Shown: positions 1-64,000 of the stretch, one piece after another | How positions within the stretch are numbered: the stretch's first letter is position 1 | Layout of the letters: the number at the start of each line of letters is the position of its first letter | Assembly (NCBI RefSeq): GCF_013315695.1 | Contig: NZ_CP054353.1 | DNA from: Escherichia coli | GTDB taxonomy: Bacteria > Pseudomonadota > Gammaproteobacteria > Enterobacterales > Enterobacteriaceae | Direction: 5' to 3' (one strand) | DNA: 64,000 nucleotides | Program-made: the position numbers and the translations under genes | The notes under the pieces: generated by a model | What the model was told of the DNA's origin: nothing | The model's input: only the letters and a program-made list of their open reading frames with translations | The model's database searches: none

Positions 1-57
1 GTCGATATTCGCCAGCGCATCTGGCAACCCACTCAACTGGAAGGAAAACAATTATGA
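1..57 (+). CDS. ssuA: 3' end of sulfonate ABC transporter substrate-binding protein (partial, upstream gene of ssuD)
   Basis: Frame-1 reading ends at TGA 55-57, overlapping the ssuD ATG (ATGA); position upstream of ssuD matches the ssuEADCB operon order. Only 19 codons visible. Confidence 0.5.
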
Positions 58-1199
58 GTCTGAATATGTTCTGGTTTTTACCGACCCACGGTGACGGGCA
101 TTATCTGGGAACGGAAGAAGGTTCACGCCCGGTTGATCACGGTTATCTGCAACAAATTGCGCAAGCGGCGGATCGTCTGGGCTATACCGGTGTGCTGATC
201 CCGACGGGGCGATCGTGTGAAGATGCGTGGCTGGTGGCGGCGTCGATGATCCCGGTGACACAACGGCTGAAGTTTCTTGTCGCCCTGCGCCCCAGTGTGA
301 CATCGCCTACCGTTGCCGCCCGCCAGGCCGCCACGCTTGACCGTCTCTCTAACGGACGTGCGTTGTTTAACCTGGTCACAGGCAGCGATCCCCAAGAACT
401 GGCAGGCGACGGCGTGTTCCTTGATCATAGCGAGCGTTACGAAGCCTCGGCAGAATTTACCCAGGTCTGGCGGCGGTTGTTGCTTGGCGAGACAGTGGAT
501 TTCAACGGCAAACATATTCATGTACGCGGAGCCAAACTGCTCTTCCCGCCGATTCAACAGCCTTATCCTCCGCTTTACTTTGGCGGATCGTCAGATGTCG
601 CCCAGGAGCTGGCGGCAGAACAAGTTGATCTCTACCTCACCTGGGGCGAACCACCGGAACTGGTAAAAGAGAAAATCGAACAAGTGCGGGCGAAAGCTGC
701 CGCGCATGGACGCAAAATTCGTTTCGGTATTCGTCTGCATGTGATTGTTCGTGAAACCAACGACGAAGCGTGGCAGGCCGCCGAGCGGTTAATCTCGCAT
801 CTTGATGATGAAACTATCGCCAAAGCACAGGCCGCATTCGCCCGCACGGATTCCGTAGGACAACAGCGAATGGCGGCGCTACATAACGGCAAGCGCGACA
901 ATCTGGAGATCAGCCCCAATTTATGGGCGGGTGTTGGCTTAGTGCGCGGCGGTGCCGGGACGGCGCTGGTGGGCGATGGTCCTACGGTCGCCGCGCGAAT
1001 CAACGAATACGCTGCACTTGGCATCGACAGTTTTGTGCTTTCGGGCTACCCGCATCTGGAAGAAGCGTATCGGGTCGGCGAGTTACTGTTCCCACATCTG
1101 GATGTCGCCATCCCGGAAATTCCCCAGCCACAACCGCTGAATCCGCAAGGCGAAGCGGTGGCGAATGATTTTATCCCCCGTAAAGTCGCGCAAAGCTAA
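54..1199 (+). CDS. ssuD: FMNH2-dependent alkanesulfonate monooxygenase
   Basis: 381-aa ORF whose sequence ([19 protein letters not shown]...) matches the luciferase-like monooxygenase SsuD; followed directly by ssuC and ssuB. Confidence 0.93.
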
Positions 1200-1210
1200 G
1201 GAACACGATG

Positions 1211-2002
1211 ATGGCAACGCCAGTGAAGAAGTGGTTATTGCGCGTTGCCCCCTGGTTTTTACCGGTGGGCATCGTGGCGGTGTGGCAACTGGCCTCCTCG
1301 GTTGGCTGGCTATCGACGCGTATTTTGCCCTCACCGGAAGGAGTGGTGATGGCGTTCTGGACGCTCTCTGCCAGCGGCGAATTGTGGCAGCATCTGGCGA
1401 TCAGCTCCTGGCGGGCGTTGATTGGCTTTTCAATTGGCGGATCGCTGGGCTTGATTCTGGGACTGATTAGCGGGCTGTCGCACTGGGGAGAACGGCTGCT
1501 GGATACCTCCATTCAGATGTTGCGCAACGTGCCGCATCTGGCGCTGATCCCGCTGGTGATTTTGTGGTTTGGCATTGATGAATCCGCAAAAATCTTTCTG
1601 GTGGCGCTCGGTACGCTATTCCCCATTTATATCAACACCTGGCATGGCATCCGTAATATCGACCGTGGGCTGGTGGAGATGGCACGTAGCTATGGATTAT
1701 CCGGCATACCGCTGTTTATCCATGTGATCCTGCCTGGTGCCCTGCCCTCAATTATGGTCGGTGTGCGTTTTGCTTTGGGCCTGATGTGGCTGACGCTGAT
1801 CGTTGCCGAAACTATTTCTGCCAATTCCGGCATTGGTTATCTGGCGATGAATGCGCGGGAGTTTCTGCAAACGGACGTGGTGGTAGTCGCTATTATTCTT
1901 TACGCCCTGCTCGGCAAACTTGCTGACGTCAGCGCGCAGCTGTTAGAGCGTCTCTGGTTGCGCTGGAACCCGGCTTATCATTTGAAGGAGGCCACGGTAT
2001 GA
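1211..2002 (+). CDS. ssuC: alkanesulfonate ABC transporter permease
   Basis: Polytopic membrane ORF ([18 protein letters not shown]...) with ABC permease signature region; stop overlaps the ssuB start (ATGA at 1999-2002). Confidence 0.92.
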
Positions 2003-2766
2003 ATACTGCTCGTCTGAACCAGGGCACACCATTGTTGCTCAATGCAGTAAGCAAACATTACGCGGAAAATACCGTCCTGAACCAACTGGATTTACATATT
2101 CCGGCAGGTCAGTTTGTGGCGGTGGTGGGCCGCAGCGGTGGTGGCAAAAGTACCCTGCTGCGCCTGCTGGCAGGTCTGGAAACGCCAACCGCAGGCGACG
2201 TGTTAGCGGGCACCACACCGCTGGCTGAGATTCAGGATGATACGCGAATGATGTTTCAGGACGCGCGTCTGCTGCCGTGGAAATCGGTGATTGATAACGT
2301 TGGGTTAGGCCTTAAAGGCCAGTGGCGCGATGCGGCGCGTCAGGCTCTGGCTGCGGTAGGACTGGAGAATCGCGCGGGGGAATGGCCTGCCGCACTTTCT
2401 GGCGGGCAGAAACAACGTGTGGCGCTGGCAAGGGCGCTGATTCATCGACCGGGTTTATTGTTACTTGATGAACCACTCGGTGCGCTGGACGCTTTAACGC
2501 GACTCGAGATGCAGGATTTGATTGTGTCGCTTTGGCAGAAGCACGGTTTTACCGTTTTGCTGGTGACGCATGATGTGAGCGAAGCGGTAGCAATGGCTGA
2601 CCGGGTGTTGTTAATTGAAGAGGGAAAAATTGGTCTGGATTTAACAGTGGATATCCCCCGTCCGCGTCGGTTAGGGTCGGTACGATTAGCAGAGCTGGAA
2701 GCGGAAGTATTGCAGCGGGTGATGAAGCGTGGTGAATCTGAAACTCGCCTGAGAAAACAGGGGTAA
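1999..2766 (+). CDS. ssuB: alkanesulfonate ABC transporter ATP-binding protein
   Basis: Walker A (GRSGGGKST), ABC signature (LSGGQKQR) and Walker B (LLLLDEP) motifs visible in the translation. Confidence 0.93.
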
Positions 2767-2774
2767 ATTCTCCA

Positions 2775-2798
2775 AATGGCGGCGCTATTGCCGCCATT
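2775..2798. terminator. GC-rich hairpin between convergent ssuB and pepN (probable bidirectional terminator)
   Basis: Perfect inverted repeat AATGGCGGC...GCCGCCATT with a T-rich flank, in the 42-bp gap between two convergent stop codons. Confidence 0.6.
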
Positions 2799-2808
2799 CG
2801 GTTATTTA

Positions 2809-5421
2809 TTAAGCCAGTGCTTTGGTTATCTTCTCGTACAGATCGCCAGAGAGATTTTCCAGCCCTTTCAACTGCTCCAGCGCCGCGCGCATTTTCTCCT
2901 GACGTTTGGCATCGTAACGTTTCAGGCGAATCAGCGGCTCAATCAGGCGCGATGCCACCTGCGGGTTACGGCTGTTGAGGTCGGTAAGCATTTCCACAAG
3001 GAACTGATAACCGCTGCCATCTTCGGCATGGAACGCTGCCGGGTTGCTGCCCGCAAACGCGCCAATCAACGAACGAATGCGGTTCGGGTTGCTCATGGTA
3101 AATGAGCGATGCTGCAACAGACCGCGCACCGTCTCCAGCACATTCGCCGCCGGGCTGGTGGCTTGCAGGATAAACCATTTATCCATCACCAGACCGTCCA
3201 GATGCCACTTATCGTCGTATTCCTGCATCAGCGCATCACGGCATGGCAGTTGTGCGGCAACCGCCGCAGAAAGCGCCGCCAGCGCATCGGTCATATTGTT
3301 CGCTTCGTGGAACTGCTTGCTCACCAGCACGTCAGCCAGATGCGTTTCACCAAAAGCAAGGAAGCGCAGGCAGGCATTACGCAGAGTGCGTTTCGCAATA
3401 TCTTCATGCTCAACACGGTACTCGCTCTGGTAATTCGCGTTGTAAATAGCCAGCAGCTCATCCGCCAGTTCAGTCGCCAGAGTACGAGTGAGTGCTTCGC
3501 GTACTTCGGCAATAGCAATCGGGTCGATGATATCGAACAGTTCAGCCATTTCATTGACAGAAGGCAGCGTCAGGATTTCTGCCGCCAGCGCCGGATCAAT
3601 CTTCTCATCGAGCAGCACCGCGCGGAAAGCGTCAGCCACATGCACCGGCAGAGACAGCGGCTGCCCTTGCTGATGACGGGCGACGTTTAGCTTGATGTAG
3701 GTTGCCAGCAGGCTTTGCGCCGCATCCCAACGGGAGAAATCATTACGCGCATGACGCATCAGGAAGGTCAGTTGCTGATCGCTCCACTTATATTCCAGTT
3801 TCACTGGCGCAGAGAATTCGCACAGCAGCGCAGGCACCGGCTGGAAGTAGACATTATCAAAGACAAAGGTCTGTTCCGCCTGAGTGACGTTTAGCACGGA
3901 ATTCACCGGATGACCGCCTTTCTGCAACGGGATCACTTTGCCTTCGTTATCATACAATTCGATTGCAAACGGAATATGCAGCGGTTGTTTTTCTGCCTGA
4001 TCCGGCGTAGCTGGCGTGCGCTGGCTGATGGTCAGGGTGTACTGCTCGGTTTCCGGATTATAGTCGTCTTTGACGGTCACAACCGGCGTACCGGACTGGC
4101 TGTACCAACGGCGGAAATGAGAGAGATCGACATTCGACGCATCTTCCATCGCCTGAACAAAGTCGTCGCAGGTTGCCGCGCTGCCATCATGGCGCTCGAA
4201 ATAGAGCTGCATCCCTTTCTGGAAGTTTTCTTCGCCCAGCAGGGTGTGGATCATGCGAATCACTTCCGCGCCCTTCTCGTAAACGGTCAGGGTGTAGAAG
4301 TTGTTCATCTCAATGACCATATCCGGGCGGATCGGGTGCGCCATCGGGCTGGCGTCTTCCGCAAACTGCAATCCGCGCATGGTGCGCACGTTGTTGATAC
4401 GGTTTACCGCGCGAGAACCAAGGTCAGAGCTGAACTCCTGATCGCGGAAGACGGTTAAACCTTCTTTCAGGCTGAGCTGGAACCAGTCGCGGCAGGTCAC
4501 TCGGTTACCGGTCCAGTTATGGAAATATTCATGGCCGATAACGCGTTCAATATCGAGGTAATCTTTGTCGGTGGCGGTATCGGTGCGGGCCAGCACATAT
4601 TTGGAGTTAAAGATATTCAGCCCCTTATTCTCCATTGCGCCCATATTGAAGAAATCCACCGCGACGATCATATAGATGTCGAGGTCATACTCCAGGCCGA
4701 AGCGCTCTTCATCCCATTTCATGGAGTTTTTCAGCGAGGTCATCGCCCACGGCGCACGATCAAGGTTGCCGCGAACGACGTACAGCTCCAGCGCAACTTC
4801 GCGACCAGAACGCGTGGTGAAGGTGTCGCGCAGCACGTCGAAGTCGCCTGCCACCAGCGCAAACAAGTAGCACGGTTTAGGGAACGGGTCCTGCCACTGT
4901 ACCCAGTGACGTCCGTTTTCCAGTTCGCCTTGCGCAACGCGGTTACCGTTGGAAAGCAGGAAGGGATATTGGGTTTTATCGGCAATAATTTTGGTGGTAA
5001 AACGCGCCAGCACGTCCGGGCGGTCGAGATAATACGTAATATGGCGGAAACCTTCGGCTTCACACTGGGTGCAAAGCGCATCGCCTGACTGATAAAGCCC
5101 TTCCAGCGCGGTATTCGTCGCCGGGCTAATTTCATTAACGATCTTAAGCGTAAAACGCTCCGGCAAATTACTGATGACCAGTGCGCCCTCTTCTTCTTTC
5201 CAGGCGGTCCACGGCTCATCATTAATATGAACAGAAACCAGTTTAAGATCTTCGCCATCAAGACGAAGCGGAGCATCTGATGCACCATGACGGACAGCCT
5301 GGCTGACCGCGGTAACGACCGTCTTTTGCGCGTCCAGGTCAAAGGTCAAGTCAATATCAGTAATCTGGTAATCCGGCGCACGATAATCGTGACGGTATTT
5401 GGCTTGTGGCTGTTGAGTCAT
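2809..5421 (-). CDS. pepN: aminopeptidase N
   Basis: 870-aa ORF with M1 zinc-metallopeptidase motifs GAMEN and HEYFHNWTGN(x18)E; length and sequence match PepN. Confidence 0.95.
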   Translation of the reverse strand: MTQQPQAKYRHDYRAPDYQITDIDLTFDLDAQKTVVTAVSQAVRHGASDAPLRLDGEDLKLVSVHINDEPWTAWKEEEGALVISNLPERFTLKIVNEISPATNTALEGLYQSGDALCTQCEAEGFRHITYYLDRPDVLARFTTKIIADKTQYPFLLSNGNRVAQGELENGRHWVQWQDPFPKPCYLFALVAGDFDVLRDTFTTRSGREVALELYVVRGNLDRAPWAMTSLKNSMKWDEERFGLEYDLDIYMIVAVDFFNMGAMENKGLNIFNSKYVLARTDTATDKDYLDIERVIGHEYFHNWTGNRVTCRDWFQLSLKEGLTVFRDQEFSSDLGSRAVNRINNVRTMRGLQFAEDASPMAHPIRPDMVIEMNNFYTLTVYEKGAEVIRMIHTLLGEENFQKGMQLYFERHDGSAATCDDFVQAMEDASNVDLSHFRRWYSQSGTPVVTVKDDYNPETEQYTLTISQRTPATPDQAEKQPLHIPFAIELYDNEGKVIPLQKGGHPVNSVLNVTQAEQTFVFDNVYFQPVPALLCEFSAPVKLEYKWSDQQLTFLMRHARNDFSRWDAAQSLLATYIKLNVARHQQGQPLSLPVHVADAFRAVLLDEKIDPALAAEILTLPSVNEMAELFDIIDPIAIAEVREALTRTLATELADELLAIYNANYQSEYRVEHEDIAKRTLRNACLRFLAFGETHLADVLVSKQFHEANNMTDALAALSAAVAAQLPCRDALMQEYDDKWHLDGLVMDKWFILQATSPAANVLETVRGLLQHRSFTMSNPNRIRSLIGAFAGSNPAAFHAEDGSGYQFLVEMLTDLNSRNPQVASRLIEPLIRLKRYDAKRQEKMRAALEQLKGLENLSGDLYEKITKALA

Positions 5422-5686
5422 AAATAACCTTTAGCATCTTTTATAGAGTCTGGTGTTCAGTCTATTCCTGTTGCGTAAATCGCGCTATGCAGAATCTTCA
5501 TCTTTTCAGGTACAAACGCCTTTATTGCTACATTTTTATAACATACACCGCGTAATGCCATCGACCAGAAAGGTGGCATATGGTGTGATCGGGGTTCAAT
5601 AAATTGCGAAACAAGGTATACTCCAGCAGTTCCTGAAGATGTTTATTGTACTAAACGCTCCTGTACGAGGACGCTACTGCGCACCT

Positions 5687-6889
5687 ATGACACAATTCGC
5701 TTCTCCTGTTCTGCACTCGTTGCTGGATACAGATGCTTATAAGTTGCATATGCAGCAAGCCGTGTTTCATCACTATTACGATGTGCATGTCGCGGCGGAG
5801 TTTCGTTGCCGAGGTGACGATCTGCTGGGTATTTATGCCGATGCTATTCGTGAACAGGTTCAGGCGATGCAGCACCTGCGCCTGCAGGATGATGAATATC
5901 AGTGGCTCTCTGCCCTGCCTTTCTTTCAGGCCGACTATCTTAACTGGTTACGCGAGTTCCGCTTTAACCCGGAACAAGTCACCGTATCCAACGATAATGG
6001 CAAGCTGGATATTCGTTTAAGCGGCCCGTGGCGTGAAGTCATCCTCTGGGAAGTTCCTTTGCTGGCGGTTATCAGTGAAATGGTACATCGCTATCGCTCA
6101 CCGCAGACCGACGTTGCGCAAGCCCTCGACACGCTGGAAAGCAAATTAGTCGACTTCTCGGCATTAACCGCCGGTCTTGATATGTCGCGCTTCCATCTGA
6201 TGGATTTTGGCACCCGCCGCCGTTTTTCTCGCGAAGTACAAGAAACCATCGTTAAGCGTCTGCAACAGGAATCCTGGTTCGTGGGCACCAGCAACTATGA
6301 TCTGGCGCGCCGGCTTTCCCTCACGCCGATGGGAACACAGGCACACGAATGGTTCCAGGCGCATCAGCAAATCAGCCCGGATCTAGCCAACAGCCAGCGA
6401 GCTGCACTTGCTGCCTGGCTGGAAGAATATCCCGACCAACTTGGCATTGCATTAACCGACTGCATCACTATGGATGCTTTCCTGCGTGATTTCGGTGTCG
6501 AGTTCGCCAGTCGCTATCAGGGCCTGCGTCATGACTCTGGCGACCCGGTTGAATGGGGTGAAAAAGCCATTGCACATTATGAGAAGCTGGGAATTGATCC
6601 ACAGAGTAAAACGCTGGTTTTCTCTGACAATCTGGATTTACGCAAAGCGGTTGAGCTATACCGCCATTTCTCTTCCCGCGTGCAATTAAGTTTTGGTATT
6701 GGGACTCGCCTGACCTGCGATATCCCCCAGGTAAAACCCCTGAATATTGTCATTAAGTTGGTTGAGTGTAACGGTAAACCGGTGGCGAAACTTTCTGACA
6801 GCCCTGGCAAAACTATCTGCCACGATAAAGCGTTTGTTCGGGCACTGCGCAAAGCATTCGACCTTCCGCATATTAAAAAAGCCAGTTAA
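5687..6889 (+). CDS. pncB: nicotinate phosphoribosyltransferase
   Basis: Translation from ATG 5687 ([24 protein letters not shown]...) matches PncB; the track ORF start at 5639 is an upstream in-frame extension. Confidence 0.92.
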
Positions 6890-6897
6890 TATCATCA

Positions 6898-6922
6898 GGG
6901 AGCTAATCGGCTCCCTTTTTTA
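6898..6922 (+). terminator. rho-independent terminator of pncB
   Basis: Hairpin GGGAGCTAATCGGCTCCC followed by TTTTTT immediately after the pncB stop. Confidence 0.65.
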
Positions 6923-7056
6923 CCTTTAATTCCGAAATCTTTCGCTGCATTTGCGAATTCTGCTTGTCTGATTGCAGATGCCAGGTAACATAGGTATCCC
7001 CCCATTTACGGGTGGACAAGTGTTTATTTTTTCCGACTATTAACAGAGAGAATATT

Positions 7057-8457
7057 ATGAGCGTTGTGCCTGTAGCCGACGTACTCCAGGGCCGCGTAGC
7101 CGTTGACAGCGAAGTCACCGTGCGCGGATGGGTACGTACCCGCCGAGATTCAAAAGCTGGCATCTCCTTCCTCGCCGTTTATGACGGTTCCTGCTTTGAT
7201 CCTGTACAGGCTGTCATCAATAATTCTCTGCCCAATTACAATGAAGACGTCCTGCGTCTGACCACCGGCTGCTCGGTCATTGTGACGGGTAAAGTCGTGG
7301 CGTCGCCGGGCCAGGGGCAACAATTTGAAATTCAGGCCAGCAAGGTTGAAGTTGCTGGTTGGGTTGAAGATCCAGACACTTACCCGATGGCGGCAAAACG
7401 CCACAGCATTGAGTATCTGCGTGAAGTCGCTCACCTGCGTCCGCGCACAAACCTGATTGGTGCCGTCGCGCGCGTTCGCCATACGCTGGCGCAGGCGCTG
7501 CATCGCTTCTTTAACGAGCAGGGATTCTTCTGGGTTTCAACGCCACTGATTACTGCGTCTGATACCGAAGGGGCTGGCGAAATGTTCCGCGTTTCTACGC
7601 TGGATCTGGAAAACCTGCCGCGTAACGATCAGGGCAAAGTGGATTTCGACAAAGACTTCTTTGGTAAAGAGTCTTTCCTGACCGTATCTGGCCAGTTGAA
7701 CGGCGAAACCTACGCTTGCGCATTATCCAAAATTTATACCTTCGGCCCGACTTTCCGTGCTGAAAACTCCAACACCAGCCGTCACCTGGCGGAATTCTGG
7801 ATGCTGGAGCCGGAAGTGGCGTTTGCTAACCTGAACGATATCGCGGGTCTGGCTGAAGCCATGCTGAAATATGTCTTCAAAGCGGTTCTCGAAGAACGCG
7901 CTGACGACATGAAATTCTTCGCTGAACGCGTAGATAAAGATGCCGTTTCACGTCTGGAACGCTTCATTGAAGCCGATTTTGCGCAGGTGGATTACACCGA
8001 CGCAGTGACCATTCTCGAAAACTGCGGCAGGAAGTTTGAAAACCCTGTTTACTGGGGCGTTGATCTCTCTTCTGAGCATGAGCGTTATCTGGCGGAAGAA
8101 CACTTTAAAGCACCGGTAGTGGTTAAAAACTATCCGAAAGATATTAAAGCGTTCTATATGCGCCTTAACGAAGACGGTAAAACCGTTGCGGCTATGGACG
8201 TTCTGGCTCCGGGCATCGGTGAGATCATTGGTGGCTCTCAGCGTGAAGAACGCCTGGACGTGCTGGACGAGCGTATGCTGGAAATGGGCCTGAATAAAGA
8301 AGATTACTGGTGGTATCGCGATCTGCGTCGCTACGGTACTGTTCCGCATTCAGGTTTCGGTCTTGGTTTTGAACGCCTGATTGCTTACGTAACTGGTGTG
8401 CAAAACGTGCGTGATGTGATTCCGTTCCCACGTACTCCGCGTAACGCCAGCTTCTAA
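7057..8457 (+). CDS. asnS: asparagine--tRNA ligase
   Basis: 466-aa class II aaRS ([13 protein letters not shown]...; C-terminal GLGFERL motif); the track ORF start at 7012 is an upstream extension. Confidence 0.95.
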
Positions 8458-8470
8458 TTTAGCGTCTTCA

Positions 8471-8499
8471 AGAGCCAGCGCCCGCTGGCTCTTTTTTTA
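8471..8499 (+). terminator. rho-independent terminator of asnS
   Basis: Hairpin AGAGCCAGCG-CCCGCTGGCTCT followed by a run of seven T. Confidence 0.7.
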
Positions 8500-9058
8500 T
8501 CCTTTCTGTCAAGTTATCTGTTTGTTAAGTCAAGCAATCTATTTGCAACCCCGCCATAACGATCATCCTGTTACGGAATATTACACTGCAACATTTGCGC
8601 ACAAAAAATAATCCGCATTCTTATTGCGGATTAGTTTTTTCTTAGCTGATAGCACAATTTTCATACTATTTTTTGGCGTTCTGGATGTCTGAACGAGGAT
8701 TTAGTGCCAGGTCGATAAAGTTTCCATCAGAAACAAAATTTCCTTTTAGTTAATTTAAATATAAGGAAATCATATAAATAGATAAAAATTGCTGTAAATA
8801 TCATCACGCTTCTATGGAAATATGACGGTGTTCACAAAGTTCCTTAAATTTTACTTTTAGTTACATATTTTTTCTTTTTGAAACCAAATCTTTATCTTTG
8901 TAGCACTTTCACGGTAGCGAAACGTTAGTTTGAATGGAAAGATGCCTGCAGACACATAAAGACACCAAACTCTCATCAATAGTTCCGTAAATTTTTATTG
9001 ACAGAACTTATTGACGGCAGTGGCAGGTGTCATAAAAAAACCATGAGGGTAATAAATA
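8500..9058 (+). promoter_or_regulatory. long AT-rich ompF upstream regulatory region (promoter, expected OmpR/IHF binding region)
   Basis: About 560 bp of AT-rich non-coding DNA directly upstream of ompF; individual OmpR boxes and the -10/-35 were not mapped here. The assignment rests on known ompF regulation. Confidence 0.55.
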
Positions 9059-10132
9059 ATGATGAAGCGCAATATTCTGGCAGTGATCGTCCCTGCTCTG
9101 TTAGTAGCAGGTACTGCAAACGCTGCAGAAATCTATAACAAAGATGGCAACAAAGTAGATCTGTACGGTAAAGCTGTCGGTCTGCATTATTTTTCTAAAG
9201 ACAATGGTGTAAACAGTTACGGCGGAAACGGCGACAAAACTTATGCCCGTCTTGGTTTTAAAGGGGAAACACAAATCAATTCCGATCTGACCGGCTACGG
9301 TCAGTGGGAATATAACTTCCAGGGTAACAACTCTGAAGGCGCTGATGCCCAGAAAGGTAACAAAACTCGTCTGGCATTCGCAGGTCTGAAATTCGCTGAT
9401 GCGGGTTCTATCGACTACGGTCGTAACTACGGTGTGGTTTACGACGCACTGGGTTACACCGATATGCTGCCTGAGTTCGGCGGTGACACGGCATACAGCG
9501 ATGACTTCTTCGTTGGTCGTGTAGGCGGCGTTGCTACCTATCGTAACTCCAACTTCTTCGGTCTGGTTGACGGCCTGAACTTTGCCGTTCAGTACTTGGG
9601 CAAAAACGAACGTGCTGGTATTCCTGAGCGTTCCAACGGCGACGGCGTCGGTGGCTCTATCAGCTACGAATTCGAAGGCTTTGGTATCGTAGGTGCTTAC
9701 GGTGCAGCAGACCGTACCGACGCCCAGGAAGCCGAATTCCGCGGTCAGGGTAAAAAAGCTGAACAGTGGGCAACTGGTCTGAAGTATGACGCGAACAACA
9801 TCTACCTGGCAGCGAACTACGGTGAAACCCGTAACGCTACGCCAATTGAAGGCGGCTTCGCCAACAAAACGCAAGACGTTCTGTTAGTTGCGCAATACCA
9901 GTTCGATTTCGGTCTGCGTCCGTCCATCGCTTACACCAAATCTAAAGCGAAAGACGTAGAAGGTATCGGTGATGTTGATCTGGTGAACTACTTTGAAGTG
10001 GGCGCAACCTACTACTTCAACAAAAACATGTCCACCTATGTTGACTACATCATCAACCAGATCGATTCTGACAACAAACTGGGCGTAGGTTCAGACGACA
10101 CCGTTGCTGTGGGTATCGTTTACCAGTTCTAA
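9059..10132 (+). CDS. ompF: outer membrane porin F (loop-variant allele)
   Basis: 357-aa ORF with signal peptide [22 protein letters not shown], a C-terminal ...VGIVYQF beta-barrel terminus, and conserved barrel strands. Confidence 0.93.
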
Positions 10133-10162
10133 TAGCACACCTCTTTGTTAAATGCCGAAAAA

Positions 10163-10188
10163 ACAGGACGTTGGTCCTGTTTTTTTTA
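10163..10188 (+). terminator. rho-independent terminator of ompF
   Basis: Hairpin ACAGGACGTTGGTCCTGT followed by eight T. Confidence 0.75.
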
Positions 10189-10316
10189 TGCCTTCCAGAG
10201 CAATCTCACGTCTTGCAAAAACAGCCTGCGTTTTCATCAGTAATAGTTGGAATTTTGTAAATCTCCCGTTACCCTGATAGCGGACTTCCCTTCTGTAACC
10301 ATAATGGAACCTCGTC

Positions 10317-11507
10317 ATGTTTGAGAACATTACCGCCGCTCCTGCCGACCCGATTCTGGGCCTGGCCGATCTGTTTCGTGCCGATGAACGTCCCGGCAAA
10401 ATTAACCTCGGGATTGGTGTCTATAAAGATGAGACGGGCAAAACCCCGGTACTGACCAGCGTGAAAAAGGCTGAACAGTATTTGCTCGAAAATGAAACCA
10501 CCAAAAATTACCTCGGCATTGACGGCATCCCTGAATTTGGTCGCTGCACTCAGGAACTGCTGTTTGGTAAAGGTAGCGCCCTGATCAATGACAAACGTGC
10601 TCGCACGGCACAGACTCCGGGTGGCACTGGCGCACTACGCGTGGCTGCCGATTTCCTGGCAAAAAATACCAGCGTTAAGCGTGTGTGGGTGAGCAACCCA
10701 AGCTGGCCGAACCATAAAAGCGTCTTTAACTCTGCAGGTCTGGAAGTTCGTGAATACGCTTATTATGATGCAGAAAATCACACCCTTGACTTCGATGCAC
10801 TGATTAACAGCCTGAACGAAGCTCAGGCTGGCGACGTAGTGCTGTTCCATGGCTGCTGCCATAACCCAACCGGTATCGACCCTACGCTGGAACAATGGCA
10901 GACACTGGCACAACTTTCCGTTGAGAAAGGCTGGTTACCGCTGTTTGACTTCGCTTACCAGGGGTTTGCCCGTGGTCTGGAAGAAGATGCTGAAGGACTG
11001 CGCGCTTTCGCGGCTATGCATAAAGAGCTGATTGTTGCAAGTTCCTACTCTAAAAACTTTGGCCTGTACAACGAGCGTGTTGGCGCTTGTACTCTGGTTG
11101 CTGCTGACAGTGAGACCGTTGATCGCGCATTCAGCCAAATGAAAGCGGCGATTCGCGCTAACTACTCTAACCCACCAGCACACGGCGCTTCTGTTGTTGC
11201 CACCATCCTGAGCAACGATGCGTTACGTGCGATTTGGGAACAAGAGCTGACTGATATGCGCCAGCGTATTCAGCGTATGCGTCAGTTGTTCGTCAATACG
11301 CTGCAGGAAAAAGGCGCAAACCGCGACTTCAGCTTTATCATCAAACAGAACGGCATGTTCTCCTTCAGTGGCCTGACAAAAGAACAAGTGCTGCGTCTGC
11401 GCGAAGAGTTTGGCGTGTATGCTGTTGCTTCTGGTCGTGTGAACGTAGCCGGGATGACACCAGATAACATGGCTCCGCTGTGCGAAGCGATTGTGGCAGT
11501 GCTGTAA
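10317..11507 (+). CDS. aspC: aspartate aminotransferase
   Basis: 396-aa ORF ([36 protein letters not shown]...) containing the PLP-lysine motif SYSKNFGLY. Confidence 0.95.
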
Positions 11508-11522
11508 GCGTTAAAAACAATG

Positions 11523-11550
11523 AAGCCCGCTTAAAAAGCGGGCTTTTTTA
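11523..11550. terminator. hairpin between convergent aspC and gloC (bidirectional terminator)
   Basis: AAGCCCGCTT-AAAAAGCGGGCTT stem with T/A tracts on both sides. Confidence 0.65.
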
Positions 11551-11557
11551 TGCGCCT

Positions 11558-12205
11558 TTACCAGACGGGCATTTCGTCTTGCAGGAAGGGATTATGCAGG
11601 CGCTCATAACCAAGTGTGGATAATGGTCCGTGACCCGGAATAAATGTCACGTCATCCCCCAGTGGCAGCAATTTATCTTTGATTGAAGAAATCAGTTGAT
11701 TATGATCGCCACGCGGGAAGTCACTGCGCCCTACTCCACCTTTGAAAATAACGTCGCCAGAAATCAGCAGCCTTGCCCGCTCATCAAAAAACACGACATG
11801 ACCCGGCGTATGCCCAGGGCAATGTAACACCTGTAAAGTCACATTCCCTATGCTGATGGTATCGCCTTCGTTCAGCCAACGATCTGGCGTCAGCGGCTGG
11901 CACTCTTCCAGACCAAACATACGACTTTGCGCAGGCAAGCCTTGCAGCCAGAACTCATCTTCTTTTTCCGGGCCAAAAACCGGCACGCCGTAATGTTGCG
12001 CCAGTTCCGCCGCTGCGCCAACGTGGTCCAGATGACCATGAGTCAGCAGGATCTGCATCAGTGTCAGGCCGCTGGCATCAACTTCCTGTTTGATTTTTTC
12101 CGCATCGCCGCCAGGATCGACCAGTGCGGCCAGACGGGTTTGTTCACACCAGATCAATGAACAGTTCTGGGAGAATGCGGTGACCGGAATAATACGATAG
12201 TTCAT
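11558..12205 (-). CDS. gloC: metallo-beta-lactamase-fold hydroxyacylglutathione hydrolase (glyoxalase II family)
   Basis: 215-aa ORF with the MBL motif THGHLDHVG; position beside aspC matches ycbL/gloC. Confidence 0.85.
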
Positions 12206-12231
12206 ACTGCCCCTGTTTCGTTAAGCGATTA

Positions 12232-12780
12232 CTACCAGTGCCGTGCTGGCCCGGTATCAATATGCACAAAGTTACTACGTGGGTAATATCCTACACCACC
12301 TGCGCGCATAGATAACGCGGCTTTGCGAATATTGCTTAACGCGATACCTTCAATATGGAAATCCATCGCCTGCCCTTTCGTGTGATAGCTTTTCTTCGCT
12401 ACTCCACGGCTGCGGGCGCGTAGTTCATTGTTGGTATCAATGGAACGATAACCGGAAATGAGTTGCACCGGTTTGCGGGTACCTAATAACCCTTGCAGGC
12501 GATACAACTGATCGAACAATCCTGGGTCGATGGACTTTATTTTGTTCGCGCGGTAATCGCGGAAAAAATGGTTAAGTTTTGCCAATTCTTCCTGAATATA
12601 GCCTCTGCCATCGAAAAACTCCGCTTTGATTGACTCTCCGGTATGAAGATTATTGAGTGTCAAAATGCGCGGGCGTGGGGTAGAGAGTGTTGCAAACGCA
12701 GGGGTCGGCAGGATGGCGGCACCGAGTGCAACGCCACCAAGCGCCAGCAGTTTGCGGCGATTAGCGTCGAATTTGTCCAT
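12232..12780 (-). CDS. mepK: peptidoglycan L,D-endopeptidase (Tat-secreted, peptidase M15 family)
   Basis: ORF with a twin-arginine signal (NRRKLLALGGVALGAAILPTPAFA); start taken at MDKFD; position matches ycbK/mepK. Confidence 0.82.
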   Translation of the reverse strand: MDKFDANRRKLLALGGVALGAAILPTPAFATLSTPRPRILTLNNLHTGESIKAEFFDGRGYIQEELAKLNHFFRDYRANKIKSIDPGLFDQLYRLQGLLGTRKPVQLISGYRSIDTNNELRARSRGVAKKSYHTKGQAMDFHIEGIALSNIRKAALSMRAGGVGYYPRSNFVHIDTGPARHW

Positions 12781-12960
12781 GATAATCAAGTCTACAGGTC
12801 AATGTTATCGTTTATATGCACTTCTGGCGCACAAGAGGCACCTTAACCGTCAGTAAAGCTGACGTCAAGATGACTCAACCCCAGCAGTGACGGGGGCTGC
12901 AGAGAATCGCCCCCGATCATGCTAATTATTACGACAACTGATTTCCCCGAACTGCTTCAT

Positions 12961-14808
12961 TTACCTGATTAATTGTTCCGCTTTCGATACGATTTGCGAG
13001 CTGGATCGCGCAGGCAGATCATAATTGTAAATATCTGTACGATACTGGGTACGACCATCTGCACCAACAAAGGCCGTCAGGTAGTAGAGATTCACCGGAA
13101 TCGACTGCCGAATATTGACGTAACGCGTATCGCCCTGCTTCAGCGCATCAGAAATACGTTTGTCATTCCATCCTGCATCCTGCAACAGCATATTCGCCAG
13201 ATCGGAAGCTTTATTCACTCGTACACAGCCTGAGCTCAATGCGCGTGTATCACGTTTGAACAGATTGTGGTTCGGCGTGTCATGCAAATAAATGGCCTCT
13301 GAACTCGGCATATTGAATTTATAGCGCCCCAGCGAGTTCCGTGGGCCTGGAGCCTGCTGGAAGCGAAACGGTAAATTCGAGGCCGTGATTGTAGACCAGT
13401 CAACCTGCCATGGGTCAATCGCTTCTCTGTTGTTCCAGCCGCGCATCACCGTATAGCCATGGCTTTCGAGATACCCAGGATCATTGCGCACTTTCGGCAG
13501 AATATCTTTGCGTGCCAGAGTTGGTGGTACGTTCCACGGCGGGTTTACCACTACGTTGTTAAGTGCACTGCTCATCATCGGCGTTTTGCGATCGGGGCGA
13601 CCGACAATGACTCGCGAATCCAGCACCTGATTGCCGTTCTGATAGTAGACCAGCGAATAGGCTGGAATGTTAACCATGATCCCGGTAGAAAGCTCTGTTG
13701 GCAGCAAGCGCAATCGCTGGATGTTGAGTGCCAACACGCCAGCACGTTGGGCGGGCGTTACGTTTAACCAGTCACGCGTTGCCGGGCCAATAGCACCATC
13801 TGCCCCCAATCCTTGCCATGCCTGAAAACGTTTAACGGCTTCCACCAGTTCATTATCGTAGGCGGCACGAACGGCAGGCGCAGGTTTACTACGAGACGTC
13901 GTTTGCTTGTCCATCGGCTTAGTTTCTGCTGTTTCAACAGTAACAGCGGATGGGCTGACTACCGTGTCAGTTGGCGTGTCATCGCCAGGTAGCGTAATTT
14001 TCGGCCCCCCGTCCAACATGCCTGTGCGTTGCAATATTTCGCGCAACGCCGGTACGTCGTTACTCCACTGCCCTGGGCGCAACGTTGCTTTGCCGGTCAG
14101 TTGGGGCCACGGTTTGGTGTCACTGAGTAAGGCCAGTAACGATTCATGCATCGCTGCATATTGCGGATGCTGCGGTGCCAGACCTGCAACAAACGTCGGC
14201 AATTGACCTTTATCCAGCGCCAGCTGCCATTGGTTAATCACCGAAAGCGGCGGCGTTGAAAGCGCATAAGGTTTACTGCTATATAGCCAGCGAGTGCCTT
14301 TGACCGGAATATTTGCAATGAAATGGAGATAGCCCATCATCGCATCAGAGAGCACGACGTCGCGTGCCATCCCGTTAACACCAGGATCGGTCAGTAACTC
14401 TACCCATTTATTAAACTGCGGCTGGAAACCGGCAATCGCCACTTCTGCCAGCTGTTGCTGGAAGGCTTTAACAGCATCACGGTTTTCCCACATGGGTTGC
14501 ATATCGCGTGCGGCATACAACAGTTGAAGCTGGTTAAGATAAACCGGCTTATAGCCTGCAGGTAATTGAGATTCGATTTGCGTGCGGGCTTTTTCTGCCG
14601 CACCTTCAGGCAATGGCTGGATCCCCGCCATTATTGCCGTGGCCTGCGCCTGCGGCAGTGCCTCGCCCTGTTCGCTGACAGCCACCGGGCTGTCGCCAGG
14701 GATTACTTCAGGCTCATCGGCCTGCGCATTGAACAGTGGAGCGAATGTTACGGCCACGCACAAACTGATTGCCGACAGCCGACGACCACACATCATATTA
14801 AGCAACAT
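12961..14808 (-). CDS. ldtD: L,D-transpeptidase (YkuD domain, peptidoglycan 3-3 cross-linking)
   Basis: 615-aa ORF with signal peptide and a C-terminal YkuD catalytic region (...[25 protein letters not shown]...); matches YcbB/LdtD. Confidence 0.88.
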
Positions 14809-15044
14809 CCCTTGCCCCCTGTTTTTATCATACTCTGAATAGCCAGGCTGTTATTTTACGACTTGCCTGTACAACGCCAATACTCACGAAAGTATGACGA
14901 GCAAGCCTGTTACTCATCAGGCTTATCTTCAGTATATAAACGCCGATACGTTTTTACATAACCTAATGTAAAGAAGTTTAAAGAAAAGCGCGCCAGAATG
15001 TGGCACTTTTTTAGTGCAGAAACGGAGTTTTCAGAAACAGGAAA

Positions 15045-15062
15045 GGCGGCATCGCTGCCGCC
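15045..15062 (-). terminator. hairpin just downstream of the mukB stop
   Basis: Perfect GGCGGCATCGCTGCCGCC palindrome 7 bp after the mukB stop codon. Confidence 0.5.
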
Positions 15063-15068
15063 TCAATC

Positions 15069-18000
15069 TTAGCTCGCCTGGGAAGGCGCTTCGTCAGTTC
15101 CTGGAAGTGTTTCAGGGAGTTGCGGTGCAAAGCCACGCAGGCCGACGACGTGAACGTGTTCGGTATTCTGGAAGACTTTACGTACCAGTTTATAGGTGGT
15201 GCCTTTTTCCGGACTGATATTTTCCGGCGCTGCGATGATGAGCTGCATTTGCAAACGCTCACACAATTCAAACAGCGTGGCGATGGAACGAGCATCCAGT
15301 CGCGCTGCTTCATCAAGGAACAGCAGACGGCAAGGAGAGATATCTTTACCGCGCAAGCGGCGAGATTCATCTTCCCAACTCTGTACCACCATCACCAGAA
15401 TCGACATACCGGTACCAATAGCCTCACCGGTCGACAATGCACCAGACTCCGCGCGCAACCAGCCATCGGAACCACGGTTAACCTCAACTTCCATTTCCAG
15501 ATAGTTGCGGTAATCCAGCAGTTCTTCGCCAATGGTCTGCGGCGTGCGTTGCCCCATATCAATCTGCGGATTAAGACGCTGATACAGTTTCGCCAGCGCT
15601 TCTGAGAAGGTCAGACGGTTGCTGTTAAACAGATCCTGATGTTGCTCATGCTGTTCAGAGAGCACATCCAGCAGCATGGCGTGCGTTTCACGCACGTTCA
15701 CGTTGAGACGCACGCTGTTCACCTGGCCAAACGATACGCTCTGCAAGCCCTGGTTGAGCATACGGATACGGTTCTGCTCGCGCTGAATGGTTTTGCGAAT
15801 AATGTTCGCCACGCTGCGGGAACTGATCGCCAGTTTCTGTTCGCGGGAGGTTAACTCTTCGGTCAGACGGCTAAGTTCGATCTCCATCTGTTCGATAGCT
15901 TCCACCGGATCATCGGTACGAATAATATCCTGACGAATACGTTCACGCAGATGCTGATAAACCGCCACGAAGAACTGAATTTTACGTTCCGGACGTTTTG
16001 GATCTTCCGACATACGCAGCACGTCGCGCAGATGTTCGTTATCCGCCACCGCCAGACGCAGCGCACCTAACGCCTTATCCGACATGGAACGCAAATCATC
16101 AGCGGAGAGATAAGCCAGCTCACGACGGTGTAAGCGGCGCTCAACGCCGTTATCTTTCACCATGCGCATGACTGCACACCAGCCCGCTTTCGCGGTCACT
16201 ACCTGCTCGCGCATCTCAAAGTAATCCCGCTCCAGCTTGCGCAGTTTGCGGGTCAGGTTGTCCATCTCTGCTTCGCAGAAGGTAAGCGCTTTTTCCAGTT
16301 GATTGCGGCGTGAACGGTTATTGCTCAGTTGCGCGTGCAACTCGTCACGGCGAATACGCGCCCGCTCTTCTGCCCCGCTATCAGCACGCACGCCGATATC
16401 CTGCAATTCACGTTGCAGATCGTTGAGTAGCTCTTTTTTGGTGTCGTAAGAACTTTTCAGCGAAGCCAGCACCTGGTTGTACTGACTCAACTGCGCTGCG
16501 TGTCCGCGCAACGCTTCACGCGCGCGGGTACGCTCCGCTTCCGCCTGTTCCAGACGTTCACGCAGTTTTTCGTTGAGATCGCTGTTACCGCTAAGCATTT
16601 CTGCCGAGTCAGAGTAGCTAAAGTGCGCACGACGCTGCACCACTTCCGTCAGGGCAAACGCCTGCTGACGGGCATCGCGCTGCATCTGCTGAGAGTACGC
16701 GTAATCTTCTTTTAATTGTTCGAACTGTTCCGGGTCACTCTGCAATACCGAAACGATCGGTTCCAGTTTCGCCAGTTGATTACCGAACTGCTGAACAAAA
16801 CGCGCGGCTTCCTGGGCTTCATCCAGACGTTCGCGGATTTCATCGACGCGATCCGCCAGGCTGTCATCAGCCAACAAGTTGAGACGCGGCAGAATGCGGT
16901 TCAGCGCCGTAACACCCTCTTTCGCCTGCTCAAACTGAATACGCTGCTGCTGGTTATCATTTTCATGATTACTCAACGCCCGCTCCAGTTCGACGCGACG
17001 GCTGTTCAGTTGACGGATTTCGGCTTCCGGATCAGACTCAAACGCCACCGCCAGGTGGCTGCCGATAAAGCGGCTGAACGCCTGATGCAGACGCTGGGTT
17101 TTCTGTACATCAAAGGAGAGCGTGGCGAAGCGTTCGGAAAGCACTTCACGCTCGGCATGGAGGCTTTCAATACGGCTTTCACGCGCAGCACGACCAAACA
17201 GCGGCACTTCCGGGAAACGTGAATAACGCCACTGACGATCGGCGATTTTCACCACCACCGCTTTTTCCAGCTCATCAACGCTGAACACGCTGTCATCGAA
17301 TGACTGCGGATCCCCTTCGATCAGATAGAGATCTTCCGGGCAATCGGTCAAGCCTTCCAGGTGTTCGGTTACCTGTGACAGATCTGGCACCACGATGGCG
17401 TGGCGTGACGGGCCATACAGCGCTGAGAAGTACGGCGCATCTTCCAGGCTAACGTCGTCATAAATTTCTGACAGCAGCACGCCGCCAAAACGCTCCGCCA
17501 GCGCATTCAGACGCTGGTCTTCAGAACCACCTGGCTGGCTTAAACGTTCGATCTCTTCATCGACGGCGTTTTTGCGCGCGCCTACTTCATCGCGTTCAAC
17601 AATGGCTTCGCGCTCACGCTCCAGCAACTGTTGCAGATATTCGGTGACATCCTGGCTGGAGGAGAACTCTTCGCCGCACTGTTCGCTCAACTGGTTGAGA
17701 CTGTTTTGCGCAGCCAGCCAAACCGGCGCACGCCGCATCAAACTCTGAATGCGAGACTGCAGCTGTTCCTGCTCCTGGCGCAGTGTCATCCGCTCTTCAC
17801 GGGCGTTAGACACGCTATCGGAAAGAGAGGCAATGCGTGCTTCCAGCTCCTGATGCAGAGCTTCCAGCTCGTCAATGTCAAAATTCTTGCCCTGACGTTT
17901 GCAGAAATCTGCCAGCAGACGCTCAGCTTCTTGCTGCTCACGCAGACGCTGTTCCAGTTCGCTTAAGCGCATCCGCAACGGCTGAACCTGCTCTGCCAGG

Positions 18001-19529
18001 TGACGCTGATCGACCCCTTCGCGCAATAGTTCGCGAGCGACATCCCACGCCTCGTTACGCGCCAGCGGGCCGTTGATTGCCACCACCAGCTGATAAGCCT
18101 GCTCAAACTGGCTGTGCGCGGTTTGCGCCATGCTCATTTTCTGCTCAAGAGAGAGCATTTTTTCGGTCGCTTCCAGCTCTTTCGCCTGGAAGGTTTCCAG
18201 CCATTCGGCGGCGCTGTCGGCGGTTAAGTCCGGCAGATGGCACAGTTCTTTGGCACGATTAAGCGCAGCAATCGCCTGGTTATACTGGATCGCGCGCGTT
18301 TGCTGGACGTCCAGCGCCTGCTGGTAGTCAGCAAGCTGGCTTTTCAGCTCGTCCACTTCCAGTTCGGCAGCTTCCGCACGAGCCTCGTTCTCTTCCTGGC
18401 GTTCGATGGCTTCTGCCACCACTTCGTTTTGCTCTTCCAGACGGATCTGCAGCTCATCGAGATCCGCTTCGTAGCGTTCGATCTTCTCCTGCTGACGCAG
18501 TGCGGTTTGCACCAGGTTCAGGTGATCGCTGGCCGCCTGATAATCTGCTTCCAGATCGCCTTCGGCACCGTTGTGCTCTGCCAGCTCACGCGCCATATCG
18601 ACGTGTTTGTAATGCTCAGCCGCCAGTTGCTGACGCGAAGTGTGTAGCTCGCGACGAAACTCCAGGGCTTTGTCGAGATGGACACGGCGCTCGTTGGCGT
18701 GACGCATGTAGTCCGCCGCCACGTAGTTGGTGGCTTCGCTAATCAGATGCTTAAACAGGTCGCGGTCCGACTGGGTGACACGAATCGCTTCCAGCGTCAT
18801 GCGGTTTTCGCGCAGCGCCGCTTCCATGTCCTGGAACGCTTTCCGCACGCCGCTGTTTTCCGGCAACAGGTAGTCGCGCAGAGAGCGCGTAATGGCGCTG
18901 GAGATCCCGCCGTACAGCGAAGCTTCGATCAGACGATAGAATTTACTACGGTCAGACGCTGAGCGCAGACGACGCGCGATGATGCCCAGATCGAACATCA
19001 GCGAGTGGTAATCGGTAATGGAGTTGAACTGTTTAAACTGCACGCCTTCCATCGCCTCGAGCTTGTCTTTCAGCTCGTTAAGCGGCAGCACGCGCGCCTG
19101 ACGTTCGCTCAGGGTTTCGGTCACCAGTTGTGTCGGCTGCACCGACATCGGTAAACCCTGAATGGCAAACGGTTTGATATCCACTTTACGATCGCGTCCG
19201 GCAACCTGTTGCAGACGCACACCGACCACCACGCGCTGGTGGCGCGAGTTAATGGTGTCGAGCATCGAATAACAGACACCCGCTTTCAGCTTACCGTGCA
19301 GACCTTTATCGCGCGAACCGCTGGTGGCCCCGGCTTCCGTGGTGTTACGGAAATGCAGCAGGGTCAGGTCGGGGATCAGCGCCGTAACGAACGCCGCCAT
19401 GGTGGTGGATTTACCCGCCCCGTTACCGCCAGAAAGCGTCGTGACCAGCTCGTCAAGGTCAAAAGTTCGGGCAAAAAAGCCGTTCCAGTTAATCAGCGTC
19501 AGTGAGCGAAATTTACCGCGTTCAATCAT
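15069..19529 (-). CDS. mukB: chromosome partition protein MukB (SMC-like condensin)
   Basis: 1486-aa ORF with N-terminal Walker A (GGNGAGKST), long coiled coils, and a C-terminal head. Confidence 0.96.
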
Positions 19530-20233
19530 TATTCTTCCTCTCCGCTATCTGGCTGATTCTCTTCGGTTTCATCGTTGAGTTGCAGATGATTTTCAATCGG
19601 CATTGCTTCGCCATCACGAATCAGGCGACGCTGTGCTTCACGGGGATCGTCGCCAGCACGCACATCGGCTCCGAAGCGGAACACCGATTCGGTAATGCGG
19701 AACTTGCTGCTGTCGTGGCCCATAAACCACACCATACCCAAACGACGCAGACGGTTGAGCGAAGAACGTACTTTCTCCTGCAACTTCTGGCGGTCAACGT
19801 CTGAACCGGTTGAACGGTTGTTCACCAGTTTCAGCAGTTTCGCTTCATCGGCCAGGGTGAGCAGTTCGTCGTACAGTTCCTGCTGGGTGAAAATCCCCTC
19901 GTTCGCCAGCCGTTCCGGGCTGAGATAGAGATAACAGAGGATTTTCCCGACCATCATATCCAGTTCCGACAAGACGGAACGCGGGATAAGAGTGGTGGAA
20001 CGTGGGCGTAAATAGAAGAACCCTTCCGGTGCGCGAATAAGCTCAACGTTATAACGCGCGTAAAACTCTTCCAGATATTCCTGAAAATCCATCAGGAATG
20101 CATGATTATCCAGTTCGTCGAGGCCAATATGGCGGCCTGAACGTAAGGCGCTATCCAGCGCCGGAAATAACGGATTCGCCAGCGCCTGCGCCAGCTTAAC
20201 CGGCATCACTTGTTCAATATTTGTCGATGACAT
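19529..20233 (-). CDS. mukE: chromosome partition protein MukE
   Basis: ORF overlapping the mukB start; start chosen at [14 protein letters not shown] (234 aa). The track ORF extends to 20260 in frame. Confidence 0.88.
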
Positions 20234-21536
20234 GCGCCTGTACCTTGGCTCCGTAATCATTAATCGGCTGCCATTTCGCTGGCAGTCCGGTGAAATCTGC
20301 TTGCGCTACGCCAAGACGTACCGCCTGATCAATAACAATGCGCGCAACGTCAAAGTGACGTGCACGCGGATACTGTGACAGATATTCGCGTACCACCAGA
20401 CCAAGATCCAGCGGCACTTGTCTGGTTTTGTACACGGCAAGTTGTTCTTCAATGATCGCCGCCAGCTGTTCGCGGATCTCGTTAAACTCTTCGTACTCCA
20501 GATCCTCAGGAAGTTCCCCAGTCACTTCTTCATCGCGCAGTGCCATCTCTTCGTCACGCATATCCAGCAGACGATCGGCATTGGCATAAGTTAGCGCCCA
20601 CGGCTCATCAAAATAGGTTTGTACCGACTGACGTAACCGCTGAGCAAAGACGCGGTTTTTATCCATATCGATTGCGGTACGGATAAATTTGTGTACGTGG
20701 CGGTCGTAGCCAATCCACAAGTCGATGGATTGCTGGCCCCAACTGATAATACGGTCAAGTTTGCTCTGCAGATCGAACACCAGACGATCGACAAAATGCA
20801 GATCGTCATGGGTCATCGTCGCATCCTGAATGCGCAACAGATTAGCCTGCAATTTGTCGCCTGCCGCTTCCAGCGTATCCTGCAATTCACGCAGCGTTCC
20901 GGAAGTTTCCGAAAGCAACAATTCACAGCTGGAGATCGCCGCCCGCCAGTCTTTGTTCAGCAACTGGGCGATATCGTCCTTCACCTGCTGCTGCTGTTCG
21001 TCCATCAGACGTTGCGTCAGGTCGATACTGTCGAAAATTTCTGCTACCGAATATTTCAGTGGCGCATAAACATTACGGTGCCAGTGAAATTCATCACCGC
21101 CCTCTTCGGCGGCATCTGCCGCGCGTTTGAGCTCACCCGCCACAATCGACAACTGCATAGAAAGGCGCAGCGTAGAAAACTCGCGCTGACGGATGTAATA
21201 GTCAGTAATGCCGATGCCGAGCGGCGTCAGACGGTAAATTGCGTTCCCTTCCGCCTGCTCGCTGGTAAAGCGGTTCAGCAGACGTTGACGCACCATGTCG
21301 TTGATCGCGTTGTTGGCACGCACGCCGATGGTTTCGCTGGTTTGCTCAAACGCATCACTCACATGGCGGAATGCATCCACCAGCTCGCCTTCACTCATCT
21401 CACCATCCAGACGCTCTCCGTTCAGCGTGGCAACCGCCAGCAGAAAAGAGAGTCGGTCTACCGGCAGCGAGATGGAGAAGTCATTTTTTCTGGCCCAGGC
21501 AACCAGTTCGGGGACTGTCTGGGAAAATTCACTCAT
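20214..21536 (-). CDS. mukF: chromosome partition protein MukF (kleisin)
   Basis: 440-aa ORF ([33 protein letters not shown]...) matching MukF; upstream of mukE and mukB. Confidence 0.95.
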
Positions 21537-22318
21537 ACTTTATCCTTGCTCTGCGGTTTGCGCGCGGTGACATGAATATAACGCCCCAGGGTAATATACG
21601 GTTCCTGACGGCAATAACGCGTTTCTAATTCAAGTAATGCTTCATAGCAGTCGCGCTGCTGGTGCTTCTCGCGCAGATAATCATGAAACACACGAACGCC
21701 TGTCTTACCCATAATTTGCCAACCAGCTTCTTCCAGCCACAGATAAACCTGCGCCGGGTCGCGTGGATAATCTGGCGAAAGCGTCCGTTTTTTCTTTTTC
21801 GGCATTCCCGCCTGCACGTAATCAAAATTCCCGGCGACCATGTTATGCATCAGCAAGCCGTGCGCATTGTAGAACATTAACGACAACACGCCGCCTGGAC
21901 GCAACACTGACCACAGGGTCTGTAATACGCTGCGGGGATCGGCCACCCACTCGAGCACCGCATGGAACAATATCAGATCAACGGGCGTTTCCAAATGCGA
22001 AGCAACATCCTGAGCGGCGCAATGTATAAATTGCATGTTGTCGCTCACACCTTTTGCTTCTGCCGCCTGTTTTGCGCGGTCGATCATCTGCGCAGAAAGA
22101 TCGCATAAAATGACCTGATGCCCGCGCTCAGCCATTTTGATTGCGGTCTGCCCTTCTCCACCGCCAGCATCCAGCACACGCAGTTTTTGCGGGCCCATTT
22201 CCGCCAGCACGCGATCGAGATCCTGCCACAGAATAGCCTGTCGAAGCTGCCCTTTGGTGGTGCCGTAAATGTTACGGGAAAACTTTTCCGCAATATCATC
22301 AAAATTGCGATCCTGCAT
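21533..22318 (-). CDS. cmoM: SAM-dependent tRNA cmo5U methyltransferase
   Basis: Methyltransferase ORF ([13 protein letters not shown]...[10 protein letters not shown]...) directly upstream of mukF with a 4-bp overlap; matches smtA/cmoM. Confidence 0.85.
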
Positions 22319-22453
22319 TGCTTTCTCCACCGGTTGGCTAAGACGTTTTCTGATAAAGACGCTATTTTGTCACAGCCACGGCGAGAATGAACCCGTCTGG
22401 TGTAATATCGCTGGCGATCCCTTGCTATATGGTTAAAAAAGGAACCAGAAAGG

Positions 22454-23233
22454 ATGCTTTTTACACTGAAAAAAGTGATTGGCAATATGTTGCTGCCACT
22501 TCCGCTGATGTTGTTGATTATTGGCGCTGGCCTGGCGCTGCTGTGGTTTAGCCGTTTTCAAAAAACCGGGAAGATTTTTATTAGCATTGGGTGGCTGGCG
22601 CTCTTGTTATTGAGTTTGCAACCGGTAGCCGACCGCCTGCTGCGTCCCATCGAAAGCACCTATCCGACATGGAATAATTCGCAAAAAGTGGACTATATCG
22701 TGGTGCTCGGAGGCGGTTATACCTGGAACCCACAGTGGGCACCGAGTTCGAATTTAATCAATAACAGTCTGCCACGCCTGAATGAAGGTATTCGCTTATG
22801 GCGCGAAAATCCGGGATCAAAACTGATCTTCACGGGAGGCGTAGCAAAAACCAATACGGTGAGTACAGCGGAAGTAGGTGCCAGAGTTGCGCAATCGCTG
22901 GGCGTACCGCGCGAGCAAATTATCACCCTGGATTTGCCAAAAGATACCGAAGAAGAAGCTGCGGCAGTGAAACAGGCGATTGGTGACGCACCTTTCCTGC
23001 TGGTGACATCTGCGTCTCATTTGCCGCGGGCGATGATCTTTTTTCAGCAGGAAGGGTTAAATCCGCTACCAGCCCCGGCGAATCAGTTGGCCATCGACTC
23101 GCCGCTTAACCCGTGGGAACGGGCAATCCCTTCTCCGGTCTGGTTGATGCATAGCGATCGTGTTGGCTATGAAACGCTTGGCCGCATCTGGCAGTGGCTA
23201 AAAGGTTCGTCAGGCGAGCCACGGCAAGAGTGA
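22454..23233 (+). CDS. elyC: envelope biogenesis factor (DUF218 membrane protein)
   Basis: 259-aa ORF with an N-terminal TM helix and DUF218-like body; divergent from cmoM as for ycbC/elyC. Confidence 0.82.
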   Translation: MLFTLKKVIGNMLLPLPLMLLIIGAGLALLWFSRFQKTGKIFISIGWLALLLLSLQPVADRLLRPIESTYPTWNNSQKVDYIVVLGGGYTWNPQWAPSSNLINNSLPRLNEGIRLWRENPGSKLIFTGGVAKTNTVSTAEVGARVAQSLGVPREQIITLDLPKDTEEEAAAVKQAIGDAPFLLVTSASHLPRAMIFFQQEGLNPLPAPANQLAIDSPLNPWERAIPSPVWLMHSDRVGYETLGRIWQWLKGSSGEPRQE

Positions 23234-24103
23234 TTTTGATGCCAGATCGAAGTTACGCCGACTAAATCGTCCGGTGTTGACCAGTTGCGCAACTTCATCC
23301 CATAACACATACAACCAACGCCGCCAGATGAACGACTCCGCCACTGGCGCGCGTTGCAGGTAACTCCAGAGCAAATCTTCCGCCAGAGAATTATCCATTA
23401 GTCGGAACAGTTCGTATTCTCGCGGTGCCCAAAGCATTAGTCCCGGTCCGACCATCGCCAGTAACTGATCGCTGCGCGAATCTTTCAGCATGCTGCGTAA
23501 ACAGAAGTTACCGTGAATCAGTACACAATTGTCGTTAAAGCCTTCAAATAATGCCGGGAGACATTCGCGAGTGCGAAACAGGATCCGCTTATCCTGCATC
23601 GTCAGACCGGTGTTATTGAACTGATTGAGCGTGGTCCATAGCACTTCAACATGTTGCCGGTACCATGAGGGCCAGAAATTTTCCTGAGTATTGTCGACCG
23701 CGCCGACGCAACCACGACTGTCCTGACGGTGCCAGGCCAGTAAGGCTTCAACGATTTGATCTTTGAGTTGTTCCCAGCGTTCTGGTGTTCGGGCTGGTGC
23801 CTCCACCGAAACACCACGCATTCGCTCCAGTAGCAGGACATCGGGGCCGGGGTGTTCTTCATGCGTCATCACACCATAAATAGTCGGCATACGGACAGTC
23901 CCACTTCTTGCCAGCATGGTGGTTTTCCATGCCAGTTGTCGGGCTTTTCCGGGCGCACTAAAGCTTCTTGCCATTAACGGCATTGGGTTTCCCTGGCTGT
24001 CATACAAAGCCCACAACGCCGTATCCGCTTTTTCATTGACGCACTCAATACGACTGAGTTTTTCGCCCAGTAAATGGCTTAATTCGGCACGCAGCTGTTC
24101 CAT
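23210..24103 (-). CDS. ycbJ: uncharacterized kinase-like protein YcbJ
   Basis: 297-aa ORF; its 3' end overlaps the elyC 3' end by 24 bp (convergent). Confidence 0.8.
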   Translation of the reverse strand: MEQLRAELSHLLGEKLSRIECVNEKADTALWALYDSQGNPMPLMARSFSAPGKARQLAWKTTMLARSGTVRMPTIYGVMTHEEHPGPDVLLLERMRGVSVEAPARTPERWEQLKDQIVEALLAWHRQDSRGCVGAVDNTQENFWPSWYRQHVEVLWTTLNQFNNTGLTMQDKRILFRTRECLPALFEGFNDNCVLIHGNFCLRSMLKDSRSDQLLAMVGPGLMLWAPREYELFRLMDNSLAEDLLWSYLQRAPVAESFIWRRWLYVLWDEVAQLVNTGRFSRRNFDLASKSLLPWLA

Positions 24104-24256
24104 TCAGATTACCCTCATAAAAGCTACTGCTTTCATAATGAGCGCCAATATAAAAGATGTCACCTGAATGAGATCAATTGTTGAAAAGAAAAATTGAGGA
24201 AAATCGTAACGGTACGACACTCCTCCCAAAATTGGCTGGAGTGTCGTGAAGTGAAA

Positions 24257-25182
<926 letters not shown>

Positions 25183-25233
25183 AGTTCCTCCAGATGGATC
25201 GGGTTATGAATGCATAAATCTTATCATAATCAT

Positions 25234-26466
25234 TTATGCGACGGGGTCTATTTCCCAGCCGGTGCGGCAATCAGTAAAGAGGCCTTGCGGGCAGCGTCCT
25301 AATGTCACCCGCGTTGCCTGCTGCCAGTTAGCGAAATCAGTAATCGCCTGACGTAACCCTTTTTGCAGCGTTGTCGTTGGTTTAATACCTTCCTGTAACC
25401 ACAGAGAGATAACTTCAAGGATGCCTGTCTGGCGATGCATTTTGGCATCCATTCGCCCAACTAATTGCCCACGATGTAATAACGGCAGAACAAAATAGCC
25501 ATACTGGCGTTTCGGCGCTGGGGTATAGCACTCCAGCCGGTAGCTAAAATCAAAAAGCTGCTCTGCGCGTTTGCGATCCCAGACAACAGGATCAAAAGGC
25601 GAAAGTACCGCGCTGTGCGTTGCAGTGAGCTTTCCGGCGAGCGCACGCTCGAGTAGCGGCAGCAAATCAGCATGCAGCCAAAGATTGCCCAATTTTTCAA
25701 CATGCACAGCAATGATTTGCTGCTGTTCAGCCCTCGCTTCGCGCCAAGCCGCCAGTGCCGGACGTTTCAGCCGATAGTAATCTGCCAGCCACTGTTCGCG
25801 GAATATGCCCAGGCTACGCGCACTGTTATCCAGCATGATGATTTCTGCTTCTGTTTGCGAAACGAGATCGCGCTCATCATCCCAGTCAGGCATGACACGG
25901 TGGGTTAAATCATAAACGCGCTGGAAGTTGCGCCGTTCAATCACCATCACCTTTCCGGCAGTAAATAAACCTTCCAGATGCCGTTTATGCGGCTTCCATT
26001 CCCACCAGCCGCTTGCACCTTTACGAGAATGCTCGAAATCGGCTGAACGTACCGGCCCCTTATCATGAATATGCTGAATTAACTGTGCAATTTCCGCCGC
26101 ATGTTCCTGCATCCAGGCGTCTTTGTATTTCCAGCCCATTTTTTCAGGTGCCAGCATGCGGTGGCGAATAAGACGAAAGTCGCTACGCGGCATAAAGCAG
26201 GCTTCATGCGCCCAGTATTCCATTAATTCGCCACGCGCCAGAGACTCATCCAGCCACTGGGCAGGATAATTTCCCAGACGACTGAAAAGCACCAGATATG
26301 GGCTACGGGCAACAATATTAATGGTATCGATTTGCAGCAAGGACATGCGGGAGATCGTTGCCGGAATATCCTCCAACGACGCTCGACGGCGGGGTTTGTT
26401 TAACAGGCCTTGCGCGGCGAGGTGAAGATTACGCGCATCAGCAAGAGAGAGGTGCGGCAGCGACAT
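25234..26466 (-). CDS. ycaQ: winged-helix DNA glycosylase-like protein YcaQ
   Basis: 410-aa ORF between lpxK and ycaR, same strand, as in the msbA-lpxK-ycaQ-ycaR-kdsB cluster. Confidence 0.85.
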   Translation of the reverse strand: MSLPHLSLADARNLHLAAQGLLNKPRRRASLEDIPATISRMSLLQIDTINIVARSPYLVLFSRLGNYPAQWLDESLARGELMEYWAHEACFMPRSDFRLIRHRMLAPEKMGWKYKDAWMQEHAAEIAQLIQHIHDKGPVRSADFEHSRKGASGWWEWKPHKRHLEGLFTAGKVMVIERRNFQRVYDLTHRVMPDWDDERDLVSQTEAEIIMLDNSARSLGIFREQWLADYYRLKRPALAAWREARAEQQQIIAVHVEKLGNLWLHADLLPLLERALAGKLTATHSAVLSPFDPVVWDRKRAEQLFDFSYRLECYTPAPKRQYGYFVLPLLHRGQLVGRMDAKMHRQTGILEVISLWLQEGIKPTTTLQKGLRQAITDFANWQQATRVTLGRCPQGLFTDCRTGWEIDPVA

Positions 26467-26502
26467 TCATGACTCCATCAATCGAACGCTGCCGCGGCGT
26501 AA

Positions 26503-27489
26503 CTAGTTGCCAGAAGCCAGCGAGGTTAGTTGCGCAAGCAGTTTCGCTGGTTCATCACCTGAAAGCTGTGCGTCTACAGGCAAATACCACCAATTTTCTT
26601 CTGCAAAGGCCCGGCATTTCACCGCATCTTTTTCAGTCATTACCAGCGTTTGCCCAGCGCTGACCAACGCGCTGACATCCGCATGATTCAAAGACTGATG
26701 ATCGGCCAGCGGTACACATTTTTCCGGTTGTACGCCACACATCTTCAGCGTGGCAAAAAAGCGCGGCGGATGACCAATCCCTGCCATCGCCACCACATGT
26801 TCAAGCTGAGCAACGTCACAACGCGTACCGGTACGTAAATTCACCGCCTGACCCGGCAGCAGATGCATGGGGATTTCACCGCTGCGGGGGACACCACCGT
26901 TGACGATTACCGCATCAACGGACTTTAAGCGCCCCGCTCGCTCACGCATTGGCCCCGCCGGCAACCACCAGCCATTGCCAAAGCGACGCACACCATCAAT
27001 AACGACAATTTCCACATCACGCGCCAGACGGTAATGCTGTAAACCGTCGTCGGTTACGATGATCTGCACATCAGGGTGTTGCGCCAGAATGGCTTTTATC
27101 GCATCAGAACGCACGGGAGAAACCGCAACAGGCGCATCAGTGCGTTGATAAATCAACACAGGTTCATCACCCGCCTGTGCTGTGGTGGTATCTGCCGACA
27201 ATAACAGCGGATAAGATTCAGCCTTACCACCATATCCCCGCGATACGACCCCCACGCGAATACCGCGCTGTTGCAACTGTTCCACCAGCCAGACAACGAC
27301 CGGGGTTTTTCCGTTGCCGCCTGCGGTGAGATTACCAACCACGACAACCGGTACGGGGGCACGCCAGGCGCGCTTCAGTTTTAGTTTATAGCAAAGACGG
27401 ATCGCGCCACTCACCAGGCCATACAACCAGGAGAGTGGCAGCAATAGCCGCCACAAAGGGGATTCACCAGACCAGATTTTTTCGATCAT
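26503..27489 (-). CDS. lpxK: tetraacyldisaccharide 4'-kinase
   Basis: 328-aa ORF with P-loop [12 protein letters not shown]; start overlaps the msbA stop (ATGA). Confidence 0.94.
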
Positions 27490-29234
27490 TGGCCAAACTG
27501 CATTTTGTGAAGTTGCGCGTAAACGCCACGGTGCTCAAGCAAATCGTTATGCGTACCGCGTTCCACAATGACACCATCCTCGACGACCACGATTTCGTCT
27601 GCCTTTTCAATGGTAGACAAGCGGTGGGCAATCACCAGAGAGGTACGGTTTTTCTGCAACTCATCCAGTGCCGCCTGAATCGCACGTTCGGATTCGGTAT
27701 CCAACGCCGAGGTAGCTTCGTCCAGAATCAGTATCGGGCTATCACGCAACAAGGCTCGAGCGATAGCAATACGCTGACGCTGACCGCCAGAGAGCAGCAC
27801 GCCGTTTTCACCAATGACTGTATCGAGACCGTTATCCATCTTATTGATGAAGTCCATGGCGTAGGCCATACGCGCCGCTTCTTCAATTTGCTCACGGCTG
27901 TACTGTTCAGTCCTTGCGTAAGCAATGTTGTTGGCAACCGTATCGTTAAACAGATGGACATTCTGCGACACCAGAGCAACCTGGTTACGTAACGACGCCA
28001 GGGTATACTCGCGCAGATCGTGACCATCCATCAGGATTTCGCCTTCATCAATATCGTAAAAACGTGTGATCAGGCTGGCGATGGTTGATTTACCCGAACC
28101 AGAGCGTCCAACCAGAGCAACCGTCTTCCCTGCCGGAATTTTCAGGTTGATGTTACGCAATGCGGGTACGTCACGTCCCGGATAAGTAAAGGTGACATTG
28201 CGGAATTCCACGTCACCAGTCGCACGCTCGATCACGCGCTTACCTTCGTCTTTCTCCTGCTCACTGTCCAGAATGGTAAACAGCGTCTGACAAGCCGCCA
28301 TACCGCGCTGGAACTGGGCGTTAACGTTGGTCAGCGATTTCAGTGGACGCATCAGTGCAATCATTGAAGAGAAAACAACGGTAATCGTACCGGCAGTCAG
28401 GCTATCCATGACACTTGGGAAGCTTGCCGCATACAGAACAAACGCCAGCGCCAAAGAGGCGATCAGCTGAATGATCGGATCAGAGATGGAAGAGGCTGAA
28501 ACCATTTTCATCCCCTGAAGACGCATTCGGTTACTGACTTTATCGAAGCGTTTCGTTTCCACTTCCTGACCACCGAAAATCAATACTTCTTTGTGGCCCT
28601 TCAGCATTTGTTCAGCGCTGGTGGTCACCTGTCCCATGGTGTTCTGCATGTTTTTACTGATGTTGCGAAAACGCTTCGATACAACGCGAATCGCAATCGA
28701 AACAATCGGTGCCAGCACAATCAAAATGATCGACAGTTGCCAACTGTAATAGAACATCATGATGAACAGGCCGATGATCGACGCACCTTCACGCACAACA
28801 GTAATCAGTGCGCCGGAAGAGGAAGAAGCAACCTGTTCGGAATCGTAGGTGATACGTGACAACAGCGTACCCGTTGACTGTTTGTCAAAGAATGAAACCG
28901 GCATTCCCATCATGTGACCAAACAGGCGGCGACGCATGGTCATTACCACCTTTCCTGATACCCAGGAGATACAGTAGCTGGAGACATAGCTGGTGATACC
29001 ACGCAAAATCATCAGCCCGATCACCACCAGCGGCATCCACACCAGCACGGAGCGATCTGTTTTACCAAAGCCATCATCAAGAAGTGGCTTAAGGAGCGAT
29101 AACATGAAGGTATCGCTGGCTGCGTTGAGGATTAACGCTACGCCCGCCACGATCAGACCCGCTTTAAAAGGCGCAATGGTTGGCCACAGTCGGCGGAATG
29201 TCTGCCACGTAGAGAGATCTTTGTCGTTATGCAT
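27486..29234 (-). CDS. msbA: lipid A/LPS flippase ABC transporter
   Basis: 582-aa ORF with six-TM domain, Walker A (GRSGSGKST), signature LSGGQRQR and Walker B ([12 protein letters not shown]). Confidence 0.96.
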
Positions 29235-29270
29235 TCAAAAAACCAGCATTTGTTGAAATAGCCGCATATT

Positions 29271-31535
29271 CTACCCGTTATCCACTGGCACGCCAAACCA
29301 CTGATGATACCAACGAGGTAAAATTTGCTCTCTGAGGCTGCTAATCCGCCAGCCTTGCGCTGAAAAATTGACCGTCACTTGACCCTGATGTGGAGTATCA
29401 CCCCATTGATATCCTTGCTGTTGATAGCGATGCTTAACTTTGTTAGAGGGCAATCGCCATGCGTTATAGCGCGATGCCGATGCGAGTGCCACTTTTCCAT
29501 TCACTCGCTGAATTAATGGCAACGATGATGAGGTATTACTGCCATGGTGAGGTACCTGAAGCAATGTTGCCTGCACTTGCTGCCAGTAACGGCTTAGCAT
29601 CTTTTGTTCAGCGGGGGCTTCAATATCACCGGTTAGAAGAATGCTATTCGTCCCGTCATCAACCTTAACCACACAGGAATGGTTATTTCCTTTATCGTTG
29701 CTAGCTTGTAAAGGCCAGTGCACGCTGAAACGCAATCCTTGCCATTGCCACGCTTCGCCACGCACACAGGGCTGATGGTGTTCCCAGTTTAACGGACTTC
29801 TGATCCATAACATCGGCCATGTATGCAATATTGAGTCCAGCCCTCCCCGGTGATCCAGATGTTCATGACTCAGAATAACGCCTTCCGGTTCAAGATTATG
29901 CCAGTGGAGCCAGGGGATAATCAGTTGTTGCCCACTATCCCCTTCAGGCCAGGCCAGTCCCGTGTCATAGAGAATCGCTTTGCCGTTTCTGGCTATCACC
30001 ATTGCCAGCCCTTGCCCGACATCAAGCATGTACACTTGCCACTCGTCAGGTCGAGGTTTTTGCCACAGCGGCCAGCACATCAGCAAGCCTCCAGCCACAC
30101 ACATTGCTGGCAACGTTCGCCAGGCATTTAATCGCCATACCACCAGTAAGAACCATGGGGAAAATGATAGCCATTGCCAACGTTCAGCAATGTTGATCCA
30201 CCCTTCCGGCAAACTCTTTAACCCCCAGAAAAGTAAAGCCAAAGACCGGTCGGCAAGAAACCATAATCCCTCTTCCAGGATTAACGGCCCGCTTAAATGC
30301 ACAACCATAGCGGCGAGGATCAACGGAACCGTGATAAATGTCACCAGGGGAATTGCAAATAGATTTGCAATAAACGAGGTCAGACTAATGCCATGAAATA
30401 TGACGATTTGCACGGGCATAAGCAGGAGTGTGATTCCCAGTTGCAGATGGATGAGGGAAACAACTGCACGCAATACCGGCGGCAGTTGCCACTCAGGACC
30501 GGGAAACCACTGATACCAAAAAATCAGTGCCGCGACCGCAGCGGCAGAGAGCCATAAACTTTGCGAGAGAATGGCAACAGGATCCATCAGCAAAATTGCC
30601 GCCAGACAACATATCCATACATCCCAGCCACTCCACTGTCGCCCACTTAACTTAAGCATTCCCCACGTAGCAAGCGCCACCACGGTACGCAATGCAGGAG
30701 GTTGCATTCCCGTCAGCCAGGCATAAAAAGCAGCACAGCAGATTCCGCCAATTAATGGCATTTGCCAGTGGATCCAGCGCCCAGGCAGAAAAATTTGTCC
30801 ACTGCGAATGAGTCCGGCAGCCAGCAACGCCGCAAAAGCGATGTGCAATCCCGATATCGCCATTAAATGCGCCGTTCCAGTATCGCGCATGATATTTTTG
30901 ATTTCTTTAGGGACGGATAACCGTTCCCCCATACCTAAACCAAGAATAACTGCATTCCACGGATAGGGTTGCAGCGTTGTTTGTAATGACGCCAGATACT
31001 GTGCACGCAAGCTACAATTCGGTTCAATGACACTTGCCTGCAGAAAGCGGCCGGTGAGCGGCTGATGCTGGGCAATGGCATAACGCTGGCTATCAAAGCC
31101 GCCATCATTAAGTTGGCCATGAACTGCACGAACTTTGAGTTTCATTGACCATTGTTGTCCAGCACAAACCGCTTGCGGAAGATATTCGCCATACAGCACG
31201 AGGCCTGGCGCAGGGAATATACGTCGACTTTGTAGATGAGTGATTTGACCGTAATGAGTGGTCATGCCGTCAGTAGCAGTGATCTCAACTATTGCATCCT
31301 GCGTCGCGCCAGTTAAGGTTTCTCCTGCCCACAAAATTTGCTTTGCCGCTGATATGCCCCAAAGAAAAAACAGCAACGTCAGCGCGATATAACGGACGGC
31401 TTTAAAAGGGATAAATACCAGTACGCAGGCGAAGACAGTCAGAAACGCAAGGGTTAATGTCCCAGGCAATTGGGGCAAAACCAGCAACGGAAAAATTCCG
31501 CAAATTATGCATACGCCGACTGTCGTTATTTTCAT
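29271..31535 (-). CDS. ycaI: ComEC/Rec2-family inner membrane protein with C-terminal MBL domain
   Basis: Polytopic membrane ORF with a C-terminal metallo-beta-lactamase motif (SHEHLDHRGG); start taken at MKITTVGV (754 aa), the track ORF extends upstream. Confidence 0.85.
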   Translation of the reverse strand: MKITTVGVCIICGIFPLLVLPQLPGTLTLAFLTVFACVLVFIPFKAVRYIALTLLFFLWGISAAKQILWAGETLTGATQDAIVEITATDGMTTHYGQITHLQSRRIFPAPGLVLYGEYLPQAVCAGQQWSMKLKVRAVHGQLNDGGFDSQRYAIAQHQPLTGRFLQASVIEPNCSLRAQYLASLQTTLQPYPWNAVILGLGMGERLSVPKEIKNIMRDTGTAHLMAISGLHIAFAALLAAGLIRSGQIFLPGRWIHWQMPLIGGICCAAFYAWLTGMQPPALRTVVALATWGMLKLSGRQWSGWDVWICCLAAILLMDPVAILSQSLWLSAAAVAALIFWYQWFPGPEWQLPPVLRAVVSLIHLQLGITLLLMPVQIVIFHGISLTSFIANLFAIPLVTFITVPLILAAMVVHLSGPLILEEGLWFLADRSLALLFWGLKSLPEGWINIAERWQWLSFSPWFLLVVWRLNAWRTLPAMCVAGGLLMCWPLWQKPRPDEWQVYMLDVGQGLAMVIARNGKAILYDTGLAWPEGDSGQQLIIPWLHWHNLEPEGVILSHEHLDHRGGLDSILHTWPMLWIRSPLNWEHHQPCVRGEAWQWQGLRFSVHWPLQASNDKGNNHSCVVKVDDGTNSILLTGDIEAPAEQKMLSRYWQQVQATLLQVPHHGSNTSSSLPLIQRVNGKVALASASRYNAWRLPSNKVKHRYQQQGYQWGDTPHQGQVTVNFSAQGWRISSLREQILPRWYHQWFGVPVDNG

Positions 31536-31690
31536 GCACCCCTCCCTGTTTATGGAAAGTGTGCAACTTTGTTGAGCGGTTGTCTGGTGGGAGTTTTGCG
31601 TTCCCCGAGGCACGTTCAGAAGAATTTAACGAGAGGGTGAAAACTGTTCAAAACTCTGCGAGACTGCTTCCAGTTCCAGATTAGAGAAAT

Positions 31691-31714
31691 GAAAAAAGCA
31701 CCCGACAGGTGCTT
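31691..31714 (-). terminator. rho-independent terminator of ihfB
   Basis: Hairpin AGCACCCGACAGGTGCT with an adjacent T-run on the minus strand, just after the ihfB stop. Confidence 0.7.
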
Positions 31715-31741
31715 TTCTCGCGTTCAAGTTTGAGTAAAAAC

Positions 31742-32026
31742 TTAACCGTAAATATTGGCGCGATCGCGCAGTTCTTTACCTGGTTTAAAGTGAGGAACGT
31801 ATTTTCCTTCCAGTTCTACTTTATCGCCAGTCTTCGGATTACGTCCGGTACGTGGTGCGCGGTAGTGCAAAGAGAAACTGCCGAAACCGCGGATTTCAAT
31901 ACGCTCGCCCTGCGCAAGAGTCGAGGCCATATGCTCCAGCATCTCTTTTACTGCATCTTCAACCGTCTTGGCGGGAATGTGCGATTGCTGGGTGGCAAGT
32001 CTTTCTATCAATTCTGACTTGGTCAT
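31742..32026 (-). CDS. ihfB: integration host factor beta subunit
   Basis: 94-aa ORF ([56 protein letters not shown]...) matching IHF-beta. Confidence 0.97.
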
Positions 32027-32080
32027 GATTCCTCCGGTTCCTTAAAGGCAAATTTAGCGGCTGCTGTTGCTGCATTGATT

Positions 32081-32102
32081 AAGGGCGGCCGTAGCCGCCC
32101 TT
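32081..32102 (-). terminator. hairpin terminator/attenuator downstream of rpsA
   Basis: AAGGGCGGC-CGTA-GCCGCCCTT palindrome between the rpsA stop and ihfB. Confidence 0.65.
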
Positions 32103-32185
32103 AGTGCTTGATTACAGGACGAAACCTGCAATCTGTCAAGTAAACTCAACAAACTTCGGAATAAAAATCCCGAAGAGTCAGAGAA

Positions 32186-33859
32186 TTACTCGCCTTTAGC
32201 TGCTTTGAAAGCTTCAGCCATTGCGTTGTTGGAGAAGTTTGCATCTTCCTGTTTGTTAACAGTTGCGATTGCATCTTTCTCGTCAGCTTCGTCTTTCGCA
32301 CGAACAGACAGGCTGATTGCGCGGTTTTTACGATCAACGCCGGTGAATTTAGCTTCAACTTCGTCGCCAACGCTCAGAACCAGGGTAGCGTCTTCAACGC
32401 GGTCACGGGATGCTTCAGAAGCACGCAGGTAACCTTCAACGCCGTCAGCCAGTTCTACGGTTGCGCCTTTAGCGTCAACTGCAGTTACTTTACCGGTTAC
32501 GATAGCGCCTTTCTTGTTCAGAGCAACCCAGTTGTTGAACGGATCTTCTGCGAGCTGTTTAACGCCCAGGGAGATACGTTCACGTTCTGCGTCAACCTGC
32601 AGAACAACTGCAGCGATTTCGTCGCCTTTTTTGTATTCACGAACTGCTTCTTCGCCTGCAACGTTCCAGGAGATGTCAGACAGGTGAACCAGGCCGTCGA
32701 TGCCGCCGTCCAGGCCGATGAAGATACCGAAGTCAGTGATAGACTTGATTTTACCTTCAACACGGTCACCCTTGTTGTGGGTTTCCGCGAACTGCTGCCA
32801 CGGGTTAGCTTTGCACTGTTTCAGACCCAGGGAGATACGACGACGTTCTTCGTCGATATCCAGAACCATAACTTCCACTACATCGCCAACGTTAACAACT
32901 TTGGACGGGTGGATGTTTTTGTTGGTCCAATCCATTTCGGAAACGTGTACCAGGCCTTCAACACCTTCTTCGATTTCAACGAAGCAGCCGTAGTCGGTCA
33001 GGTTGGTCACGCGACCAGTCAGTTTGGTACCTTCCGGATAACGTTTAGCGATAGCTACCCACGGATCTTCACCCAGCTGTTTCAGGCCCAGGGATACACG
33101 GGTACGTTCGCGGTCGAACTTCAGCACTTTAACAGTGATTTCGTCGCCCACGTTGACGATTTCGCTCGGATGCTTAACGCGTTTCCAGGCCATATCAGTG
33201 ATGTGCAGCAGGCCGTCAACGCCGCCCAGATCAACGAATGCACCGTAGTCAGTGAGGTTCTTAACGATACCTTTAACTTCCATGCCTTCCTGCAGGTTTT
33301 CCAGCAGCTGATCGCGCTCTGCGCTGTTTTCGGATTCGATAACGGCACGACGAGAAACAACAACGTTGTTGCGCTTCTGATCCAGCTTGATTACTTTGAA
33401 TTCAAGCTCTTTGCCTTCCAGGTGCAGAGTGTCACGCACCGGACGAACGTCTACCAGAGAACCTGGCAGGAACGCACGAATACCGTTCAGCTCAACAGTG
33501 AAGCCGCCCTTAACTTTGCCGTTGATAACACCGGTAACAGTTTCAGCATCTTCGTAAGCTTTTTCCAGCGTGATCCAGGCTTCGTGACGTTTAGCTTTCT
33601 CACGGGACAGCAGAGTTTCACCGAAGCCGTCTTCTACTGCGTCCAGAGCAACGTCAACTTCGTCACCTACCTGGATTTCCAGCTCGCCCTGGGCGTTTTT
33701 GAACTGCTCAGCCGGGATGGCGGACTCAGATTTCAGACCAGCGTCAACCAGTACTACGTCTTTGTCGATAGCAACAACAACGCCACGAACGATAGAACCC
33801 GGGCGGGTTTCGATTTCTTTTAAGGACTCTTCAAAGAGTTGAGCAAAAGATTCAGTCAT
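32186..33859 (-). CDS. rpsA: 30S ribosomal protein S1
   Basis: 557-aa ORF ([34 protein letters not shown]...) with repeated S1 domains. Confidence 0.98.
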
Positions 33860-33969
33860 GTTTAATCTTCAGGTTTATATTTAACGTCCACCTGGCTCCA
33901 TGCCGGATGGGGTTGTTTAACATACCCGCTGTCATTCCATTGCAACGGGGGTACTGCAAATTCGGTCGC

Positions 33970-34653
33970 TTATGCGAGAGCCAATTTCTGGCGCGCGTAT
34001 TGTAGCGCTTTTTCAATCACTTGCTCAATGCTTAAGGTGGTGGAATCCAACACTAAAGCATCGGCTGCCGGAACCAGTGGCGCTACCGCTCGGTTACGAT
34101 CGCGGTCGTCGCGTTCTTTGATCTCGGCCAAAAGGCGCTCAAAGTTAACACTAAAGCCCTTCTCCTGCAACTGTAGCATGCGGCGATGCGCACGTTCTTC
34201 CGAGGAGGCGTCAAGGAAAATTTTCACTGGCGCATCAGGGAATACCACCGTTCCCATGTCGCGGCCATCGGCAATCAGGCCTGGTAATTCGCGAAACGCG
34301 CGTTGGCGACGCAATAATGCTTCACGAACGCGTGGGAATGCCGCGACTTGTGAAGCAGCATTCGCCACTTCCTGAGTACGAATTTCGCCGCTGACATCTT
34401 CCCCTTCGAGGATCACTTCCAGATTGCCATTGGTCGACACAAAACGTACATCCAGATGGGATGCCAGCGGCACCAGCGCATCTTCCGAAGCAACATCAAC
34501 ATGGTGATGTAATGCCGCCAGTGCCAGTACGCGATAAATTGCACCCGAATCCAGCAGATGCCATTGCAACGCTTCCGCCATAGCCTTACACAAGGTGCCT
34601 TTCCCTGCACCGCTTGGGCCATCAATGGTAATAACCGGGGCAATTGCCGTCAT
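33970..34653 (-). CDS. cmk: cytidylate kinase
   Basis: 227-aa ORF with P-loop GPSGAGKGT. Confidence 0.96.
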
Positions 34654-34825
34654 CTTTATCTCCTTAAAACAGGCGTACCGTTAACATAACCGCGCGCATT
34701 ATACGCGCCGACGCCACAAATCGTTAACGTTGTGTGCAAAAACCAGTTTTGTCTGTATTCAGATGGGGATTTATTGCGCAATTATAGCGGGCTGGCAGAA
34801 GACCAGCCCGAAAGATGACAATGAT

Positions 34826-35590
34826 TTACTTACCAGAGGCGATACGATCACGGATGTGTTGCGCACGCTCTGTTGATGGTGGGTGAGAGTCAAACATGGA
34901 CTGGGTACGACCGCCATCCAGGCTGGCCAATTTTTCAAAGCTGCCAACCAGCCCCTGGGTGCTGATGCCACGTTTCTTCAACAGATCAAAGGAGAAATCA
35001 TCTGCTTCGGACTCTTTATCGCGGGAGTATTTAGCATTGATCGCGCCTTCTGCGATATCACCTAATTGTGAGCGAGAAAGCTGGGAAGCCACACCGCTGG
35101 TAGCGGAAATCGCATCACGTGCGGCAACGATCGCATAAGAAGCTTTCATTTCAGCCAGCGAGTGACCCAACGCGACGTGGCCCAGTTCATGACCCAGAAC
35201 GCCTTCAATTTCGTTGTCGTTCATCATGTCCATCAGGCCACTGTAGACACGAACACAGCCGTTCGCCATCGCCCATGCGTTGACGTCGCTGGTCATATAA
35301 ACCTTATAGTTGACCGGCGTGCCATTAATATTGTTACCCAATGCTTTGGCGATTTTTGCCAGACGTTTACCGTACTTGCTGGATTTACTTGCGACTTGAT
35401 TGCCGCTGTCCATTTCGGCACAGCCCTGATTGGCAATCGCTTTTGCATCAGCATCGCTTAACGTTGCTGCTTTATAGGCATTTAAACCTGAGCTGATAGC
35501 CATATTGGTATCAATACCGTGGGTATTTTGACACCCTGTCAGTAATGCTGCAGAGGCCGCAATCGCCAGCAGTAATTTAGTATTCTTCAT
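34826..35590 (-). CDS. ycaL: M48-family zinc metalloprotease lipoprotein
   Basis: ORF with lipoprotein signal (MKNTKLLLAIAASAALLTGC) and HELGH zinc motif; start taken at MKNTK, the track ORF extends 8 codons upstream. Confidence 0.88.
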   Translation of the reverse strand: MKNTKLLLAIAASAALLTGCQNTHGIDTNMAISSGLNAYKAATLSDADAKAIANQGCAEMDSGNQVASKSSKYGKRLAKIAKALGNNINGTPVNYKVYMTSDVNAWAMANGCVRVYSGLMDMMNDNEIEGVLGHELGHVALGHSLAEMKASYAIVAARDAISATSGVASQLSRSQLGDIAEGAINAKYSRDKESEADDFSFDLLKKRGISTQGLVGSFEKLASLDGGRTQSMFDSHPPSTERAQHIRDRIASGK

Positions 35591-35699
35591 GTGAATCATC
35601 CGTTGATTAATCATATATAAATATTATGTATCAACAACTTACATTGACAAGCGACGCTACCATTAATCAAAATGACTCACAAGGTCCGAAAAAAAACGC

Positions 35700-35712
35700 C
35701 GACAATGTGCCG
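35700..35712. repeat. 13-bp target-site duplication, left copy (CGACAATGTGCCG)
   Basis: Identical 13-mer immediately flanks both ends of the IS4 copy (the other copy is 37139-37151). Confidence 0.9.
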
Positions 35713-37138
35713 TAATGCCGATCAGTTAAGGATCAGTTGACCGATCCAGTGGCTGTGTAAGAATCCGGAAACGCTCACTTGTTTCCGGATTTTTTTATGC
35801 ACATTGGACAGGCTCTTGATCTGGTATCCCGTTACGATTCTCTGCGTAACCCACTGACTTCTCTGGGGGATTACCTCGACCCCGAACTCATCTCTCGTTG
35901 CCTTGCCGAATCAGGTACTGTAACGCTACGCAAGCGCCGTCTTCCCCTCGAAATGATGGTCTGGTGTATTGTTGGCATGGCGCTTGAGCGTAAAGAACCT
36001 CTTCACCAGATTGTGAATCGCCTGGACATCATGCTGCCGGGCAATCGCCCCTTCGTTGCCCCCAGTGCCGTTATTCAGGCCCGCCAGCGCCTGGGAAGTG
36101 AGGCTGTCCGCCGCGTGTTCACGAAAACAGCGCAGCTCTGGCATAACGCCACGCCGCATCCGCACTGGTGCGGCCTGACCCTGCTGGCCATCGATGGTGT
36201 GTTCTGGCGCACACCGGATACACCAGAGAACGATGCAGCCTTCCCCCGCCAGACACATGCCGGGAACCCGGCGCTCTACCCGCAGGTCAAAATGGTCTGC
36301 CAGATGGAACTGACCAGCCATCTGCTGACGGCTGCAGCCTTCGGCACGATGAAGAACAGCGAAAATGAGCTTGCTGAGCAACTTATAGAACAAACCGGCG
36401 ATAACACTCTGACGTTAATGGATAAAGGTTATTACTCACTGGGACTGTTAAATGCCTGGAGCCTGGCGGGAGAACACCGCCACTGGATGATACCTCTCAG
36501 AAAGGGAGCGCAATATGAAGAGATCAGAAAACTGGGTAAAGGCGATCATCTGGTGAAGCTGAAAACCAGCCCGCAGGCACGAAAAAAGTGGCCGGGACTG
36601 GGAAATGAAGTGACAGCCCGCCTGCTGACCGTGACGCGCAAAGGAAAAGTCTGCCATCTGCTGACGTCGATGACGGACGCCATGCGCTTCCCCGGAGGAG
36701 AAATGGCGGATCTGTACAGTCATCGCTGGGAAATCGAACTGGGATACAGGGAGATAAAACAGACGATGCAACTGAGCAGGCTGACGCTGAGAAGTAAAAA
36801 ACCGGAGCTTGTGGAGCAAGAGCTGTGGGGTGTCTTACTGGCTTATAATCTGGTGAGATATCAGATGATTAAAATGGCGGAACATCTGAAAGGTTACTGG
36901 CCGAATCAACTGAGTTTCTCAGAATCATGCGGAATGGTGATGAGAATGCTGATGACATTGCAGGGCGCTTCACCGGGACGTATACCGGAGCTGATGCGCG
37001 ATCTTGCAAGTATGGGACAACTTGTGAAATTACCGACAAGAAGGGAAAGGGCCTTCCCGAGAGTGGTAAAGGAGAGGCCCTGGAAATACCCCACAGCCCC
37101 GAAAAAGAGCCAGTCAGTTGCTTAACTGACTGGCATTA
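35713..37138 (+). mobile_element. IS4 insertion sequence, complete (1426 bp)
   Basis: 18-bp imperfect terminal inverted repeats (TAATGCCGATCAGTTAAG at 35713-35730; reverse complement of 37121-37138 matches 16/18), a single transposase ORF, exact 1426-bp length, and a 13-bp direct repeat on both flanks. Confidence 0.95.
35797..37125 (+). CDS. insG: IS4 transposase
   Basis: 442-aa ORF from ATG 35797 ([20 protein letters not shown]...) matching IS4 InsG; the track ORF start at 35779 is an alternative-start extension. Confidence 0.95.
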
Positions 37139-37151
37139 CGACAATGTGCCG
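37139..37151. repeat. 13-bp target-site duplication, right copy (CGACAATGTGCCG)
   Basis: Exact copy of 35700-35712 directly abutting the right IS4 inverted repeat. Confidence 0.9.
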
Positions 37152-37197
37152 ACGTTTTGATAAAGAAAGATTTGGCTATTTATTGCACGTTGTTCAT

Positions 37198-38481
37198 TCA
37201 GGCTGCCTGGCTAATCCGCGCCAGCTGCTCGAAATAATCCGGAAATGTTTTGGCCGTGCATTTGGGATCAAGAATCGTCACTGCCGTATCTGATAATGCG
37301 ACCAGCGAGAAACACATCGCCATCCGGTGATCATTATAAGTGGCGATCTCAGCAAATTTCAGTTTTTCCGGTGGCGTAATGCGAATAAAATCGTGCCCCT
37401 CTTCGACTTCCGCACCAACTTTACGCAGTTCTGTTGCCATCGCAAACAGGCGATCGGTCTCTTTAACACGCCAGTTATAGATATTGCGCAGCGTGGTGGT
37501 GCCTTTTGCAAATAACGCCGCCGTGGCAATGGTCATCGCCGCATCAGGAATATGGTTCATATCCATATCAATGGCGTTCAGTTCACCACGCGTGCAGGAA
37601 ATATAATCATCGCCCCAGCAAATGGTCGCACCCATTTTTTCCAGCACATCAGCAAAGCGAATATCACCCTGCATACTGTTGCGTCCAATGCCGGTCACTT
37701 TTACAGTGCCGCCTCTGATTGCTGCTGCTGCCAGGAAATAAGAAGCCGAGGATGCATCGCCTTCGACCAAATAAGTACCCGGAGACTGATAAGACTGCCC
37801 CCCTTTTACGACAAATTGTTGATAGTGCTGATTTTCAATTTCAACACCAAACGTCTTCATCAGATTGAGGGTGATGTCGATATAAGGTTTAGAAACCAGA
37901 TCGCCTTTAATACGAATCACCGTATCTTCCGACGCAAGAGGTGCAGTCATTAACAGTGCGGTGAGGAACTGGCTGGAAACGGAGCCATCAACGTCAACGT
38001 TGCCGCCAGTAAAGCCGCCCTGTAAACGCAATGGTGGATAATTTTCTTGTTCCAGGTAAGTGATCTTCGCCCCGCCCAGGCGCAGCGCATCCACCAGATG
38101 ACCAATGGGGCGTTCTTTCATACGCGGTTCACCGGTCAGCACAATATCATTGCTACCCAGACAAAGAGCTGCCGCCAGCGGACGCATTGCCGTTCCGGCG
38201 TTACCGAGGAACAACTCCAGGGCACTTTTTGCGTGTAATGGACCGCCGTTACCGATGATTTCGCAACGCGTACGATCGGCTGAAAGCGTATAGCTTACCC
38301 CTAACGCTGCTAATGCATTCAGCATATGGCGCACGTCATCGCTATCCAGCAGATTGGTTAATACTGTTTTGCCATGTGCTAATGCCGCCAGCAATAAAGC
38401 GCGGTTAGAAACGCTCTTGGAACCAGGCAGATTAATGGTGCCATCGACACGAGCGATGGGTTGTAACGTCAGGGATTCCAT
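37198..38481 (-). CDS. aroA: 3-phosphoshikimate 1-carboxyvinyltransferase (EPSP synthase)
   Basis: 427-aa ORF ([49 protein letters not shown]...) matching AroA. Confidence 0.97.
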
Positions 38482-38551
38482 GAACTCAACTCTCTACAAC
38501 AGAAATAAAAACCCCACAGGCTGGCTGTGGGGATTAAGCAAAATTTCGGCA

Positions 38552-39640
38552 TTAGCCGTGACGGCGTTCGAACTCAACCATGAAGTCTGTCAGCGCTTTA
38601 ACGCCTTCCAGCGGCATGGCGTTATAAATAGACGCGCGCATTCCGCCGACCACACGGTGACCTTTCAGCGCATGAAGGCCAGCAGCAAAAGACTCTTCAA
38701 GGAACAATTTGTCAAGCGCACTGTCCGCCAACTGGAACGGCACGTTCATCCGCGAACGGTTAGCTTTCGCCACGTCATTGCGGTAGAAATCGCTGTTATC
38801 AATCACCCCATACAGCAGTTCTGCTTTTTGCTGATTGATTTTATCCATTGCAGCTACACCGCCGTTCGCTTTCAGCCATTTAAAGACCAGACCAGACAGA
38901 TACCAGGCAAATGTCGGCGGCGTGTTGAACATGGAATCGTTATCGTTGAGGATGGAGTAATCCAGAATCGATGGGCAGGCGATATTCGCTTTGCCCAGCA
39001 AATCTTCACGAACGATGACGATTGTCAGGCCAGCCGGGCCGATATTTTTCTGCGCGCCAGCGTAAATTACCCCATAACGGCTGACATCAATCGGACGGGA
39101 AAGAATGGTTGAAGAGAAGTCGGCGGCGACCACCACATCTTTGCCGAAGTCTGGCGTTTCGTCGATGGCGATACCGTCGATGGTTTCATTCGGGCAGTAA
39201 TGCATATAAGCAGCATTATCAGAGAGCTGCCATTCTCGCATTGGCTTAACCGCGCGCAGACCATCAACAGTCACTTTGGCGTCAAAGACATTAGGCGTGC
39301 AGTATTTTTTCGCTTCTTTAATGGCACTTGCCGCCCAGTAACCGGCATCAACATAATCTGCAGTGGTTTTATCACCGAGAATATTCAGCGGAACAGCAGC
39401 AAACTGACCGCGACCGCCGCCATGGCAGAACAATACCTTGTAGTTGGAGGGGACATTAAGAAGATCGCGAAAATCCTTCTCGGCTTCCTCTGCAACCTGA
39501 ATGAACTCTTTGCCCCGGTGACTCACTTCCATCACCGACGTACCAAGACCGTTCCAGTCGCGCAGTTCCTGTTGAGCCTGTTTAAGCACCTCTGCCGGTA
39601 GCATTGCCGGACCAGAACTAAAATTGAAGATTTGAGCCAT
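38552..39640 (-). CDS. serC: phosphoserine aminotransferase
   Basis: 362-aa ORF ([46 protein letters not shown]...) matching SerC; upstream of aroA on the same strand (serC-aroA operon). Confidence 0.97.
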
Positions 39641-39838
39641 TTCCCCTCACCACGTTGCGTTGCTATTAACCCGCGGTCAATCGATTGCGACCACAGGTAA
39701 TACATTATTCCTGTGGCTATCGGTTTTATCATTCAGTGACACACATCGCAATGAGTAAAACCGTTGAGGGCAAAAATGTGGCTTGCATCACACAAAAGAA
39801 TCTCTCGGATTATTAGCAAAAAGCCGATGTTTTTACTG

Positions 39839-40531
39839 TCACGTCACCCGTTTTGCCCGACTTGCCTTCGTCCATTCTGGATTTGCACAGCGCGGACATA
39901 ATTGTTTTTCCCCCGCGTTCATATGAATGATTTCACTGCAACGAATGCAGGCATAGTCCGCCGACTCGGGTACCACTTTGTAACGCTGAGTACAATCACT
40001 GGGTAAAATAAGTAAACCCGGTTTCACCTTGTCATCTTCAAAGAAATAGACACTGATTTGCCCGTTGGTTTCGAGAATCGCCAGACGTACCTGCCCCAAC
40101 TGCTCCACTCCACGCAGTCGCAGCTCCATAAAGAACTCAAATTCCGTCATGTTGGAGTTATTAAGTTTCGACCAGGCCAGCTCACCATCCTCAATAATGA
40201 CAACCGGCTTGCCTTCCAGAAGATCTTCCAGTTTTTCACTGTGCGCCATCAACCACATTACCAGGCGGTATAACAAAGCCAGAGTAATAAAGACGATAAG
40301 TACCGGGACCATCGGCACATCATCATAAAACGCCACATCTCCCGCCGCTGACCCCAGCGTCAGAATGATTAACACTTCAAAAAGCGACATCTGCCGCACA
40401 CCGCGTCTTCCGGTCATTTTGAGGAACAAAAAAACCAGTACAAAGGTATAAAGACTACGTAGTGCCACTTCGCCAAGGAAATCAAAAGGCACTTTATCAA
40501 ATGCCATACGGTGGAGATCGAACGCCTTCAT
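39839..40531 (-). CDS. ycaP: DUF421 inner membrane protein YcaP
   Basis: 230-aa membrane ORF between serC and ycaO. Confidence 0.8.
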   Translation of the reverse strand: MKAFDLHRMAFDKVPFDFLGEVALRSLYTFVLVFLFLKMTGRRGVRQMSLFEVLIILTLGSAAGDVAFYDDVPMVPVLIVFITLALLYRLVMWLMAHSEKLEDLLEGKPVVIIEDGELAWSKLNNSNMTEFEFFMELRLRGVEQLGQVRLAILETNGQISVYFFEDDKVKPGLLILPSDCTQRYKVVPESADYACIRCSEIIHMNAGEKQLCPRCANPEWTKASRAKRVT

Positions 40532-40660
40532 TTTTATGCTCTTATCGTGGTTTATCCACTAAAAGCATAGTCAACAGTTCATCGGCATGGCGGCGGTGAT
40601 AGCGCCTTTGAGATAAAACCCGTATTATTGCGCGCTTTCCGTACGACTAAAGTGATTTTC

Positions 40661-42421
40661 ATGACGCAAACATTTATCCCCGGCAAAGATGCCGCACTGG
40701 AAGATTCCATCGCTCGCTTCCAGCAAAAACTTTCAGACCTCGGCTTTCAGATTGAAGAGGCCTCCTGGCTGAATCCCGTGCCTAACGTCTGGTCTGTACA
40801 TATTCGCGACAAAGAGTGCGCACTGTGTTTTACCAACGGTAAAGGCGCAACCAAAAAAGCGGCGCTGGCTTCTGCACTCGGTGAATATTTCGAGCGTCTC
40901 TCAACCAACTACTTTTTTGCTGACTTCTGGCTGGGCGAAACCATCGCCAACGGTCCGTTCGTGCATTATCCCAACGAAAAATGGTTCCCACTGAGCGAAA
41001 ATGACGATGTGCCAGAAGGGCTGCTCGATGACCGTCTGCGCGCATTTTACGATCCGGAGAATGAACTGACCGGCAGCATGCTGATTGACCTACAATCCGG
41101 TAACGAAGATCGTGGTATTTGCGGTCTACCGTTTACGCGCCAGTCCGACAATCAGACCATTTATATTCCGATGAATATCATTGGTAACTTGTACGTTTCT
41201 AACGGTATGTCTGCTGGCAATACCCGTAACGAAGCACGCGTTCAGGGGTTGTCCGAAGTTTTCGAACGTTACGTGAAAAACCGCATTATTGCTGAAAGCA
41301 TCAGCTTGCCGGAAATCCCGGCAGACGTGCTGGCGCGTTACCCAGCGGTGGTTGAAGCCATCGAAACACTGGAAGCAGAAGGTTTCCCAATCTTTGCTTA
41401 TGATGGTTCGCTTGGCGGCCAGTATCCGGTGATTTGCGTGGTACTGTTCAATCCTGCTAACGGTACCTGCTTTGCCTCTTTCGGTGCGCATCCTGATTTT
41501 GGCGTAGCACTGGAACGTACCGTGACCGAGCTGCTGCAAGGTCGTGGCCTGAAAGATTTGGATGTGTTTACTCCGCCAACCTTCGATGATGAAGAAGTTG
41601 CTGAACATACCAACCTCGAAACGCACTTTATCGATTCCAGCGGTTTAATCTCCTGGGACCTGTTCAAGCAGGATGCCGATTATCCGTTTGTGGACTGGAA
41701 TTTCTCCGGCACTACGGAAGAAGAGTTTGCTACGCTGATGGCTATCTTCAACAACGAAGATAAAGAAGTTTATATTGCCGATTACGAGCATCTGGGCGTT
41801 TATGCTTGCCGAATTATCGTGCCTGGCATGTCCGATATTTATCCGGCTGAAGATCTGTGGCTGGCGAATAACAGTATGGGCAGCCATTTACGTGAAACGA
41901 TTCTTTCGCTACCAGGTAGCGAGTGGGAAAAGGAAGATTACCTGAACCTCATCGAGCAACTGGATGAAGAAGGTTTTGATGACTTTACCCGCGTGCGTGA
42001 ACTGTTGGGTCTGGCGACCGGGTCGGATAACAGCTGGTACACTCTGCGTATCGGAGAATTAAAAGCCATGCTGGCGCTGGCTGGTGGCGATCTGGAACAG
42101 GCTCTGGTCTGGACCGAATGGACGATGGAGTTTAACTCATCAGTATTTAGTCCGGAACGCGCCAACTATTATCGCTGCCTGCAAACGTTGTTATTACTGG
42201 CGCAGGAAGAAGATCGCCAGCCGCTGCAATATTTGAATGCGTTTGTTCGCATGTACGGCGCAGATGCCGTGGAAGCCGCCAGTGCGGCAATGAGCGGTGA
42301 ATCGGCGTTTTATGGCCTGCAACCCGTAGATAGCGATCTGCACGCATTTGCTGCACATCAATCGTTGCTGAAGGCCTACGAAAAGCTGCAGCGCGCCAAA
42401 GCGGCATTCTGGGCAAAATAA
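40661..42421 (+). CDS. ycaO: YcaO-domain protein (ribosomal protein S12 beta-methylthiolation accessory factor)
   Basis: 586-aa ORF from ATG 40661 (MTQTFIPGKDAALEDSIARFQQ...); position upstream of focA-pflB. Confidence 0.9.
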   Translation: MTQTFIPGKDAALEDSIARFQQKLSDLGFQIEEASWLNPVPNVWSVHIRDKECALCFTNGKGATKKAALASALGEYFERLSTNYFFADFWLGETIANGPFVHYPNEKWFPLSENDDVPEGLLDDRLRAFYDPENELTGSMLIDLQSGNEDRGICGLPFTRQSDNQTIYIPMNIIGNLYVSNGMSAGNTRNEARVQGLSEVFERYVKNRIIAESISLPEIPADVLARYPAVVEAIETLEAEGFPIFAYDGSLGGQYPVICVVLFNPANGTCFASFGAHPDFGVALERTVTELLQGRGLKDLDVFTPPTFDDEEVAEHTNLETHFIDSSGLISWDLFKQDADYPFVDWNFSGTTEEEFATLMAIFNNEDKEVYIADYEHLGVYACRIIVPGMSDIYPAEDLWLANNSMGSHLRETILSLPGSEWEKEDYLNLIEQLDEEGFDDFTRVRELLGLATGSDNSWYTLRIGELKAMLALAGGDLEQALVWTEWTMEFNSSVFSPERANYYRCLQTLLLLAQEEDRQPLQYLNAFVRMYGADAVEAASAAMSGESAFYGLQPVDSDLHAFAAHQSLLKAYEKLQRAKAAFWAK

Positions 42422-42826
42422 AATCAAATAGCCTACGCAATGTAGGCTTAATGATTCGTCTGAGTTATATTACGGGGCGTTTTTTTAATGCCCCGCTTTA
42501 CATATATTTGCATTAATAAAATAATTGTAATTATAAAGTTAAATATCGGTAATTTGTATTTAATAAATACGATCGATATTGTTACTTTATTCGCCTGGTG
42601 CTCCCTTTTAATTAACTGTTTTAGCGGAGGATGCGGAAAAAATTCAACTCATTTGTTAATTTTTAAAATTTATTTTTATTTGGATAATCAAATATTTACT
42701 CCGTATTTGCATAAAAACCATGCGAGTTACGGGCCTATAAGCCAGGCGAGATATGATCTATATCAATTTCTCATCTATAATGCTTTGTTAGTATCTCGTC
42801 GCCGACTTAATAAAGAGAGAGTTAGT
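42422..42826 (+). promoter_or_regulatory. AT-rich focA-pflB multi-promoter regulatory region (includes ycaO terminator hairpin at about 42427-42453)
   Basis: About 400 bp of AT-rich non-coding DNA upstream of focA; known from the literature to carry FNR/ArcA/IHF-controlled promoters. Individual sites were not mapped. The 398-aa track ORF starting at 42488 is an artefactual extension of focA. Confidence 0.55.
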
Positions 42827-43684
42827 GTGAAAGCTGACAACCCTTTTGATCTTTTACTTCCTGCAGCAATGGCCAAAGTGGCCGAAGAGGCAGGTGTCTA
42901 TAAAGCAACGAAACATCCGCTTAAGACTTTCTATCTGGCGATTACCGCCGGTGTTTTCATCTCAATCGCATTCGTCTTCTATATCACAGCAACCACTGGC
43001 ACAGGAACAATGCCCTTCGGCATGGCAAAACTGGTTGGCGGCATTTGCTTCTCTCTGGGGCTGATTCTTTGTGTTGTCTGCGGAGCCGATCTCTTTACTT
43101 CCACAGTGTTGATTGTTGTTGCTAAGGCGAGTGGGCGCATCACCTGGGGTCAGTTGGCGAAAAACTGGCTAAATGTTTATTTTGGCAACCTAGTCGGCGC
43201 ACTGCTGTTTGTACTTTTAATGTGGCTTTCCGGCGAGTATATGACCGCAAATGGTCAATGGGGACTAAACGTCCTACAAACCGCCGACCACAAAGTGCAC
43301 CATACTTTTATTGAGGCCGTCTGTCTTGGTATCCTGGCAAACCTGATGGTATGTCTGGCAGTATGGATGAGTTATTCTGGCCGCAGCCTGATGGACAAAG
43401 CGTTCATTATGGTGCTGCCGGTCGCGATGTTTGTTGCCAGCGGTTTTGAGCACAGTATCGCAAACATGTTTATGATCCCGATGGGTATTGTAATCCGCGA
43501 CTTCGCATCTCCGGAATTCTGGACCGCTGTCGGTTCTGCACCGGAAAATTTTTCTCACCTGACCGTGATGAATTTCATCACTGATAACCTGATTCCGGTT
43601 ACGATCGGTAATATTATCGGCGGTGGTTTGTTGGTTGGGTTGACATACTGGGTCATTTACCTGCGTGAAAACGATCACCATTAA
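42827..43684 (+). CDS. focA: formate channel FocA (FNT family)
   Basis: 285-aa ORF from GTG 42827 (MKADNPFDLLLPAAMAKVAEEAGVYKATKHP...) preceded by AAAGAGAGAG RBS; in frame with the longer track ORF. Confidence 0.93.
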   Translation: MKADNPFDLLLPAAMAKVAEEAGVYKATKHPLKTFYLAITAGVFISIAFVFYITATTGTGTMPFGMAKLVGGICFSLGLILCVVCGADLFTSTVLIVVAKASGRITWGQLAKNWLNVYFGNLVGALLFVLLMWLSGEYMTANGQWGLNVLQTADHKVHHTFIEAVCLGILANLMVCLAVWMSYSGRSLMDKAFIMVLPVAMFVASGFEHSIANMFMIPMGIVIRDFASPEFWTAVGSAPENFSHLTVMNFITDNLIPVTIGNIIGGGLLVGLTYWVIYLRENDHH

Positions 43685-43738
43685 TGGTTGTCGAAGTACG
43701 CAGTAAATAAAAAATCCACTTAAGAAGGTAGGTGTTAC

Positions 43739-46021
43739 ATGTCCGAGCTTAATGAAAAGTTAGCCACAGCCTGGGAAGGTTTTACCAAAGGTGACTGGCA
43801 GAATGAAGTAAACGTCCGTGACTTCATTCAGAAAAACTACACTCCGTACGAGGGTGACGAGTCCTTCCTGGCTGGCGCTACTGAAGCGACCACCACCCTG
43901 TGGGACAAAGTAATGGAAGGCGTTAAACTGGAAAACCGCACTCACGCGCCAGTTGACTTTGACACCGCTGTTGCTTCCACCATCACCTCTCACGACGCTG
44001 GTTACATCAACAAGCAGCTTGAGAAAATCGTTGGTCTGCAGACTGAAGCTCCGCTGAAACGTGCTCTTATCCCGTTCGGTGGTATCAAAATGATCGAAGG
44101 TTCCTGCAAAGCGTACAACCGCGAACTGGACCCGATGATCAAAAAAATCTTCACTGAATACCGTAAAACTCACAACCAGGGCGTGTTCGACGTTTACACT
44201 CCGGACATCCTGCGTTGCCGTAAATCCGGTGTTCTGACCGGTCTGCCAGATGCTTATGGCCGTGGTCGTATCATCGGTGACTACCGTCGCGTTGCGCTGT
44301 ACGGTATCGACTACCTGATGAAAGACAAACTTGCACAGTTCACCTCTCTGCAGGCTGATCTGGAAAACGGCGTAAACCTGGAACAGACTATCCGTCTGCG
44401 CGAAGAAATCGCTGAACAGCACCGCGCTCTGGGTCAGATGAAAGAAATGGCTGCGAAATACGGCTACGACATCTCTGGTCCGGCTACCAACGCTCAGGAA
44501 GCTATCCAGTGGACTTACTTCGGCTACCTGGCTGCTGTTAAGTCTCAGAACGGTGCTGCAATGTCCTTCGGTCGTACCTCCACCTTCCTGGATGTGTACA
44601 TCGAACGTGACCTGAAAGCTGGCAAGATCACCGAACAAGAAGCGCAGGAAATGGTTGACCACCTGGTCATGAAACTGCGTATGGTTCGCTTCCTGCGTAC
44701 TCCGGAATACGATGAACTGTTCTCTGGCGACCCGATCTGGGCAACCGAATCTATCGGTGGTATGGGCCTCGACGGTCGTACCCTGGTTACCAAAAACAGC
44801 TTCCGTTTCCTGAACACCCTGTACACCATGGGTCCGTCTCCGGAACCGAACATGACCATTCTGTGGTCTGAAAAACTGCCGCTGAACTTCAAGAAATTCG
44901 CCGCTAAAGTGTCCATCGACACCTCTTCTCTGCAGTATGAGAACGATGACCTGATGCGTCCGGACTTCAACAACGATGACTACGCTATCGCTTGCTGCGT
45001 AAGCCCGATGATCGTTGGTAAACAAATGCAGTTCTTCGGTGCGCGTGCAAACCTGGCGAAAACCATGCTGTACGCAATCAACGGCGGCGTTGACGAAAAA
45101 CTGAAAATGCAGGTTGGTCCGAAGTCTGAGCCGATCAAAGGCGATCTCCTGAACTACGATGAAGTGATGGAGCGCATGGATCACTTCATGGACTGGCTGG
45201 CTAAACAGTACATCACTGCACTGAACATCATCCACTACATGCACGACAAGTACAGCTACGAAGCCTCTCTGATGGCGCTGCACGACCGTGACGTTATCCG
45301 CACCATGGCGTGTGGTATCGCTGGTCTGTCCGTTGCTGCTGACTCCCTGTCTGCAATCAAATATGCGAAAGTTAAACCGATTCGTGACGAAGACGGTCTG
45401 GCTATCGACTTCGAAATCGAAGGCGAATACCCGCAGTTTGGTAACAACGATCCGCGTGTAGATGACCTGGCTGTTGACCTGGTAGAACGTTTCATGAAGA
45501 AAATTCAGAAACTGCACACCTACCGTGACGCTATCCCGACTCAGTCTGTTCTGACCATCACTTCTAACGTTGTGTATGGTAAGAAAACTGGTAACACCCC
45601 AGACGGTCGTCGTGCTGGCGCGCCGTTCGGACCAGGTGCTAACCCGATGCACGGTCGTGACCAGAAAGGTGCAGTAGCCTCTCTGACTTCCGTTGCTAAA
45701 CTGCCGTTTGCTTACGCTAAAGATGGTATCTCCTACACCTTCTCTATCGTTCCGAACGCACTGGGTAAAGACGACGAAGTTCGTAAGACCAACCTGGCTG
45801 GTCTGATGGATGGTTACTTCCACCACGAAGCATCCATCGAAGGTGGTCAGCACCTGAACGTTAACGTGATGAACCGTGAAATGCTGCTCGACGCGATGGA
45901 AAACCCGGAAAAATATCCGCAGCTGACCATCCGTGTATCTGGCTATGCAGTACGTTTCAACTCGCTGACTAAAGAACAGCAGCAGGACGTTATTACTCGT
46001 ACCTTCACTCAATCTATGTAA
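43739..46021 (+). CDS. pflB: pyruvate formate-lyase (formate C-acetyltransferase)
   Basis: 760-aa ORF with the C-terminal glycyl-radical motif RVSGYAV and active-site cysteines (IACCVSPM). Confidence 0.98.
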
Positions 46022-46063
46022 TTAGATTTGACTGAAATCGTACAGTAAAAAGCGTACAATAAA

Positions 46064-46089
46064 GGCTCCACGAAAGTGGGGCCTTTTTT
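46064..46089 (+). terminator. rho-independent terminator of pflB
   Basis: Imperfect hairpin GGCTCCAC-GAAA-GTGGGGCC followed by TTTTTT. Confidence 0.6.
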
Positions 46090-46212
46090 AGCACGAGAGC
46101 CTTTTTTGTCAGCTATCTATACTTTAAGGTGACTGCCAAAACAGACTCGACGTAGCCTTCGAGCTGCGCACCAACACGGCCTCAGATGGGCCACATCTGG
46201 AGAAACACCGCA

Positions 46213-46953
46213 ATGTCAGTTATTGGTCGCATTCACTCCTTTGAATCCTGTGGAACCGTAGACGGCCCGGGTATTCGCTTTATCACCTTTTTCCAGGGCT
46301 GCCTGATGCGCTGCCTGTATTGTCATAACCGCGACACCTGGGATACGCATGGCGGTAAAGAAGTTACCGTTGAAGATTTGATGAAGGAAGTGGTGACCTA
46401 TCGCCACTTTATGAACGCTTCCGGCGGCGGCGTTACCGCATCCGGCGGTGAGGCAATCCTACAAGCTGAGTTTGTTCGTGACTGGTTCCGCGCCTGCAAA
46501 AAAGAAGGCATTCATACCTGTCTGGACACCAACGGTTTTGTTCGTCGTTACGATCCGGTGATTGATGAACTGCTGGAAGTAACCGACCTGGTAATGCTCG
46601 ATCTCAAACAGATGAACGACGAGATCCACCAAAATCTGGTTGGAGTTTCAAACCACCGCACGCTGGAGTTCGCCAAATATCTGGCGAACAAAAATGTGAA
46701 GGTGTGGATCCGCTACGTTGTTGTGCCAGGCTGGTCTGACGATGACGATTCAGCGCATCGCCTCGGTGAATTTACCCGTGATATGGGCAACGTTGAGAAA
46801 ATCGAGCTTCTCCCCTACCACGAACTGGGCAAACACAAATGGGTGGCGATGGGCGAAGAGTACAAGCTCGACGGTGTAAAACCACCGAAAAAAGAGACGA
46901 TGGAGCGAGTAAAAGGCATTCTTGAACAATATGGTCATAAAGTGATGTTTTAG
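46213..46953 (+). CDS. pflA: pyruvate formate-lyase activating enzyme (radical SAM)
   Basis: 246-aa ORF from ATG 46213 ([23 protein letters not shown]...) with the radical-SAM cluster motif [10 protein letters not shown]. Confidence 0.96.
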
Positions 46954-47019
46954 AACATCATTGCAGGTTGAATGTCGACCTGTAATTTTGGCTCCTTCCC
47001 CCTTCTTTTAGTTAGAATA

Positions 47020-47059
47020 AATAAATCAGCGTTGAGTGTATGCTCGACGCTGATTTATT
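47020..47059. terminator. 13-bp-stem hairpin between convergent pflA and bcsC-like gene
   Basis: AATAAATCAGCGT...ACGCTGATTTATT perfect inverted repeat with a 14-nt loop; the only strong structure in the 146-bp convergent gap. Confidence 0.5.
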
Positions 47060-47099
47060 GAGCTTAATTTTCGTACTGTAACTTTCCGATGCTACGTTA

Positions 47100-50000
47100 C
47101 TACCCGTCGGCGTAAGGTATCAGCGGCTGTGGCGGTAAATCCATATCGCCCTGCCATCCGGCGGCGGAATACCGTACATAGAGCTGGAAGTGACTTGGCG
47201 CATAATCCTTCGCTTTCTGGATATCAATCGCCGTACCAACAAACCAGTTGGACGTGACGCGACGTTCAAGTAATGCCCGTGCCGTGTAACCAAAACCCTG
47301 ACTGCTGCTACCACTGTTGGATTGTTGTGCTGCTTCTTCCTGCCAGTCGCTCGGGATCAGGTTCATCAGCGGATAACGCGGCATGGTTTTGGTCCGTGAG
47401 TGCGACCATGAACCTGAAGCCCCCAGCTCCCACGACCAGTTTTCCGTCCGCTCGCGCCACATCACCGGCACCGCAAACGACAGGTATTCCTGCGGGCTGT
47501 AGTAACCGCCCTGACCCAGTGAGTACTCACTCAGGTCTTTGTCGTAATGCCAGATCATGTTGTTCAGGCCAATGGTAACGCGGCGGTTATTCTCGTTGAT
47601 AATTTTATAGTAATAGCCCGTCATCCAGCGCACGCGCCAGTTATCTTCGACATTTTTACCGGTTAACTGATCACCGCTAAGCGATGCCCAGACGCCGTTT
47701 GCTTCACCTTTATCGTAACTCAGACTTAGCCCCACGCCGTCGGCACGCACGCCGCCCCATTTTTTCCCGGTGTTGCCCGGAGAATCTTTCTGCCCGCCGA
47801 AGGCCAGCATTGAGCTGGAGACAGGCCGACGATGTGCGTCAACGGTATAGCCGAGTGGGCCGATACTGTCGCTGTAACTGACAGCGCCGACCACATCCAC
47901 CACGTTGAATCCCATCGGTGTGGTGCCAATATCCCAGCTCCAGGTGTCGTTGCGCCAGCCAACCGCCACGCTTGTGCCGGAGTCTGACTGACTGCGGTTG
48001 CCGCTACACTCCTGCAGCGTACAGGTTCCCCAGTTATCATCCCATTTGCCATCGGCATTAGTGGAGAAACTGCCGACGTTCATATTGACGAAATCACTGC
48101 GAAAGAACATCCGACCGTCAGAATACGGCGCATCCACCTGCAACATGGTGGTATGTGCTTTCAGGTCAGAATAGCCGCCAGTGCCGTTTGATCCCCAGTA
48201 GTCGTGCTCCAGGGTGACATTGAGATCCTGCTGACGATAAAGATCTGCCGCATCGCTGCGCACGCCACGTTTCAGCCAGTCATCCTGCTCATCATTACGG
48301 GTAAGGCGGGTAAAGGTGTCGTTATCCTGCGGACGTGTCGTCGTCACGCCGGAAGCGATCATCGCATCTTTGTAGGTTTCCAGCGCCTGTTGCGGTTCAC
48401 CCGCCTGCGCCTCAAATTTTGCGCCATCGCGCAGTACCATCGCGCTTTCCATCGACGGCGGCTGAGATTTTGCCTGCAGGATCAGCCTGTTAAATGTCTG
48501 CTGTGCCGCTGCGGTATCGCCAAGCTGTGCCTGCACCAACGCCACGCGCCGCTGAGTGTTCAGCGAGGCGTTATCGGTGGCGGGAAGTTTCGCCAGTTGA
48601 CTGCGCGCCGCGGCTTTGTCGCCTGCGGCAATATCCACTTCCGTCAGGCCAAGAATGGCATCGGCGTTATTCGACTCCCGCGCCAGCACATTCTGATACG
48701 CCGTGCGGGCGGCGGTGTAATCGCGTCGCTGTTGTGCCCAGTCAGCCAGCGTAAGATCAATGCGCGTGGAAGGCGGTTGCTGGCGTAGCATCGCCTCCGC
48801 ATCCTGTTCTTTGCCACTGTCACGCAGGCGATTAGCCGTTTCCAGAATCTGATCGCTTTGCAGGCGATTCACCAGTTCCTGAATGTTGCCGTTCCACCGG
48901 GCGCGCGGCAGATTGTTAATATGCGCCAGCGCCGCCCGCTCCTGATCGTGACCGGAGAGATACAGTCCGTAAGCGTAAACCTGGTCCGGGTCGTTCGGCT
49001 TCTGTTGCGCCAGGTTACGCATTAACGTATCAGCCTGGGTACGTTGTCCGGCCTGCCAGAGATCCTGCGAAAGCCGGTAAGTTACCCACACACTGCCGGG
49101 GTCCAGCGCCAGTCGTTGCCGCTGAAGTGCTGCCGCCTGCGCCCATTTACCCTGATTTTCCAGCGCCTCCGCCTGCTGCGATAAGCGATCGTTTTGCAGA
49201 CTGCGTTCGATATCATCAATACTGCGCCGCTGGCTGGCAGAAAGTGACGCAATAAACGCTTCAGCTTTTTCCGGCGATTGCTGCCGATAAATGTTCGCCA
49301 GTCCACGCACGGCGTTAGTGTTGCCGCTGTCCATACGCAGGGTCTGCTGATAATAACGTTCGGCGGCGGGGTAATCTTTTCGCGCCATTGCCACATCACC
49401 CAGCCCCAGCACCGCATAGCTGTCGGTGTTATCGACATTGCGTGCCTGCAGGAACAGGCGTTCCGCCTGATCAGGATTGTTCGCTTTCAGTGCGGCATCG
49501 CCCTGTTGGATCGCCAGCCAATAACGGTTCACTTTCAGCAAACTGTTCCATTTGTCGTTGTTGCTGCTGTGCGGGCCCAGCGCGAGGGCTTTTTCCAGAT
49601 TTGCCACCGCATTCGCGCGATCGCCTTTCTGTGAATAAGCCTGGCCCAGCGCCCCCAATATTGCACCAGAGTTTGGGTTATCAATATTAAGTTTTTTCAA
49701 CTGACTAATTGCCTCGTTGCGACGAGATGCAATTTGCGCCACTGCACTCCAGTATTCCAACGCCATGCCGACATCTGACGGTACTCCGTTAAATAGCTTG
49801 TCATAACTGACAATAGCCTCCTCGTATCGCCCGGAGATAGCTTGTAAACGCGCCATTTGCAATGCCTGGCGCCCCTCAAGCGAAGAAAGTCGCATGACCG
49901 TACGCGATGCTTTATATATTTTTGAATCTGGGGCGATCAGAGAAAGTCTGGCAAGTTGTTTGTGTGCTCCGTCAATATCCCCCTTGCGAAGCAGATAGCG

Positions 50001-50207
50001 AAACCGAGCCGCAACGACATCAGGATTATTGGGCTCCACCAATTCAAGGCGATAAAGCGACTGCTCCACCAGTTCTTCACGGTGAGAGTCTTCTCCCAAT
50101 CGAATCTGTGCCATCAGCAGTTGATAAGCAGTTGGCGTGGCTTTTGCCATCGACATTACCGCCAAACCAAGAGATATGGTGAGTAAATTTAGGGTGAATT
50201 TGTGCAT
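47100..50207 (-). CDS. BcsC-like outer-membrane exopolysaccharide export protein (N-terminal TPR region + C-terminal beta-barrel)
   Basis: About 1035-aa ORF (ATG at 50207; track start 50219 is TTG) with signal peptide MHKFTLNLLTISLGLAVMSMAKA, multiple TPR-like repeats, and a C-terminal region rich in alternating aromatic/Gly beta-strands typical of BcsC barrels. Last gene of the co-oriented cluster. Confidence 0.8.
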   Translation of the reverse strand: MHKFTLNLLTISLGLAVMSMAKATPTAYQLLMAQIRLGEDSHREELVEQSLYRLELVEPNNPDVVAARFRYLLRKGDIDGAHKQLARLSLIAPDSKIYKASRTVMRLSSLEGRQALQMARLQAISGRYEEAIVSYDKLFNGVPSDVGMALEYWSAVAQIASRRNEAISQLKKLNIDNPNSGAILGALGQAYSQKGDRANAVANLEKALALGPHSSNNDKWNSLLKVNRYWLAIQQGDAALKANNPDQAERLFLQARNVDNTDSYAVLGLGDVAMARKDYPAAERYYQQTLRMDSGNTNAVRGLANIYRQQSPEKAEAFIASLSASQRRSIDDIERSLQNDRLSQQAEALENQGKWAQAAALQRQRLALDPGSVWVTYRLSQDLWQAGQRTQADTLMRNLAQQKPNDPDQVYAYGLYLSGHDQERAALAHINNLPRARWNGNIQELVNRLQSDQILETANRLRDSGKEQDAEAMLRQQPPSTRIDLTLADWAQQRRDYTAARTAYQNVLARESNNADAILGLTEVDIAAGDKAAARSQLAKLPATDNASLNTQRRVALVQAQLGDTAAAQQTFNRLILQAKSQPPSMESAMVLRDGAKFEAQAGEPQQALETYKDAMIASGVTTTRPQDNDTFTRLTRNDEQDDWLKRGVRSDAADLYRQQDLNVTLEHDYWGSNGTGGYSDLKAHTTMLQVDAPYSDGRMFFRSDFVNMNVGSFSTNADGKWDDNWGTCTLQECSGNRSQSDSGTSVAVGWRNDTWSWDIGTTPMGFNVVDVVGAVSYSDSIGPLGYTVDAHRRPVSSSMLAFGGQKDSPGNTGKKWGGVRADGVGLSLSYDKGEANGVWASLSGDQLTGKNVEDNWRVRWMTGYYYKIINENNRRVTIGLNNMIWHYDKDLSEYSLGQGGYYSPQEYLSFAVPVMWRERTENWSWELGASGSWSHSRTKTMPRYPLMNLIPSDWQEEAAQQSNSGSSSQGFGYTARALLERRVTSNWFVGTAIDIQKAKDYAPSHFQLYVRYSAAGWQGDMDLPPQPLIPYADG

Positions 50208-51968
50208 ACCTGGACTCAATCAGGTGTTAACTCACTTTTTATTAAAAAATGAATAAGCGCAGTTCCCTGCCCTGCCTGTTTAAGGCCAGAGCAGAGAGCT
50301 ACAAAGATGAATTACTGTTGATGAGGATTCAGACGACGATGGCTAATGATGCGTAGCAGACGCCAGACGACCCACGCCAGAAGCACCACACTCAGCATTG
50401 CCATTCCTGCCAGCAAAACAGGATGTTTCGCTAACATATATTGCGCGCGCTCAATCCAGGGAAGATGCCCCACATAATAGGTATCTCCAACCCGTAAACT
50501 ATCGACACCTGATTCACGAATAACCGCAACTGAGCCAAATATATTGCCACGTTTTGCACTATTAATTAGCGCATTATTAAGTAACTCGTCACCACGTGCC
50601 CCCTCGGTCATTAATGCAATTACGCTACGTTGGGGATGATATGGAGACTGGAAACCAACCACCGCGGCCATTGGCGATGGAGAGATCATGCTTGTTTGTG
50701 TTTCAGTTTTTTGGTTGTTTTCATCTGTCATAATTTGTGCGTTATCAGAGTGCCGCATTGGCGTTTTTACCCAACTAGCGGTTGCATCAATGAGCAGATT
50801 AATTTGCTGCTGACCTGCAAATTCTTGCGGAATTGCCCCTATCAGCAGGATGTCTGCATCCTTATTCTGGATGGAGCTTATATCATCAGTAACTGTCAGA
50901 TTAATTGCCGGAAATCCGGTTTGAGCACCAATCAATCCAAGGGTATTTAGCAATATTTCAACCTGCGTTGTACCAGGATGTTCAGGCATAACGATGACTG
51001 TTTCAGATAAATCGGCCATACGGCTAAAAGGAAAGCCTGAACTAGCAAAGGCGCGTAAATCTGGCATGGCGATAAAGTGATGATACTTTGAAAAATCGAT
51101 AGTAGAATCATCAGCAATAACTGCATGGTTATTCAGAGGCCGGGAAATAATACAACTCCCGTCATCAGTACTCGGTATCGTATTAACGTACTCAAAATTG
51201 AATCGTAATTGATTAAGTGCCCCCAATGTCAGCGCCGGAATGGTAATTTTATTATTGCTATCTGACAATTCTTGCAATAACGGTAAATGTAATAGCAGTC
51301 GATCAGTAGTCGAGCGCGGGCTTGGGCGAAAAGATTCAATGTACTGATTATTAAGATTAACATCAATACGAGAACCGCCTACCATTGGCGTGGTATAGCG
51401 ATAGTTAATCTTCATATCAACCCCACTATTACGTAACAGAAAGAGATCAGGCGGCAAATTGAATGAAACATTAATTGCTGCGATCTGCAGGGCACTTGCC
51501 TGTAACTGTCCTTCATAGTTTTTAAGCTCTGCGAAAGTTACAGGACGATCAGTGCGAACCCAGTTTGGCGCATCATAAGGTTTGCGTGGCAGCAGTGGTT
51601 TCACGTCATTTACAACCACACTATCGCCGCGAAACAGTATATTTCCCTGAGCGAGACCTTTTGCTGCCTGTAATAAATCTTTGTCATCGCGGCCCCAAAT
51701 TACCAACAATTTGACGAAAGGATTTTGTGGATGGTTAATCATCTTAATAACAGGTGCATTCACCAACGGATGATCACGCAAAAAGTCTGGCCGTCTATTG
51801 TTAGTGGCAAAGACTATAGCATTGCTTTCCGGTAACTGATTATAAAAAACTGGAAATTGATGACCACGCCACCCCGATTGCGAACCAAACCACGAAGCGA
51901 CAATTGCAGATGCTTGCTGCAAACCAGCCTCCGGTGGGCCAGCAAAAACCATCGGCAATGTATTAGTA

Positions 51969-51977
51969 CGGTTATCT
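51969..51977. repeat. 9-bp IS1 target-site duplication, left copy (CGGTTATCT)
   Basis: Identical 9-mer at 52746-52754 flanks the other end of IS1. Confidence 0.9.
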
Positions 51978-52032
51978 GGTGATGCTGCCAACTTACTGAT
52001 TTAGTGTATGATGGTGTTTTTGAGGTGCTCCA

Positions 52033-52308
52033 GTGGCTTCTGTTTCTATCAGCTGTCCCTCCTGTTCAGCTACTGACGGGGTGGTGCGTAACGGCAAAAG
52101 CACCGCCGGACATCAGCGCTATCTCTGCTCTCACTGCCGTAAAACATGGCAACTGCAGTTCACTTACACCGCTTCTCAACCCGGTACGCACCAGAAAATC
52201 ATTGATATGGCCATGAATGGCGTTGGATGCCGGGCAACAGCCCGCATTATGGGCGTTGGCCTCAACACGATTTTACGTCACTTAAAAAACTCAGGCCGCA
52301 GTCGGTAA
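52033..52308 (+). CDS. insA: IS1 InsA (transposition inhibitor / N-terminal part of InsAB' transposase)
   Basis: 91-aa [45 protein letters not shown]... matching IS1 InsA. Confidence 0.95.
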
Positions 52309-52730
52309 CCTCGCGCATACAGCCGGGCAGTGACGTCATCGTCTGCGCGGAAATGGACGAACAGTGGGGCTATGTCGGGGCTAAATCGCGCCAGCGCTGG
52401 CTGTTTTACGCGTATGACAGGCTCCGGAAGACGGTTGTTGCGCACGTATTCGGTGAACGCACTATGGCGACGCTGGGGCGTCTTATGAGCCTGCTGTCAC
52501 CCTTTGACGTGGTGATATGGATGACGGATGGCTGGCCGCTGTATGAATCCCGCCTGAAGGGAAAGCTGCACGTAATCAGCAAGCGATATACGCAGCGAAT
52601 TGAGCGGCATAACCTGAATCTGAGGCAGCACCTGGCACGGCTGGGACGGAAGTCGCTGTCGTTCTCAAAATCGGTGGAGCTGCATGACAAAGTCATCGGG
52701 CATTATCTGAACATAAAACACTATCAATAA
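52227..52730 (+). CDS. insB: IS1 InsB frame (expressed as InsAB' via -1 frameshift)
   Basis: 167-aa ORF in the -1 frame relative to insA, matching IS1 InsB. Confidence 0.9.
52282..52290 (+). promoter_or_regulatory. IS1 programmed -1 ribosomal frameshift site (TTAAAAAAC)
   Basis: The A6C slippery motif lies in the insA/insB overlap, where the IS1 frameshift site is known to be. Confidence 0.7.
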
Positions 52731-52745
52731 GTTGGAGTCATTACC

Positions 52746-52754
52746 CGGTTATCT
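52746..52754. repeat. 9-bp IS1 target-site duplication, right copy (CGGTTATCT)
   Basis: Exact repeat of 51969-51977. Confidence 0.9.
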
Positions 52755-53455
52755 CGCGGATCAAAGAATGGCACAGGAAAATATGAAAGATCATTTTGCA
52801 GATTGAGTTTCTGGACGACCAGACCAAGTTCACTGTTACGTCCAATATCAAGCCACAAGTTATTGCTGGTTGAGATTTCACAGCTATTCTGATAATGGCC
52901 AATTAATTCAAAACGCAAACGATTAAAATCCGAGAAATACAATGGGTTAAGCGTTATTTCCGCCAACGTTTTTTTTCCCAGTTGTTCTTTGGTAATCGGT
53001 AATACTCCCATCAACTCATCATTAAGATAAACTTTAAGCTGCGACTGAACGGGGATCAATGACGGTGACGGAGTATATTCAAGCTTTAGTTTTGCATCTG
53101 AAACTATCTCATCACTGCGCATACCAAATTCAATATACCCCAGTGGGTTGACACCATTCAAAACGATGTTACCAGGCGCTGGTGATATTTGTGTAAATGG
53201 AAGTTTAAAATGATAAGAGGAATCTTTCGCATAAACAGAGACGTTAGACTTCTCTATAGCGGGTAATACTATCCCGGAGGGAGACTTATGGATTATGGTA
53301 TCTAAAGCTGATGCAGCATTTGCCTGGTATAACCATAAAAACCCTAAGCAAATTATTGCAGTAATAAATTTTAAATATTTTCTTTCCATTTTAAAAATTT
53401 CAAGAGACATAATCAACACAAATAATATATTTAGTTGGTTAAATATAATCTAAAA

Positions 53456-55570
53456 CTAATTCTCACGACTATTTTTTAGTGTCCGCAGAATATAAAAAAT
53501 CATATTGTAATACCCTTTAAGAGAGATGATACATACGTCAAAAAAGCTCTTTAGTATATTATCTTGCTTAATTTTATCATTCCACTCTTGCCATAATGAA
53601 TCACGTGAAAATGTTACTCTGACATAATTAATATTCTGTTCATAAGTCATTGGCAAAATCTTCAGACCAATTTTATTTTTGTAAGCATGAACAACTTTTA
53701 CAGGAATATCACATTCCCCTTTATTATCACTCAGATAAAGAGACAAATGCTGAGTTTTTTCGATTTCTTTTACATCGGAGATGTGATCAACAATAACCCC
53801 CAGGCCACCTTCGGAGAAATCAATAACAGAACAGGGATAGCACCGTCCATCTGCTAGTTTTATCACACCTTTAAAAGAAACATCTATCCGAGGAGAAAAG
53901 CGGACCTGCTTTTGTTCAATAGAGACTGCCAGGGTTGCGCCAATAATAATTGTATTATAAATCAACCAAATCAAACAAAATAAATTTAATATAACAAGAT
54001 GACCTTGCAATCTATAAATATTAATAACACCTATTATTAGTCCAATTAAATTTAAAATAGCAAAAATAAGATAAGGATATGAGATTCGCCAGTCAACAAA
54101 TTTATTTTTTATTAACCCGCCCTTGGCAGTAACGTTAAATCGCCCTTTAGCTGGCGCAAGTAAGGCAACAAGCGTTGGTAGTGTAATATACCAGGCCAGA
54201 ACCATTTCATAAATTTCATTCCAAAATGAATGTCTGTATTCACCCTGAACTCTTGAGTTAGTAAAAATAATCACAAATAGATAAGGTAGAACATAAGACA
54301 TAATATCTGCAACCGACGCATCTATCAAATTAACTGAAAAGAAAATAGGACATAGTGGCGCGAATAAAAAAATCAGCCGTGGAACCCCTGATAAAAAATG
54401 CATCATGCTACTGAGATAGCAAAGACGCTGTGATAACGTCAGCCCTTTGCCCAATAATGGATTATCAATACGTAAGATTTGGATCATGCCCCTGGCCCAC
54501 CGTATTCGTTGTCCGATATGAGCAGACAATGTTTCGGTAGCAAGTCCAGCGGCCAGAGGATAGCGAAGATATGCGGAGCTGTACCCTGCACGATGCAAGC
54601 GTAGCGATGTATGCGCATCTTCCGTTACCGTTTCAACTGCAATGCCTCCAACCTCATCTAATGCAGACCTACGGATAACCGCGCATGAACCACAAAAAAA
54701 TGAAGCATTCCATGTATCGGTGCCATTCTGGATTAAACCATAAAAAAGATGTCCTTCATTTGGTTTCTGCCGAAATTGCCCCAAGTTTCGCTCAAAAGGA
54801 TCGGGAGAGAAAAAATGATGTGGTGTTTGCAGCATCGATAGTTTTTTATCGGCAATAAACCAGCCCATCGTTTTTTTTAAAAAAGAAACGGAAGGAATAT
54901 GATCACAATCGAAAATAGCAACAAATTCGCCGTTAGCTATTTTAAGCGCATTGTTTATATTTCCAGCTTTCGCATGTTCATGCGTTTCTCTTGCAACATA
55001 GCAAATACCTGACTCATCAGCAAATTTCCTGAATTCGTCTCTGGCACCATCATCAAGAAGCCAGACATGTAATTTATCTTTTGGCCAGTCTAAAGCCAGC
55101 GCTCCATAAACTGTATTCTTCACGACAGTAAAGGGTTCATTATATGTAGGTATGAATATATCGACATCAGGCCATTCTTCTTTATTATCTGGTAAAGGTA
55201 TGCTTTCCCTGTTCAATGGGAAACAGACCTGAAAATAACCAAGTAATAAAACAAACCATGCATACGTTTCAGCAGCTAACAGCGTCAATGAAAAGAAGCT
55301 GTCAGGAAACTCATCAAGAATAACTGAAGAAGAGTAACGCCACCATAGATACCTTGTGGATATAAGTATACCAATACCCATTAAGATCAGGGTAATCATC
55401 CTTCCCCTGAGCAAATTGAGGAGAAAAACAGAGATACAAATGATAATCGAGAATAGTGTTTGTTGATAAAAACCGAGCGGCTGTTCAACAATTGACAAAA
55501 AAACAAAACATAGCAATATAGCAACAAAAAGAAAAATTTTGTTGTATATTTCTTTATTTTTTAAATTCAT
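53456..55570 (-). CDS. BcsA-like processive family-2 glycosyltransferase with C-terminal PilZ (c-di-GMP-binding) domain
   Basis: 704-aa ORF with eight or more predicted TM helices, GT2 motifs (LLDDGARDEF, FDCDH, TVTEDAHT, QRIRWARG, FFCGSCAV) and PilZ motifs (RFSPR = RxxxR; DFSEGG = DxSxxG). About 35% GC. Confidence 0.88.
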   Translation of the reverse strand: MNLKNKEIYNKIFLFVAILLCFVFLSIVEQPLGFYQQTLFSIIICISVFLLNLLRGRMITLILMGIGILISTRYLWWRYSSSVILDEFPDSFFSLTLLAAETYAWFVLLLGYFQVCFPLNRESIPLPDNKEEWPDVDIFIPTYNEPFTVVKNTVYGALALDWPKDKLHVWLLDDGARDEFRKFADESGICYVARETHEHAKAGNINNALKIANGEFVAIFDCDHIPSVSFLKKTMGWFIADKKLSMLQTPHHFFSPDPFERNLGQFRQKPNEGHLFYGLIQNGTDTWNASFFCGSCAVIRRSALDEVGGIAVETVTEDAHTSLRLHRAGYSSAYLRYPLAAGLATETLSAHIGQRIRWARGMIQILRIDNPLLGKGLTLSQRLCYLSSMMHFLSGVPRLIFLFAPLCPIFFSVNLIDASVADIMSYVLPYLFVIIFTNSRVQGEYRHSFWNEIYEMVLAWYITLPTLVALLAPAKGRFNVTAKGGLIKNKFVDWRISYPYLIFAILNLIGLIIGVINIYRLQGHLVILNLFCLIWLIYNTIIIGATLAVSIEQKQVRFSPRIDVSFKGVIKLADGRCYPCSVIDFSEGGLGVIVDHISDVKEIEKTQHLSLYLSDNKGECDIPVKVVHAYKNKIGLKILPMTYEQNINYVRVTFSRDSLWQEWNDKIKQDNILKSFFDVCIISLKGYYNMIFYILRTLKNSREN

Positions 55571-55643
55571 GGTACGTAACTATTCATTAATACTATGATT
55601 TGACTTTAAAAAAACGAATGAATGATGTCATAAAAATAAAATT

Positions 55644-56984
55644 TTAACACCAGGTTACCTGTGCTCTTCCATTTTGCTTACTTTTGTATAATCGTTCATC
55701 TGCCAGTAATTTCAACCGTTCAATGTTATTCATGCACTCGTCAGTATTGGCAACACCAATACTGCAACTACAATTCAATCCACCTATTGAGAAATGGACT
55801 ATTCTGTGCAAAATTCTTGATAATTGATTTATATCTTTATCATGATAAATAATAGCGAACTCATCGCCACCAAATCGATAAACTTCACCTTTGCTGAGGG
55901 GTAATTCATCCTTAATAAGATTAACAAGTCTTATTAGTACTTCATCACCAAATAAATGACCAAACTTGTCATTAATGGTTTTAAACTTATCTACATCAAA
56001 CAGGCATAAATATCCAAAATCCTTACTCAGCATCCTGATATTTTTATCAAAAACACGACACCCAGAAGCTCGCGTCAATGCATCGTAAGTCCCGGAATCA
56101 TATATTTCTCTAATTGCATCAATCTCTTCAACGTTAAAGAATAGATTTTTTCCATGCAAATTATAATGATTATTCGATAATATAGATTCTTTTTCTGACT
56201 TACCCTTATTTATGATTTTTTGCATTAATTTAATGTAATGAAAATATATTAACCCCGCAGAAATCGCCGATGTGAAAACAAAAAACAAGCACATATAAAT
56301 ATACTTATCTTTTTTATAGGCAACAATAAACATTACTTCCGGGATATAAGAATAAGCAAGAGTGATCGCTGATTTCTCAAATACAGCATCATTAATCAAA
56401 AAATCATCACCCGCGATTTTCTTTTCATTATCATTGATATCATAAAATGAGACATATATATTTTCCCGTTCACCTGACTGATTTCTTATCAAAGCCAAAT
56501 AACGTTCAGGATCTACCACTGATATCAAACTTGTTCGTTTCGAAATAGGATGAGCATAATAAATATAATATTTATTATTTAAACTAATAATCCCTCTTTC
56601 AAAGATGTTACTTATACGGATAGAAGAAACTATGCCGTCACAAAAGTTATCCCCTTCCGTTGTAACTTTGGCGCATTTACCATCGCTAATGATATAGGGA
56701 CCTAGATCATAAATATATTCTGGTTTTTGAAAGTCAGCAAAACTATTGCGTATCCTTTTTAACAACTCTTCCGGAGAAATATCTAACCCATAAAATACAT
56801 TATTAAATACTAAGCGCCGATACTCAGACACATTAGCTATAGCAAGCCCACTATCTATGATCGATACCTTTACCGAATTGACTCGATCTTTAACGTAAAT
56901 AGTATACAGATAACATGTCATTACAGAGACACATAAAAAATACAAAAAACAGATCCCTGCTGCCTTTTTTTTATACTTAAACAT
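55644..56984 (-). CDS. membrane-anchored diguanylate cyclase (two TM helices flanking a periplasmic domain + GGDEF domain); DgcI/YliF-like by architecture
   Basis: 446-aa ORF with GGDEF-domain motifs DALT, FDVDKFKTINDKFGH, RFGGDEFAII and ADERLYKSKQNGR; no RxxD I-site five residues upstream of GGDEF. About 30% GC. Confidence 0.85.
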   Translation of the reverse strand: MFKYKKKAAGICFLYFLCVSVMTCYLYTIYVKDRVNSVKVSIIDSGLAIANVSEYRRLVFNNVFYGLDISPEELLKRIRNSFADFQKPEYIYDLGPYIISDGKCAKVTTEGDNFCDGIVSSIRISNIFERGIISLNNKYYIYYAHPISKRTSLISVVDPERYLALIRNQSGERENIYVSFYDINDNEKKIAGDDFLINDAVFEKSAITLAYSYIPEVMFIVAYKKDKYIYMCLFFVFTSAISAGLIYFHYIKLMQKIINKGKSEKESILSNNHYNLHGKNLFFNVEEIDAIREIYDSGTYDALTRASGCRVFDKNIRMLSKDFGYLCLFDVDKFKTINDKFGHLFGDEVLIRLVNLIKDELPLSKGEVYRFGGDEFAIIYHDKDINQLSRILHRIVHFSIGGLNCSCSIGVANTDECMNNIERLKLLADERLYKSKQNGRAQVTWC

Positions 56985-56988
56985 TGTG

Positions 56989-59337
56989 TTATTTTCTTTT
57001 TTTCGGTTTACTGTCTATATGCCACTCTGAAAACGGTAATGGTTTCTGGTATAAATATCCCTGAACATGGGAGAAGCCTAATTTTTGTAATTCTCTGGCC
57101 TGTCTTTCTGTTTCAACACCTTCAGCGATCACTGGCATATTTTCTTCTCGTGCAAGACTAGATATAAAACACACAACCCTGTTAGTTTCATCGAAAATAC
57201 CAGAAGTAAATTCTGAATCAATTTTGATGCTATCAGGTCTAACTTTGTATAATTTTTTCAAGTCAGCTAACCCACTGCCAAAATCATCAAGGGAAATTTT
57301 AATGCCATTTCTTCTTAAAAATTTTATATTATTATAAAAACTATCATTTATATCTTTCATTGCTGACTCGGTGATCTCCAGACAGATTTGTTCCGTATTT
57401 ACGCCAAATTTATTAATTAAATTCAAAACGCGGGTATGGAAATCAAATTCATTTAACTGCCAAGGTGAAACATTGATATGCAGAAGAAATTCTTTCGTAA
57501 TTTCATACTCACGACTAAATGAACCAAATTCACCAATAGCCGTTTCAAGAACAAAATCACCCAGTTCTTTAATTAAGCCAATTTCTTCAGCAACAGGCAC
57601 GAAAACTGATGGTGGTATTGCACCATTTTCAACGGACAACCAGCGGCATAACGCTTCGGCGCCAACAACATTATTACTATCCATATCAACAATCGGTTGA
57701 TATACTAAATAAAACTCACTACTCACAATTGCTTTTTTTATATTTCCAGCAACCCAAACCTTTTGATCAAGTTCATGAGCCTTAATATCATCATAAAATA
57801 TAAATTCAGATTCTTTATTTTCTCGCATAGCTGTTAATGCCAGTTTCAGTTTACCTTCATAAATCGACAAACTTTCCCCTGAAAAAGTTTCACAAATAGC
57901 AACCTTATGAACATAAATATTTCTTATGCAAAAAATATGCTCAGGAAAGTTTAAAACAGATAATCGTTCTATGAACTCTTCACAATGAGTGTGACACAGC
58001 AACAAATATGTTTCAGTAGAAATTTTTATAATATCACAATATTTAGAATACTTTGCTGATATCTTTGATTTTATATCATTAATGATCTCATAAAATTTCT
58101 GACTGCCATGTATAGCCTCTACAAACTCTAATCCATAGATACAAAGCATACCAACTGCTGAATAGGTTTTATTATTAGTTTCAATGACAGATTTGTTGAT
58201 ATAGAAACAACTTCCTTGTTCATAGGAAACAAGATTAAGTAACCGTTCCATCCGCTCTTTGTATTTGTCACTAATGTTATTAATGATTTTTTTGAGCTCA
58301 ATAATCTCACTACTGTCATTTTGCACGATTTCGATTTTATCATTTCGGTATACTGAGCTCGCTAATTTTTTCAGATGCTCAATTAGTTTACCAGAGTCGT
58401 TTCTAACCTTTTTTGTTATCTTTTCAAAAAGGTACCATAATAAACAGAAACAAACCAAACCACATACAAACATCAGTGTAAAATATTTATTTATGTTTGT
58501 GTCTTCTGCTTTTTGATAATGAAAATAATGAAATTTGACATCAGGAAGCCTGGGGAGTGAAATAATATCGTCCGTATAATTACCGTTATTATTACTTATG
58601 TTATAACGTCCAGATGCATCTCTAACAATAAGATGTAACATTGATTGTTCATTACCTACCATAATCCTTTTATTCTGTTCCATAAATAAAATATCTGCAT
58701 TTCCTCCTAATTTGTCCAGGAAATTGCTAAAATATCTTTCATCAAGATCTAAATGAATTAACTTCAGAGCAAATGAATCTTTTTCTGCTTCGGCTGGTCG
58801 TAATGAAAACGAAAAACATTTTTTCCCGGCAATGCCATAGCAGTTATACCATGGTGACCATTTTGAATAAGTCCCTGTTGGTAATTTATTCCAGGGACGG
58901 GATTCAGGATCAAAGTAGTTATCGTTAATTTCACCATCAGGGCTAGTAAAAGCATGACCTGGCTCTGATTGCCCCAAAAATTTAACATCACCATTATCAG
59001 TTCGAATAAAGCTAAGATACTTTCCATTATTTAGCATTATTCCGACTAAATTAACAGAATCTATCTTTTTCATCCGATGAAGAACTGCGCGTTTTATTTC
59101 ATTTTCATCGTGTAACAGATAAATGGCATCTTTTAAAGCATCCGCCTCTTTTTCAACTTTAGAAAAAAAGTTATTCAAATTATTATTGATAAGTATAAGA
59201 TTAATGCGTGAAGAGTTTTCTGCTATTTTTTTATAAAAATCAATGGCTGTAATAAATGATAAAATAATATAGACAGTGACAGCGAATATAAGCGCAGTGT
59301 TAAATCTTGAGTTTAATTTTTCTGTGATGCTATACAT
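56989..59337 (-). CDS. membrane-anchored c-di-GMP phosphodiesterase (periplasmic sensor domain + cytoplasmic linker + EAL domain); PdeI/YliE-like by architecture
   Basis: 782-aa ORF; EAL-domain catalytic motifs are intact (EALCRW, NVSPWQ, EITES, DDFGSGL, KIDSEF, EGVETE, GYLYQKP). Its stop is 4 bp from the dgc start. Confidence 0.85.
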   Translation of the reverse strand: MYSITEKLNSRFNTALIFAVTVYIILSFITAIDFYKKIAENSSRINLILINNNLNNFFSKVEKEADALKDAIYLLHDENEIKRAVLHRMKKIDSVNLVGIMLNNGKYLSFIRTDNGDVKFLGQSEPGHAFTSPDGEINDNYFDPESRPWNKLPTGTYSKWSPWYNCYGIAGKKCFSFSLRPAEAEKDSFALKLIHLDLDERYFSNFLDKLGGNADILFMEQNKRIMVGNEQSMLHLIVRDASGRYNISNNNGNYTDDIISLPRLPDVKFHYFHYQKAEDTNINKYFTLMFVCGLVCFCLLWYLFEKITKKVRNDSGKLIEHLKKLASSVYRNDKIEIVQNDSSEIIELKKIINNISDKYKERMERLLNLVSYEQGSCFYINKSVIETNNKTYSAVGMLCIYGLEFVEAIHGSQKFYEIINDIKSKISAKYSKYCDIIKISTETYLLLCHTHCEEFIERLSVLNFPEHIFCIRNIYVHKVAICETFSGESLSIYEGKLKLALTAMRENKESEFIFYDDIKAHELDQKVWVAGNIKKAIVSSEFYLVYQPIVDMDSNNVVGAEALCRWLSVENGAIPPSVFVPVAEEIGLIKELGDFVLETAIGEFGSFSREYEITKEFLLHINVSPWQLNEFDFHTRVLNLINKFGVNTEQICLEITESAMKDINDSFYNNIKFLRRNGIKISLDDFGSGLADLKKLYKVRPDSIKIDSEFTSGIFDETNRVVCFISSLAREENMPVIAEGVETERQARELQKLGFSHVQGYLYQKPLPFSEWHIDSKPKKRK

Positions 59338-60436
59338 ACTGGTGTTCTGACTAAAATGTTATCAATAATTTCGATATTACATTATATAAAGTTCGGTATA
59401 TGAAATGGTATTAATACTCCTCTTTATGATTTTCTGAATTAAATGATCTCCATTCTGTAAATATATCATAATGAGAAGATTGATTTTCTCTTAATTTACC
59501 AAAGTTATTATCATGCTTATTACTTTAACCAGAATGACATTATCATATATAGCGTTTATACTTTTGCATCTTCCACCCACGCTACCGCCTTTCGTTAATT
59601 TATCAACGAAATAATTTAGATATGAAAAAATCAATATATGACGCCTAAGCTATCACATTATGCATAGTTGCGACATTCACCTCTTTAATTATCCCAAAGA
59701 GGTATTAATGTGAATTCTCTATCATCCATTTTGCTGATTTATCTTTTTTCAGTCATGAGCAATCCGACTCTCTTAGCCAAAATAAATTAATAACCTTAAA
59801 ATGAGGTTTAATCAGAAAGTAGTAGCCACAGCTTGACTATTAAGACTATAAATTAGCCATAACGATGGACAGATAAATATGTTAATGAATACATGTTCAA
59901 TAAAACAATAAGGCACAACGCCAGGCCACCATTTTATTTTAAAAATAAAAGGCTGTGAACTATGCCAGGTATAATCTGATTCTATCGAGAGAGAATTTTT
60001 GTAAGTTACAAATACTGCAAAAGACACATTACACAAAATTTTTAACCACACAAACACCTTGTGTTCTGTATAACAGAACAATAGCTGTGGTCATTTTCAG
60101 CAAGTTTAACTAAAATTATCAAGAATTTTTTTTGATGTATATCAAAAACAATAGTCTTCGCGCATCCGTTACTGCTTAACATTTACCCACAAAGTTCATA
60201 TTTTCACCACACATAATCGTTCACTTCAGAACTTAAAATAATAACTTGCAAAATAACCAATAATTAAAACTATCACTGCATCTAAAAATAAAGATTAAGA
60301 TAACTAAAATTCGTATTATCACGGCATCGTTTATCGCCACCCGTCTCTTAAGAAAAATTTAACTTTGCTATTATCAGTCCTCTCCGAATTTCTCTTCTAT
60401 TTACTGCGATAACCCCGGCGAACCGGGGCATGATGA

Positions 60437-61856
60437 CTATTTCTTATTCGCTTTACGCGCAAGTAACGGGAATATCAGCCCCAGTCCAACCAGGACAAAT
60501 GGCGTCGCAATATTCAGCGCCAACTGAAAAGTCCACTCTGCGGTGAAGGCTTCCATTTTCGGGAAAATCCCTGTCAGGCAGGCAAAAGCGGTAAAGGTAA
60601 AACACCAGATCCCGACAGTCATCGCCAGCGGCCTGTTACGAATAAAGACATACTCTGGTTTATATTTCTGCGCCAGGCGAACGACTGCAATAAATGCAAC
60701 AAATACCCATAAATAACGCAGCGGCATCACTACCGAATTAAGGTTCAACAGCCATTTATAGAGATTGTTCATATCACCAATGCCGAGAGTCGGCAGCATA
60801 ATCAGAATCGCCACCAGTACCAGGGTCAGAAAATAGCCATTAACGGGCGTACCAGAAGCGTTGGTACGACATAAACTGGCTGGAATATATTTGCTATCAG
60901 CATCGCCTAATAGTACTTTAAGCGGCGCATCAATCGAGAATACCAGCGCAGCTACTTGTCCCAGGGTATTCGCAATGGCGTAAATCACCATTAAAGTATT
61001 ACCCATGTTGTAATACTCGCCCAGCTTCTGAAAGGCGTAATACTGACCGTTGGTCATTAAGTCATCCGGGATATTACGCGAATCAAACATCATCCCCATC
61101 GCCAGCGAGCCCAGAATGGCACAAACCGCAACCATCACCGCCAGGCATAACATCCCTTTTGGAAATTCTTTTCCTGGGTTGCGCGTTTGATTAACGTAAG
61201 GAGAAATCTTCTCTGCTCCGCCAACCGCGAAAACCAGCATTGAAATAGTGGTAATGTAGGTAAAGTCGATATGAGGAATGAACGTTTCCCAGGTAATGTT
61301 TGTGGTCGCAATATGCACTTCAGTAATTGCAGGCGCGGTTACCGCCATCGCCACATACAGGAGCGACATAACAAACATCGCAATCCCTGCCACAGAACCG
61401 ACGATTTTCAGCGATTTCATACCGCGTGAAGCAACCCACATAAAGAAGATAAACAGCACCAGCGTTAACCCCTGTAACGCTACGACTGAATATTCTTTGA
61501 TTAACGAACCGTCGCCTTTCATCGCCCAACCGAGCGCAATCAGTATTGCCTGGGGTTTTTGTGCCAGATAGGGAATATGCACTACCCAGTAGGTCCACGC
61601 GGCGAGGTAAGCCAGTCCGGGTCCCATCGTGTGTTTAATCCAGGTACTGACCCCGCCCTTCCCATCTTTGAAGGTCGAGCCTAACTGACCAACAATTAGC
61701 GCATAAGGTGTGAAATAGAGCGCAAAGATAAACACCCATGAAAAACCCCTGGTTGGCGTAGTTATTAACAACGTTGCCAAAACCCCAGACAGTGATAAAA
61801 GACATCAGCGCAATGTTGTACCATCGCAGCTGTTTTTCCTGAACATTCCCAGCCAT
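60437..61856 (-). pseudogene. ycaM: APC-family amino acid/polyamine transporter gene with a frameshift near the 5' end
   Basis: The N-terminal 37 codons (MAGNVQEKQLRWYNIALMSFITVWGFGNVVNNYANQG, from ATG 61856) are in one frame and the remaining 447-codon ORF (from 61780) in another; the frames switch at an A5/T5 homopolymer at 61741-61745. Confidence 0.7.
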
Positions 61857-62065
61857 AGACAAATCCTTCGCCAAAATTAAAGGGGCATCTGTAAAACGAG
61901 GGATTATGCGCGGCAAATAAGAAGTGCGGAAATAGCGAAATGCAAAATTATAACCTGCTGCACATTTTATTTTGAAACGAATAAAATTTGGAATAAAGCA
62001 AGTCAGATAGAAGAAACAAAAAAGCAGAGTGTGAAACAGTAAGTTCACACTCTGCGTTAATTCAT

Positions 62066-63214
62066 TTACACGTGAGCAACGGGTTTCGGCGTATGACCGG
62101 CGTTGCGAAGCAGCATCAGCAAATAGATAAACGATACGCTGGCGATCATGATAAACAATAAATTATCGGAGAAATTCTGCATTAGCATGGCAGTAAATGA
62201 CGGGCCAAGCAGACTTCCCACGGTATAGCTCAACAGTAAGGCCTGGTTCATCGCCACCAGTTGATGATGTTCAACTTTCTCGCAAGCCCATGCCATCGCC
62301 ACCGGATATAGCGTAAAGCCAGCGGCACCGAGGATGAATAACGCTGGGGCCATCGCCGCCTGGCTAAGCATCGCGATACTGCCGAGAATGACGACAAAGA
62401 CCTGAACACGCAACACCAGCAGTCGACCAAACTTATCCGCCAGACGTCCAATCGGCCATTGTCCAAGGATACCCGCACTGACCAGTACCGCCATCCAGAA
62501 ACCAATGCTGGCATTGCTCACCCCTTTGTGATTGAGGTACAGCGGCATCAGGCCATATAGAGATCCCAGAACGATTCCTGAGATAATGCAGCCATTCACG
62601 CCAAGCCGCGCCTGACGGAGTTTTAGCATTGACGTAATTGACGTCGCATCATGGTTTTCAGCCTGCTGATTCAGCACACGCGTAAACAACAGCGGTAAGA
62701 TCCCTGCCAACGTCAAACCTGTAACCCACGGCAATACGGACATCAGCTCGGTTGAAACTTTGCTGACCAGTAACTGGCCTAAAAACGTTCCCACGTAATA
62801 AACCATCATATACGCAGCAAGCAAACGCCCACGGTTACGTGACGTCCCACTGCACATCAGCGCGCTCTCAACAACCACCCAAATCATGGCACAGCCGACA
62901 CCGGCGACAAAACGCCAAGCCAACCAGCTCCAGAATCCAATCATCAGGCCAAGGCCGGCACAGCCAGCGGCAAAAATGAAGGAGGCCAGATAATAGCTGC
63001 GGTTAAAGCCAATGCGCTTAATGACATACCCTGTCAGCAATGTACCGACCAGGTTGCCGGTAAAATAGGATGAGCTGACAACGCCTACCTGCCATGTGGA
63101 CATGTGTTCCTGGGCGAGCCAAAGCGGCACGAGTGTATTTAACACTGCGATCGCCAGAGTCAACAAAAGCAGGCCAGACAGCAAAAGCATGACAGGCCGG
63201 GTATACGTGGACAT
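62066..63214 (-). CDS. ycaD: major facilitator superfamily transporter
   Basis: 382-aa 12-TM ORF ([46 protein letters not shown]...) matching YcaD. Confidence 0.9.
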
Positions 63215-63528
63215 GAATTAAAACCGTGAGGAAGTTCAAATTTCATGCGCATCATGCCACCGCCAAAAACATTGTCAATGGGTGAAAATACGCGCATATC
63301 GCAGCGGAGGTATTATCGATTTATATTACTCATTCATAACGCTAATGCTGGAGAGACGATTAATCTCATCTGATTGTTTTTATTGATCTAACACAAATTT
63401 CATACGCTTCGTTCAGTCGAAAAATTTCATGGTCACAGCAAACTCATATTTCCCGTCTATGCTTTCAGAGCAATGCATCGCGTCTGACCGATTTCAGACG
63501 TACCACTGACTCTCGAAAGGAGAAGAGG

Positions 63529-64000
63529 ATGACCAAACCGTATGTTCGTCTTGATAAAAATGATGCTGCCGTTTTGCTTGTTGATCACCAGGCTGGTTTA
63601 CTTTCCCTTGTACGGGATATCGAACCCGATAAGTTTAAAAATAACGTGCTGGCGCTGGGTGATCTGGCTAAGTATTTCAACTTACCTACTATTCTTACCA
63701 CCAGTTTTGAAACCGGTCCTAACGGCCCATTAGTTCCAGAACTGAAAGCACAGTTTCCCGATGCACCTTACATTGCTCGCCCGGGAAATATTAACGCCTG
63801 GGATAACGAAGATTTTGTAAAAGCTGTCAAAGCGACAGGTAAAAAACAGTTAATTATTGCCGGTGTGGTAACCGAAGTTTGCGTGGCATTCCCGGCGCTT
63901 TCAGCCATTGAAGAAGGGTTTGACGTCTTTGTCGTGACTGACGCGTCAGGGACCTTTAATGAAATTACCCGGCATTCGGCGTGGGATCGCATGTCGCAAG
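63529..64000 (+). CDS. ycaC: isochorismatase-family hydrolase (partial; 3' end beyond window)
   Basis: ATG 63529 preceded by AGGAGAAG RBS; translation MTKPYVRLDKNDAAVLLVDHQAGLL... with the cysteine-hydrolase motif VTEVCVAFPA; no stop before the window end. Confidence 0.85.
   Translation, partial: MTKPYVRLDKNDAAVLLVDHQAGLLSLVRDIEPDKFKNNVLALGDLAKYFNLPTILTTSFETGPNGPLVPELKAQFPDAPYIARPGNINAWDNEDFVKAVKATGKKQLIIAGVVTEVCVAFPALSAIEEGFDVFVVTDASGTFNEITRHSAWDRMSQ

Follow-up and report, generated by a model that had tools for sequence, protein, structure and literature searches.

Accessory bcsABC clusters that are accompanied by adjacent YliF-like and YliE-like c-di-GMP genes have recently been described as bcs2 and bcs3 (Hosseinpourlamardi et al., bioRxiv 10.1101/2025.05.09.653004). 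Loss of function of the canonical bcs genes has been reported to be convergent and virulence-enhancing, with 27 independent mutations recorded in ST95 and mutations present in 74 of the 76 common sequence types (Nhu et al., 2024; PMC10881479). At the level of the enzyme, BcsA cannot polymerise without the C-terminal tail of BcsB (Omadjela et al., 2013, cited after PMC8892547).

The locus that we report on here is contained in a contiguous 64-kb stretch of Escherichia coli DNA (hereafter the window, to which all coordinates refer unless stated otherwise) and resembles the bcs2/bcs3 clusters in its overall design. It comprises bcsABC only and occupies a non-canonical chromosomal site, it is adjoined by genes for a YliF-like GGDEF and a YliE-like EAL protein, and its BcsA is shorter than BcsA1 at both ends, missing an N-terminal extension of some 150 amino acids and a C-terminal one, the 704-residue protein aligning to profile positions 148–836 of 872. 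Its identity to BcsA1 (363 identical positions of 872 aa, about 42%) falls within the 41–43% given in the preprint, a value that fits either BcsA2, with the reference WP_074014783.1, or BcsA3, with the reference HDP8224287.1. The accessory BcsA shares only 73% identity with a BcsA encoded on E. coli plasmids, presumably BcsA2. At so low a value, we rejected the notion that the cluster in the window is the plasmid-borne bcsA2 one; it probably represents the chromosome-only 'bcs3' type.

An earlier note on this DNA, made from its letters and reading frames, had proposed that a copy of IS1 splits the bcsB gene of this cluster. Here, we compare the locus with its IS1-free relatives, consider what the insertion would do to the synthase and to the expression of bcsC, and weigh the circumstances under which it may have arisen.

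Results

The interrupted gene belongs to a rare accessory cellulose locus

On the plus strand, the order of genes is ycaO, focA, pflB and pflA; it is followed, on the minus strand, by bcsC, the 3' fragment of bcsB, the IS1 site, the 5' fragment of bcsB, bcsA and the GGDEF and EAL genes, and then by ycaM and ycaD (Table 1). In comparison with K-12, positions 46953–60437 stand in place of a 1.68-kb ycaK-ycaN segment, with homology to K-12 stopping at the stop codon of pflA and restarting at that of ycaM. Apart from bcsB, the genes for BcsA, BcsC and the GGDEF and EAL proteins are all open in the window. BcsA carries the motifs DDG, DCD, TED, FFCGS and QRIRW, together with the PilZ motifs RFSPR and DFSEGG. 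The accessory BcsC is chimeric: its residues 165–1034 are 92.9% identical to the canonical E. coli BcsC, as compared with 60% for residues 1–206.

Table 1. Coordinates of the accessory cellulose locus and of the IS1 element within it
Feature	Position	Strand	Remarks
Accessory bcsC, 1035 aa	47100–50207	-	Downstream of the insertion; candidate for expression loss through polarity
3' fragment of accessory bcsB	50312–51977	-	About codons 213–766 plus stop; remaining periplasmic domains and C-terminal membrane anchor
Left 9-bp target-site duplication, CGGTTATCT	51969–51977		Read from the sequence and located by script
Complete IS1 (IS1A family), 768 bp	51978–52745	+	IRL 51978–52000; IRR 52723–52745
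IS1 transposase InsAB'	52033–52730	+	CDS coordinates transferred from the annotation of near-identical genomes, where it is not a pseudogene
5' fragment of accessory bcsB	52724–53389	-	Native residues 1–215 plus 6 IS1-encoded residues; partial pseudogene in the annotation of relatives
Right 9-bp target-site duplication, CGGTTATCT	52746–52754		Read from the sequence and located by script
Accessory bcsA, 704 aa	53456–55570	-	Intact in the window
GGDEF gene	55644–56984	-	GGDEF motif present
EAL gene	56989–59337	-	EAL motif present

Among 5,426 complete E. coli genomes, we found the accessory locus in nine, where it always occupies this site and exists in three or more sequence variants. Two of these complete assemblies, MSB1_4I (from a rectal swab, Australia) and AF3 (from a blood culture, UK), carry the IS1 insertion as well, and over 22 kb the window and MSB1_4I differ by 2 SNPs. 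MSB1_4I has its canonical bcs locus elsewhere, at 216–231 kb of its record; the disrupted module is an accessory second cellulose locus and not the main one.

A complete IS1 is flanked by a perfect target-site duplication

The earlier note had described a complete 768-bp IS1 bracketed by a perfect 9-bp repeat, and we could verify its positions, its ends, insA and insB', and the copies of CGGTTATCT on both sides. The element begins with GGTGATGCTGCC and ends with GTCATTACC, and its termini form imperfect 23-bp inverted repeats (GGTGATGCTGCCAACTTACTGAT and GGTAATGACTCCAACTTATTGAT) that match in 18 of 23 positions. Upon translation, insA (52033–52308) is open over 91 aa, a slippery A6C motif (AAAAAAC, 52284–52290) suited to a -1 frameshift is present, and the insB' frame stays open to 52730. 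The element thus displays the hallmarks of IS1: a length of about 768 bp with GGTRATG-type repeats of about 23 bp, the insA-A6C-insB' arrangement, a 9-bp duplication and high identity to reference copies. Identity to IS1 copies in other E. coli genomes ranges from 97.5 to 99.7% among the matches listed, and 768/768 positions agree with the IS1 copy that MSB1_4I bears in its canonical bcs locus. In MSB1_4I and AF3, where the element is identical, PGAP lists its transposase as intact under the name 'IS1-like element IS1A family transposase, programmed frameshift'. The transposase is encoded antisense to bcsB.

The script found no second IS1 copy within the 64-kb window. One further occurrence of CGGTTATCT exists in it, at position 140, and two given sites would agree in 9/9 letters by chance with a probability of about 4e-6.

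The two bcsB fragments are halves of one gene

When positions 51978–52754, that is IS1 and one copy of the repeat, are deleted in silico, a minus-strand frame of 2331 nt results that encompasses 777 codons including the stop and contains no internal stops. The uninterrupted 777-codon frame reported in the earlier note was hence reproduced by script, as was its freedom from additional stop codons or frameshifts. The 777 codons are counted from the earliest in-frame start codon that follows the upstream stop. Annotations of IS1-free genomes place the beginning of the CDS 10 codons later, at an ATG at 53389 (MERKYLKF...), which gives a protein of 766 aa.

The NCBIfam profile for BcsB (NF008325, 766 positions) is matched by the 5' fragment at positions 3–216 (257.5 bits) and by the 3' fragment at positions 211–765 (886.1 bits), so that each fragment singly stays below the cut-off of 922 bits and both together span the whole profile. 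The reconstructed BcsB is 99% identical to a cluster of 766-aa proteins with 241 member sequences bearing PF03170; its identity is 82–84% to two further Escherichia clusters and 64% to the canonical E. coli BcsB. All 120 matches listed contain a full-length BcsB, mostly as single proteins of 731–808 aa along with a few longer fusion or extended forms; homologues in which the halves are naturally separate genes did not occur among them. With abutting profile coordinates and intact 766-aa alleles in IS1-free genomes, the two pieces are to be viewed as the halves of a single gene.

Residues 33–764 of the reconstructed protein align to the solved E. coli BcsB chains 9fmt, 6yg8 and 7l2z. In this alignment, the insertion point falls within the conserved block FFDPRDNR/TNTLPMVFAG (the slash marking the site), and the C-terminal anchor (…HPILLAVLAAISVILLAWVLWRLLRIIS) aligns gap-free. 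This anchor is encoded by the 3' fragment only, which has neither a signal peptide nor a native start codon.

The empty site and the age of the insertion

The locus also exists, at 99.7–99.8% identity, in E. coli genomes free of the IS1, where the 9-mer occurs once and BcsB is intact. A complete BcsB of 766 aa is encoded in MS 21-1, E7-1N7, N3 and 06-00048. The alignment with IS1-free homologues that the earlier note had recommended was made with MS 21-1. It starts in ycaO (41000) and reaches into the spacer between the EAL gene and ycaM (reconstructed coordinates 41000–59355, the end corresponding to about 60132 in the window); over these approximately 18.3 kb, the reconstructed window and MS 21-1 match without a gap and with 18 substitutions (about 0.1%). 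Given this ungapped colinearity, the empty site holds a single CGGTTATCT, and no other sequence has gone missing. The same junctions occur in two independent complete assemblies, which excludes an assembly artefact. PGAP annotates two partial bcsB pseudogenes flanking an IS1A-family transposase in both MSB1_4I and AF3; the IS1-disrupted allele is already recorded as a pseudogene in two RefSeq genomes.

The perfect duplication, the 768/768 identity of the IS1 with another copy and a divergence of about 0.1% from the nearest empty allele mark the event as recent, in agreement with the simple recent insertion postulated earlier. As judged from these sequence features, the lesion is a genuine, fairly recent and simple IS1 transposition into bcsB.

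Predicted consequences for BcsB and the synthase

By translation, the 5' reading frame of bcsB now runs through ...FFDPRDNR (R215) into VMTPTY and a stop codon at 52724–52726 in the right end of IS1. IS1 entered by simple insertion at codons 213–215 of bcsB, with duplication of its 9-bp target CGGTTATCT. Translation of bcsB now ceases 22 nt inside IS1 and yields a 221-residue product consisting of the signal peptide and roughly the first periplasmic domain. The remaining 551 residues, among them the C-terminal amphipathic helix and the membrane anchor that pack against BcsA, would no longer be exportable, and the synthase would be rendered non-functional. Since BcsB would thereby lose the anchor that BcsA needs, a loss of function of the accessory synthase is very likely. 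We infer from the sequence, as had the earlier note, that bcsB was presumably functional before and that the whole module has probably been inactivated.

Predicted polarity on bcsC

In the classical work on gal and lac, IS1 is polar in both orientations. About 2.4 kb of untranslated RNA now lies ahead of bcsC, as transcripts of bcsB would have to cross the 768 nt of IS1 and approximately 1.7 kb of untranslated RNA from the 3' part of bcsB (bcsB'). Rho-dependent termination in this untranslated stretch would then probably reduce the expression of bcsC as well, and the polar effect on bcsC is plausible.

A stable stem-loop at about 50259–50303, directly after the bcsB stop codon and followed by a U-rich tract, attains a z-score of -3.7, and its pairing is seemingly kept, despite base changes, in variants of about 84% identity, as judged by eye in a four-sequence alignment. 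Should it act as an efficient terminator, bcsC would be independent of read-through from bcsB and the argument for polarity would be moot. A scan of positions 49900–53600 found no promoter-like site in the 104-bp gap between bcsB and bcsC. Over the whole scanned region, it returned 3 terminator-like sites vs 3.3 expected in shuffles, and 15 promoter-like sites vs 8.8 +/- 2.5 in shuffles, a modest excess. The inward promoter region known from the IRL of IS1 was recovered by the scan too. A promoter-like match of 10/12 at 51866–51839, a consensus match only, is located on the strand of bcsB a short way downstream of IS1; it might conceivably drive transcription of bcsB' and bcsC.

Repeated decay of the accessory locus

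Three independent events have broken bcsB in five of the nine complete genomes: the IS1 insertion in MSB1_4I and AF3, a Q22* mutation in AF14 and AF10, and an IS3-family element near codon 565 in GF43. The remaining cluster genes have suffered further lesions, with W450* in bcsA of AF3 and a 1-bp deletion in the EAL gene of AF14 and AF10, and bcsA of MSB1_4I carries the substitution I638N. All genes of the cluster are intact in four genomes.

On the IS1 lineage and its tips, the non-synonymous changes are T377I and L430P in BcsB, L234F in the GGDEF protein, I638N and W450* in BcsA, and H35Y in the EAL protein, next to two synonymous substitutions in the cluster. This pattern is compatible with relaxed constraint, the numbers being too small for a test. 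L430P alters a leucine shared with E. coli BcsB, and every carrier of L430P also has the IS1; because of the conserved position, BcsB may possibly have been impaired before the insertion. The presumably later W450* (AF3) and I638N (MSB1_4I) changes in bcsA are consistent with a dead module.

A second IS1-associated lesion in the canonical bcs locus

An identical IS1, in this case devoid of a flanking duplication, is found in the canonical bcs locus of MSB1_4I and AF3 beside a 637-bp deletion that takes the 5' end of bcsE, the divergent intergenic promoter region and most of bcsR. That the same clone carries an identical IS1 in its main cellulose locus is mildly notable. This junction occurs only in MSB1_4I and AF3 and is absent from their sister MS 21-1, where bcsE-bcsR is intact and a stop in bcsG is the sole lesion of the canonical locus. 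IS1-matching places number at least 40 in MSB1_4I/AF3 vs a median of 11.

The window strain, MSB1_4I and AF3 would accordingly form a small IS1-rich clone that has inherited the insertion in the accessory bcsB and has lost the canonical bcs promoter region too. As both loci are hit, the clone is probably cellulose-negative overall, a statement that for the canonical locus derives from the near-identical genomes (2 SNPs in 22 kb) and not from the window strain.

Discussion

The data lend themselves to a coherent interpretation: IS1 transposed recently into the accessory bcsB, the accessory synthase lost its function, bcsC was probably affected by polarity, and the clone probably became cellulose-negative. 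We assign this joint reading a probability of roughly 0.85. That the bcsB pieces are naturally separate genes, or that an assembler misplaced the IS1, has practically no chance of being true and was rejected. The mere presence of two open reading frames might suggest it, but the empty-site alleles are one gene, the profile coordinates abut, the homologues are full-length, and the same junctions with their perfect 9-bp duplication recur in two assemblies from different continents. A residual function of the truncated module is very improbable. It would require that the 559-codon frame starting from a TTG at 51991 in the left end of IS1 gives rise to an anchor that still activates BcsA. This frame (50312–51991) is indeed open, the promoter-like 10/12 match described above might serve it, and the BcsB tail that it encodes is the very part needed for catalysis in vitro (PMC8892547). 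However, its product would have no signal peptide, and its periplasmic domains would therefore stay cytoplasmic; the promoter-like matches, 15 vs 8.8 +/- 2.5, are consensus-based; and the nonsense mutation in bcsA of AF3 is what one expects of a dead module.

The preferred reading of an insertion into a working gene has to be set against two further views on how the lesion came about. It is unlikely that the module was already dead or silent, with IS1 being a neutral arrival in a decaying locus of a genome in which IS1 was expanding. The threefold independent breakage of bcsB in five of nine genomes and the 1-bp deletion in the EAL gene of AF14/AF10 would be in keeping with it, as would the lineage-specific T377I and L430P changes in BcsB, the latter at a shared leucine, and the presence of at least 39 other IS1-matching places in the strain. 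Yet, bcsA, bcsC and the GGDEF and EAL genes of the window strain are open with their catalytic motifs intact, and four genomes retain every gene of the cluster. Rather doubtful, too, is the proposition that the accessory insertion and the IS1-associated deletion in the canonical locus were positively selected, total loss of cellulose being beneficial as in virulent extra-intestinal E. coli. Both cellulose loci of MSB1_4I and AF3 are lesioned by the identical IS1, AF3 stems from a blood culture, and convergent, virulence-enhancing bcs losses are documented (PMC10881479). Against this, with at least 40 IS1 places spread over about 5.3 Mb of genome, two such hits may be coincidental, MSB1_4I was recovered from a rectal swab, and the IS1-free sister MS 21-1 has the bcsG stop only in its canonical locus. 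Only tentatively, therefore, would we entertain the wider idea that an expansion of IS1 disabled both loci and that selection against cellulose extends to second bcs clusters which were horizontally acquired, are functional when intact and are lost convergently.

Taken on its own, the event is an ordinary IS1 pseudogenisation of a rare accessory bcsB and of little importance. It bears on whether the accessory bcs clusters described in E. coli work and are retained, given that bcsB is broken in five of the nine complete genomes, and on the convergent loss of cellulose in pathogenic lineages, as the same IS1 lesions both loci in two genomes. In biofilm or cellulose phenotyping of carrier strains, a negative result is to be expected from both loci.

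In mechanistic terms, the insertion does not differ from the gene-disrupting insertions of textbook IS1 elements (IS1A/IS1R family), with which it shares its length, its repeats, insA, the A6C motif, insB' and the 9-bp duplication; the sole uncommon point is the gene that was hit. The comparison with the described accessory clusters reveals more substantial differences. The preprint predicts functional synthases, whereas bcsB is broken here, as in the majority of the complete genomes discussed above. Moreover, the preprint finds that BcsC clusters concordantly with BcsA; in the present locus, in contrast, BcsC is 92.9% identical to canonical BcsC over its C-terminal 870 residues. The text of the preprint (bioRxiv 10.1101/2025.05.09.653004) contains no mention of IS1, pflA or ycaM and uses the term 'pseudogene' for Shigella genes and BcsE4 only. 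Insertion sequences and bcsB are likewise not mentioned in the study on the canonical genes (PMC10881479). With the findings of that study, the present clone shares the repeated and independent loss of cellulose genes, its canonical locus being damaged as well. The screen of PMC10881479 addressed truncating mutations in canonical genes only, whereas here it is a paralogous, accessory locus that has been hit, by IS1.

Results and Discussion

The accessory bcs locus, an EAL gene-GGDEF gene-bcsA-bcsB-bcsC cluster, has been disabled independently in other E. coli genomes. AF14 and AF10 (loci L004 and L007) carry a Q22* nonsense mutation in bcsB together with an EAL gene split by a 1-bp deletion, GF43 (L006) carries an IS3-family insertion in bcsB near codon 565, and AF3 (L003), which shares the IS1 of bcsB with the window, has the bcsA mutation W450*.

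In MSB1_4I, the near-identical genome, and in AF3, the canonical bcs locus is likewise occupied by an IS1, matching the window IS1 at 768/768 positions. This copy is without a flanking duplication and adjoins a 637-bp deletion, through which the 5' end of bcsE has been lost along with the promoter region between bcsE and bcsR and the greater part of bcsR. No such lesion is present at this locus in MS 21-1, a sister strain whose bcsG contains an internal stop. When complete E. coli genomes were searched with a query composed of bcsE', IS1, bcsR' and bcsQ, 58 of them had a matching site that spanned 80% or more of it; among the matches listed, an annotated IS1 lies between bcsE and bcsQ in all 23 other genomes (examples in the table), the bcsE-bcsQ spans of which mostly fit simple insertions. 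This pattern suggests that the AT-rich divergent promoter region between bcsE and bcsR holds an IS1 hotspot.

T28R, which belongs to this set, is cited as a carrier of a chromosomal bcsA2 cluster (Hosseinpourlamardi et al., 2025; bioRxiv 10.1101/2025.05.09.653004).

Coordinates of the features discussed (L011 and L003, handles of the MSB1_4I and AF3 stretches)
Feature	Sequence and position	Strand	Remarks
Canonical bcs locus, MSB1_4I	NZ_LR898874.1 216298-230621 (L011 26298-40621)		
IS1 in canonical bcs locus, MSB1_4I	L011 29491-30258		
IS1 between bcsE and bcsQ, examples	NZ_CP049353.1 (T28R), NZ_CP047571.1, NZ_LR890508.1		
Accessory bcsC	window 47100-50207		compared with 50312-59337
Stem-loop region, bcsB stop to bcsC start	window 50230-50303	minus	
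ycaM	window 60438-61856	minus	frameshift at about 61707-61744
P2-like prophage, AF3	NZ_OZ547117.1, L003 1-5125		integrase, Cox, repB, replication endonuclease

Next to the accessory cluster, ycaM of the window is frameshifted, as the tblastn match of K-12 YcaM falls into two frames. The lesion, with a ycaM length of 1420 nt in the matching genomes versus 1431 nt, is common to the window, MSB1_4I, AF3, AF14 and AF10, and is absent from MS 21-1 and E7-1N7. A further difference inside the IS1-bearing clone is found directly upstream of pflA, where AF3 harbors a P2-like prophage, whereas the window and MSB1_4I have pflB-focA.

Between bcsB and bcsC, a stable stem-loop of about 19 bp is predicted (MFE -38.5 kcal/mol over a 123-nt region; z = -3.7); downstream of it lie a U-rich tract and a second hairpin (A/U). 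Judged by eye from a four-sequence alignment, the pairing of the stem-loop is apparently kept in the N3 and 06-00048 variants despite their differing sequence. This element could serve as an attenuator, a terminator or an RNA-stabilizing structure.

The accessory cluster is a mosaic in both composition and phylogeny. GC3 climbs along the operon from 0.25 (EAL gene) through 0.28 (GGDEF gene), 0.31 (bcsA) and 0.37 (bcsB) to 0.61 in bcsC. Residues 165-1034 of the accessory BcsC are 92.9% identical to canonical E. coli BcsC (88.4% DNA identity over 2557 nt for the same part), in contrast to 60% for the BcsC N-terminus, 64% for BcsB and 53% for BcsA. Taken together, the GC3 gradient and this contrast in identity suggest that the 3' part of bcsC was swapped by past recombination for canonical-type sequence from an Escherichia-like donor.

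Follow-up and report, generated by a model that had tools for sequence, protein, structure and literature searches.

Organization of the accessory bcs island

The window analyzed in this study is a 64-kb stretch of the Escherichia coli contig NZ_CP054353.1. Homology to the typical E. coli chromosome ends at position 46949 and restarts at 60438. The low-GC segment of 13.5 kb between these points (46950-60437, no strand assigned), referred to here as the accessory bcs island, lies between pflA and ycaM and replaces ycaK-ycaN of typical E. coli, in which the empty site has the gene order pflA-ycaK-ycaN(LysR)-ycaM. The genes of the island were found in the order CHASE9-EAL, GAPES2-GGDEF, bcsA′, bcsB′, and bcsC′, all on the minus strand; RefSeq already names the cluster genes bcsA, bcsB, and bcsC.

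The first gene of the cluster (56989-59337) encodes a CHASE9 sensor and EAL phosphodiesterase of 782 aa with a YliE/PdeI-like architecture. Pfam placed CHASE9 at residues 36-150 (E = 8e-38) and EAL at residues 533-766 (E = 2e-64), and the EAL motif was present. The second gene (55644-56984) encodes a GAPES2 sensor and GGDEF diguanylate cyclase of 446 aa with a YliF/DgcI-like architecture (GAPES2, residues 26-232, E = 1e-39; GGDEF, residues 300-441, E = 2e-21), in which the GGDEF motif is intact and the TIGR00254 score was 82.8 against a cut-off of 37.4. The likeness of the two enzymes to YliE and YliF is based on the Pfam architecture and on the figures of the preprint discussed below. A literature search for earlier names of the pair (dgcY/pdeX) gave nothing relevant. 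The chromosome of the strain is rearranged at an IS110.

Upstream of the first gene, a non-coding AT-rich region of 1.1 kb (59338-60436, minus strand, 31% GC) was observed, which is presumed to be the promoter/regulatory region. It carries no annotated feature and was present only in the nine island-bearing genomes. No match was obtained when the island was scanned with Rfam. A search for promoters and terminators was uninformative in such AT-rich DNA, yielding 55 sites where 38.7 would be expected and terminators at chance level.

An IS1 of 768 bp (51978-52745, plus strand), flanked by a 9-bp target duplication, CGGTTATCT, at 51969-51977 and 52746-52754, interrupts bcsB′ in the window. The 5′ fragment (52746-53410, minus strand) comprises the N-terminal ~222 codons and is annotated by RefSeq as a partial BcsB, and the 3′ fragment (50312-51977, minus strand) includes the C-terminal membrane anchor. 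When IS1 and one copy of the target site were removed, the fragments joined in frame and the ORF was restored. The partner is intact in the strains MS 21-1 and N3; the uninterrupted protein of MS 21-1 has 766 aa, and intact BcsB′ scored 1159.8 with NCBIfam NF008325 (a 766-position model; cut-off, 922). Because a simple IS1 insertion splits bcsB′, the accessory module is predicted to be inactive in this strain.

The last gene, bcsC′ (47100-50207, minus strand, 1035 aa), is a mosaic with canonical bcsC. Its first ~176 codons (49680-50207) are of the island type, with a GC3 of 0.48, and the remainder (47100-49679), with a GC3 of 0.63, is near canonical Escherichia bcsC. The sliding nucleotide identity was 60-74% and then 79-96%. 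At the protein level, identity to canonical BcsC is 60% for residues 1-206 of both proteins and 92.9% between residues 165-1034 of BcsC′ and canonical residues 287-1156; ~122 canonical residues (roughly three TPRs) are missing at the joint. The NF008520 score of BcsC′ was 1859.9 against a cut-off of 858.

BcsA′ lacks the BcsG-docking termini

The bcsA′ gene (53456-55570, minus strand) starts with ATG and encodes a putative c-di-GMP-dependent GT2 cellulose synthase of 704 aa. The product aligned with residues 158-836 of the canonical BcsA of a near-identical genome at 52.8% identity, and with the solved E. coli BcsA chains over residues ~160-829 only (E = 7e-259). Residues 1-157 of canonical BcsA, the N-terminal domain of ~150 aa, and residues 837-872, a tail of ~36 aa, have no counterpart in BcsA′. 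This agrees with the original prediction that the synthase has 704 aa and lacks the N-terminal extension.

The N-terminal domain of BcsA (~140-150 aa), to which the BcsG trimer is recruited, and a C-terminal SxxPRxP helix are the BcsG-docking elements. The N-terminal domain alone suffices to recruit BcsG, BcsA without it gives only trace pEtN, and no BcsG co-purifies with the wild-type BcsAB of R. sphaeroides, an enzyme devoid of this domain (Verma et al. 2024, PMC11379886). The SxxPRxP motif, located at residue 850 in canonical BcsA (BcsA1), was absent from BcsA′.

Using the strain's own proteins as tblastn queries, we detected no homologues of BcsZ, BcsQ, BcsE, BcsF, or BcsG across the 64 kb of the window, in which the lowest E value was 0.44. 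As for bcsR, the RefSeq annotation shows no small ORF at the accessory bcs operon, and no modifying enzyme (acetyltransferase or pEtN transferase) is encoded in the island according to its ORFs and annotation. The gap between bcsB′ and bcsC′ contains no endoglucanase; its length is 92 bp if bcsC′ starts at the TTG at 50219 and 104 bp if the RefSeq start at 50207 is taken. The original prediction that a bcsZ is lacking at this place, and bcsQ and bcsEFG-like genes in the window, was thus borne out. Accessory genes directly outside the window had been considered as an objection; beyond its right end we found ycaC and dmsCBA and no bcs genes. With both BcsG-docking termini missing from BcsA′, and bcsG, bcsE, and bcsF absent from the island, the best prediction is that the product of the accessory module would be unmodified rather than pEtN-cellulose.

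The original prediction had proposed looking for a canonical bcs locus in the source strain. Such a locus, which includes bcsZ, bcsQ, bcsG, and bcsF, was located elsewhere in the near-identical genome (216-231 kb of NZ_LR898874.1). With these core genes in the same genome, the module might make pEtN-cellulose by borrowing BcsG, BcsF, and BcsE (and BcsZ, BcsR, and BcsQ) in trans, and the trace modification of BcsA without the N-terminal domain was indeed obtained with over-expressed BcsG (Verma 2024, PMC11379886). We regard this as improbable, since BcsA′ has neither the N-terminal domain nor the SxxPRxP docking helix.

The type II Bcs system of E. coli and Salmonella (bcsRQABZC-bcsEFG), which produces pEtN-cellulose, shares with the accessory module the BcsA GT core and PilZ domain, a BcsB with 64% identity to BcsB′, and a BcsC whose C-terminal three quarters are 93% identical to the bcsC′ product. 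In contrast, BcsA′ is without the N-terminal domain and the C-terminal helix, and BcsG, BcsF, BcsE, BcsQ, and BcsZ are missing from the module, which has its own cyclase/phosphodiesterase pair, a low GC content, and a shorter BcsC TPR region. The arrangement is not that of type II, and together with the absent docking termini it favors the first part of the original proposal on the product, namely that it may not be canonical pEtN-cellulose.

Motifs, family, and fold of BcsA′

The catalytic motifs of BcsA′ are all intact (DDG173, DCD221, FFCGS291, TED316, and QRIRW354), the gating loop FxVTxK is kept as FNVTAK478, and the PilZ motifs RxxxR and DxSxxG are kept as RFSPR557 and DFSEGG584. Pfam assigned GT2 families and a PilZ domain (residues 555-651, E = 1.8e-11). 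Furthermore, BcsA′ scored above the cut-offs of the NCBIfam UDP-forming cellulose synthase equivalogs NF008558 (1012.8 vs 992) and TIGR03030 (845.7 vs 699.1). With all of the above motifs preserved and both cut-offs passed, the product is most likely β-1,4-glucan and not another glucan. Compared with BcsA1, the GT core showed 64-82% identity. The TM and PilZ regions showed only 26-44%, and for this reason the regulation of BcsA′ could differ from that of BcsA1.

BcsA′ matched the solved structures 7LBY, 9FMV, and 4HG6 in sequence; the match to R. sphaeroides BcsA (E = 5e-108) aligned query residues 13-594 with chain residues 20-619. The AF2 model of BcsA′ was of moderate confidence (pLDDT 74), and its best Foldseek matches were E. 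coli BcsA (9b8v_E, TMq 0.82) and R. sphaeroides BcsA (4p00_A, TMq 0.77, TMt 0.75), the latter at 27-28% identity. Rhodobacter (Cereibacter) sphaeroides BcsA-BcsB makes unmodified cellulose under the control of c-di-GMP. Like BcsA′, this enzyme (PDB 4HG6, 4P00) has the minimal architecture, and the colinearity of the two begins at the first TM helix and takes in the PilZ domain as well as the C-terminal helix. Because BcsA′ matches it end to end, the short form is regarded as normal outside pEtN producers. The Escherichia module differs in having a BcsC porin, and BcsA′ is phylogenetically closest to enterobacterial BcsA.

The second part of the original proposal was that the synthase makes another β-glucan or related polymer. 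A mixed-linkage, curdlan-like, or decorated glucan instead of cellulose would be compatible with the atypical accessory set, in which no bcsZ, bcsQ, bcsE, bcsF, or bcsG was found, and with an overall identity to BcsA1 of only 53% with diverged TM and PilZ parts. However, two curated cellulose-synthase cut-offs are passed, the GT core is that of BcsA1 at the identity given above, and the far more distant R. sphaeroides BcsA makes cellulose. The module also has dedicated BcsB and BcsC partners, and the island lacks an acetyltransferase or pEtN transferase. We therefore consider such a product decidedly unlikely, and this part of the proposal was not upheld.

Distribution and relation to BcsA3

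The island was found in 9 of the 5426 complete E. coli genomes, and its site between pflA and ycaM was the same in all three carrier loci inspected (MSB1_4I, MS 21-1, and N3). Its organization is repeated in MS 21-1 and N3 as well as in contigs of E. marmotae; in the case of the BcsA2 type, it is found on plasmids. An E. marmotae relative is 88% identical, and the plasmid BcsA2 type 72.6%. Among the best 120 matches from 5.8e9 proteins, the short BcsA type formed three clusters at 90% identity, and the source-named members of these clusters were all E. coli, E. marmotae, E. ruysiae, or Escherichia sp. The island is a second E. coli cellulose cluster, rare and horizontally acquired, and the module is an import from cryptic Escherichia clades.

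The rarity of the island (9/5426 genomes) and the IS1 disruption in this strain would fit a decaying relic that is functionless in every E. coli carrier and is kept only by linkage and by recombination from the cryptic Escherichia clades. Plasmid copies have a frameshifted bcsC and IS debris, and AT-rich DNA of this kind would typically be silenced by H-NS. Against this, neither MS 21-1 nor N3 has a broken ORF among the five of the island despite a nucleotide divergence of ~15% between the alleles, which implies purifying selection, and E. marmotae records frequently contain the cluster; the chance that the island is such a relic appears very small. The remaining alternative, raised in the original prediction and suggested by a length ~170 aa below that of enterobacterial BcsA, is that the ORF of 704 aa represents an artefact, being a 5′-misannotated or truncated remnant of a full-length BcsA. 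This is almost certainly wrong: a 5′ extension is impossible because only 73 bp separate the ORF from the upstream GGDEF gene, which ends at 55644, and because tblastn with the first 157 aa of canonical BcsA detected no remnant in the window of 64 kb (lowest E, 1.2), the three clusters of relatives (704, 704, and 701 aa; 414, 106, and 1041 member sequences) share the start residue and have identical N- and C-termini, and BcsA′ is colinear end to end with R. sphaeroides BcsA. Both a truncated pseudogene and 5′ misannotation were rejected on these grounds.

The cluster type is already known from a 2025 preprint (Hosseinpourlamardi et al., bioRxiv 10.1101/2025.05.09.653004). In its accessible text, BcsA3 denotes a chromosomal, bcsABC-only cluster type that is restricted to Escherichia, with a synthase of ~41% identity to BcsA1 lacking ~150 N-terminal and ~30 C-terminal residues, and YliE-like proteins adjoin the bcs2/bcs3 clusters. 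The full-length identity of BcsA′ to BcsA1 was likewise ~41% (52.8% over 688 aligned residues, equal to 41.6% of 872). On the basis of the chromosomal location, these identity figures, and the E. marmotae relative, BcsA′ is assigned to BcsA3 rather than BcsA2. As far as the BcsA3/BcsA2-type clusters are described in that text, nothing essential differs from the island: a short BcsA, bcsABC only, and adjacent YliE-like (CHASE9-EAL) and YliF-like (GAPES2-GGDEF) proteins. The same prediction is made there for the product, and the experiments in the accessible text concern a BcsA4 plasmid only (10.1101/2025.05.09.653004). That text mentions neither a location between pflA and ycaM nor a mosaic structure of bcsC′, nor that IS1 has disrupted both bcs loci in this lineage. 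The reference accessions of the preprint are WP_309491259.1 and WP_000576412.1 (10.1101/2025.05.09.653004); searches of its supplements and of the cluster members gave no match to the accession or strain names used here or to the accessions of the preprint.

Proposed mechanism and implications

Taken together, these findings make it probable that bcsA′ encodes the catalytic subunit of a BcsA3-type accessory cellulose module, which is self-contained, was acquired horizontally, would produce unmodified cellulose, and is inactive in this strain. In carriers of an intact copy, local c-di-GMP would be under the control of the cyclase and phosphodiesterase of the cluster. Binding of c-di-GMP to the PilZ domain of BcsA′ would release the gating loop, and BcsA′ together with membrane-anchored BcsB′ would polymerize UDP-glucose to β-1,4-glucan and push the chain through the channel of BcsA′ itself. 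BcsC′ would then take the chain out across the outer membrane. In a reconstituted E. coli system, secretion required cellulase activity, and the absence of a cellulase from the island counts against this explanation; should cellulase be needed, the core bcsZ would have to supply it in trans.

Canonical E. coli BcsA requires BcsR and BcsQ in vivo, which also counts against the explanation. The N-terminal TPRs of BcsC are the BcsB-contacting part in the canonical system. We tentatively propose, as an idea somewhat more likely to be wrong than right, that the module is an autonomous plug-in cellulose machine that operates without BcsG, BcsR, BcsQ, or BcsZ, and that BcsC′ is a functional chimera, in which the N-terminal TPRs are island-specific and the barrel and remaining TPR solenoid have been overwritten repeatedly by gene conversion from the resident bcsC. 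If true, chimeric BcsC′ would expose a natural module boundary of BcsC and would represent a route for two cellulose systems in one cell to share an export conduit.

The value of the present finding is mainly in cataloguing, namely that some E. coli hold a second cellulose module, which is minimal and brings c-di-GMP enzymes of its own. If an intact allele is expressed, unmodified cellulose could be formed beside or instead of pEtN-cellulose, and the properties of the biofilm matrix could change. In addition, the structural model of pEtN modification can usefully be compared with an enzyme that naturally lacks the BcsG-docking termini.

Neither the IS1 interruption of bcsB′ (51978-52745) nor the canonical bcs locus elsewhere was included in the original prediction. 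In the near-identical genome, IS1 has struck the canonical locus as well. Because both cellulose loci carry IS1, a cellulose-negative phenotype is predicted for this strain.

Domain structure and fold of BcsA'

The synthase gene of the accessory island, bcsA' (53456-55570, minus strand), is an ORF of 704 aa. In a search of solved structures, E. coli BcsA matched BcsA' with an E value of 7e-259, restricted to chain residues ~160-829, and R. sphaeroides BcsA was matched from its first transmembrane helix on (query 13-594 to chain 20-619). When BcsA' was aligned with the canonical BcsA (872 aa) of the near-identical genome MSB1_4I (NZ_LR898874.1), residues 13-700 showed 52.8% identity to residues 158-836. 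BcsA' therefore lacks ~150 N-terminal and ~36 C-terminal residues of canonical BcsA, and the missing C-terminal part contains the SxxPRxP motif, located at residue 850 in BcsA1 (canonical E. coli BcsA). A short synthase without the N-terminal extension, as originally noted, was thus confirmed. A start-codon artefact, i.e. a 5'-misannotated full-length BcsA, was ruled out: the upstream gene ends 73 bp away, a tblastn search of the whole window for the N-terminal domain of canonical BcsA gave no match, and sequence comparison showed that the ends of BcsA' are common to every relative.

The GT2 and PilZ domains are present in BcsA', with the motifs DDG173, DCD221, FFCGS291, TED316, QRIRW354, FNVTAK478, RFSPR557, and DFSEGG584, which is every motif that a processive cellulose synthase gated by c-di-GMP should have. 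The structures closest to the AlphaFold2 model of BcsA' (pLDDT 74, pTM 0.72) were E. coli BcsA (TMq 0.80-0.82) and R. sphaeroides BcsA (TMq 0.77, TMt 0.75). The NCBIfam equivalog cut-offs were exceeded by BcsA', by BcsC', and by the intact BcsB' of strain MS 21-1, which matched a 766-position NCBIfam sub-model, exactly its own length. The island genes already carry the RefSeq names bcsA, bcsB, and bcsC.

Layout of the island

The island (46950-60437) is a 13.5-kb, low-GC segment found in place of ycaK-ycaN of ordinary E. coli. The gene order in the window is focA-pflB-pflA, the island, and then ycaM-ycaD; on the minus strand, the island encodes a CHASE9-EAL protein (782 aa), a GAPES2-GGDEF protein (446 aa), BcsA', BcsB', and BcsC', in this order. 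The spacer between bcsB' and bcsC' is 92 bp (104 bp with the RefSeq start) and, as had been noted, holds no bcsZ-like gene. The reported absence of bcsQ- and bcsEFG-like genes was also borne out, as searching the 64-kb window by tblastn for homologues of BcsZ, BcsQ, BcsE, BcsF, and BcsG of the strain itself gave no match (best E value, 0.44).

Upstream of the EAL gene lies a 1.1-kb non-coding stretch (59338-60436, 31% GC) present in island-bearing genomes only. Its identity between alleles is 73-74%, below that of the coding parts, and no Rfam match was obtained in it. This stretch is probably the promoter region of the island, and we infer that it is likely to be an H-NS target. Along 47100-60436, GC3 rises monotonically from the EAL gene (0.25) through the GGDEF gene (0.28), bcsA' (0.31), bcsB' (0.34-0.37), and the 5' part of bcsC' (0.48) to its 3' part (0.63); that of the flanking core genes is 0.53-0.61. 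A 750-aa ORF antisense to pflB (43760-46012, minus strand) was rejected as a gene; it is an artefact in the mirror frame of pflB, which is highly expressed.

Predicted product of BcsA'

In enterobacterial BcsA, recruitment of a BcsG trimer depends on the N-terminal domain, which the C-terminal SxxPRxP helix stabilises and which is sufficient for this recruitment. Wild-type R. sphaeroides BcsAB, without the domain, does not co-purify BcsG, and such an enzyme lacking it yields only trace pEtN even when BcsG is over-expressed (Verma et al. 2024, PMC11379886; Anso et al. 2024). Since both docking elements are missing in BcsA', the best prediction from its sequence is that it would produce unmodified cellulose, even alongside core bcsG. 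It had originally been proposed that the product may not be pEtN-cellulose but another polymer. The former part is supported, whereas synthesis of another β-glucan is unlikely in view of the equivalog scores, the 64-82% identity to BcsA1 across the GT core, and the presence of BcsB and BcsC partners dedicated to the synthase. The observation was correct and the feature is real, and the interpretation was half right: the product is predicted not to be pEtN-cellulose, yet still to be cellulose. In a reconstituted system, cellulase activity is necessary for secretion, and unrelated cellulases can substitute (Verma et al. 2024, PMC11379886); accordingly, an island without bcsZ could rely in trans on the bcsZ of the core locus, or function without it.

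Correspondence to known accessory synthases

In a 2025 preprint, the Römling laboratory described the accessory synthases BcsA2, BcsA3, and BcsA4 in E. coli (10.1101/2025.05.09.653004). BcsA2 and BcsA3 lack ~150 N-terminal and ~30 C-terminal residues, keep all catalytic and PilZ motifs, are confined to Escherichia, and show about 41-43% identity to BcsA1. Their clusters consist of bcsABC only, with adjoining YliE-like and YliF-like c-di-GMP genes; BcsA3 is chromosomal. Unmodified, BcsG-independent cellulose was explicitly suggested as the product (10.1101/2025.05.09.653004). BcsA' fits BcsA3 (52.8% over 688 residues, equal to 41.6% of 872), and the synthase of plasmid pFLI21_1 fits BcsA2 (55.3% over 691 residues, equal to 43.8%). 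The finding is thus already known, and the cluster type is published and routinely annotated.

Mosaic structure of bcsC'

The bcsC' gene (47100-50207, minus strand) is a mosaic with a joint near 49680. The island-type part covers the first ~528 nt and shows 60-74% identity to canonical bcsC, of which the following 366 nt (~3 TPRs) are absent. Over the remainder, identity to the strain's canonical bcsC is 88% for the allele in the window and about 96% for that of E. coli N3, and the joint is at the same position in both. These features suggest that bcsC' originated long ago as a chimera and later underwent gene conversion, with the resident bcsC as donor. BcsC binds the terminal BcsB through its N-terminal TPRs, as studied with constructs of TPR#1-4 (Verma et al. 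2024, PMC11379886); judging from lengths, the island-specific part of BcsC' would roughly correspond to this BcsB-binding region. The four E. marmotae-type contigs that were examined come from draft and metagenome assemblies, and each of them stops 580-772 nt into bcsC', as expected from a near-repeat of the resident bcsC and consistent with assembly collapse against it. In pFLI21_1, bcsB is followed on its 3' side by an IS3 fragment, a 126-bp bcsZ 3' remnant, and a bcsC of canonical type that is full-length but frameshifted; the source of this bcsC was evidently a canonical bcsZ-bcsC unit.

Distribution and origin

The island was found in 9 of 5426 complete E. coli genomes, and in all three carriers inspected (MSB1_4I, MS 21-1, and N3) it lies at pflA-ycaM. 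The window is part of an E. coli chromosome, and its positions 41000-64000 differ from MSB1_4I at only two bases, 53658 and 59235. The N3-type allele shows 84.6% nucleotide identity to that of the window (BcsA, 90%; BcsB, 84%; GGDEF protein, 80%; EAL protein, 88% at the protein level), and an E. ruysiae protein is 97.7% identical to the N3-type BcsA. The E. marmotae-type island (82-85% nucleotide identity) occupies an equivalent dmsABC-ycaC-ycaD neighbourhood, with no ycaM called between ycaD and the EAL gene in the four contigs examined.

Among the best 120 matches from 5.8 billion protein clusters, short-type BcsA formed only three clusters: the window's own, one of E. marmotae (88% identity), and one of the plasmid type (73%). 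Their named members are all Escherichia, and no relative outside this genus above 56% identity was found among these matches. Next in similarity come BcsAs of enterobacteria that are full-length (865-874 aa), 51-56% identical to BcsA', and 63-99% identical among themselves.

Close to the island, the flanking DNA departs further from typical E. coli than it does at a greater distance. The ycaM 3' end (60437-60936) is 93% identical, followed by 99.6% farther out, and pflA (46213-46953) shows only ~97% identity to that of most genomes, reaching at least 99% in only 5 of 5425. These diverged flanks suggest that homologous recombination brought in the island together with flanking DNA of another Escherichia lineage, by inference the cryptic clades.

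IS1 insertions in the cellulose loci

The module had been treated as intact; however, a 768-bp IS1 (51978-52745) splits bcsB'. It is flanked by a 9-bp target duplication, CGGTTATCT, at 51969-51977 and 52746-52754, and removal of IS1 and one duplicate restored a 766-aa bcsB' frame, as intact in MS 21-1. Because BcsA activity needs BcsB, the module should be inactive in this strain, where the cluster is a pseudo-operon. The search for a canonical bcs locus was successful: bcsG, bcsF, bcsQ, bcsA, bcsB, bcsZ, and bcsC are present at 216-231 kb of NZ_LR898874.1. At 218162-220324 of this genome, IS1 lies between bcsE and bcsR, both genes are truncated, and the divergent promoter region is gone. With IS1 in both cellulose loci of the lineage, the strain is predicted to be cellulose-negative. 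Separately, ycaM (60437-62048) is frameshifted in the window into ORFs of 447 and 137 aa; it is intact in MS 21-1 and annotated as a pseudogene by RefSeq in MSB1_4I.

Follow-up and report, generated by a model that had tools for sequence, protein, structure and literature searches.

The 64,000-nucleotide stretch of DNA analysed here (the window) comes from the genome of Escherichia coli MSB1_4I and carries two signalling genes at the head of an accessory cellulose synthase cluster (Table 1). The first encodes a PdeI-like c-di-GMP phosphodiesterase (PDE) and the second a DgcI-like diguanylate cyclase (DGC), and both open reading frames lie exactly where the preliminary description of this DNA had placed them. 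The two genes share a common strand direction with the synthase genes, and they form one low-GC island together with these genes, an inserted IS1A element and a long leader upstream of pde.

Table 1. Features of the accessory island; positions are counted from the first letter of the window.
Feature	Position	Strand	Basis or remark
Whole accessory island (pde-dgc-bcsA-bcsB-bcsC), 13,485 bp including IS1	46953..60437	-	
AT-rich non-coding leader upstream of pde, 1.1 kb; presumed promoter/regulatory region	59338..60436	-	
PdeI-like c-di-GMP phosphodiesterase gene (pde), 782 aa	56989..59337	-	ORF, Pfam, K-12 homology
DgcI-like diguanylate cyclase gene (dgc), 446 aa	55644..56984	-	ORF, Pfam, K-12 homology
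Accessory bcsA, cellulose synthase catalytic subunit, 704 aa, BcsA3-like, C-terminal PilZ	53456..55570	-	
Accessory bcsB, 5′ fragment (pseudogene piece)	52746..53419	-	"missing C-terminus" in the source record; within ORF 52724-53419
IS1A, 768 bp, splitting bcsB; 9-bp target duplication CGGTTATCT	51978..52745	+	IS1 terminal repeats, annotation
Accessory bcsB, 3′ fragment	50312..51977	-	
Accessory bcsC, 1035 aa, mosaic gene	47100..50207	-	

The island stands in for the ycaN-ycaK segment of K-12, from the pflA stop to the ycaM stop. Homology to K-12 ends at window position 46952 (K-12 950,341) and restarts at 60438 (K-12 948,658). The GC content climbs from 32% to 55% along the operon, with flanks of about 51%, and the 13.5-kb low-GC island is horizontally acquired. 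Among 5,426 complete E. coli genomes, nine carry the island, and the occurrence of the same structure in these independent genomes rules out an assembly chimera as the source of the GC jump at bcsC.

The genes are tightly spaced, with 4 nt between pde and dgc, 73 nt between dgc and bcsA and 36 nt in the third gap of the operon. The scan of positions 55400-60500 for promoters and terminators found no terminator-like site in any gap of the pde-dgc-bcsA operon, and a weak promoter-like site in the dgc-bcsA gap. The same scan returned 32 sites, compared with 27±5 in shuffled controls, and no promoter is claimed from this number. Both the chance level of the scan and the weak promoter-like site ahead of bcsA weigh against the presumed co-transcription of the pair with the bcs genes. 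The leader contains a single open reading frame of at least 80 aa (89 aa), and is the most diverged stretch between the island alleles (73-75% identity). The search of the whole island against Rfam gave zero matches at E <= 1, and thus no known type of riboswitch or sRNA is recognised within the leader.

The PDE is composed of a first transmembrane segment, a CHASE9-containing periplasmic region, a second transmembrane segment, a helical linker, a predicted degenerate GGDEF-like domain and an EAL domain. Pfam places CHASE9 at residues 36-150 (E 8e-38) and EAL at 533-766 (E 2e-64), and hydrophobic segments at 11-35 and 282-308 bracket the sensor domain. The DGC consists of a first transmembrane segment, a GAPES2 periplasmic domain (residues 26-232, E 1e-39), a second transmembrane segment and a GGDEF domain (300-441, E 2e-21), with hydrophobic segments at 7-31 and 228-251 on both sides of the sensor. 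The layout proposed earlier, with a periplasmic domain between two transmembrane segments ahead of the catalytic part, is therefore true of both proteins.

About 220 aa lie between the second transmembrane segment and the EAL domain of the PDE, a detail overlooked in the preliminary description. In the AlphaFold2 model of the protein (mean pLDDT 77.7), this region and the EAL domain superpose in Foldseek on tandem GGDEF-EAL structures over 413-472 columns, the structural matches being PA0575, MorA and DosP with E values down to 3e-30. The NCBIfam GepA model aligns over residues 286-773. No GG[DE]EF motif occurs in the PDE region between the second transmembrane segment and the EAL domain, and the alignment of the PDE family with the DGC family by hhalign left a degenerate GGDEF undetected (probability 1.9%), the profiles being very shallow (Neff 1.7). 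According to the model, the region is a degenerate GGDEF-like domain.

The catalytic residues of both enzymes are preserved. In the EAL domain, E561 (of the EAL motif), R565, N622, E654, E657, D684, D685, K705, E739, E742 and Q759 are present and invariant across six family members, which bears out the claim of a complete catalytic motif set. The DGC carries its GGDEF motif at residues 372-376, and D330, N338, D347, R370, K436 and R440 agree with those of the solved cyclase 3IGN and do not vary within the family; we take them to be equivalent to PleD D327, N335, D344, R366, K442 and R446. The active site of the cyclase is intact as had been described, with the A-site and the GTP- and Mg-binding residues all present, and the RxxD product-inhibition site is indeed missing, as the positions -9 to -6 before GGDEF read LSKG. 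The same positions read RREG in strain N3, CDKG in E. fergusonii, VDKG in K-12, IIGG in the L014 lineage and SDYG in the L015 lineage, and an RxxD site is absent from K-12 DgcI and every family member examined. The lack of the I-site is therefore a trait of the whole DgcI family and does not distinguish the DGC of the window.

It is very improbable that one or both proteins are non-enzymatic, with the EAL protein serving as a trigger or receptor, or the GGDEF protein as a scaffold, which signal by protein contact. Loop 6 of the EAL domain reads DFGSGLAD and departs from the usual DFG(T/A)GYSS, the N-terminal helix of the GGDEF domain is atypical (LTRASGCRVF in place of LTxLxNRR) and, to our knowledge, no enzymology of DgcI has been published. 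However, the residues checked for metal binding, substrate binding and catalysis in the DGC and the PDE are all invariant across lineages which are 32-43% identical. The overexpression of K-12 pdeI leads to phage N4 resistance in the same way as that of other active PDEs (PMC7553319), which suggests, as indirect support, that the PdeI family is active.

The similarity to the K-12 pair pdeI(yliE)-dgcI(yliF), which had been noted in the preliminary description, is confirmed by pairwise alignment over the full length of both proteins. The PDE is 39% identical to K-12 PdeI in BLASTP over 775 aa (E = 0; 782 and 782 aa, end to end; 38.6% global identity), and the DGC is 41% (41.0%) identical to K-12 DgcI end to end (E = 4e-129; 446 and 442 aa). 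The order of the genes is the same, their lengths are nearly identical and pde precedes dgc in every lineage seen, with a gap of 4 nt in the window and 7 nt in K-12. The two pairs also share the CHASE9…EAL and GAPES2-GGDEF architectures, the near-abutting arrangement of the genes, intact GGDEF and EAL motifs and the absence of RxxD. They differ in sequence, with saturated synonymous sites, in GC content (32% in the window pair and 42-44% in the native pair), in genomic site and in the linkage of the window pair to a synthase. The native pair is nearly universal, being carried by 5,425 of the 5,426 complete E. coli genomes, whereas the window pair is as rare as its island.

The preliminary description had asked whether the window holds the ancestral context of the K-12 pair or a paralogous copy. 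In K-12, the native pair lies away from the ycaM-pflA site (about 72-77 kb) and is linked to no synthase, as had been stated there. Inspection of the gsi-rimO locus in MSB1_4I revealed an intact native pdeI-dgcI between gsiD and rimO, with a PdeI that is 98.8% identical to that of K-12. The distance of about 77 kb does not apply to this genome: an IS110-bounded inversion between aqpZ and dusC, found in MSB1_4I and AF3, places the native locus at 3.449-3.453 Mb. The pde of the window has no orthologous position, as it lies between ycaM and pflA and the gsiD-rimO site is taken by the native pdeI. Because an intact native pair is present in the same genome, the window pair is an ancient paralogous addition and does not represent the ancestral context of the native one; it is a paralog or xenolog of the native pair and not its ortholog. 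The identity of 39-41% and the saturation of synonymous sites rule out that the native pair was recently duplicated.

In the accessory BcsA encoded downstream of the pair, the N-terminal extension of the core BcsA, about 150 aa long, is missing; the accessory protein has 363 residues (41.6%) in common with the 872-aa K-12 BcsA. With the plasmid-borne BcsA2 of strain S56 (BcsA2 reference WP_074014783.1), it shares 72% identity. Its score against the NCBIfam BcsA equivalog is 1012.8 bits, above the cut-off of 992, and both the glycosyltransferase motifs of the GT2 domain (DDG, DCD, TED and QRIRW) and the PilZ motifs RFSPR and DFSEGG (RxxxR and DxSxxG) are intact; the accessory synthase is therefore predicted to be able to read c-di-GMP. 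The accessory BcsC is short of about 118 aa of the TPR region relative to the core BcsC. Its gene is a mosaic, with a diverged stretch of ~560 nt at the start and, over its last 2,557 nt, 88% identity to the core bcsC of K-12.

The IS1A insertion breaks bcsB, which means that the pair of MSB1_4I cannot at present work through the accessory synthase. The insertion is missing from seven of the nine island carriers, and the in silico removal of IS1 together with one copy of the duplication restores a bcsB open reading frame of 766 aa, of which 764 residues are as in BcsB of strain MS 21-1. The perfect 9-bp target duplication and this clean repair indicate that the insertion is recent. Such a history leaves room for the reading that the island is decaying and that the pair in MSB1_4I is a relic without function, its intact appearance being due solely to the young age of the operon's lesion. 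The MSB1_4I genome is rich in IS1 and contains many pseudogenes, its core bcs locus has also been hit by IS1A, and decay is found in related carriers, with a frameshift of the PDE gene in AF14 and an internal stop in bcsA of AF3. This reading is nevertheless judged quite unlikely, as both frames are full length, every tested catalytic residue is intact and nothing bars the expression of the pair and a resulting change in c-di-GMP.

The arrangement found in the window recurs in other genomes. The order pde-dgc-bcsA-bcsB is kept in E. coli N3, MS 21-1 and E7-1N7, which carry intact modules, and it is found at the same locus in non-coli Escherichia (E69/L021 and L011), in E. fergusonii at another chromosomal site, where bcsC is missing, and on the plasmid S56 pA. 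A separate deep lineage of the pair (38-40% identity) adjoins BcsA2 on plasmid-type contigs. Between the window and E. fergusonii, the PDE, the DGC and BcsA have diverged in parallel, with identities of 68%, 57% and 73%, respectively. With respect to the N3 allele, dN/dS is 0.09 for pde, 0.13 for dgc (0.06 for the GGDEF domain alone) and 0.07 for bcsA at a dS of about 0.7, values which describe long-term constraint and not the present state in MSB1_4I; pde, dgc and bcsA are under purifying selection. The family of the pair contains at least four deep lineages, and the searches suggest that it may be essentially confined to Escherichia, although very distant relatives may escape the three approaches used: a word-indexed protein search (four true members), an exhaustive search of representatives (mostly fragments) and a scan of species genomes with two peptide patterns.

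Not every pair of the family is linked to a synthase: the native pair is unlinked, and the pair of the L014 lineage has integrase and TraI-like genes as neighbours, the 10 kb seen being free of bcs genes. The pair of the L015 lineage is set apart from bcsA by IS elements. The unlinked native and L014 pairs speak for the alternative that the pair is a general c-di-GMP input module of mobile DNA, which stands beside bcsAB by hitch-hiking only; its targets would then be the global pool or effectors other than the accessory synthase, for instance curli/CsgD, motility or the core Bcs complex. The two frames have stayed intact in MSB1_4I despite the broken bcsB, as a general module would allow, and bcs-bearing plasmids carry GGDEF and EAL genes of several kinds (10.1101/2025.05.09.653004). 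Hitch-hiking appears unlikely when set against the tight operon-like spacing, the joint divergence of PDE, DGC and BcsA, and the fact that two deep lineages adjoin BcsA2/3-type synthases at no fewer than two chromosomal loci and on plasmids.

The linkage of the pair to a synthase is real but already known, because homologs of YliE and YliF adjoining accessory bcs2 and bcs3 clusters have been reported by Hosseinpourlamardi et al. (bioRxiv 10.1101/2025.05.09.653004), and a connected function of these neighbours was proposed independently in the same work. In the chromosomal bcsABC of the preprint, BcsA has no N-terminal extension and shares about 41% identity with BcsA1; the adjacent YliE- and YliF-like genes encode proteins about 35-41% identical to those of MG1655. 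The window cluster is alike in being a chromosomal bcsABC with adjacent YliE/YliF-like genes, in its identities (BcsA 41.6%, DGC 41%, PDE 39%) and in its intact PilZ domain; it differs in the disruption of bcsB by IS1. The text of the preprint makes no mention of the ycaM-pflA site, MSB1_4I, GC content or recombination. It is by these identities and its place on the chromosome that the cluster is provisionally assigned to bcs3, the type for which the preprint gives HDP8224287.1 as BcsA3 reference, and that its synthase is called "BcsA3-like".

In K-12, pdeK directly adjoins bcsC, and thus a signalling gene beside its synthase has a precedent. In local c-di-GMP modules, one membrane DGC, with or without a PDE, feeds c-di-GMP to one glycosyltransferase that bears a PilZ or MshEN domain. 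According to the Hengge laboratory, DgcC/PdeK at the core Bcs complex and DgcJ at NfrB are reportedly such modules in E. coli. The enzymes of these modules have sensors of other families, and dgcC lies away from the bcs genes, whereas in the window both enzymes are encoded ahead of the synthase, apparently in one operon.

The preferred reading, to which we assign a probability of about 0.6, is that a co-inherited, antagonistic PDE/DGC pair of the inner membrane heads the acquired pde-dgc-bcsA-bcsB-bcsC operon and would control the accessory synthase. In carriers with an intact module, the periplasmic domain of each enzyme would sense an envelope or extracellular cue, and the balance between synthesis by the DGC and hydrolysis by the PDE would set the local supply of c-di-GMP. 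The PilZ domain of the co-encoded BcsA3-like synthase would read this supply and switch glucan synthesis on or off. As the DGC lacks an RxxD site, its output would be uncapped by product inhibition, leaving the partner PDE and the sensor input as the only brakes. In MSB1_4I, where bcsB is split, the pair would at most feed the general c-di-GMP pool. We infer that the two proteins are enzymatically active, are transcribed together with the bcs genes and act locally or directly on the synthase, and the conserved gene linkage suggests that they may be dedicated to it. Such dedicated control of a PilZ-bearing synthase gains support from purifying selection and from the recurrence of the module elsewhere, at further loci, on plasmids and in Escherichia species besides E. 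coli. It is weakened by the interruption of bcsB, the decay in AF14 and AF3, the unlinked native and L014 pairs, the IS elements of the L015 lineage and the promoter scan at the level of chance.

The practical value of the observation is limited, as the linkage was already reported and the synthase operon is disrupted in MSB1_4I. Its biological interest lies in the native pair: few GGDEF/EAL proteins of E. coli are as conserved as PdeI and DgcI, and we know of no output assigned to these two. It is conceivable, though doubtful, that the CHASE9-EAL/GAPES2-GGDEF family arose as an integral regulator of a minimal bcsAB module that circulates in Escherichia, of which the core PdeI-DgcI would be an orphaned descendant. 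If so, K-12 PdeI and DgcI would be predicted still to act on, or dock to, a BcsA-type synthase. The repeated hard-wiring of their diverged relatives to a PilZ-bearing cellulose synthase on mobile DNA makes exopolysaccharide synthesis a concrete and testable target, and a family apparently almost confined to Escherichia, with its several deep lineages, is suited to the study of the co-evolution of sensor/enzyme pairs.

The two signaling proteins of the window are relatives of the PdeI (YliE) and DgcI (YliF) pair of K-12. The EAL protein (PDE) shares 39% identity with K-12 PdeI over 775 aa (E = 0) and the GGDEF protein (DGC) shares 41% with DgcI over 445 aa (E = 4e-129). The pairs also agree in lengths, sensor domains, gene order, and spacing; the likeness noted in the preliminary description is real. 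Its statement that the K-12 pair lies about 77 kb away without a linked synthase also holds, as the island site and the native pair are separated by ~72–77 kb in K-12 coordinates and no synthase adjoins the latter. Window positions 46000–61000 are 100% identical to the chromosome NZ_LR898874.1 of E. coli MSB1_4I, a human rectal-swab isolate. To the question of whether this source genome also carries yliE-yliF at the gsi-rimO locus, the answer is yes: an intact pair (pdeI, 782 aa; dgcI, 442 aa) lies between gsiD and rimO, with proteins 98.8% and 98.6% identical to those of K-12. Among complete E. coli genomes, 5,425 of 5,426 have the native pair and 9 have the window pair; synonymous sites are saturated between the two. 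Since the native pair is near-universal and coexists in MSB1_4I with the rare window pair, the latter is, judged by its sequence, an extra copy, a paralog or xenolog that has diverged deeply from the former. The native locus lies ~1.5 Mb from the island in MSB1_4I, owing to an inversion bounded by IS110-family elements. This inversion spans ~1.55 Mb from aqpZ to dusC, has one of two IS110-family copies at each end, and is common to MSB1_4I and isolate AF3.

The pair stands at the head of an island that encodes an accessory cellulose synthase and is bounded exactly by the pflA and ycaM stop codons. The leader is followed by pde, dgc, bcsA (704 aa), bcsB, and bcsC, with gaps of 4, 73, and 36 nt along pde-dgc-bcsA-bcsB. 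The GC content rises in the same direction, from 32% in pde and dgc through 37% in bcsA and 38–44% in bcsB to 55% in bcsC. The leader is the most diverged island part between alleles (73–75%); it contains no Rfam match and no ORF of at least 80 aa except one of 89 aa (59812–60081). Directly upstream of the island, ycaM (60437–61856) has an annotated frameshift in MSB1_4I, AF3, and AF14, its longest ORF being 447 aa vs. 476 aa in K-12, and is intact in MS 21-1, E7-1N7, and N3. In AF3 (L001 1–4481), a P2-like prophage with integrase, Cox, and replication genes takes the place immediately upstream of pflA that pflB has in the window, and the annotated N-terminus of pflA differs.

Coordinates of the island, its features, and the elements bounding the inversion (window positions unless a segment is named)
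Feature	Position	Strand	Size	Remark
Island	46953-60437		13,485 bp	replaces K-12 ycaN-ycaK
Leader upstream of pde	59338-60436		1.1 kb	AT-rich
pde	56989-59337	-	782 aa	
dgc	55644-56984	-	446 aa	
IS1A	51978-52745		768 bp	splits bcsB; 9-bp target duplication
Accessory bcsC'	47100-50207			mosaic gene
IS110-family copies	L003 21478-22503; L005 45937-46962			MSB1_4I chromosome segments (NZ_LR898874.1); bound the inversion

Both open reading frames lie exactly where the preliminary description placed them. In the PDE, hydrophobic segments 11–35 and 282–308 flank a periplasmic region of ~245 aa containing a CHASE9 domain (residues 36–150, E 8e-38), and an EAL domain occupies residues 533–766 (E 2e-64), both by Pfam. 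The ~220 residues between TM2 and the EAL domain are absent from the earlier account. An AlphaFold2 model of residues 300–782 (mean pLDDT 77.7) matches crystal and cryo-EM structures of tandem GGDEF-EAL proteins, namely DosP, PA0575, MorA, PA0861, and LapD, over 413–472 aligned columns, at E-values as low as 3e-30, and the NCBIfam GepA model aligns without a break over residues 286–773. As no GG[DE]EF motif was found in the region between TM2 and EAL, this middle domain is, in the modeled fold, a degenerate GGDEF-like domain, in agreement with the YliE architecture given in bioRxiv 10.1101/2025.05.09.653004. The EAL domain can be aligned to the active enzyme DosP and has residues E561, R565, N622, E654/E657, D684/D685, K705, E739/E742, and Q759, invariant in six of six family members; the catalytic motif set is complete, as had been claimed.

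The DGC combines a Pfam GAPES2 domain (residues 26–232, E 1e-39) between transmembrane segments 7–31 and 228–251 with a Pfam GGDEF domain (300–441, E 2e-21) carrying its GGDEF motif at 372–376. Both proteins therefore show the two bracketing hydrophobic segments ahead of their catalytic domains that had been described. Metal-, guanine-, and phosphate-binding residues are kept relative to the solved cyclase 3IGN and are invariant in the family; we take them to correspond to D327, N335, D344, R366, K442, and R446 in PleD numbering. No RxxD I-site was found in the DGC, the four residues at the expected place being LSKG. The earlier observation on the two proteins, including an intact cyclase active site without this motif, is thereby borne out in full. 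Because K-12 DgcI (VDKG there) and all other members examined also lack RxxD, the missing I-site is, at the motif level, common to the family and does not set the window copy apart.

The accessory BcsA scores above the NCBI equivalog cut-off for cellulose synthase and retains the DDG, DCD, TED, and QRIRW motifs as well as the PilZ motifs RFSPR and DFSEGG. In silico removal of IS1A restores a 766-aa bcsB ORF, 764 of the 766 residues of which match BcsB of MS 21-1. All five island genes are intact in N3, MS 21-1, and E7-1N7; AF14 has a frameshifted pde, and AF3 has the IS1 insertion together with a bcsA gene broken by an internal stop. In MSB1_4I, the core bcs locus likewise contains an IS1A (L013 24547–25244; NZ_LR898874.1 219546–220243) between bcsE and bcsR, both N-terminally truncated pseudogenes, so both cellulose systems of this strain have been struck by IS1A. 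Over its last 2,557 nt, the accessory bcsC shares 88% identity with K-12 core bcsC, its first ~560 nt have diverged too far to be picked up by blastn, and the TPR region is short of about 118 aa; bcsA and bcsB share only about 69–71% with the K-12 core genes. Plasmid S56 pA encodes a BcsC with 99% identity to the core protein; bcsC is entirely absent from the E. fergusonii module. The core-like 3′ part, the S56 pA protein, and the absence in E. fergusonii suggest that core Escherichia bcs operons have donated bcsC on more than one occasion. This also fits poorly with the claim that BcsC clusters concordantly with BcsA (bioRxiv 10.1101/2025.05.09.653004).

Comparison of window 46500–60500 with N3 (L007) and with E69 (L021) and L011 from non-coli Escherichia separates two island alleles, ~85% identical, at one ycaM-pflA site in E. 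coli with flanking genes ~99% identical. The N3-type allele is far closer to that of a non-coli Escherichia (dS about 0.2 vs. 0.7), the flanks of which are 89–90% identical to the window. This closeness suggests that the allele was imported through recombination in its flanks or that the polymorphism is old.

Searched against 1.84 billion representative clusters, a profile of the N-terminal 520 residues of the PDE recovered only 50, mostly fragments. One genome from each of 100,044 species yielded four loci, all from Escherichia. Two come from records under the name E. coli, one is from E. whittamii, and one is from E. albertii, where the pair has the native gsi-rimO context. At least four pair lineages exist, with mutual identities of 32–43%. 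The survey shows a family apparently confined to Escherichia, the searches being of limited sensitivity for very remote relatives.

Hosseinpourlamardi et al. (2025; bioRxiv 10.1101/2025.05.09.653004) described accessory BcsA2-4 clusters in E. coli, with GGDEF/EAL genes encoding full-length YliF/YliE homologs directly beside the chromosomal bcs2 and bcs3 clusters (39/32/41% and 35/37/28% identity to the MG1655 proteins), and hypothesized a connected function. The location of a pair beside an accessory bcs cluster is therefore real but already known. The window cluster fits their chromosomal 'bcs3', its BcsA sharing 363/872 residues (41.6%) with BcsA1 and 72% identity with the BcsA2 reference. 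Added here are the exact insertion site, the proven coexistence of the native pair in one genome, the family-wide I-site absence, selection estimates, the survey confining the family to Escherichia, and the state of island decay in the MSB1_4I lineage.

A strict tie between pair and synthase is countered by the native pair, which has no synthase neighbor, and by the L014 lineage, which adjoins integrase and TraI-like genes instead. The PDE of the L014 lineage (674 aa, no CHASE9 match) appears 5′-truncated by an IS256/IS1414-like end (L014 1–110), its first ~100 nt matching the ends of IS elements across hundreds of E. coli records, and this pair was found in no complete E. coli genome. On plasmid-type contigs L015/L016, bcsB is followed at 11491–11979 by a second EAL protein, of 777 aa and cut off at the contig end, so the cluster of this fourth lineage holds two EAL genes. 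The order pde-dgc-bcsA-bcsB recurs at the ycaM site of non-coli Escherichia, at an unrelated site of the E. fergusonii chromosome, there without bcsC, and on plasmid S56 pA, the bearer of the BcsA2 reference. Window and E. fergusonii proteins have diverged together (PDE 68%, DGC 57%, BcsA 73% identity), and a deep pair lineage other than that of the window (38–40% identical) neighbors BcsA2, both on plasmid-type contigs and in the plasmids of eight complete genomes. Between the window and N3 alleles, dN/dS is 0.09 for pde, 0.13 for dgc, and 0.07 for bcsA, at a dS of about 0.7. On this purely comparative evidence, and with a probability of roughly 60%, the window pair would be a dedicated regulator of the accessory synthase, probably acting locally.

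Follow-up and report, generated by a model that had tools for sequence, protein, structure and literature searches.

RfaH, a paralogue of NusG, is the dedicated anti-terminator of a few foreign enterobacterial operons (LPS core, O-antigen, capsule, haemolysin and conjugation pili), to which it is recruited at the operon polarity suppressor (ops), an element that also serves as a pause site. A JUMPstart sequence often accompanies ops, but is not required to define it. As established previously (PMC5995543), the leaders of all RfaH-controlled operons contain ops; G4, G5, A7 and G8 of the element are essential for RfaH recruitment, with contributions of C3 and T6; T11-G12 induces the pause, ops itself being a consensus pause; and RfaH targets are devoid of Shine-Dalgarno (SD) sequences.

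Accessory cellulose clusters, termed bcs2 and bcs3, were recently described from Escherichia chromosomes and plasmids (Hosseinpourlamardi et al., 2025 preprint, bioRxiv 10.1101/2025.05.09.653004). That study covers genes and phylogeny, not the control region of the module, and the words RfaH, ops, JUMPstart, FNR, intergenic and upstream are absent from its text. The locus analyzed here carries the same module, i.e. a YliE-like CHASE9-EAL gene, a YliF-like GAPES2-GGDEF gene and bcsABC. The paralogous core pair of E. coli K-12, pdeI-dgcI (yliE-yliF), resembles the module in that the core pdeI start lacks an SD sequence (+0.9 kcal/mol), but is preceded by a short gap (177 nt, after gsiD) with neither ops nor an FNR box. 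While the RfaH mechanism itself is well known, its use for accessory cellulose/c-di-GMP modules appears unreported, as the literature searched contained no account of RfaH control of a c-di-GMP or cellulose-type module.

In the present analysis of a 64-kb stretch of E. coli chromosomal DNA (hereafter the window), the 1.1-kb spacer ahead of such a module is read as the likely promoter region and long, RfaH-recruiting leader of an acquired operon with probable FNR input.

The spacer and the module behind it

Spacer and operon comprise the following features:

59338–60436, minus strand: the whole non-coding spacer, island-specific, putatively comprising the upstream control sequences and the 5′ leader for pde-dgc-bcsABC
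47100–59337, minus strand: the operon served by the leader, from the RefSeq annotation of the 100%-identical MSB1_4I mapped to the window
56989–59337, minus strand: pde, CHASE9-EAL, from ORF coordinates and Pfam domains
55644–56984, minus strand: dgc, GAPES2-GGDEF, from ORF coordinates and Pfam domains
53456–55570, minus strand: bcsA, from ORF coordinates and the MSB1_4I annotation
about 50312–53410, minus strand: bcsB, interrupted by IS1, from the MSB1_4I annotation
47100–50207, minus strand: bcsC, from the MSB1_4I annotation

On the minus strand, 1099 nt separate the end of the ycaM ORF at 60437 from the start of the 782-aa EAL ORF at 59337. When only ORFs of at least 100 aa were counted, this was the longest ORF-free gap in the window, followed by gaps of 786 and 601 nt. 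Its GC content amounts to 31.1%, as compared to 49% for the whole window. Coordinates, composition and gap ranking thus agree with the first-pass annotation, which had described the region as the longest non-coding stretch, AT-rich and without a convincing ORF. However, pde and dgc next to it match this AT-richness (GC of 0.29–0.37 in 300-nt windows), and low GC is therefore a trait of the whole island rather than of the spacer alone.

Coding potential was assessed by comparison between clades. The single mechanical ORF inside the spacer (89 aa from a TTG; 59812–60081, minus strand) is broken by stops in the orthologous spacers, and comparison of six-frame translations across clades found every frame stopped or frameshifted in at least one of them. 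Spacer indels between clades are not multiples of three and, discrete blocks excepted, inter-clade identity is 61–81% in the spacer vs. 75–92% in the genes.

The spacer occurs in nine of 5426 complete E. coli genomes, six of them with at least 98.9% identity to the window and three with 73–74% identity at near-equal length. Its length is well kept: it measures 1097–1100 nt in the clades of E. coli and 1085 nt in E. fergusonii, a species that, like E. marmotae, harbors proteins closely related to the PDE. The E. fergusonii module occupies another chromosomal position, behind a gene of the TetR family, yet retains its 1085-nt non-coding spacer, which is thus a part of the module rather than of the insertion site. 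At the present locus, similarity to ordinary E. coli sets in right at the ycaM stop with ~84% identity (sensitive blastn) and climbs gradually to 100% within ycaM, a gradient from which it follows that the island and the ycaM 3′ end arrived together by recombination. The operon is horizontally acquired.

Searches beyond this set returned little: a whole-spacer blastn against plasmids yielded no homologue, genome contigs added one close relative, metagenomes only clades already in the set, and viral contigs nothing. Two distant homologues (P0010, P0011) lie at contig ends without upstream DNA.

In MSB1_4I, the gene order reads ycaM (frameshifted), gap, EAL gene, GGDEF gene, bcsA, IS1-split bcsB, bcsC and pflA, with an operon length of about 12.5 kb. 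Based on their CHASE9+EAL and GAPES2+GGDEF domains, the first two genes of the operon encode paralogues of PdeI and DgcI (YliE/YliF). Since IS1 splits bcsB and ycaM is frameshifted, cellulose output in this strain has probably been lost. Other carriers of the module, such as strains N3 and E7-1N7, have an intact bcsB.

The ops element and its leader

Three elements were assigned to the part of the spacer next to pde:

59578–59589, minus strand (sense, non-template): ops, GGCGGTAGCGTG, an exact 12-mer and the predicted RfaH loading and pause site
59590–59611, minus strand: RNA hairpin UUUCGUUGA-UAAA-UUAACGAAA, ending at the first ops base, with a stem in every clade
59338–59400, minus strand: proximal leader, ending in ...CAGAACACCAGT ATG, near-invariant among the E. 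coli clades

The ops element lies on the same strand as pde, 252 nt before its ATG, and is the sole match in the window, even with one mismatch allowed. The 12-mer fits the consensus GGCGGTAGnnTG (quoted in PMC9562583) and equals the published ops12 (Zuber et al. 2018, PMC5995543) at 12/12 positions, including C3, G4, G5, T6, A7, G8 and the pause dinucleotide T11-G12. Judging from base frequencies, the chance of encountering it in a gap of this size at 31% GC is about 2e-6.

Conservation sets the element apart from its surroundings. Its 11-nt core, GGCGGTAGCGT, is invariant before pdeI-like genes in five clades and represents the only invariant run in the five-clade alignment, the 12th base being G in four of the five and T in the pL013 clade. 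The core is kept in the chromosomal copies of three Escherichia lineages and also precedes plasmid-borne pdeI-like genes, e.g. on pYLMB30b (at –282) and pTB402 (at –117). In their N-terminal regions, the proteins of these plasmid clades share only 26–27% identity with that of the window (core PdeI: 29%), and the DNA flanking their genes cannot be aligned to the window. The same ops-core pattern recurred in metagenome loci, and ops is spanned by a colinear HSP that links the window spacer to its E. fergusonii counterpart (E = 3e-6). Retention in five clades excludes chance as the origin of the motif.

Several other identities were considered for the invariant core. It did not match a CsgD box, a sigma54 promoter, an NsrR half-site, an ArcA box or a tRNA fragment. 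An upstream ORF starting from the GTG inside ops was likewise dismissed, as it would comprise 29, 11, 24 or 4 codons depending on the clade, is missing in pL013, and encodes unrelated peptides.

Upstream of ops, a stem ending 0–1 nt before the element is found in every clade, but its sequence varies: the window type has UUUCGUUGA/UUAACGAAA, E. fergusonii UUUCGU/ACGAAA, pL013 UCGUGUCAUU/GAUGAUGCGA and pL014 UUCCA/UGGAA. In a positional shuffle, P was 0.006 for the window, 0.001 for pL013, 0.034 for E. fergusonii and 0.31 for pL014, compared to 0.15 for waaQ and rfb; folding of the whole hairpin-plus-ops segment was not significant (z of –1.4 to +0.1). We regard the hairpin as a likely companion of ops. 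Its predicted 3′ end falls 11 nt behind the U11 pause position, where it may act as a pause hairpin.

This arrangement resembles the RfaH-dependent ops/JUMPstart leaders of waaQ, rfb, hly, kps and tra, with the same 12-nt ops on the sense strand, here in what is predicted to be an untranslated leader. As in the waaQ and rfb JUMPstart of MG1655, the hairpin reaches up to the first base of ops. Yet, the full 39-bp JUMPstart is not reproduced, for the window lacks the upstream GGTAGC copy and has an unrelated AU-rich hairpin instead. The distance from ops to the start codon (252 nt here and 117–282 nt in related clades) also differs from that in MG1655 (95 nt for waaQ, 87 nt for rfb, i.e. rfbB).

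The translation starts of the operon point in the same direction. The pde, dgc and bcsA starts lack an SD sequence, with anti-SD duplex energies of +0.2, –0.9 and +0.4 kcal/mol, respectively, against a median of –3.3 kcal/mol for the window ORFs. In being long, foreign, AT-rich and polysaccharide-making, with SD-less first genes, the operon is typical RfaH clientele; as read from the DNA, the sense-strand ops, the long AT-rich operon and the SD-less starts would match the RfaH pattern. What distinguishes it from known RfaH operons is that its first two genes encode c-di-GMP turnover enzymes and that its product is a cellulose-type glucan.

Promoters, the FNR box and upstream blocks

Further upstream, the spacer contains the following elements:

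59931–59959, minus strand: sigma70-like promoter TTCACA-N17-TAAAAT, whose predicted start, near 59924, would give a leader of ~587 nt
60063–60079, no strand assigned: palindrome GTTCTGTATAACAGAAC, exact and occurring once in the window
60103–60108, minus strand: candidate –10 hexamer TAAACT, read from the sequence, with a putative start near 60096
60132–60145, no strand assigned: FNR consensus box TTGAT-N4-ATCAA (TTGATGTATATCAA on the plus strand), a perfect match
60234–60325, minus strand: conserved upstream block of ~90 nt, CCGTGATAATACGAATTTTAGTTATC...GGTGATAGTTTTAATTATTGGTTATTTTGCAAGTTATTATTTT, with 88–89% identity between E. coli clades

The number of sites found by a simple promoter scan was at chance level (8 found vs. 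8.7 expected). Its top site, TTCACA-N17-TAAAAT (10/12 matches), is conserved: with an N16 or N17 spacer, it is the sole promoter-like site in all seven chromosomal spacers (7/7), that of E. fergusonii included. Across spacers it lies 317–338 nt before ops, and its predicted start would place the window ops at about +335.

Within the window, the FNR box has no second match, 0.12 being expected there. Its half-sites are invariant in the window-type, L002-type and E. fergusonii spacers, whereas the central N4 varies (ATAC, CTGC, TTGC, TTAT); in the plasmid clades, the box was not found. Relative to the predicted start of the conserved promoter, the box is positioned at –214.5 to –217.5, and ~215 bp is too far for classical FNR activation. 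The candidate hexamer TAAACT would instead center the box at about –42.5 in the window clade, a class II arrangement, and the L002-type equivalent TAAATT at –45.5, whereas E. fergusonii offers no clear counterpart. Activation by FNR is documented from sites centered between –40.5 and –45.5 (PMC3688515). In these respects the box recalls the FNR-activated promoters of dmsA, narG, frdA and focA-pflB, which it parallels in its perfect TTGAT-N4-ATCAA and, in the window clade, in its –42.5 position given TAAACT. Unlike at those promoters, the spacing between box and –10 varies by clade, the promoter common to all clades lies ~215 bp downstream, and the setting is AT-rich. The putative –10 next to the box is weak and the box spacing inconstant between clades. 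Furthermore, FNR sites in AT-rich DNA covered by H-NS are often masked or silent (Myers et al., PMC3688515). Both candidate starts (59924 and 60096) are located upstream of ops.

The ~90-nt block at 60234–60325 stands out among the E. coli clades, with 88–89% identity vs. 61–72% in the adjacent stretches. It falls within the only long colinear HSP to the E. fergusonii spacer (E = 5e-7), where its identity is about 62%, and presumably comprises upstream protein-binding sites. Readings of the block as Fur, IHF or CRP sites found no convincing match. Altogether, the features conserved between the window, the L002 type and E. fergusonii are the FNR box, the promoter, the hairpin plus ops, the 90-nt block and the last ~60 nt.

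The exact RfaH ops, the conserved sigma70-like promoter and the perfect FNR box had been overlooked in the first-pass annotation.

A model of expression and competing readings

Taking these elements together, transcription would start upstream of 59589, either at the predicted 59924 or at the FNR-box promoter near 60096. RNA polymerase would then synthesize the hairpin and pause at GGCGGTAGCGTG (59589–59578), where the exposed non-template strand would recruit RfaH and NusG would be displaced. By suppressing pausing and Rho-dependent termination, RfaH would enable the polymerase to cross the AT-rich operon, and would aid ribosome loading on the SD-less pde, dgc and bcsA starts. The FNR box would add an oxygen-dependent input to the operon, a part of the model that we consider probable, most likely in the form of anaerobic activation. 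We infer the start sites, the dependence on RfaH, FNR binding and its sign, and any role of H-NS from these sequence features. AT-rich foreign DNA is a typical H-NS substrate. Silencing by H-NS is plausible as a possible modifier, in that it fits both the 31% GC of this foreign DNA and RfaH control; of the high-affinity H-NS motif TCGATAAATT, the spacer contains one copy with a single mismatch, which is not conserved.

Our interpretation retains part of the previous one, in that the region is non-coding and would hold the regulatory signals of the module: there is no conserved ORF and no credible Pfam remnant, and length and blocks are kept at another locus. It departs from it on the palindrome, formerly put forward as a key element, and on an independent small RNA. 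A promoter silenced by H-NS, with GTTCTGTATAACAGAAC as the operator of a dimeric protein and no anti-termination involved, could draw on the 31% GC typical of H-NS-bound foreign DNA and on the palindrome being indeed exact, unique in the window and flanked by the FNR box on one side and the conserved promoter on the other. As RNA, the palindrome would form a stable hairpin (–11.6 kcal/mol, z = –3.6). However, the palindrome is confined to the window clade and has no counterpart in the 74%-identical clade or in E. fergusonii, whose other elements are invariant; at its position, the L002 type reads TTTGAATATGCAGAT and E. fergusonii is unalignable. Of the dinucleotide-shuffled spacers, 16% also contained one or more perfect inverted repeats with arms of 8 nt, the sole near-match to the H-NS motif is unconserved, and the invariant ops 12-mer would be left unexplained. 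The palindrome is lineage-specific and probably irrelevant, and hence the wrong target for the binding assays that had been proposed; we give an operator at this site very little credence, whereas H-NS silencing by itself is compatible with the RfaH leader and no true alternative to it. A somewhat better, though still improbable, case can be made for an independent sRNA (e.g. one driven by FNR towards ycaM over 60234–60325) or for a processed ops leader similar to RirA. The 60234–60325 block is the best conserved among E. coli clades, a promoter-like TTAACA-17-TATTTT on the plus strand (60176–60204) would place the FNR box at about –72, and the MG1655 annotation places an sRNA, rirA, across the waaQ ops, which indicates that ops leaders can give rise to sRNAs. 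Against this, Rfam assigned the spacer to no family (just CRISPR-DR62, E = 0.28, and a snoRNA, E = 0.65, both chance-level), no terminator-like site was detected within the spacer on either strand, the plus-strand hexamers are unconserved in the L002 type, and identity of the block drops to just ~62% in E. fergusonii.

That the spacer might be a decayed gene, for instance of a plus-strand PilZ-type c-di-GMP receptor, kept by linkage as neutral junk, was suggested by one Pfam match. Among all stop-free spacer pieces of at least 35 aa, a 54-aa plus-strand piece (59949–60110) weakly matched PilZN3 (E = 0.005, 17.4 bits), a c-di-GMP-related family. The score is 10 bits under the Pfam cut-off, and pseudo-translations from L002, L005 and E. 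fergusonii gave unrelated, equally weak matches or none; we therefore rejected the match as a chance hit. Homology hence revealed no gene remnant of the kind that the first-pass annotation had named as speaking against its reading. Considering also the stops in all frames, the indels that are not multiples of three, and the invariance of ops, FNR half-sites and promoter hexamers, which is unlike neutral decay, this origin is very improbable. The remaining possibility concerns the partner of ops, which may be real but not used by chromosomal RfaH, being instead a relic of a plasmid-borne ancestor that was served by a plasmid RfaH paralogue, or nothing more than a strong consensus pause. In its favor, related modules reside on large plasmids (this analysis; bioRxiv 10.1101/2025.05.09.653004), plasmid RfaH paralogues with ops-like sites exist (PMC11880322), and ops in itself is a consensus pause (PMC5995543). 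Yet the element equals the E. coli RfaH ops at 12/12 positions, as in waaQ and rfb, and has been kept in the chromosomal copies of three Escherichia lineages, which leaves this reading a slim chance.

If the RfaH leader is taken as the working model, a pair of c-di-GMP signalling enzymes, together with a second cellulose synthase, would be predicted to join the RfaH regulon. The ops element would offer a reason why AT-rich, SD-less operons are expressed after transfer and, combined with the FNR box, would define testable conditions (rfaH+, low oxygen) for switching on otherwise silent accessory bcs clusters. More speculatively, and with a rather low likelihood of holding in full, accessory cellulose/c-di-GMP modules might form an unrecognised branch of the RfaH regulon. 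This branch would be marked by a variant form of JUMPstart, where ops cooperates with whatever nascent hairpin ends exactly at its G1 (11 nt behind the U11 pause), and by joint gating of PDE/DGC and glucan synthase through RfaH and FNR/oxygen; the leader might even yield a RirA-like sRNA that titrates RfaH.

A final conserved element is located at the distal edge of the spacer:

60413–60428, minus strand: GC-rich hairpin CCCCGG-TTCG-CCGGGG, just past the ycaM stop, invariant in all E. coli clades

This hairpin looks like a ycaM terminator, though without a clear U-tract. It is missing in E. fergusonii, where another hairpin follows the flanking TetR-family gene, and it therefore forms part of the flank rather than of the module.

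The ops element and small RNAs

The first-pass annotation had offered an uncharacterised small RNA as one reading of the non-coding control region between ycaM and pde. Bearing on this idea, the sRNA rirA, annotated in MG1655 (L038, 2667–2739), spans the ops element (the RfaH recruitment and pause signal) of waaQ, which means that stable small RNAs can arise from ops-containing leaders. A variant of the element occurs in the clade of plasmid pYLMB30b:

L013 8560–8571, ops copy GGCGGTAGCGTT, with T rather than G at position 12

As substitution of G12 was reported to abolish the U11 pause and to leave RfaH recruitment in place (PMC5995543), the ops signal may be weaker in this clade.

Other elements of the control region

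Two further elements lie near the pde start and the conserved sigma70-like promoter, respectively:

59417–59425 (−), strong Shine-Dalgarno-like AAAGAGGAG, ~80 nt 5′ of the pde ATG
59932–59950, A/T palindrome TTTTATTT-TAA-AAATAAAA, overlapping the spacer and −10 hexamer of the conserved promoter

Kept across E. coli clades and absent from E. fergusonii, the Shine-Dalgarno-like element has no start codon within usable distance; it could be a site of the CsrA type or serve for ribosome standby. The palindrome is partially conserved in E. fergusonii, as AAAAATAAAAT.

Among E. coli clades, conservation within the control region is highest at 60234–60325 (88–89%), a block that harbors repeated GTGATA(A/G)T motifs and a weak, probably fortuitous match to Rfam CRISPR-DR62 (E = 0.28). 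A 54-aa stop-free piece (59949–60110, +) weakly matched PilZN3, the N-domain of a c-di-GMP receptor (E = 0.005; 17.4 bits, with the cut-off at 27.4 bits). This match was not recovered in the orthologous control regions and was rejected as chance.

Island edge, module integrity and mobility

The neighboring gene on the far side of the control region is itself disrupted:

60437–61856, ycaM, frameshifted according to the annotation of the identical strain MSB1_4I

Compared with ordinary E. coli, the 3′-terminal ~400 nt of ycaM diverge progressively, with identity climbing from 86% at the stop to 100%, a gradient that marks the recombination tract that delivered the island. Within the accessory cluster, bcsB consists of two pseudogene pieces separated by an insertion:

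about 52033–52730, IS1A copy inside bcsB

Given this split, cellulose synthesis by the module is probably lost in this strain, in which pde and dgc are still intact.

Distant pde-dgc pairs (37–40% identity) were found at three loci (L008, GCA_004793115.1; L009; L010), where contig ends truncate the upstream regions. Their neighbors, namely integrase, TraI-like relaxase, IS200-type transposase or bcsAB genes, indicate that the module family is mobile beyond the clades studied.

Follow-up and report, generated by a model that had tools for sequence, protein, structure and literature searches.

The closest described counterpart of the gene examined here is ycaM of Escherichia coli K-12 (b0899), which encodes an inner-membrane permease of the APC superfamily classed by similarity with the glutamate:GABA antiporters; its substrate is uncharacterised in the literature. 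Among solved structures, sequence comparison recovered a single homologue, the Glu/GABA antiporter GadC (4DJI; E 4.7e-14, residues 32-438), and the relationship is one of sequence homology only. In other work, ycaN-ycaK-ycaM has been described as a conserved cluster (PMC9068703). We analysed a stretch of 64,000 nt from the E. coli contig NZ_CP054353.1 (assembly GCF_013315695.1), hereafter the window, which carries the orthologue of this gene in the same place, downstream of ycaD, with the AA_permease_2 domain in common. Unlike the gene of the window, K-12 ycaM has 11 nt at codons 38-41, an unbroken frame and ycaN and ycaK as neighbours.

A second point of comparison is the frameshift in a homopolymer tract, as seen in contingency loci and in long-read indel errors. 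A preliminary description of the window had recognised an APC-family ycaM whose frame switches at a run of five A, and had proposed either genuine pseudogenisation beside an accessory island or a homopolymer sequencing error. The break does resemble such frameshifts in that it abuts a short A/T run whose length is off by one, but the event itself differs, being a deletion of 11 nt. We conclude that this ycaM is almost certainly a genuine, inherited and lineage-specific pseudogene that arose from a single 11-nt deletion, with a probable loss of transport.

An 11-nt deletion in ycaM

The features of the broken gene, with positions in the window, are as follows.

60437-61856, minus strand: full span of the ycaM pseudogene, 1420 nt, against 1431 nt (476 aa plus stop) when intact
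61746-61856, minus strand: native codons 1-37 (MAGNV...NYANQG), containing TM1 with its GFG motif; protein identical to residues 1-37 of intact YcaM
61745-61746, minus strand: deletion junction, 11 nt gone between two bases, from alignment with K-12 DH1, OkiPb01706, MS 21-1 and E7-1N7
61741-61745, minus strand: T5 run on the coding strand (A5 on the plus strand), T6 in intact genes
61635-61745, minus strand: out-of-frame tail of 36 codons (FFMGVYLC...GQYLD) and premature TAA (61637-61635), giving a product of 73 aa in total
60437-61744, minus strand: native codons 42-476 and TAG stop, in the +1 frame relative to the start codon
60437-61735, minus strand: 432-aa ORF from GTG (V45), the start chosen by most gene callers
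60437-61780, minus strand: mechanical 447-aa ORF from TTG, the one quoted in the preliminary description

From the ATG at 61856 the minus strand encodes MAGNVQEKQLRWYNIALMSFITVWGFGNVVNNYANQG, an exact match to residues 1-37 of intact YcaM, whereas residues 42-476 sit in a second frame within the 447-aa ORF, the first 11 residues of which are TM1 codons translated out of frame. The N-terminus and the rest of the protein thus do lie in different frames (61856-61746 and 61744-60437), as had been noted, and the switch does fall at the plus-strand AAAAA of 61741-61745, which is followed by CCCC at 61746-61749. The shorter ORF beginning with GTG has AGGGG 10 nt upstream and is without TM1 and the first seven residues of TM2; together with an ATG at 61627, this GTG at 61735 is a candidate restart codon.

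The size of the lesion was first apparent in megablast searches of 5,426 complete E. coli genomes, in which typical matches covered 1629 record bases per 1618 query bases, an 11-base gap. Alignment with intact orthologues, the check that had been recommended, showed what is missing. In K-12 DH1, OkiPb01706, MS 21-1 and E7-1N7, as in every intact record examined, ycaM has 1431 nt and encodes 476 aa, and these four genes read ...CCAGGGG CTGGTGGTTGT TTTTTCATGG... where the window reads ...CCAGGGG TTTTTCATGG..., so that the 11 nt CTGGTGGTTGT have been deleted from the coding strand. The gap can be placed in only one way: the 10 nt that precede the T6 run have gone together with one T of the run, leaving T5, so that TM2 loses, at its start, codons L38, V39 and V40 as well as two bases of V41. 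No direct repeat or microhomology of at least 2 nt was seen at the deletion endpoints when these were read directly from the aligned sequence. An insertion in other strains, rather than a deletion here, was rejected, as the 11 nt are present in K-12, OkiPb01706, E7-1N7 and MS 21-1.

The ycaM of MS 21-1 (WP_000918512.1), the closest relative, adjoins the same island, keeps CTGGTGGTTGT, codes for the full 476 aa and represents the ancestral state. When the 11 nt are restored, the gene of the window is identical to it (0 differences in 1431 nt), which makes the deletion a recent event and the sole lesion. Against K-12 the repaired gene shows 45 differences in 1431 nt but only 4 in 476 aa, which argues for purifying selection on ycaM until the deletion occurred. 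With its frame disrupted relative to intact orthologues and a premature stop after 73 codons, the gene also bears the label 'frameshifted' in PGAP annotations.

It had been observed that one base fewer in the homopolymer would restore a continuous ORF. This holds arithmetically, for removal of one A from the run yields 472 codons, but the ORF so obtained is the true protein minus residues 38-41 (LVVV), and the lesion is not one of 1 nt; the rescue is a coincidence of 11 + 1 = 12 and not a record of how the gene was broken. The homopolymer is an endpoint of the deletion, not the lesion itself. Runs of 5-6 nt are too short for phase variation, and variants of plus or minus one in run length were absent among 17 carrier and 4 intact sequences (T5 in 17/17 and T6 in 4/4), the alleles differing by 11 nt and not by run length alone. 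The 447-aa ORF was rejected as the true product, since orthologues have 476 aa (473 aa in Salmonella) and the intact Pfam match starts 30 positions earlier; the normal product includes the upstream 37 codons.

Occurrence and descent of the broken allele

Matches covering at least 80% of ycaM were found in 4,357 of the 5,426 complete E. coli genomes, nearly all at 95-99% nucleotide identity and with ycaC-ycaD upstream in all records examined, so that a chance resemblance is ruled out and the gene belongs to the ycaM orthologue group; the gene is absent from about 1,055. A 40-nt query centred on the junction, for which megablast seeds only in deletion-bearing genomes, matched exactly four of the complete RefSeq genomes: AF3, AF10 and AF14, from blood cultures in the UK, and MSB1_4I, from an Australian rectal swab, that is, two projects on two continents. 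In all four the PGAP label is 'ycaM, APC family permease, frameshifted', and the 1420-nt sequence, including the junction, is identical to that of the window.

The window matches none of these four records. AF3 differs in holding an extra P2-like prophage in the pflB/pflA interval, MSB1_4I by 3 SNPs in about 60 kb, and AF10 and AF14 by 8-10 SNPs and a 1-nt indel. Between 52.7 and 64 kb the window and MSB1_4I differ only at 59235, in the CHASE9-EAL gene, and at 53658, in bcsA, and of six genomes compared the window alone has the variant at 59235.

The broken allele is also widespread beyond complete RefSeq genomes. An exact-sequence look-up in public contigs, using the products that gene calling on the broken gene would yield, returned approximately 650 contigs (432 aa, n=569; 396 aa, n=67; 447 aa, n=9; 73 aa, n=9), and the same look-up with the intact protein of the otherwise identical allele returned 137. 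Thirteen contigs were retrieved for the products of 432 and 396 aa, and every one had the junction, one of them with a nearby SNP; they came from NCBI drafts (UGAA01, UFZP01 and scaffold KE136712), the complete GenBank genomes OZ038680 and CP049609, and ENA (gut) metagenome and Logan assemblies. The same 11-nt gap thus recurs in four RefSeq genomes and 13 further contigs, and its recurrence over so many independent assemblies makes a sequencing artefact impossible. The broken products fall in a 90% protein cluster of 794 members, among them shortened forms of YcaM from Shigella, namely S. boydii (438 aa, 14 contigs), S. flexneri and S. dysenteriae, which hints at repeated inactivation of ycaM elsewhere, with the qualification that many of these entries are 'partial' and may be cut by contig ends.

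In a SNP matrix of 9 kb, with E7-1N7 as outgroup, the deletion and the SNPs at 56060, 55986 and 55668 are, by comparison with MS 21-1, derived states that the window, MSB1_4I, AF10 and AF14 share. Additional SNPs group the window with MSB1_4I and AF10 with AF14, and homoplasy is absent. This pattern indicates a single origin of the 11-nt deletion; multiple independent origins were rejected as unsupported by a SNP pattern free of homoplasy. The nearest named genomes outside the clone are CE10 and IAI39, at about 99.1% identity over 24 kb of core sequence, which we take to be phylogroup F strains.

A variable interval and its cellulose-synthase island

Homology to K-12 extends from 64000 down to 60438, where ycaM ends with its stop codon, and is picked up again at 46952, at the pflA stop codon; the 13.5 kb between replaces ycaN-ycaK, and both boundaries fall exactly on the stop codons of the flanking genes. 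The replacement contains a second cellulose-synthase-like cluster with the following features.

46953-60436 (strand not assigned): accessory island of 13.5 kb with bcsC, bcsB interrupted by IS1, bcsA, GGDEF and CHASE9-EAL genes and a 1.1-kb AT-rich spacer; annotation from AF3 and MSB1_4I
47100-50219: bcsC
50312-51991 and 52724-53419: bcsB fragments, split by IS1A
about 51992-52723: IS1A within bcsB, with an ORF at 52227-52730 on the plus strand
53456-55570: bcsA
55644-56984: GGDEF gene
56989-59337: CHASE9-EAL gene

The spacer (59338-60436), between the ycaM stop and the CHASE9-EAL start, has no ORF of more than 89 aa, and a GC-rich hairpin (CCCCGG-CGAA-CCGGGG, about 60411-60426) lies directly past the ycaM stop.

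The island is rare, being present in only nine of the 5,426 complete genomes, three of them at about 89% identity. The IS1 in bcsB is common to the window, AF3 and MSB1_4I and is not found in AF10, AF14 or MS 21-1; the CHASE9-EAL gene is split in AF10 and AF14 by a 1-nt deletion at the equivalent of window position 57739; bcsA of AF3 is annotated with an internal stop; and in CP049609 the spacer downstream of ycaM is interrupted by a DDE transposase (4336-5259 of the compared piece). The island is decaying independently in sublineages.

In ST131 (B2), ycaD lies directly beside pflA and the ycaM interval is absent. Together with the roughly 1,055 genomes that are without ycaM, this adjacency shows that the interval is variable and ycaM dispensable. 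The loss of its ycaN-ycaK partners would fit relaxed selection on ycaM.

Two further mobile elements were seen in the surroundings. The prophage of AF3, of roughly 31 kb, lies between pflB and pflA (1129-32211 of the piece; window equivalent 46211-46227) and is missing from the window and MSB1_4I; a phage integrase likewise stands beside pflA in OkiPb01706, which suggests that the pflB/pflA interval serves as an attachment site of P2 type. Between aroA and ycaL is an IS4-family element, at about 35779-37125 as inferred from the collinear MSB1_4I; the same annotation is found under the CE10 and IAI39 matches, so that it looks like an old insertion across the wider group.

Consequences of the deletion and alternative explanations

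Membership of the APC superfamily, taken as a match above the gathering score to AA_permease_2 (PF13520) or AA_permease (PF00324), is evident, and the family assignment made in the preliminary description is borne out by it and by orthologue identity. Intact K-12 YcaM matches AA_permease_2 with 102.8 bits (E 2.6e-29) over profile positions 2-412, and the 447-aa ORF of the window with 95.3 bits over positions 32-412, the TM1 portion being missing; the 73-aa stub had no match in Pfam. Hydropathy places TM1 at about residues 14-33, which contain the GFG motif, with a peak near 21-24, and TM2 at about 38-60. With the deletion, TM2 loses its first turn and TM1 is cut off from the remainder of the protein. 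Since the substrate site of the APC/LeuT fold is built in part from TM1, transport is to be expected of neither the stub nor a restart product. On this ground we expect the broken transporter to be non-functional.

The course of events can be outlined as follows. A single deletion of 11 nt occurred once, in the ancestor of a subclade of an E. coli lineage whose nearest named relatives are CE10 and IAI39. Translation from the native start now shifts frame and ends after 73 residues, 37 of them native and containing TM1 and 36 out of frame. Judging from the sequence, some protein could still be made by a restart at GTG 61735, with its SD-like AGGGG, and re-initiation there or at ATG 61627 would give a product without TM1. 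Transport would be lost, and selection on ycaM may already have been relaxed after the island replaced ycaN-ycaK.

Could the gene instead be intact, or still at work? A homopolymer sequencing or assembly error, with one spurious base in the A5/T5 run of a sound gene, was suggested by the junction abutting a 5-nt run and by the continuous ORF that one base fewer would give. Yet intact genes have T6 and not T4, the true difference is 11 nt, and the shortened run would leave a protein missing four conserved residues, LVVV; moreover, the junction is shared by RefSeq genomes from UK and Australian projects and by 13 other independent contigs, about 650 contigs encode the broken products, and the junction co-segregates with three SNPs. 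The probability of such an error is negligible, and sequencing error is excluded as the cause of the break, so that of the two origins originally proposed it is pseudogenisation beside the accessory island that stands. It is likewise very improbable that ycaM still works, whether by +1 ribosomal frameshifting or transcriptional slippage at T5 (giving 472 aa without LVVV) or as a split gene of 73-aa stub and 432-aa restart product. The downstream frame is fully open and free of other lesions, but this is to be expected of a very recent lesion with no other difference from MS 21-1; the SD-like element 10 nt 5' of GTG 61735 and the hydrophobic character of the out-of-frame tail, FFMGVYLCALFHTLCANCW, also speak for a working gene, whereas TM2 is damaged in both putative products and the arrangement is limited to one subclade and conserved in no other taxon. 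A T5 run is short for slippage, and we know of no +1 shift motif or stimulatory element at this site. The shift occurs in 4 of 4,371 ycaM-bearing complete genomes, all of one subclade, and in all remaining relatives, Salmonella (473 aa) among them, the ORF is unbroken; with the shift not conserved and a motif absent, a programmed frameshift was rejected.

A different question is whether a null ycaM, once formed, was favoured and did not simply drift, for example by lowering susceptibility to colistin or membrane stress or by removing a costly transporter, and so aided the spread of the subclade. A preprint reports that deletion of ycaM in K-12 raises the colistin IC50 6- to 20-fold and improves short-term survival, and that complementation reverses the effect (bioRxiv 10.1101/2025.07.07.662571), although this work has not been independently replicated. 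Bloodstream isolates are among the carriers, and contigs with the broken allele exceed those with the identical intact allele (about 650 versus 137), but such counts reflect sampling and clonal expansion, and the excess could have arisen through clonal expansion, sampling bias or selection alike. Positive selection is nevertheless unlikely: there was one event in one clade, without convergent evidence, B2 strains do without ycaM altogether, and the neighbouring island genes decay as well, which fits a general relaxation of selection. Nor, to our knowledge, are B2 strains known as colistin-tolerant. The preprint lends itself here to no more than a speculative adaptive reading of the null allele. 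We therefore retain the reading of ycaM as an inherited pseudogene of this subclade.

Viewed most broadly, the deletion might be a naturally fixed ycaM null in a clinically sampled subclade (blood and gut) and, if the preprint is right, a non-LPS determinant, carried on the chromosome and circulating in nature, that reduces susceptibility to polymyxins and whose spread could reflect selection; we consider this decidedly improbable. What the locus presents is ordinary gene decay, already annotated as 'frameshifted' by PGAP and of little importance beyond correct annotation. It does illustrate the risk of taking a frame break beside a short homopolymer for a 1-nt error by default, as here orthologue comparison gave an 11-nt deletion. 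The deletion is moreover a clean, single-origin marker of its subclade that could serve for typing, and the natural ycaM null, together with the near-isogenic intact MS 21-1, offers a resource for testing the role of YcaM in killing by colistin or for identifying its substrate.
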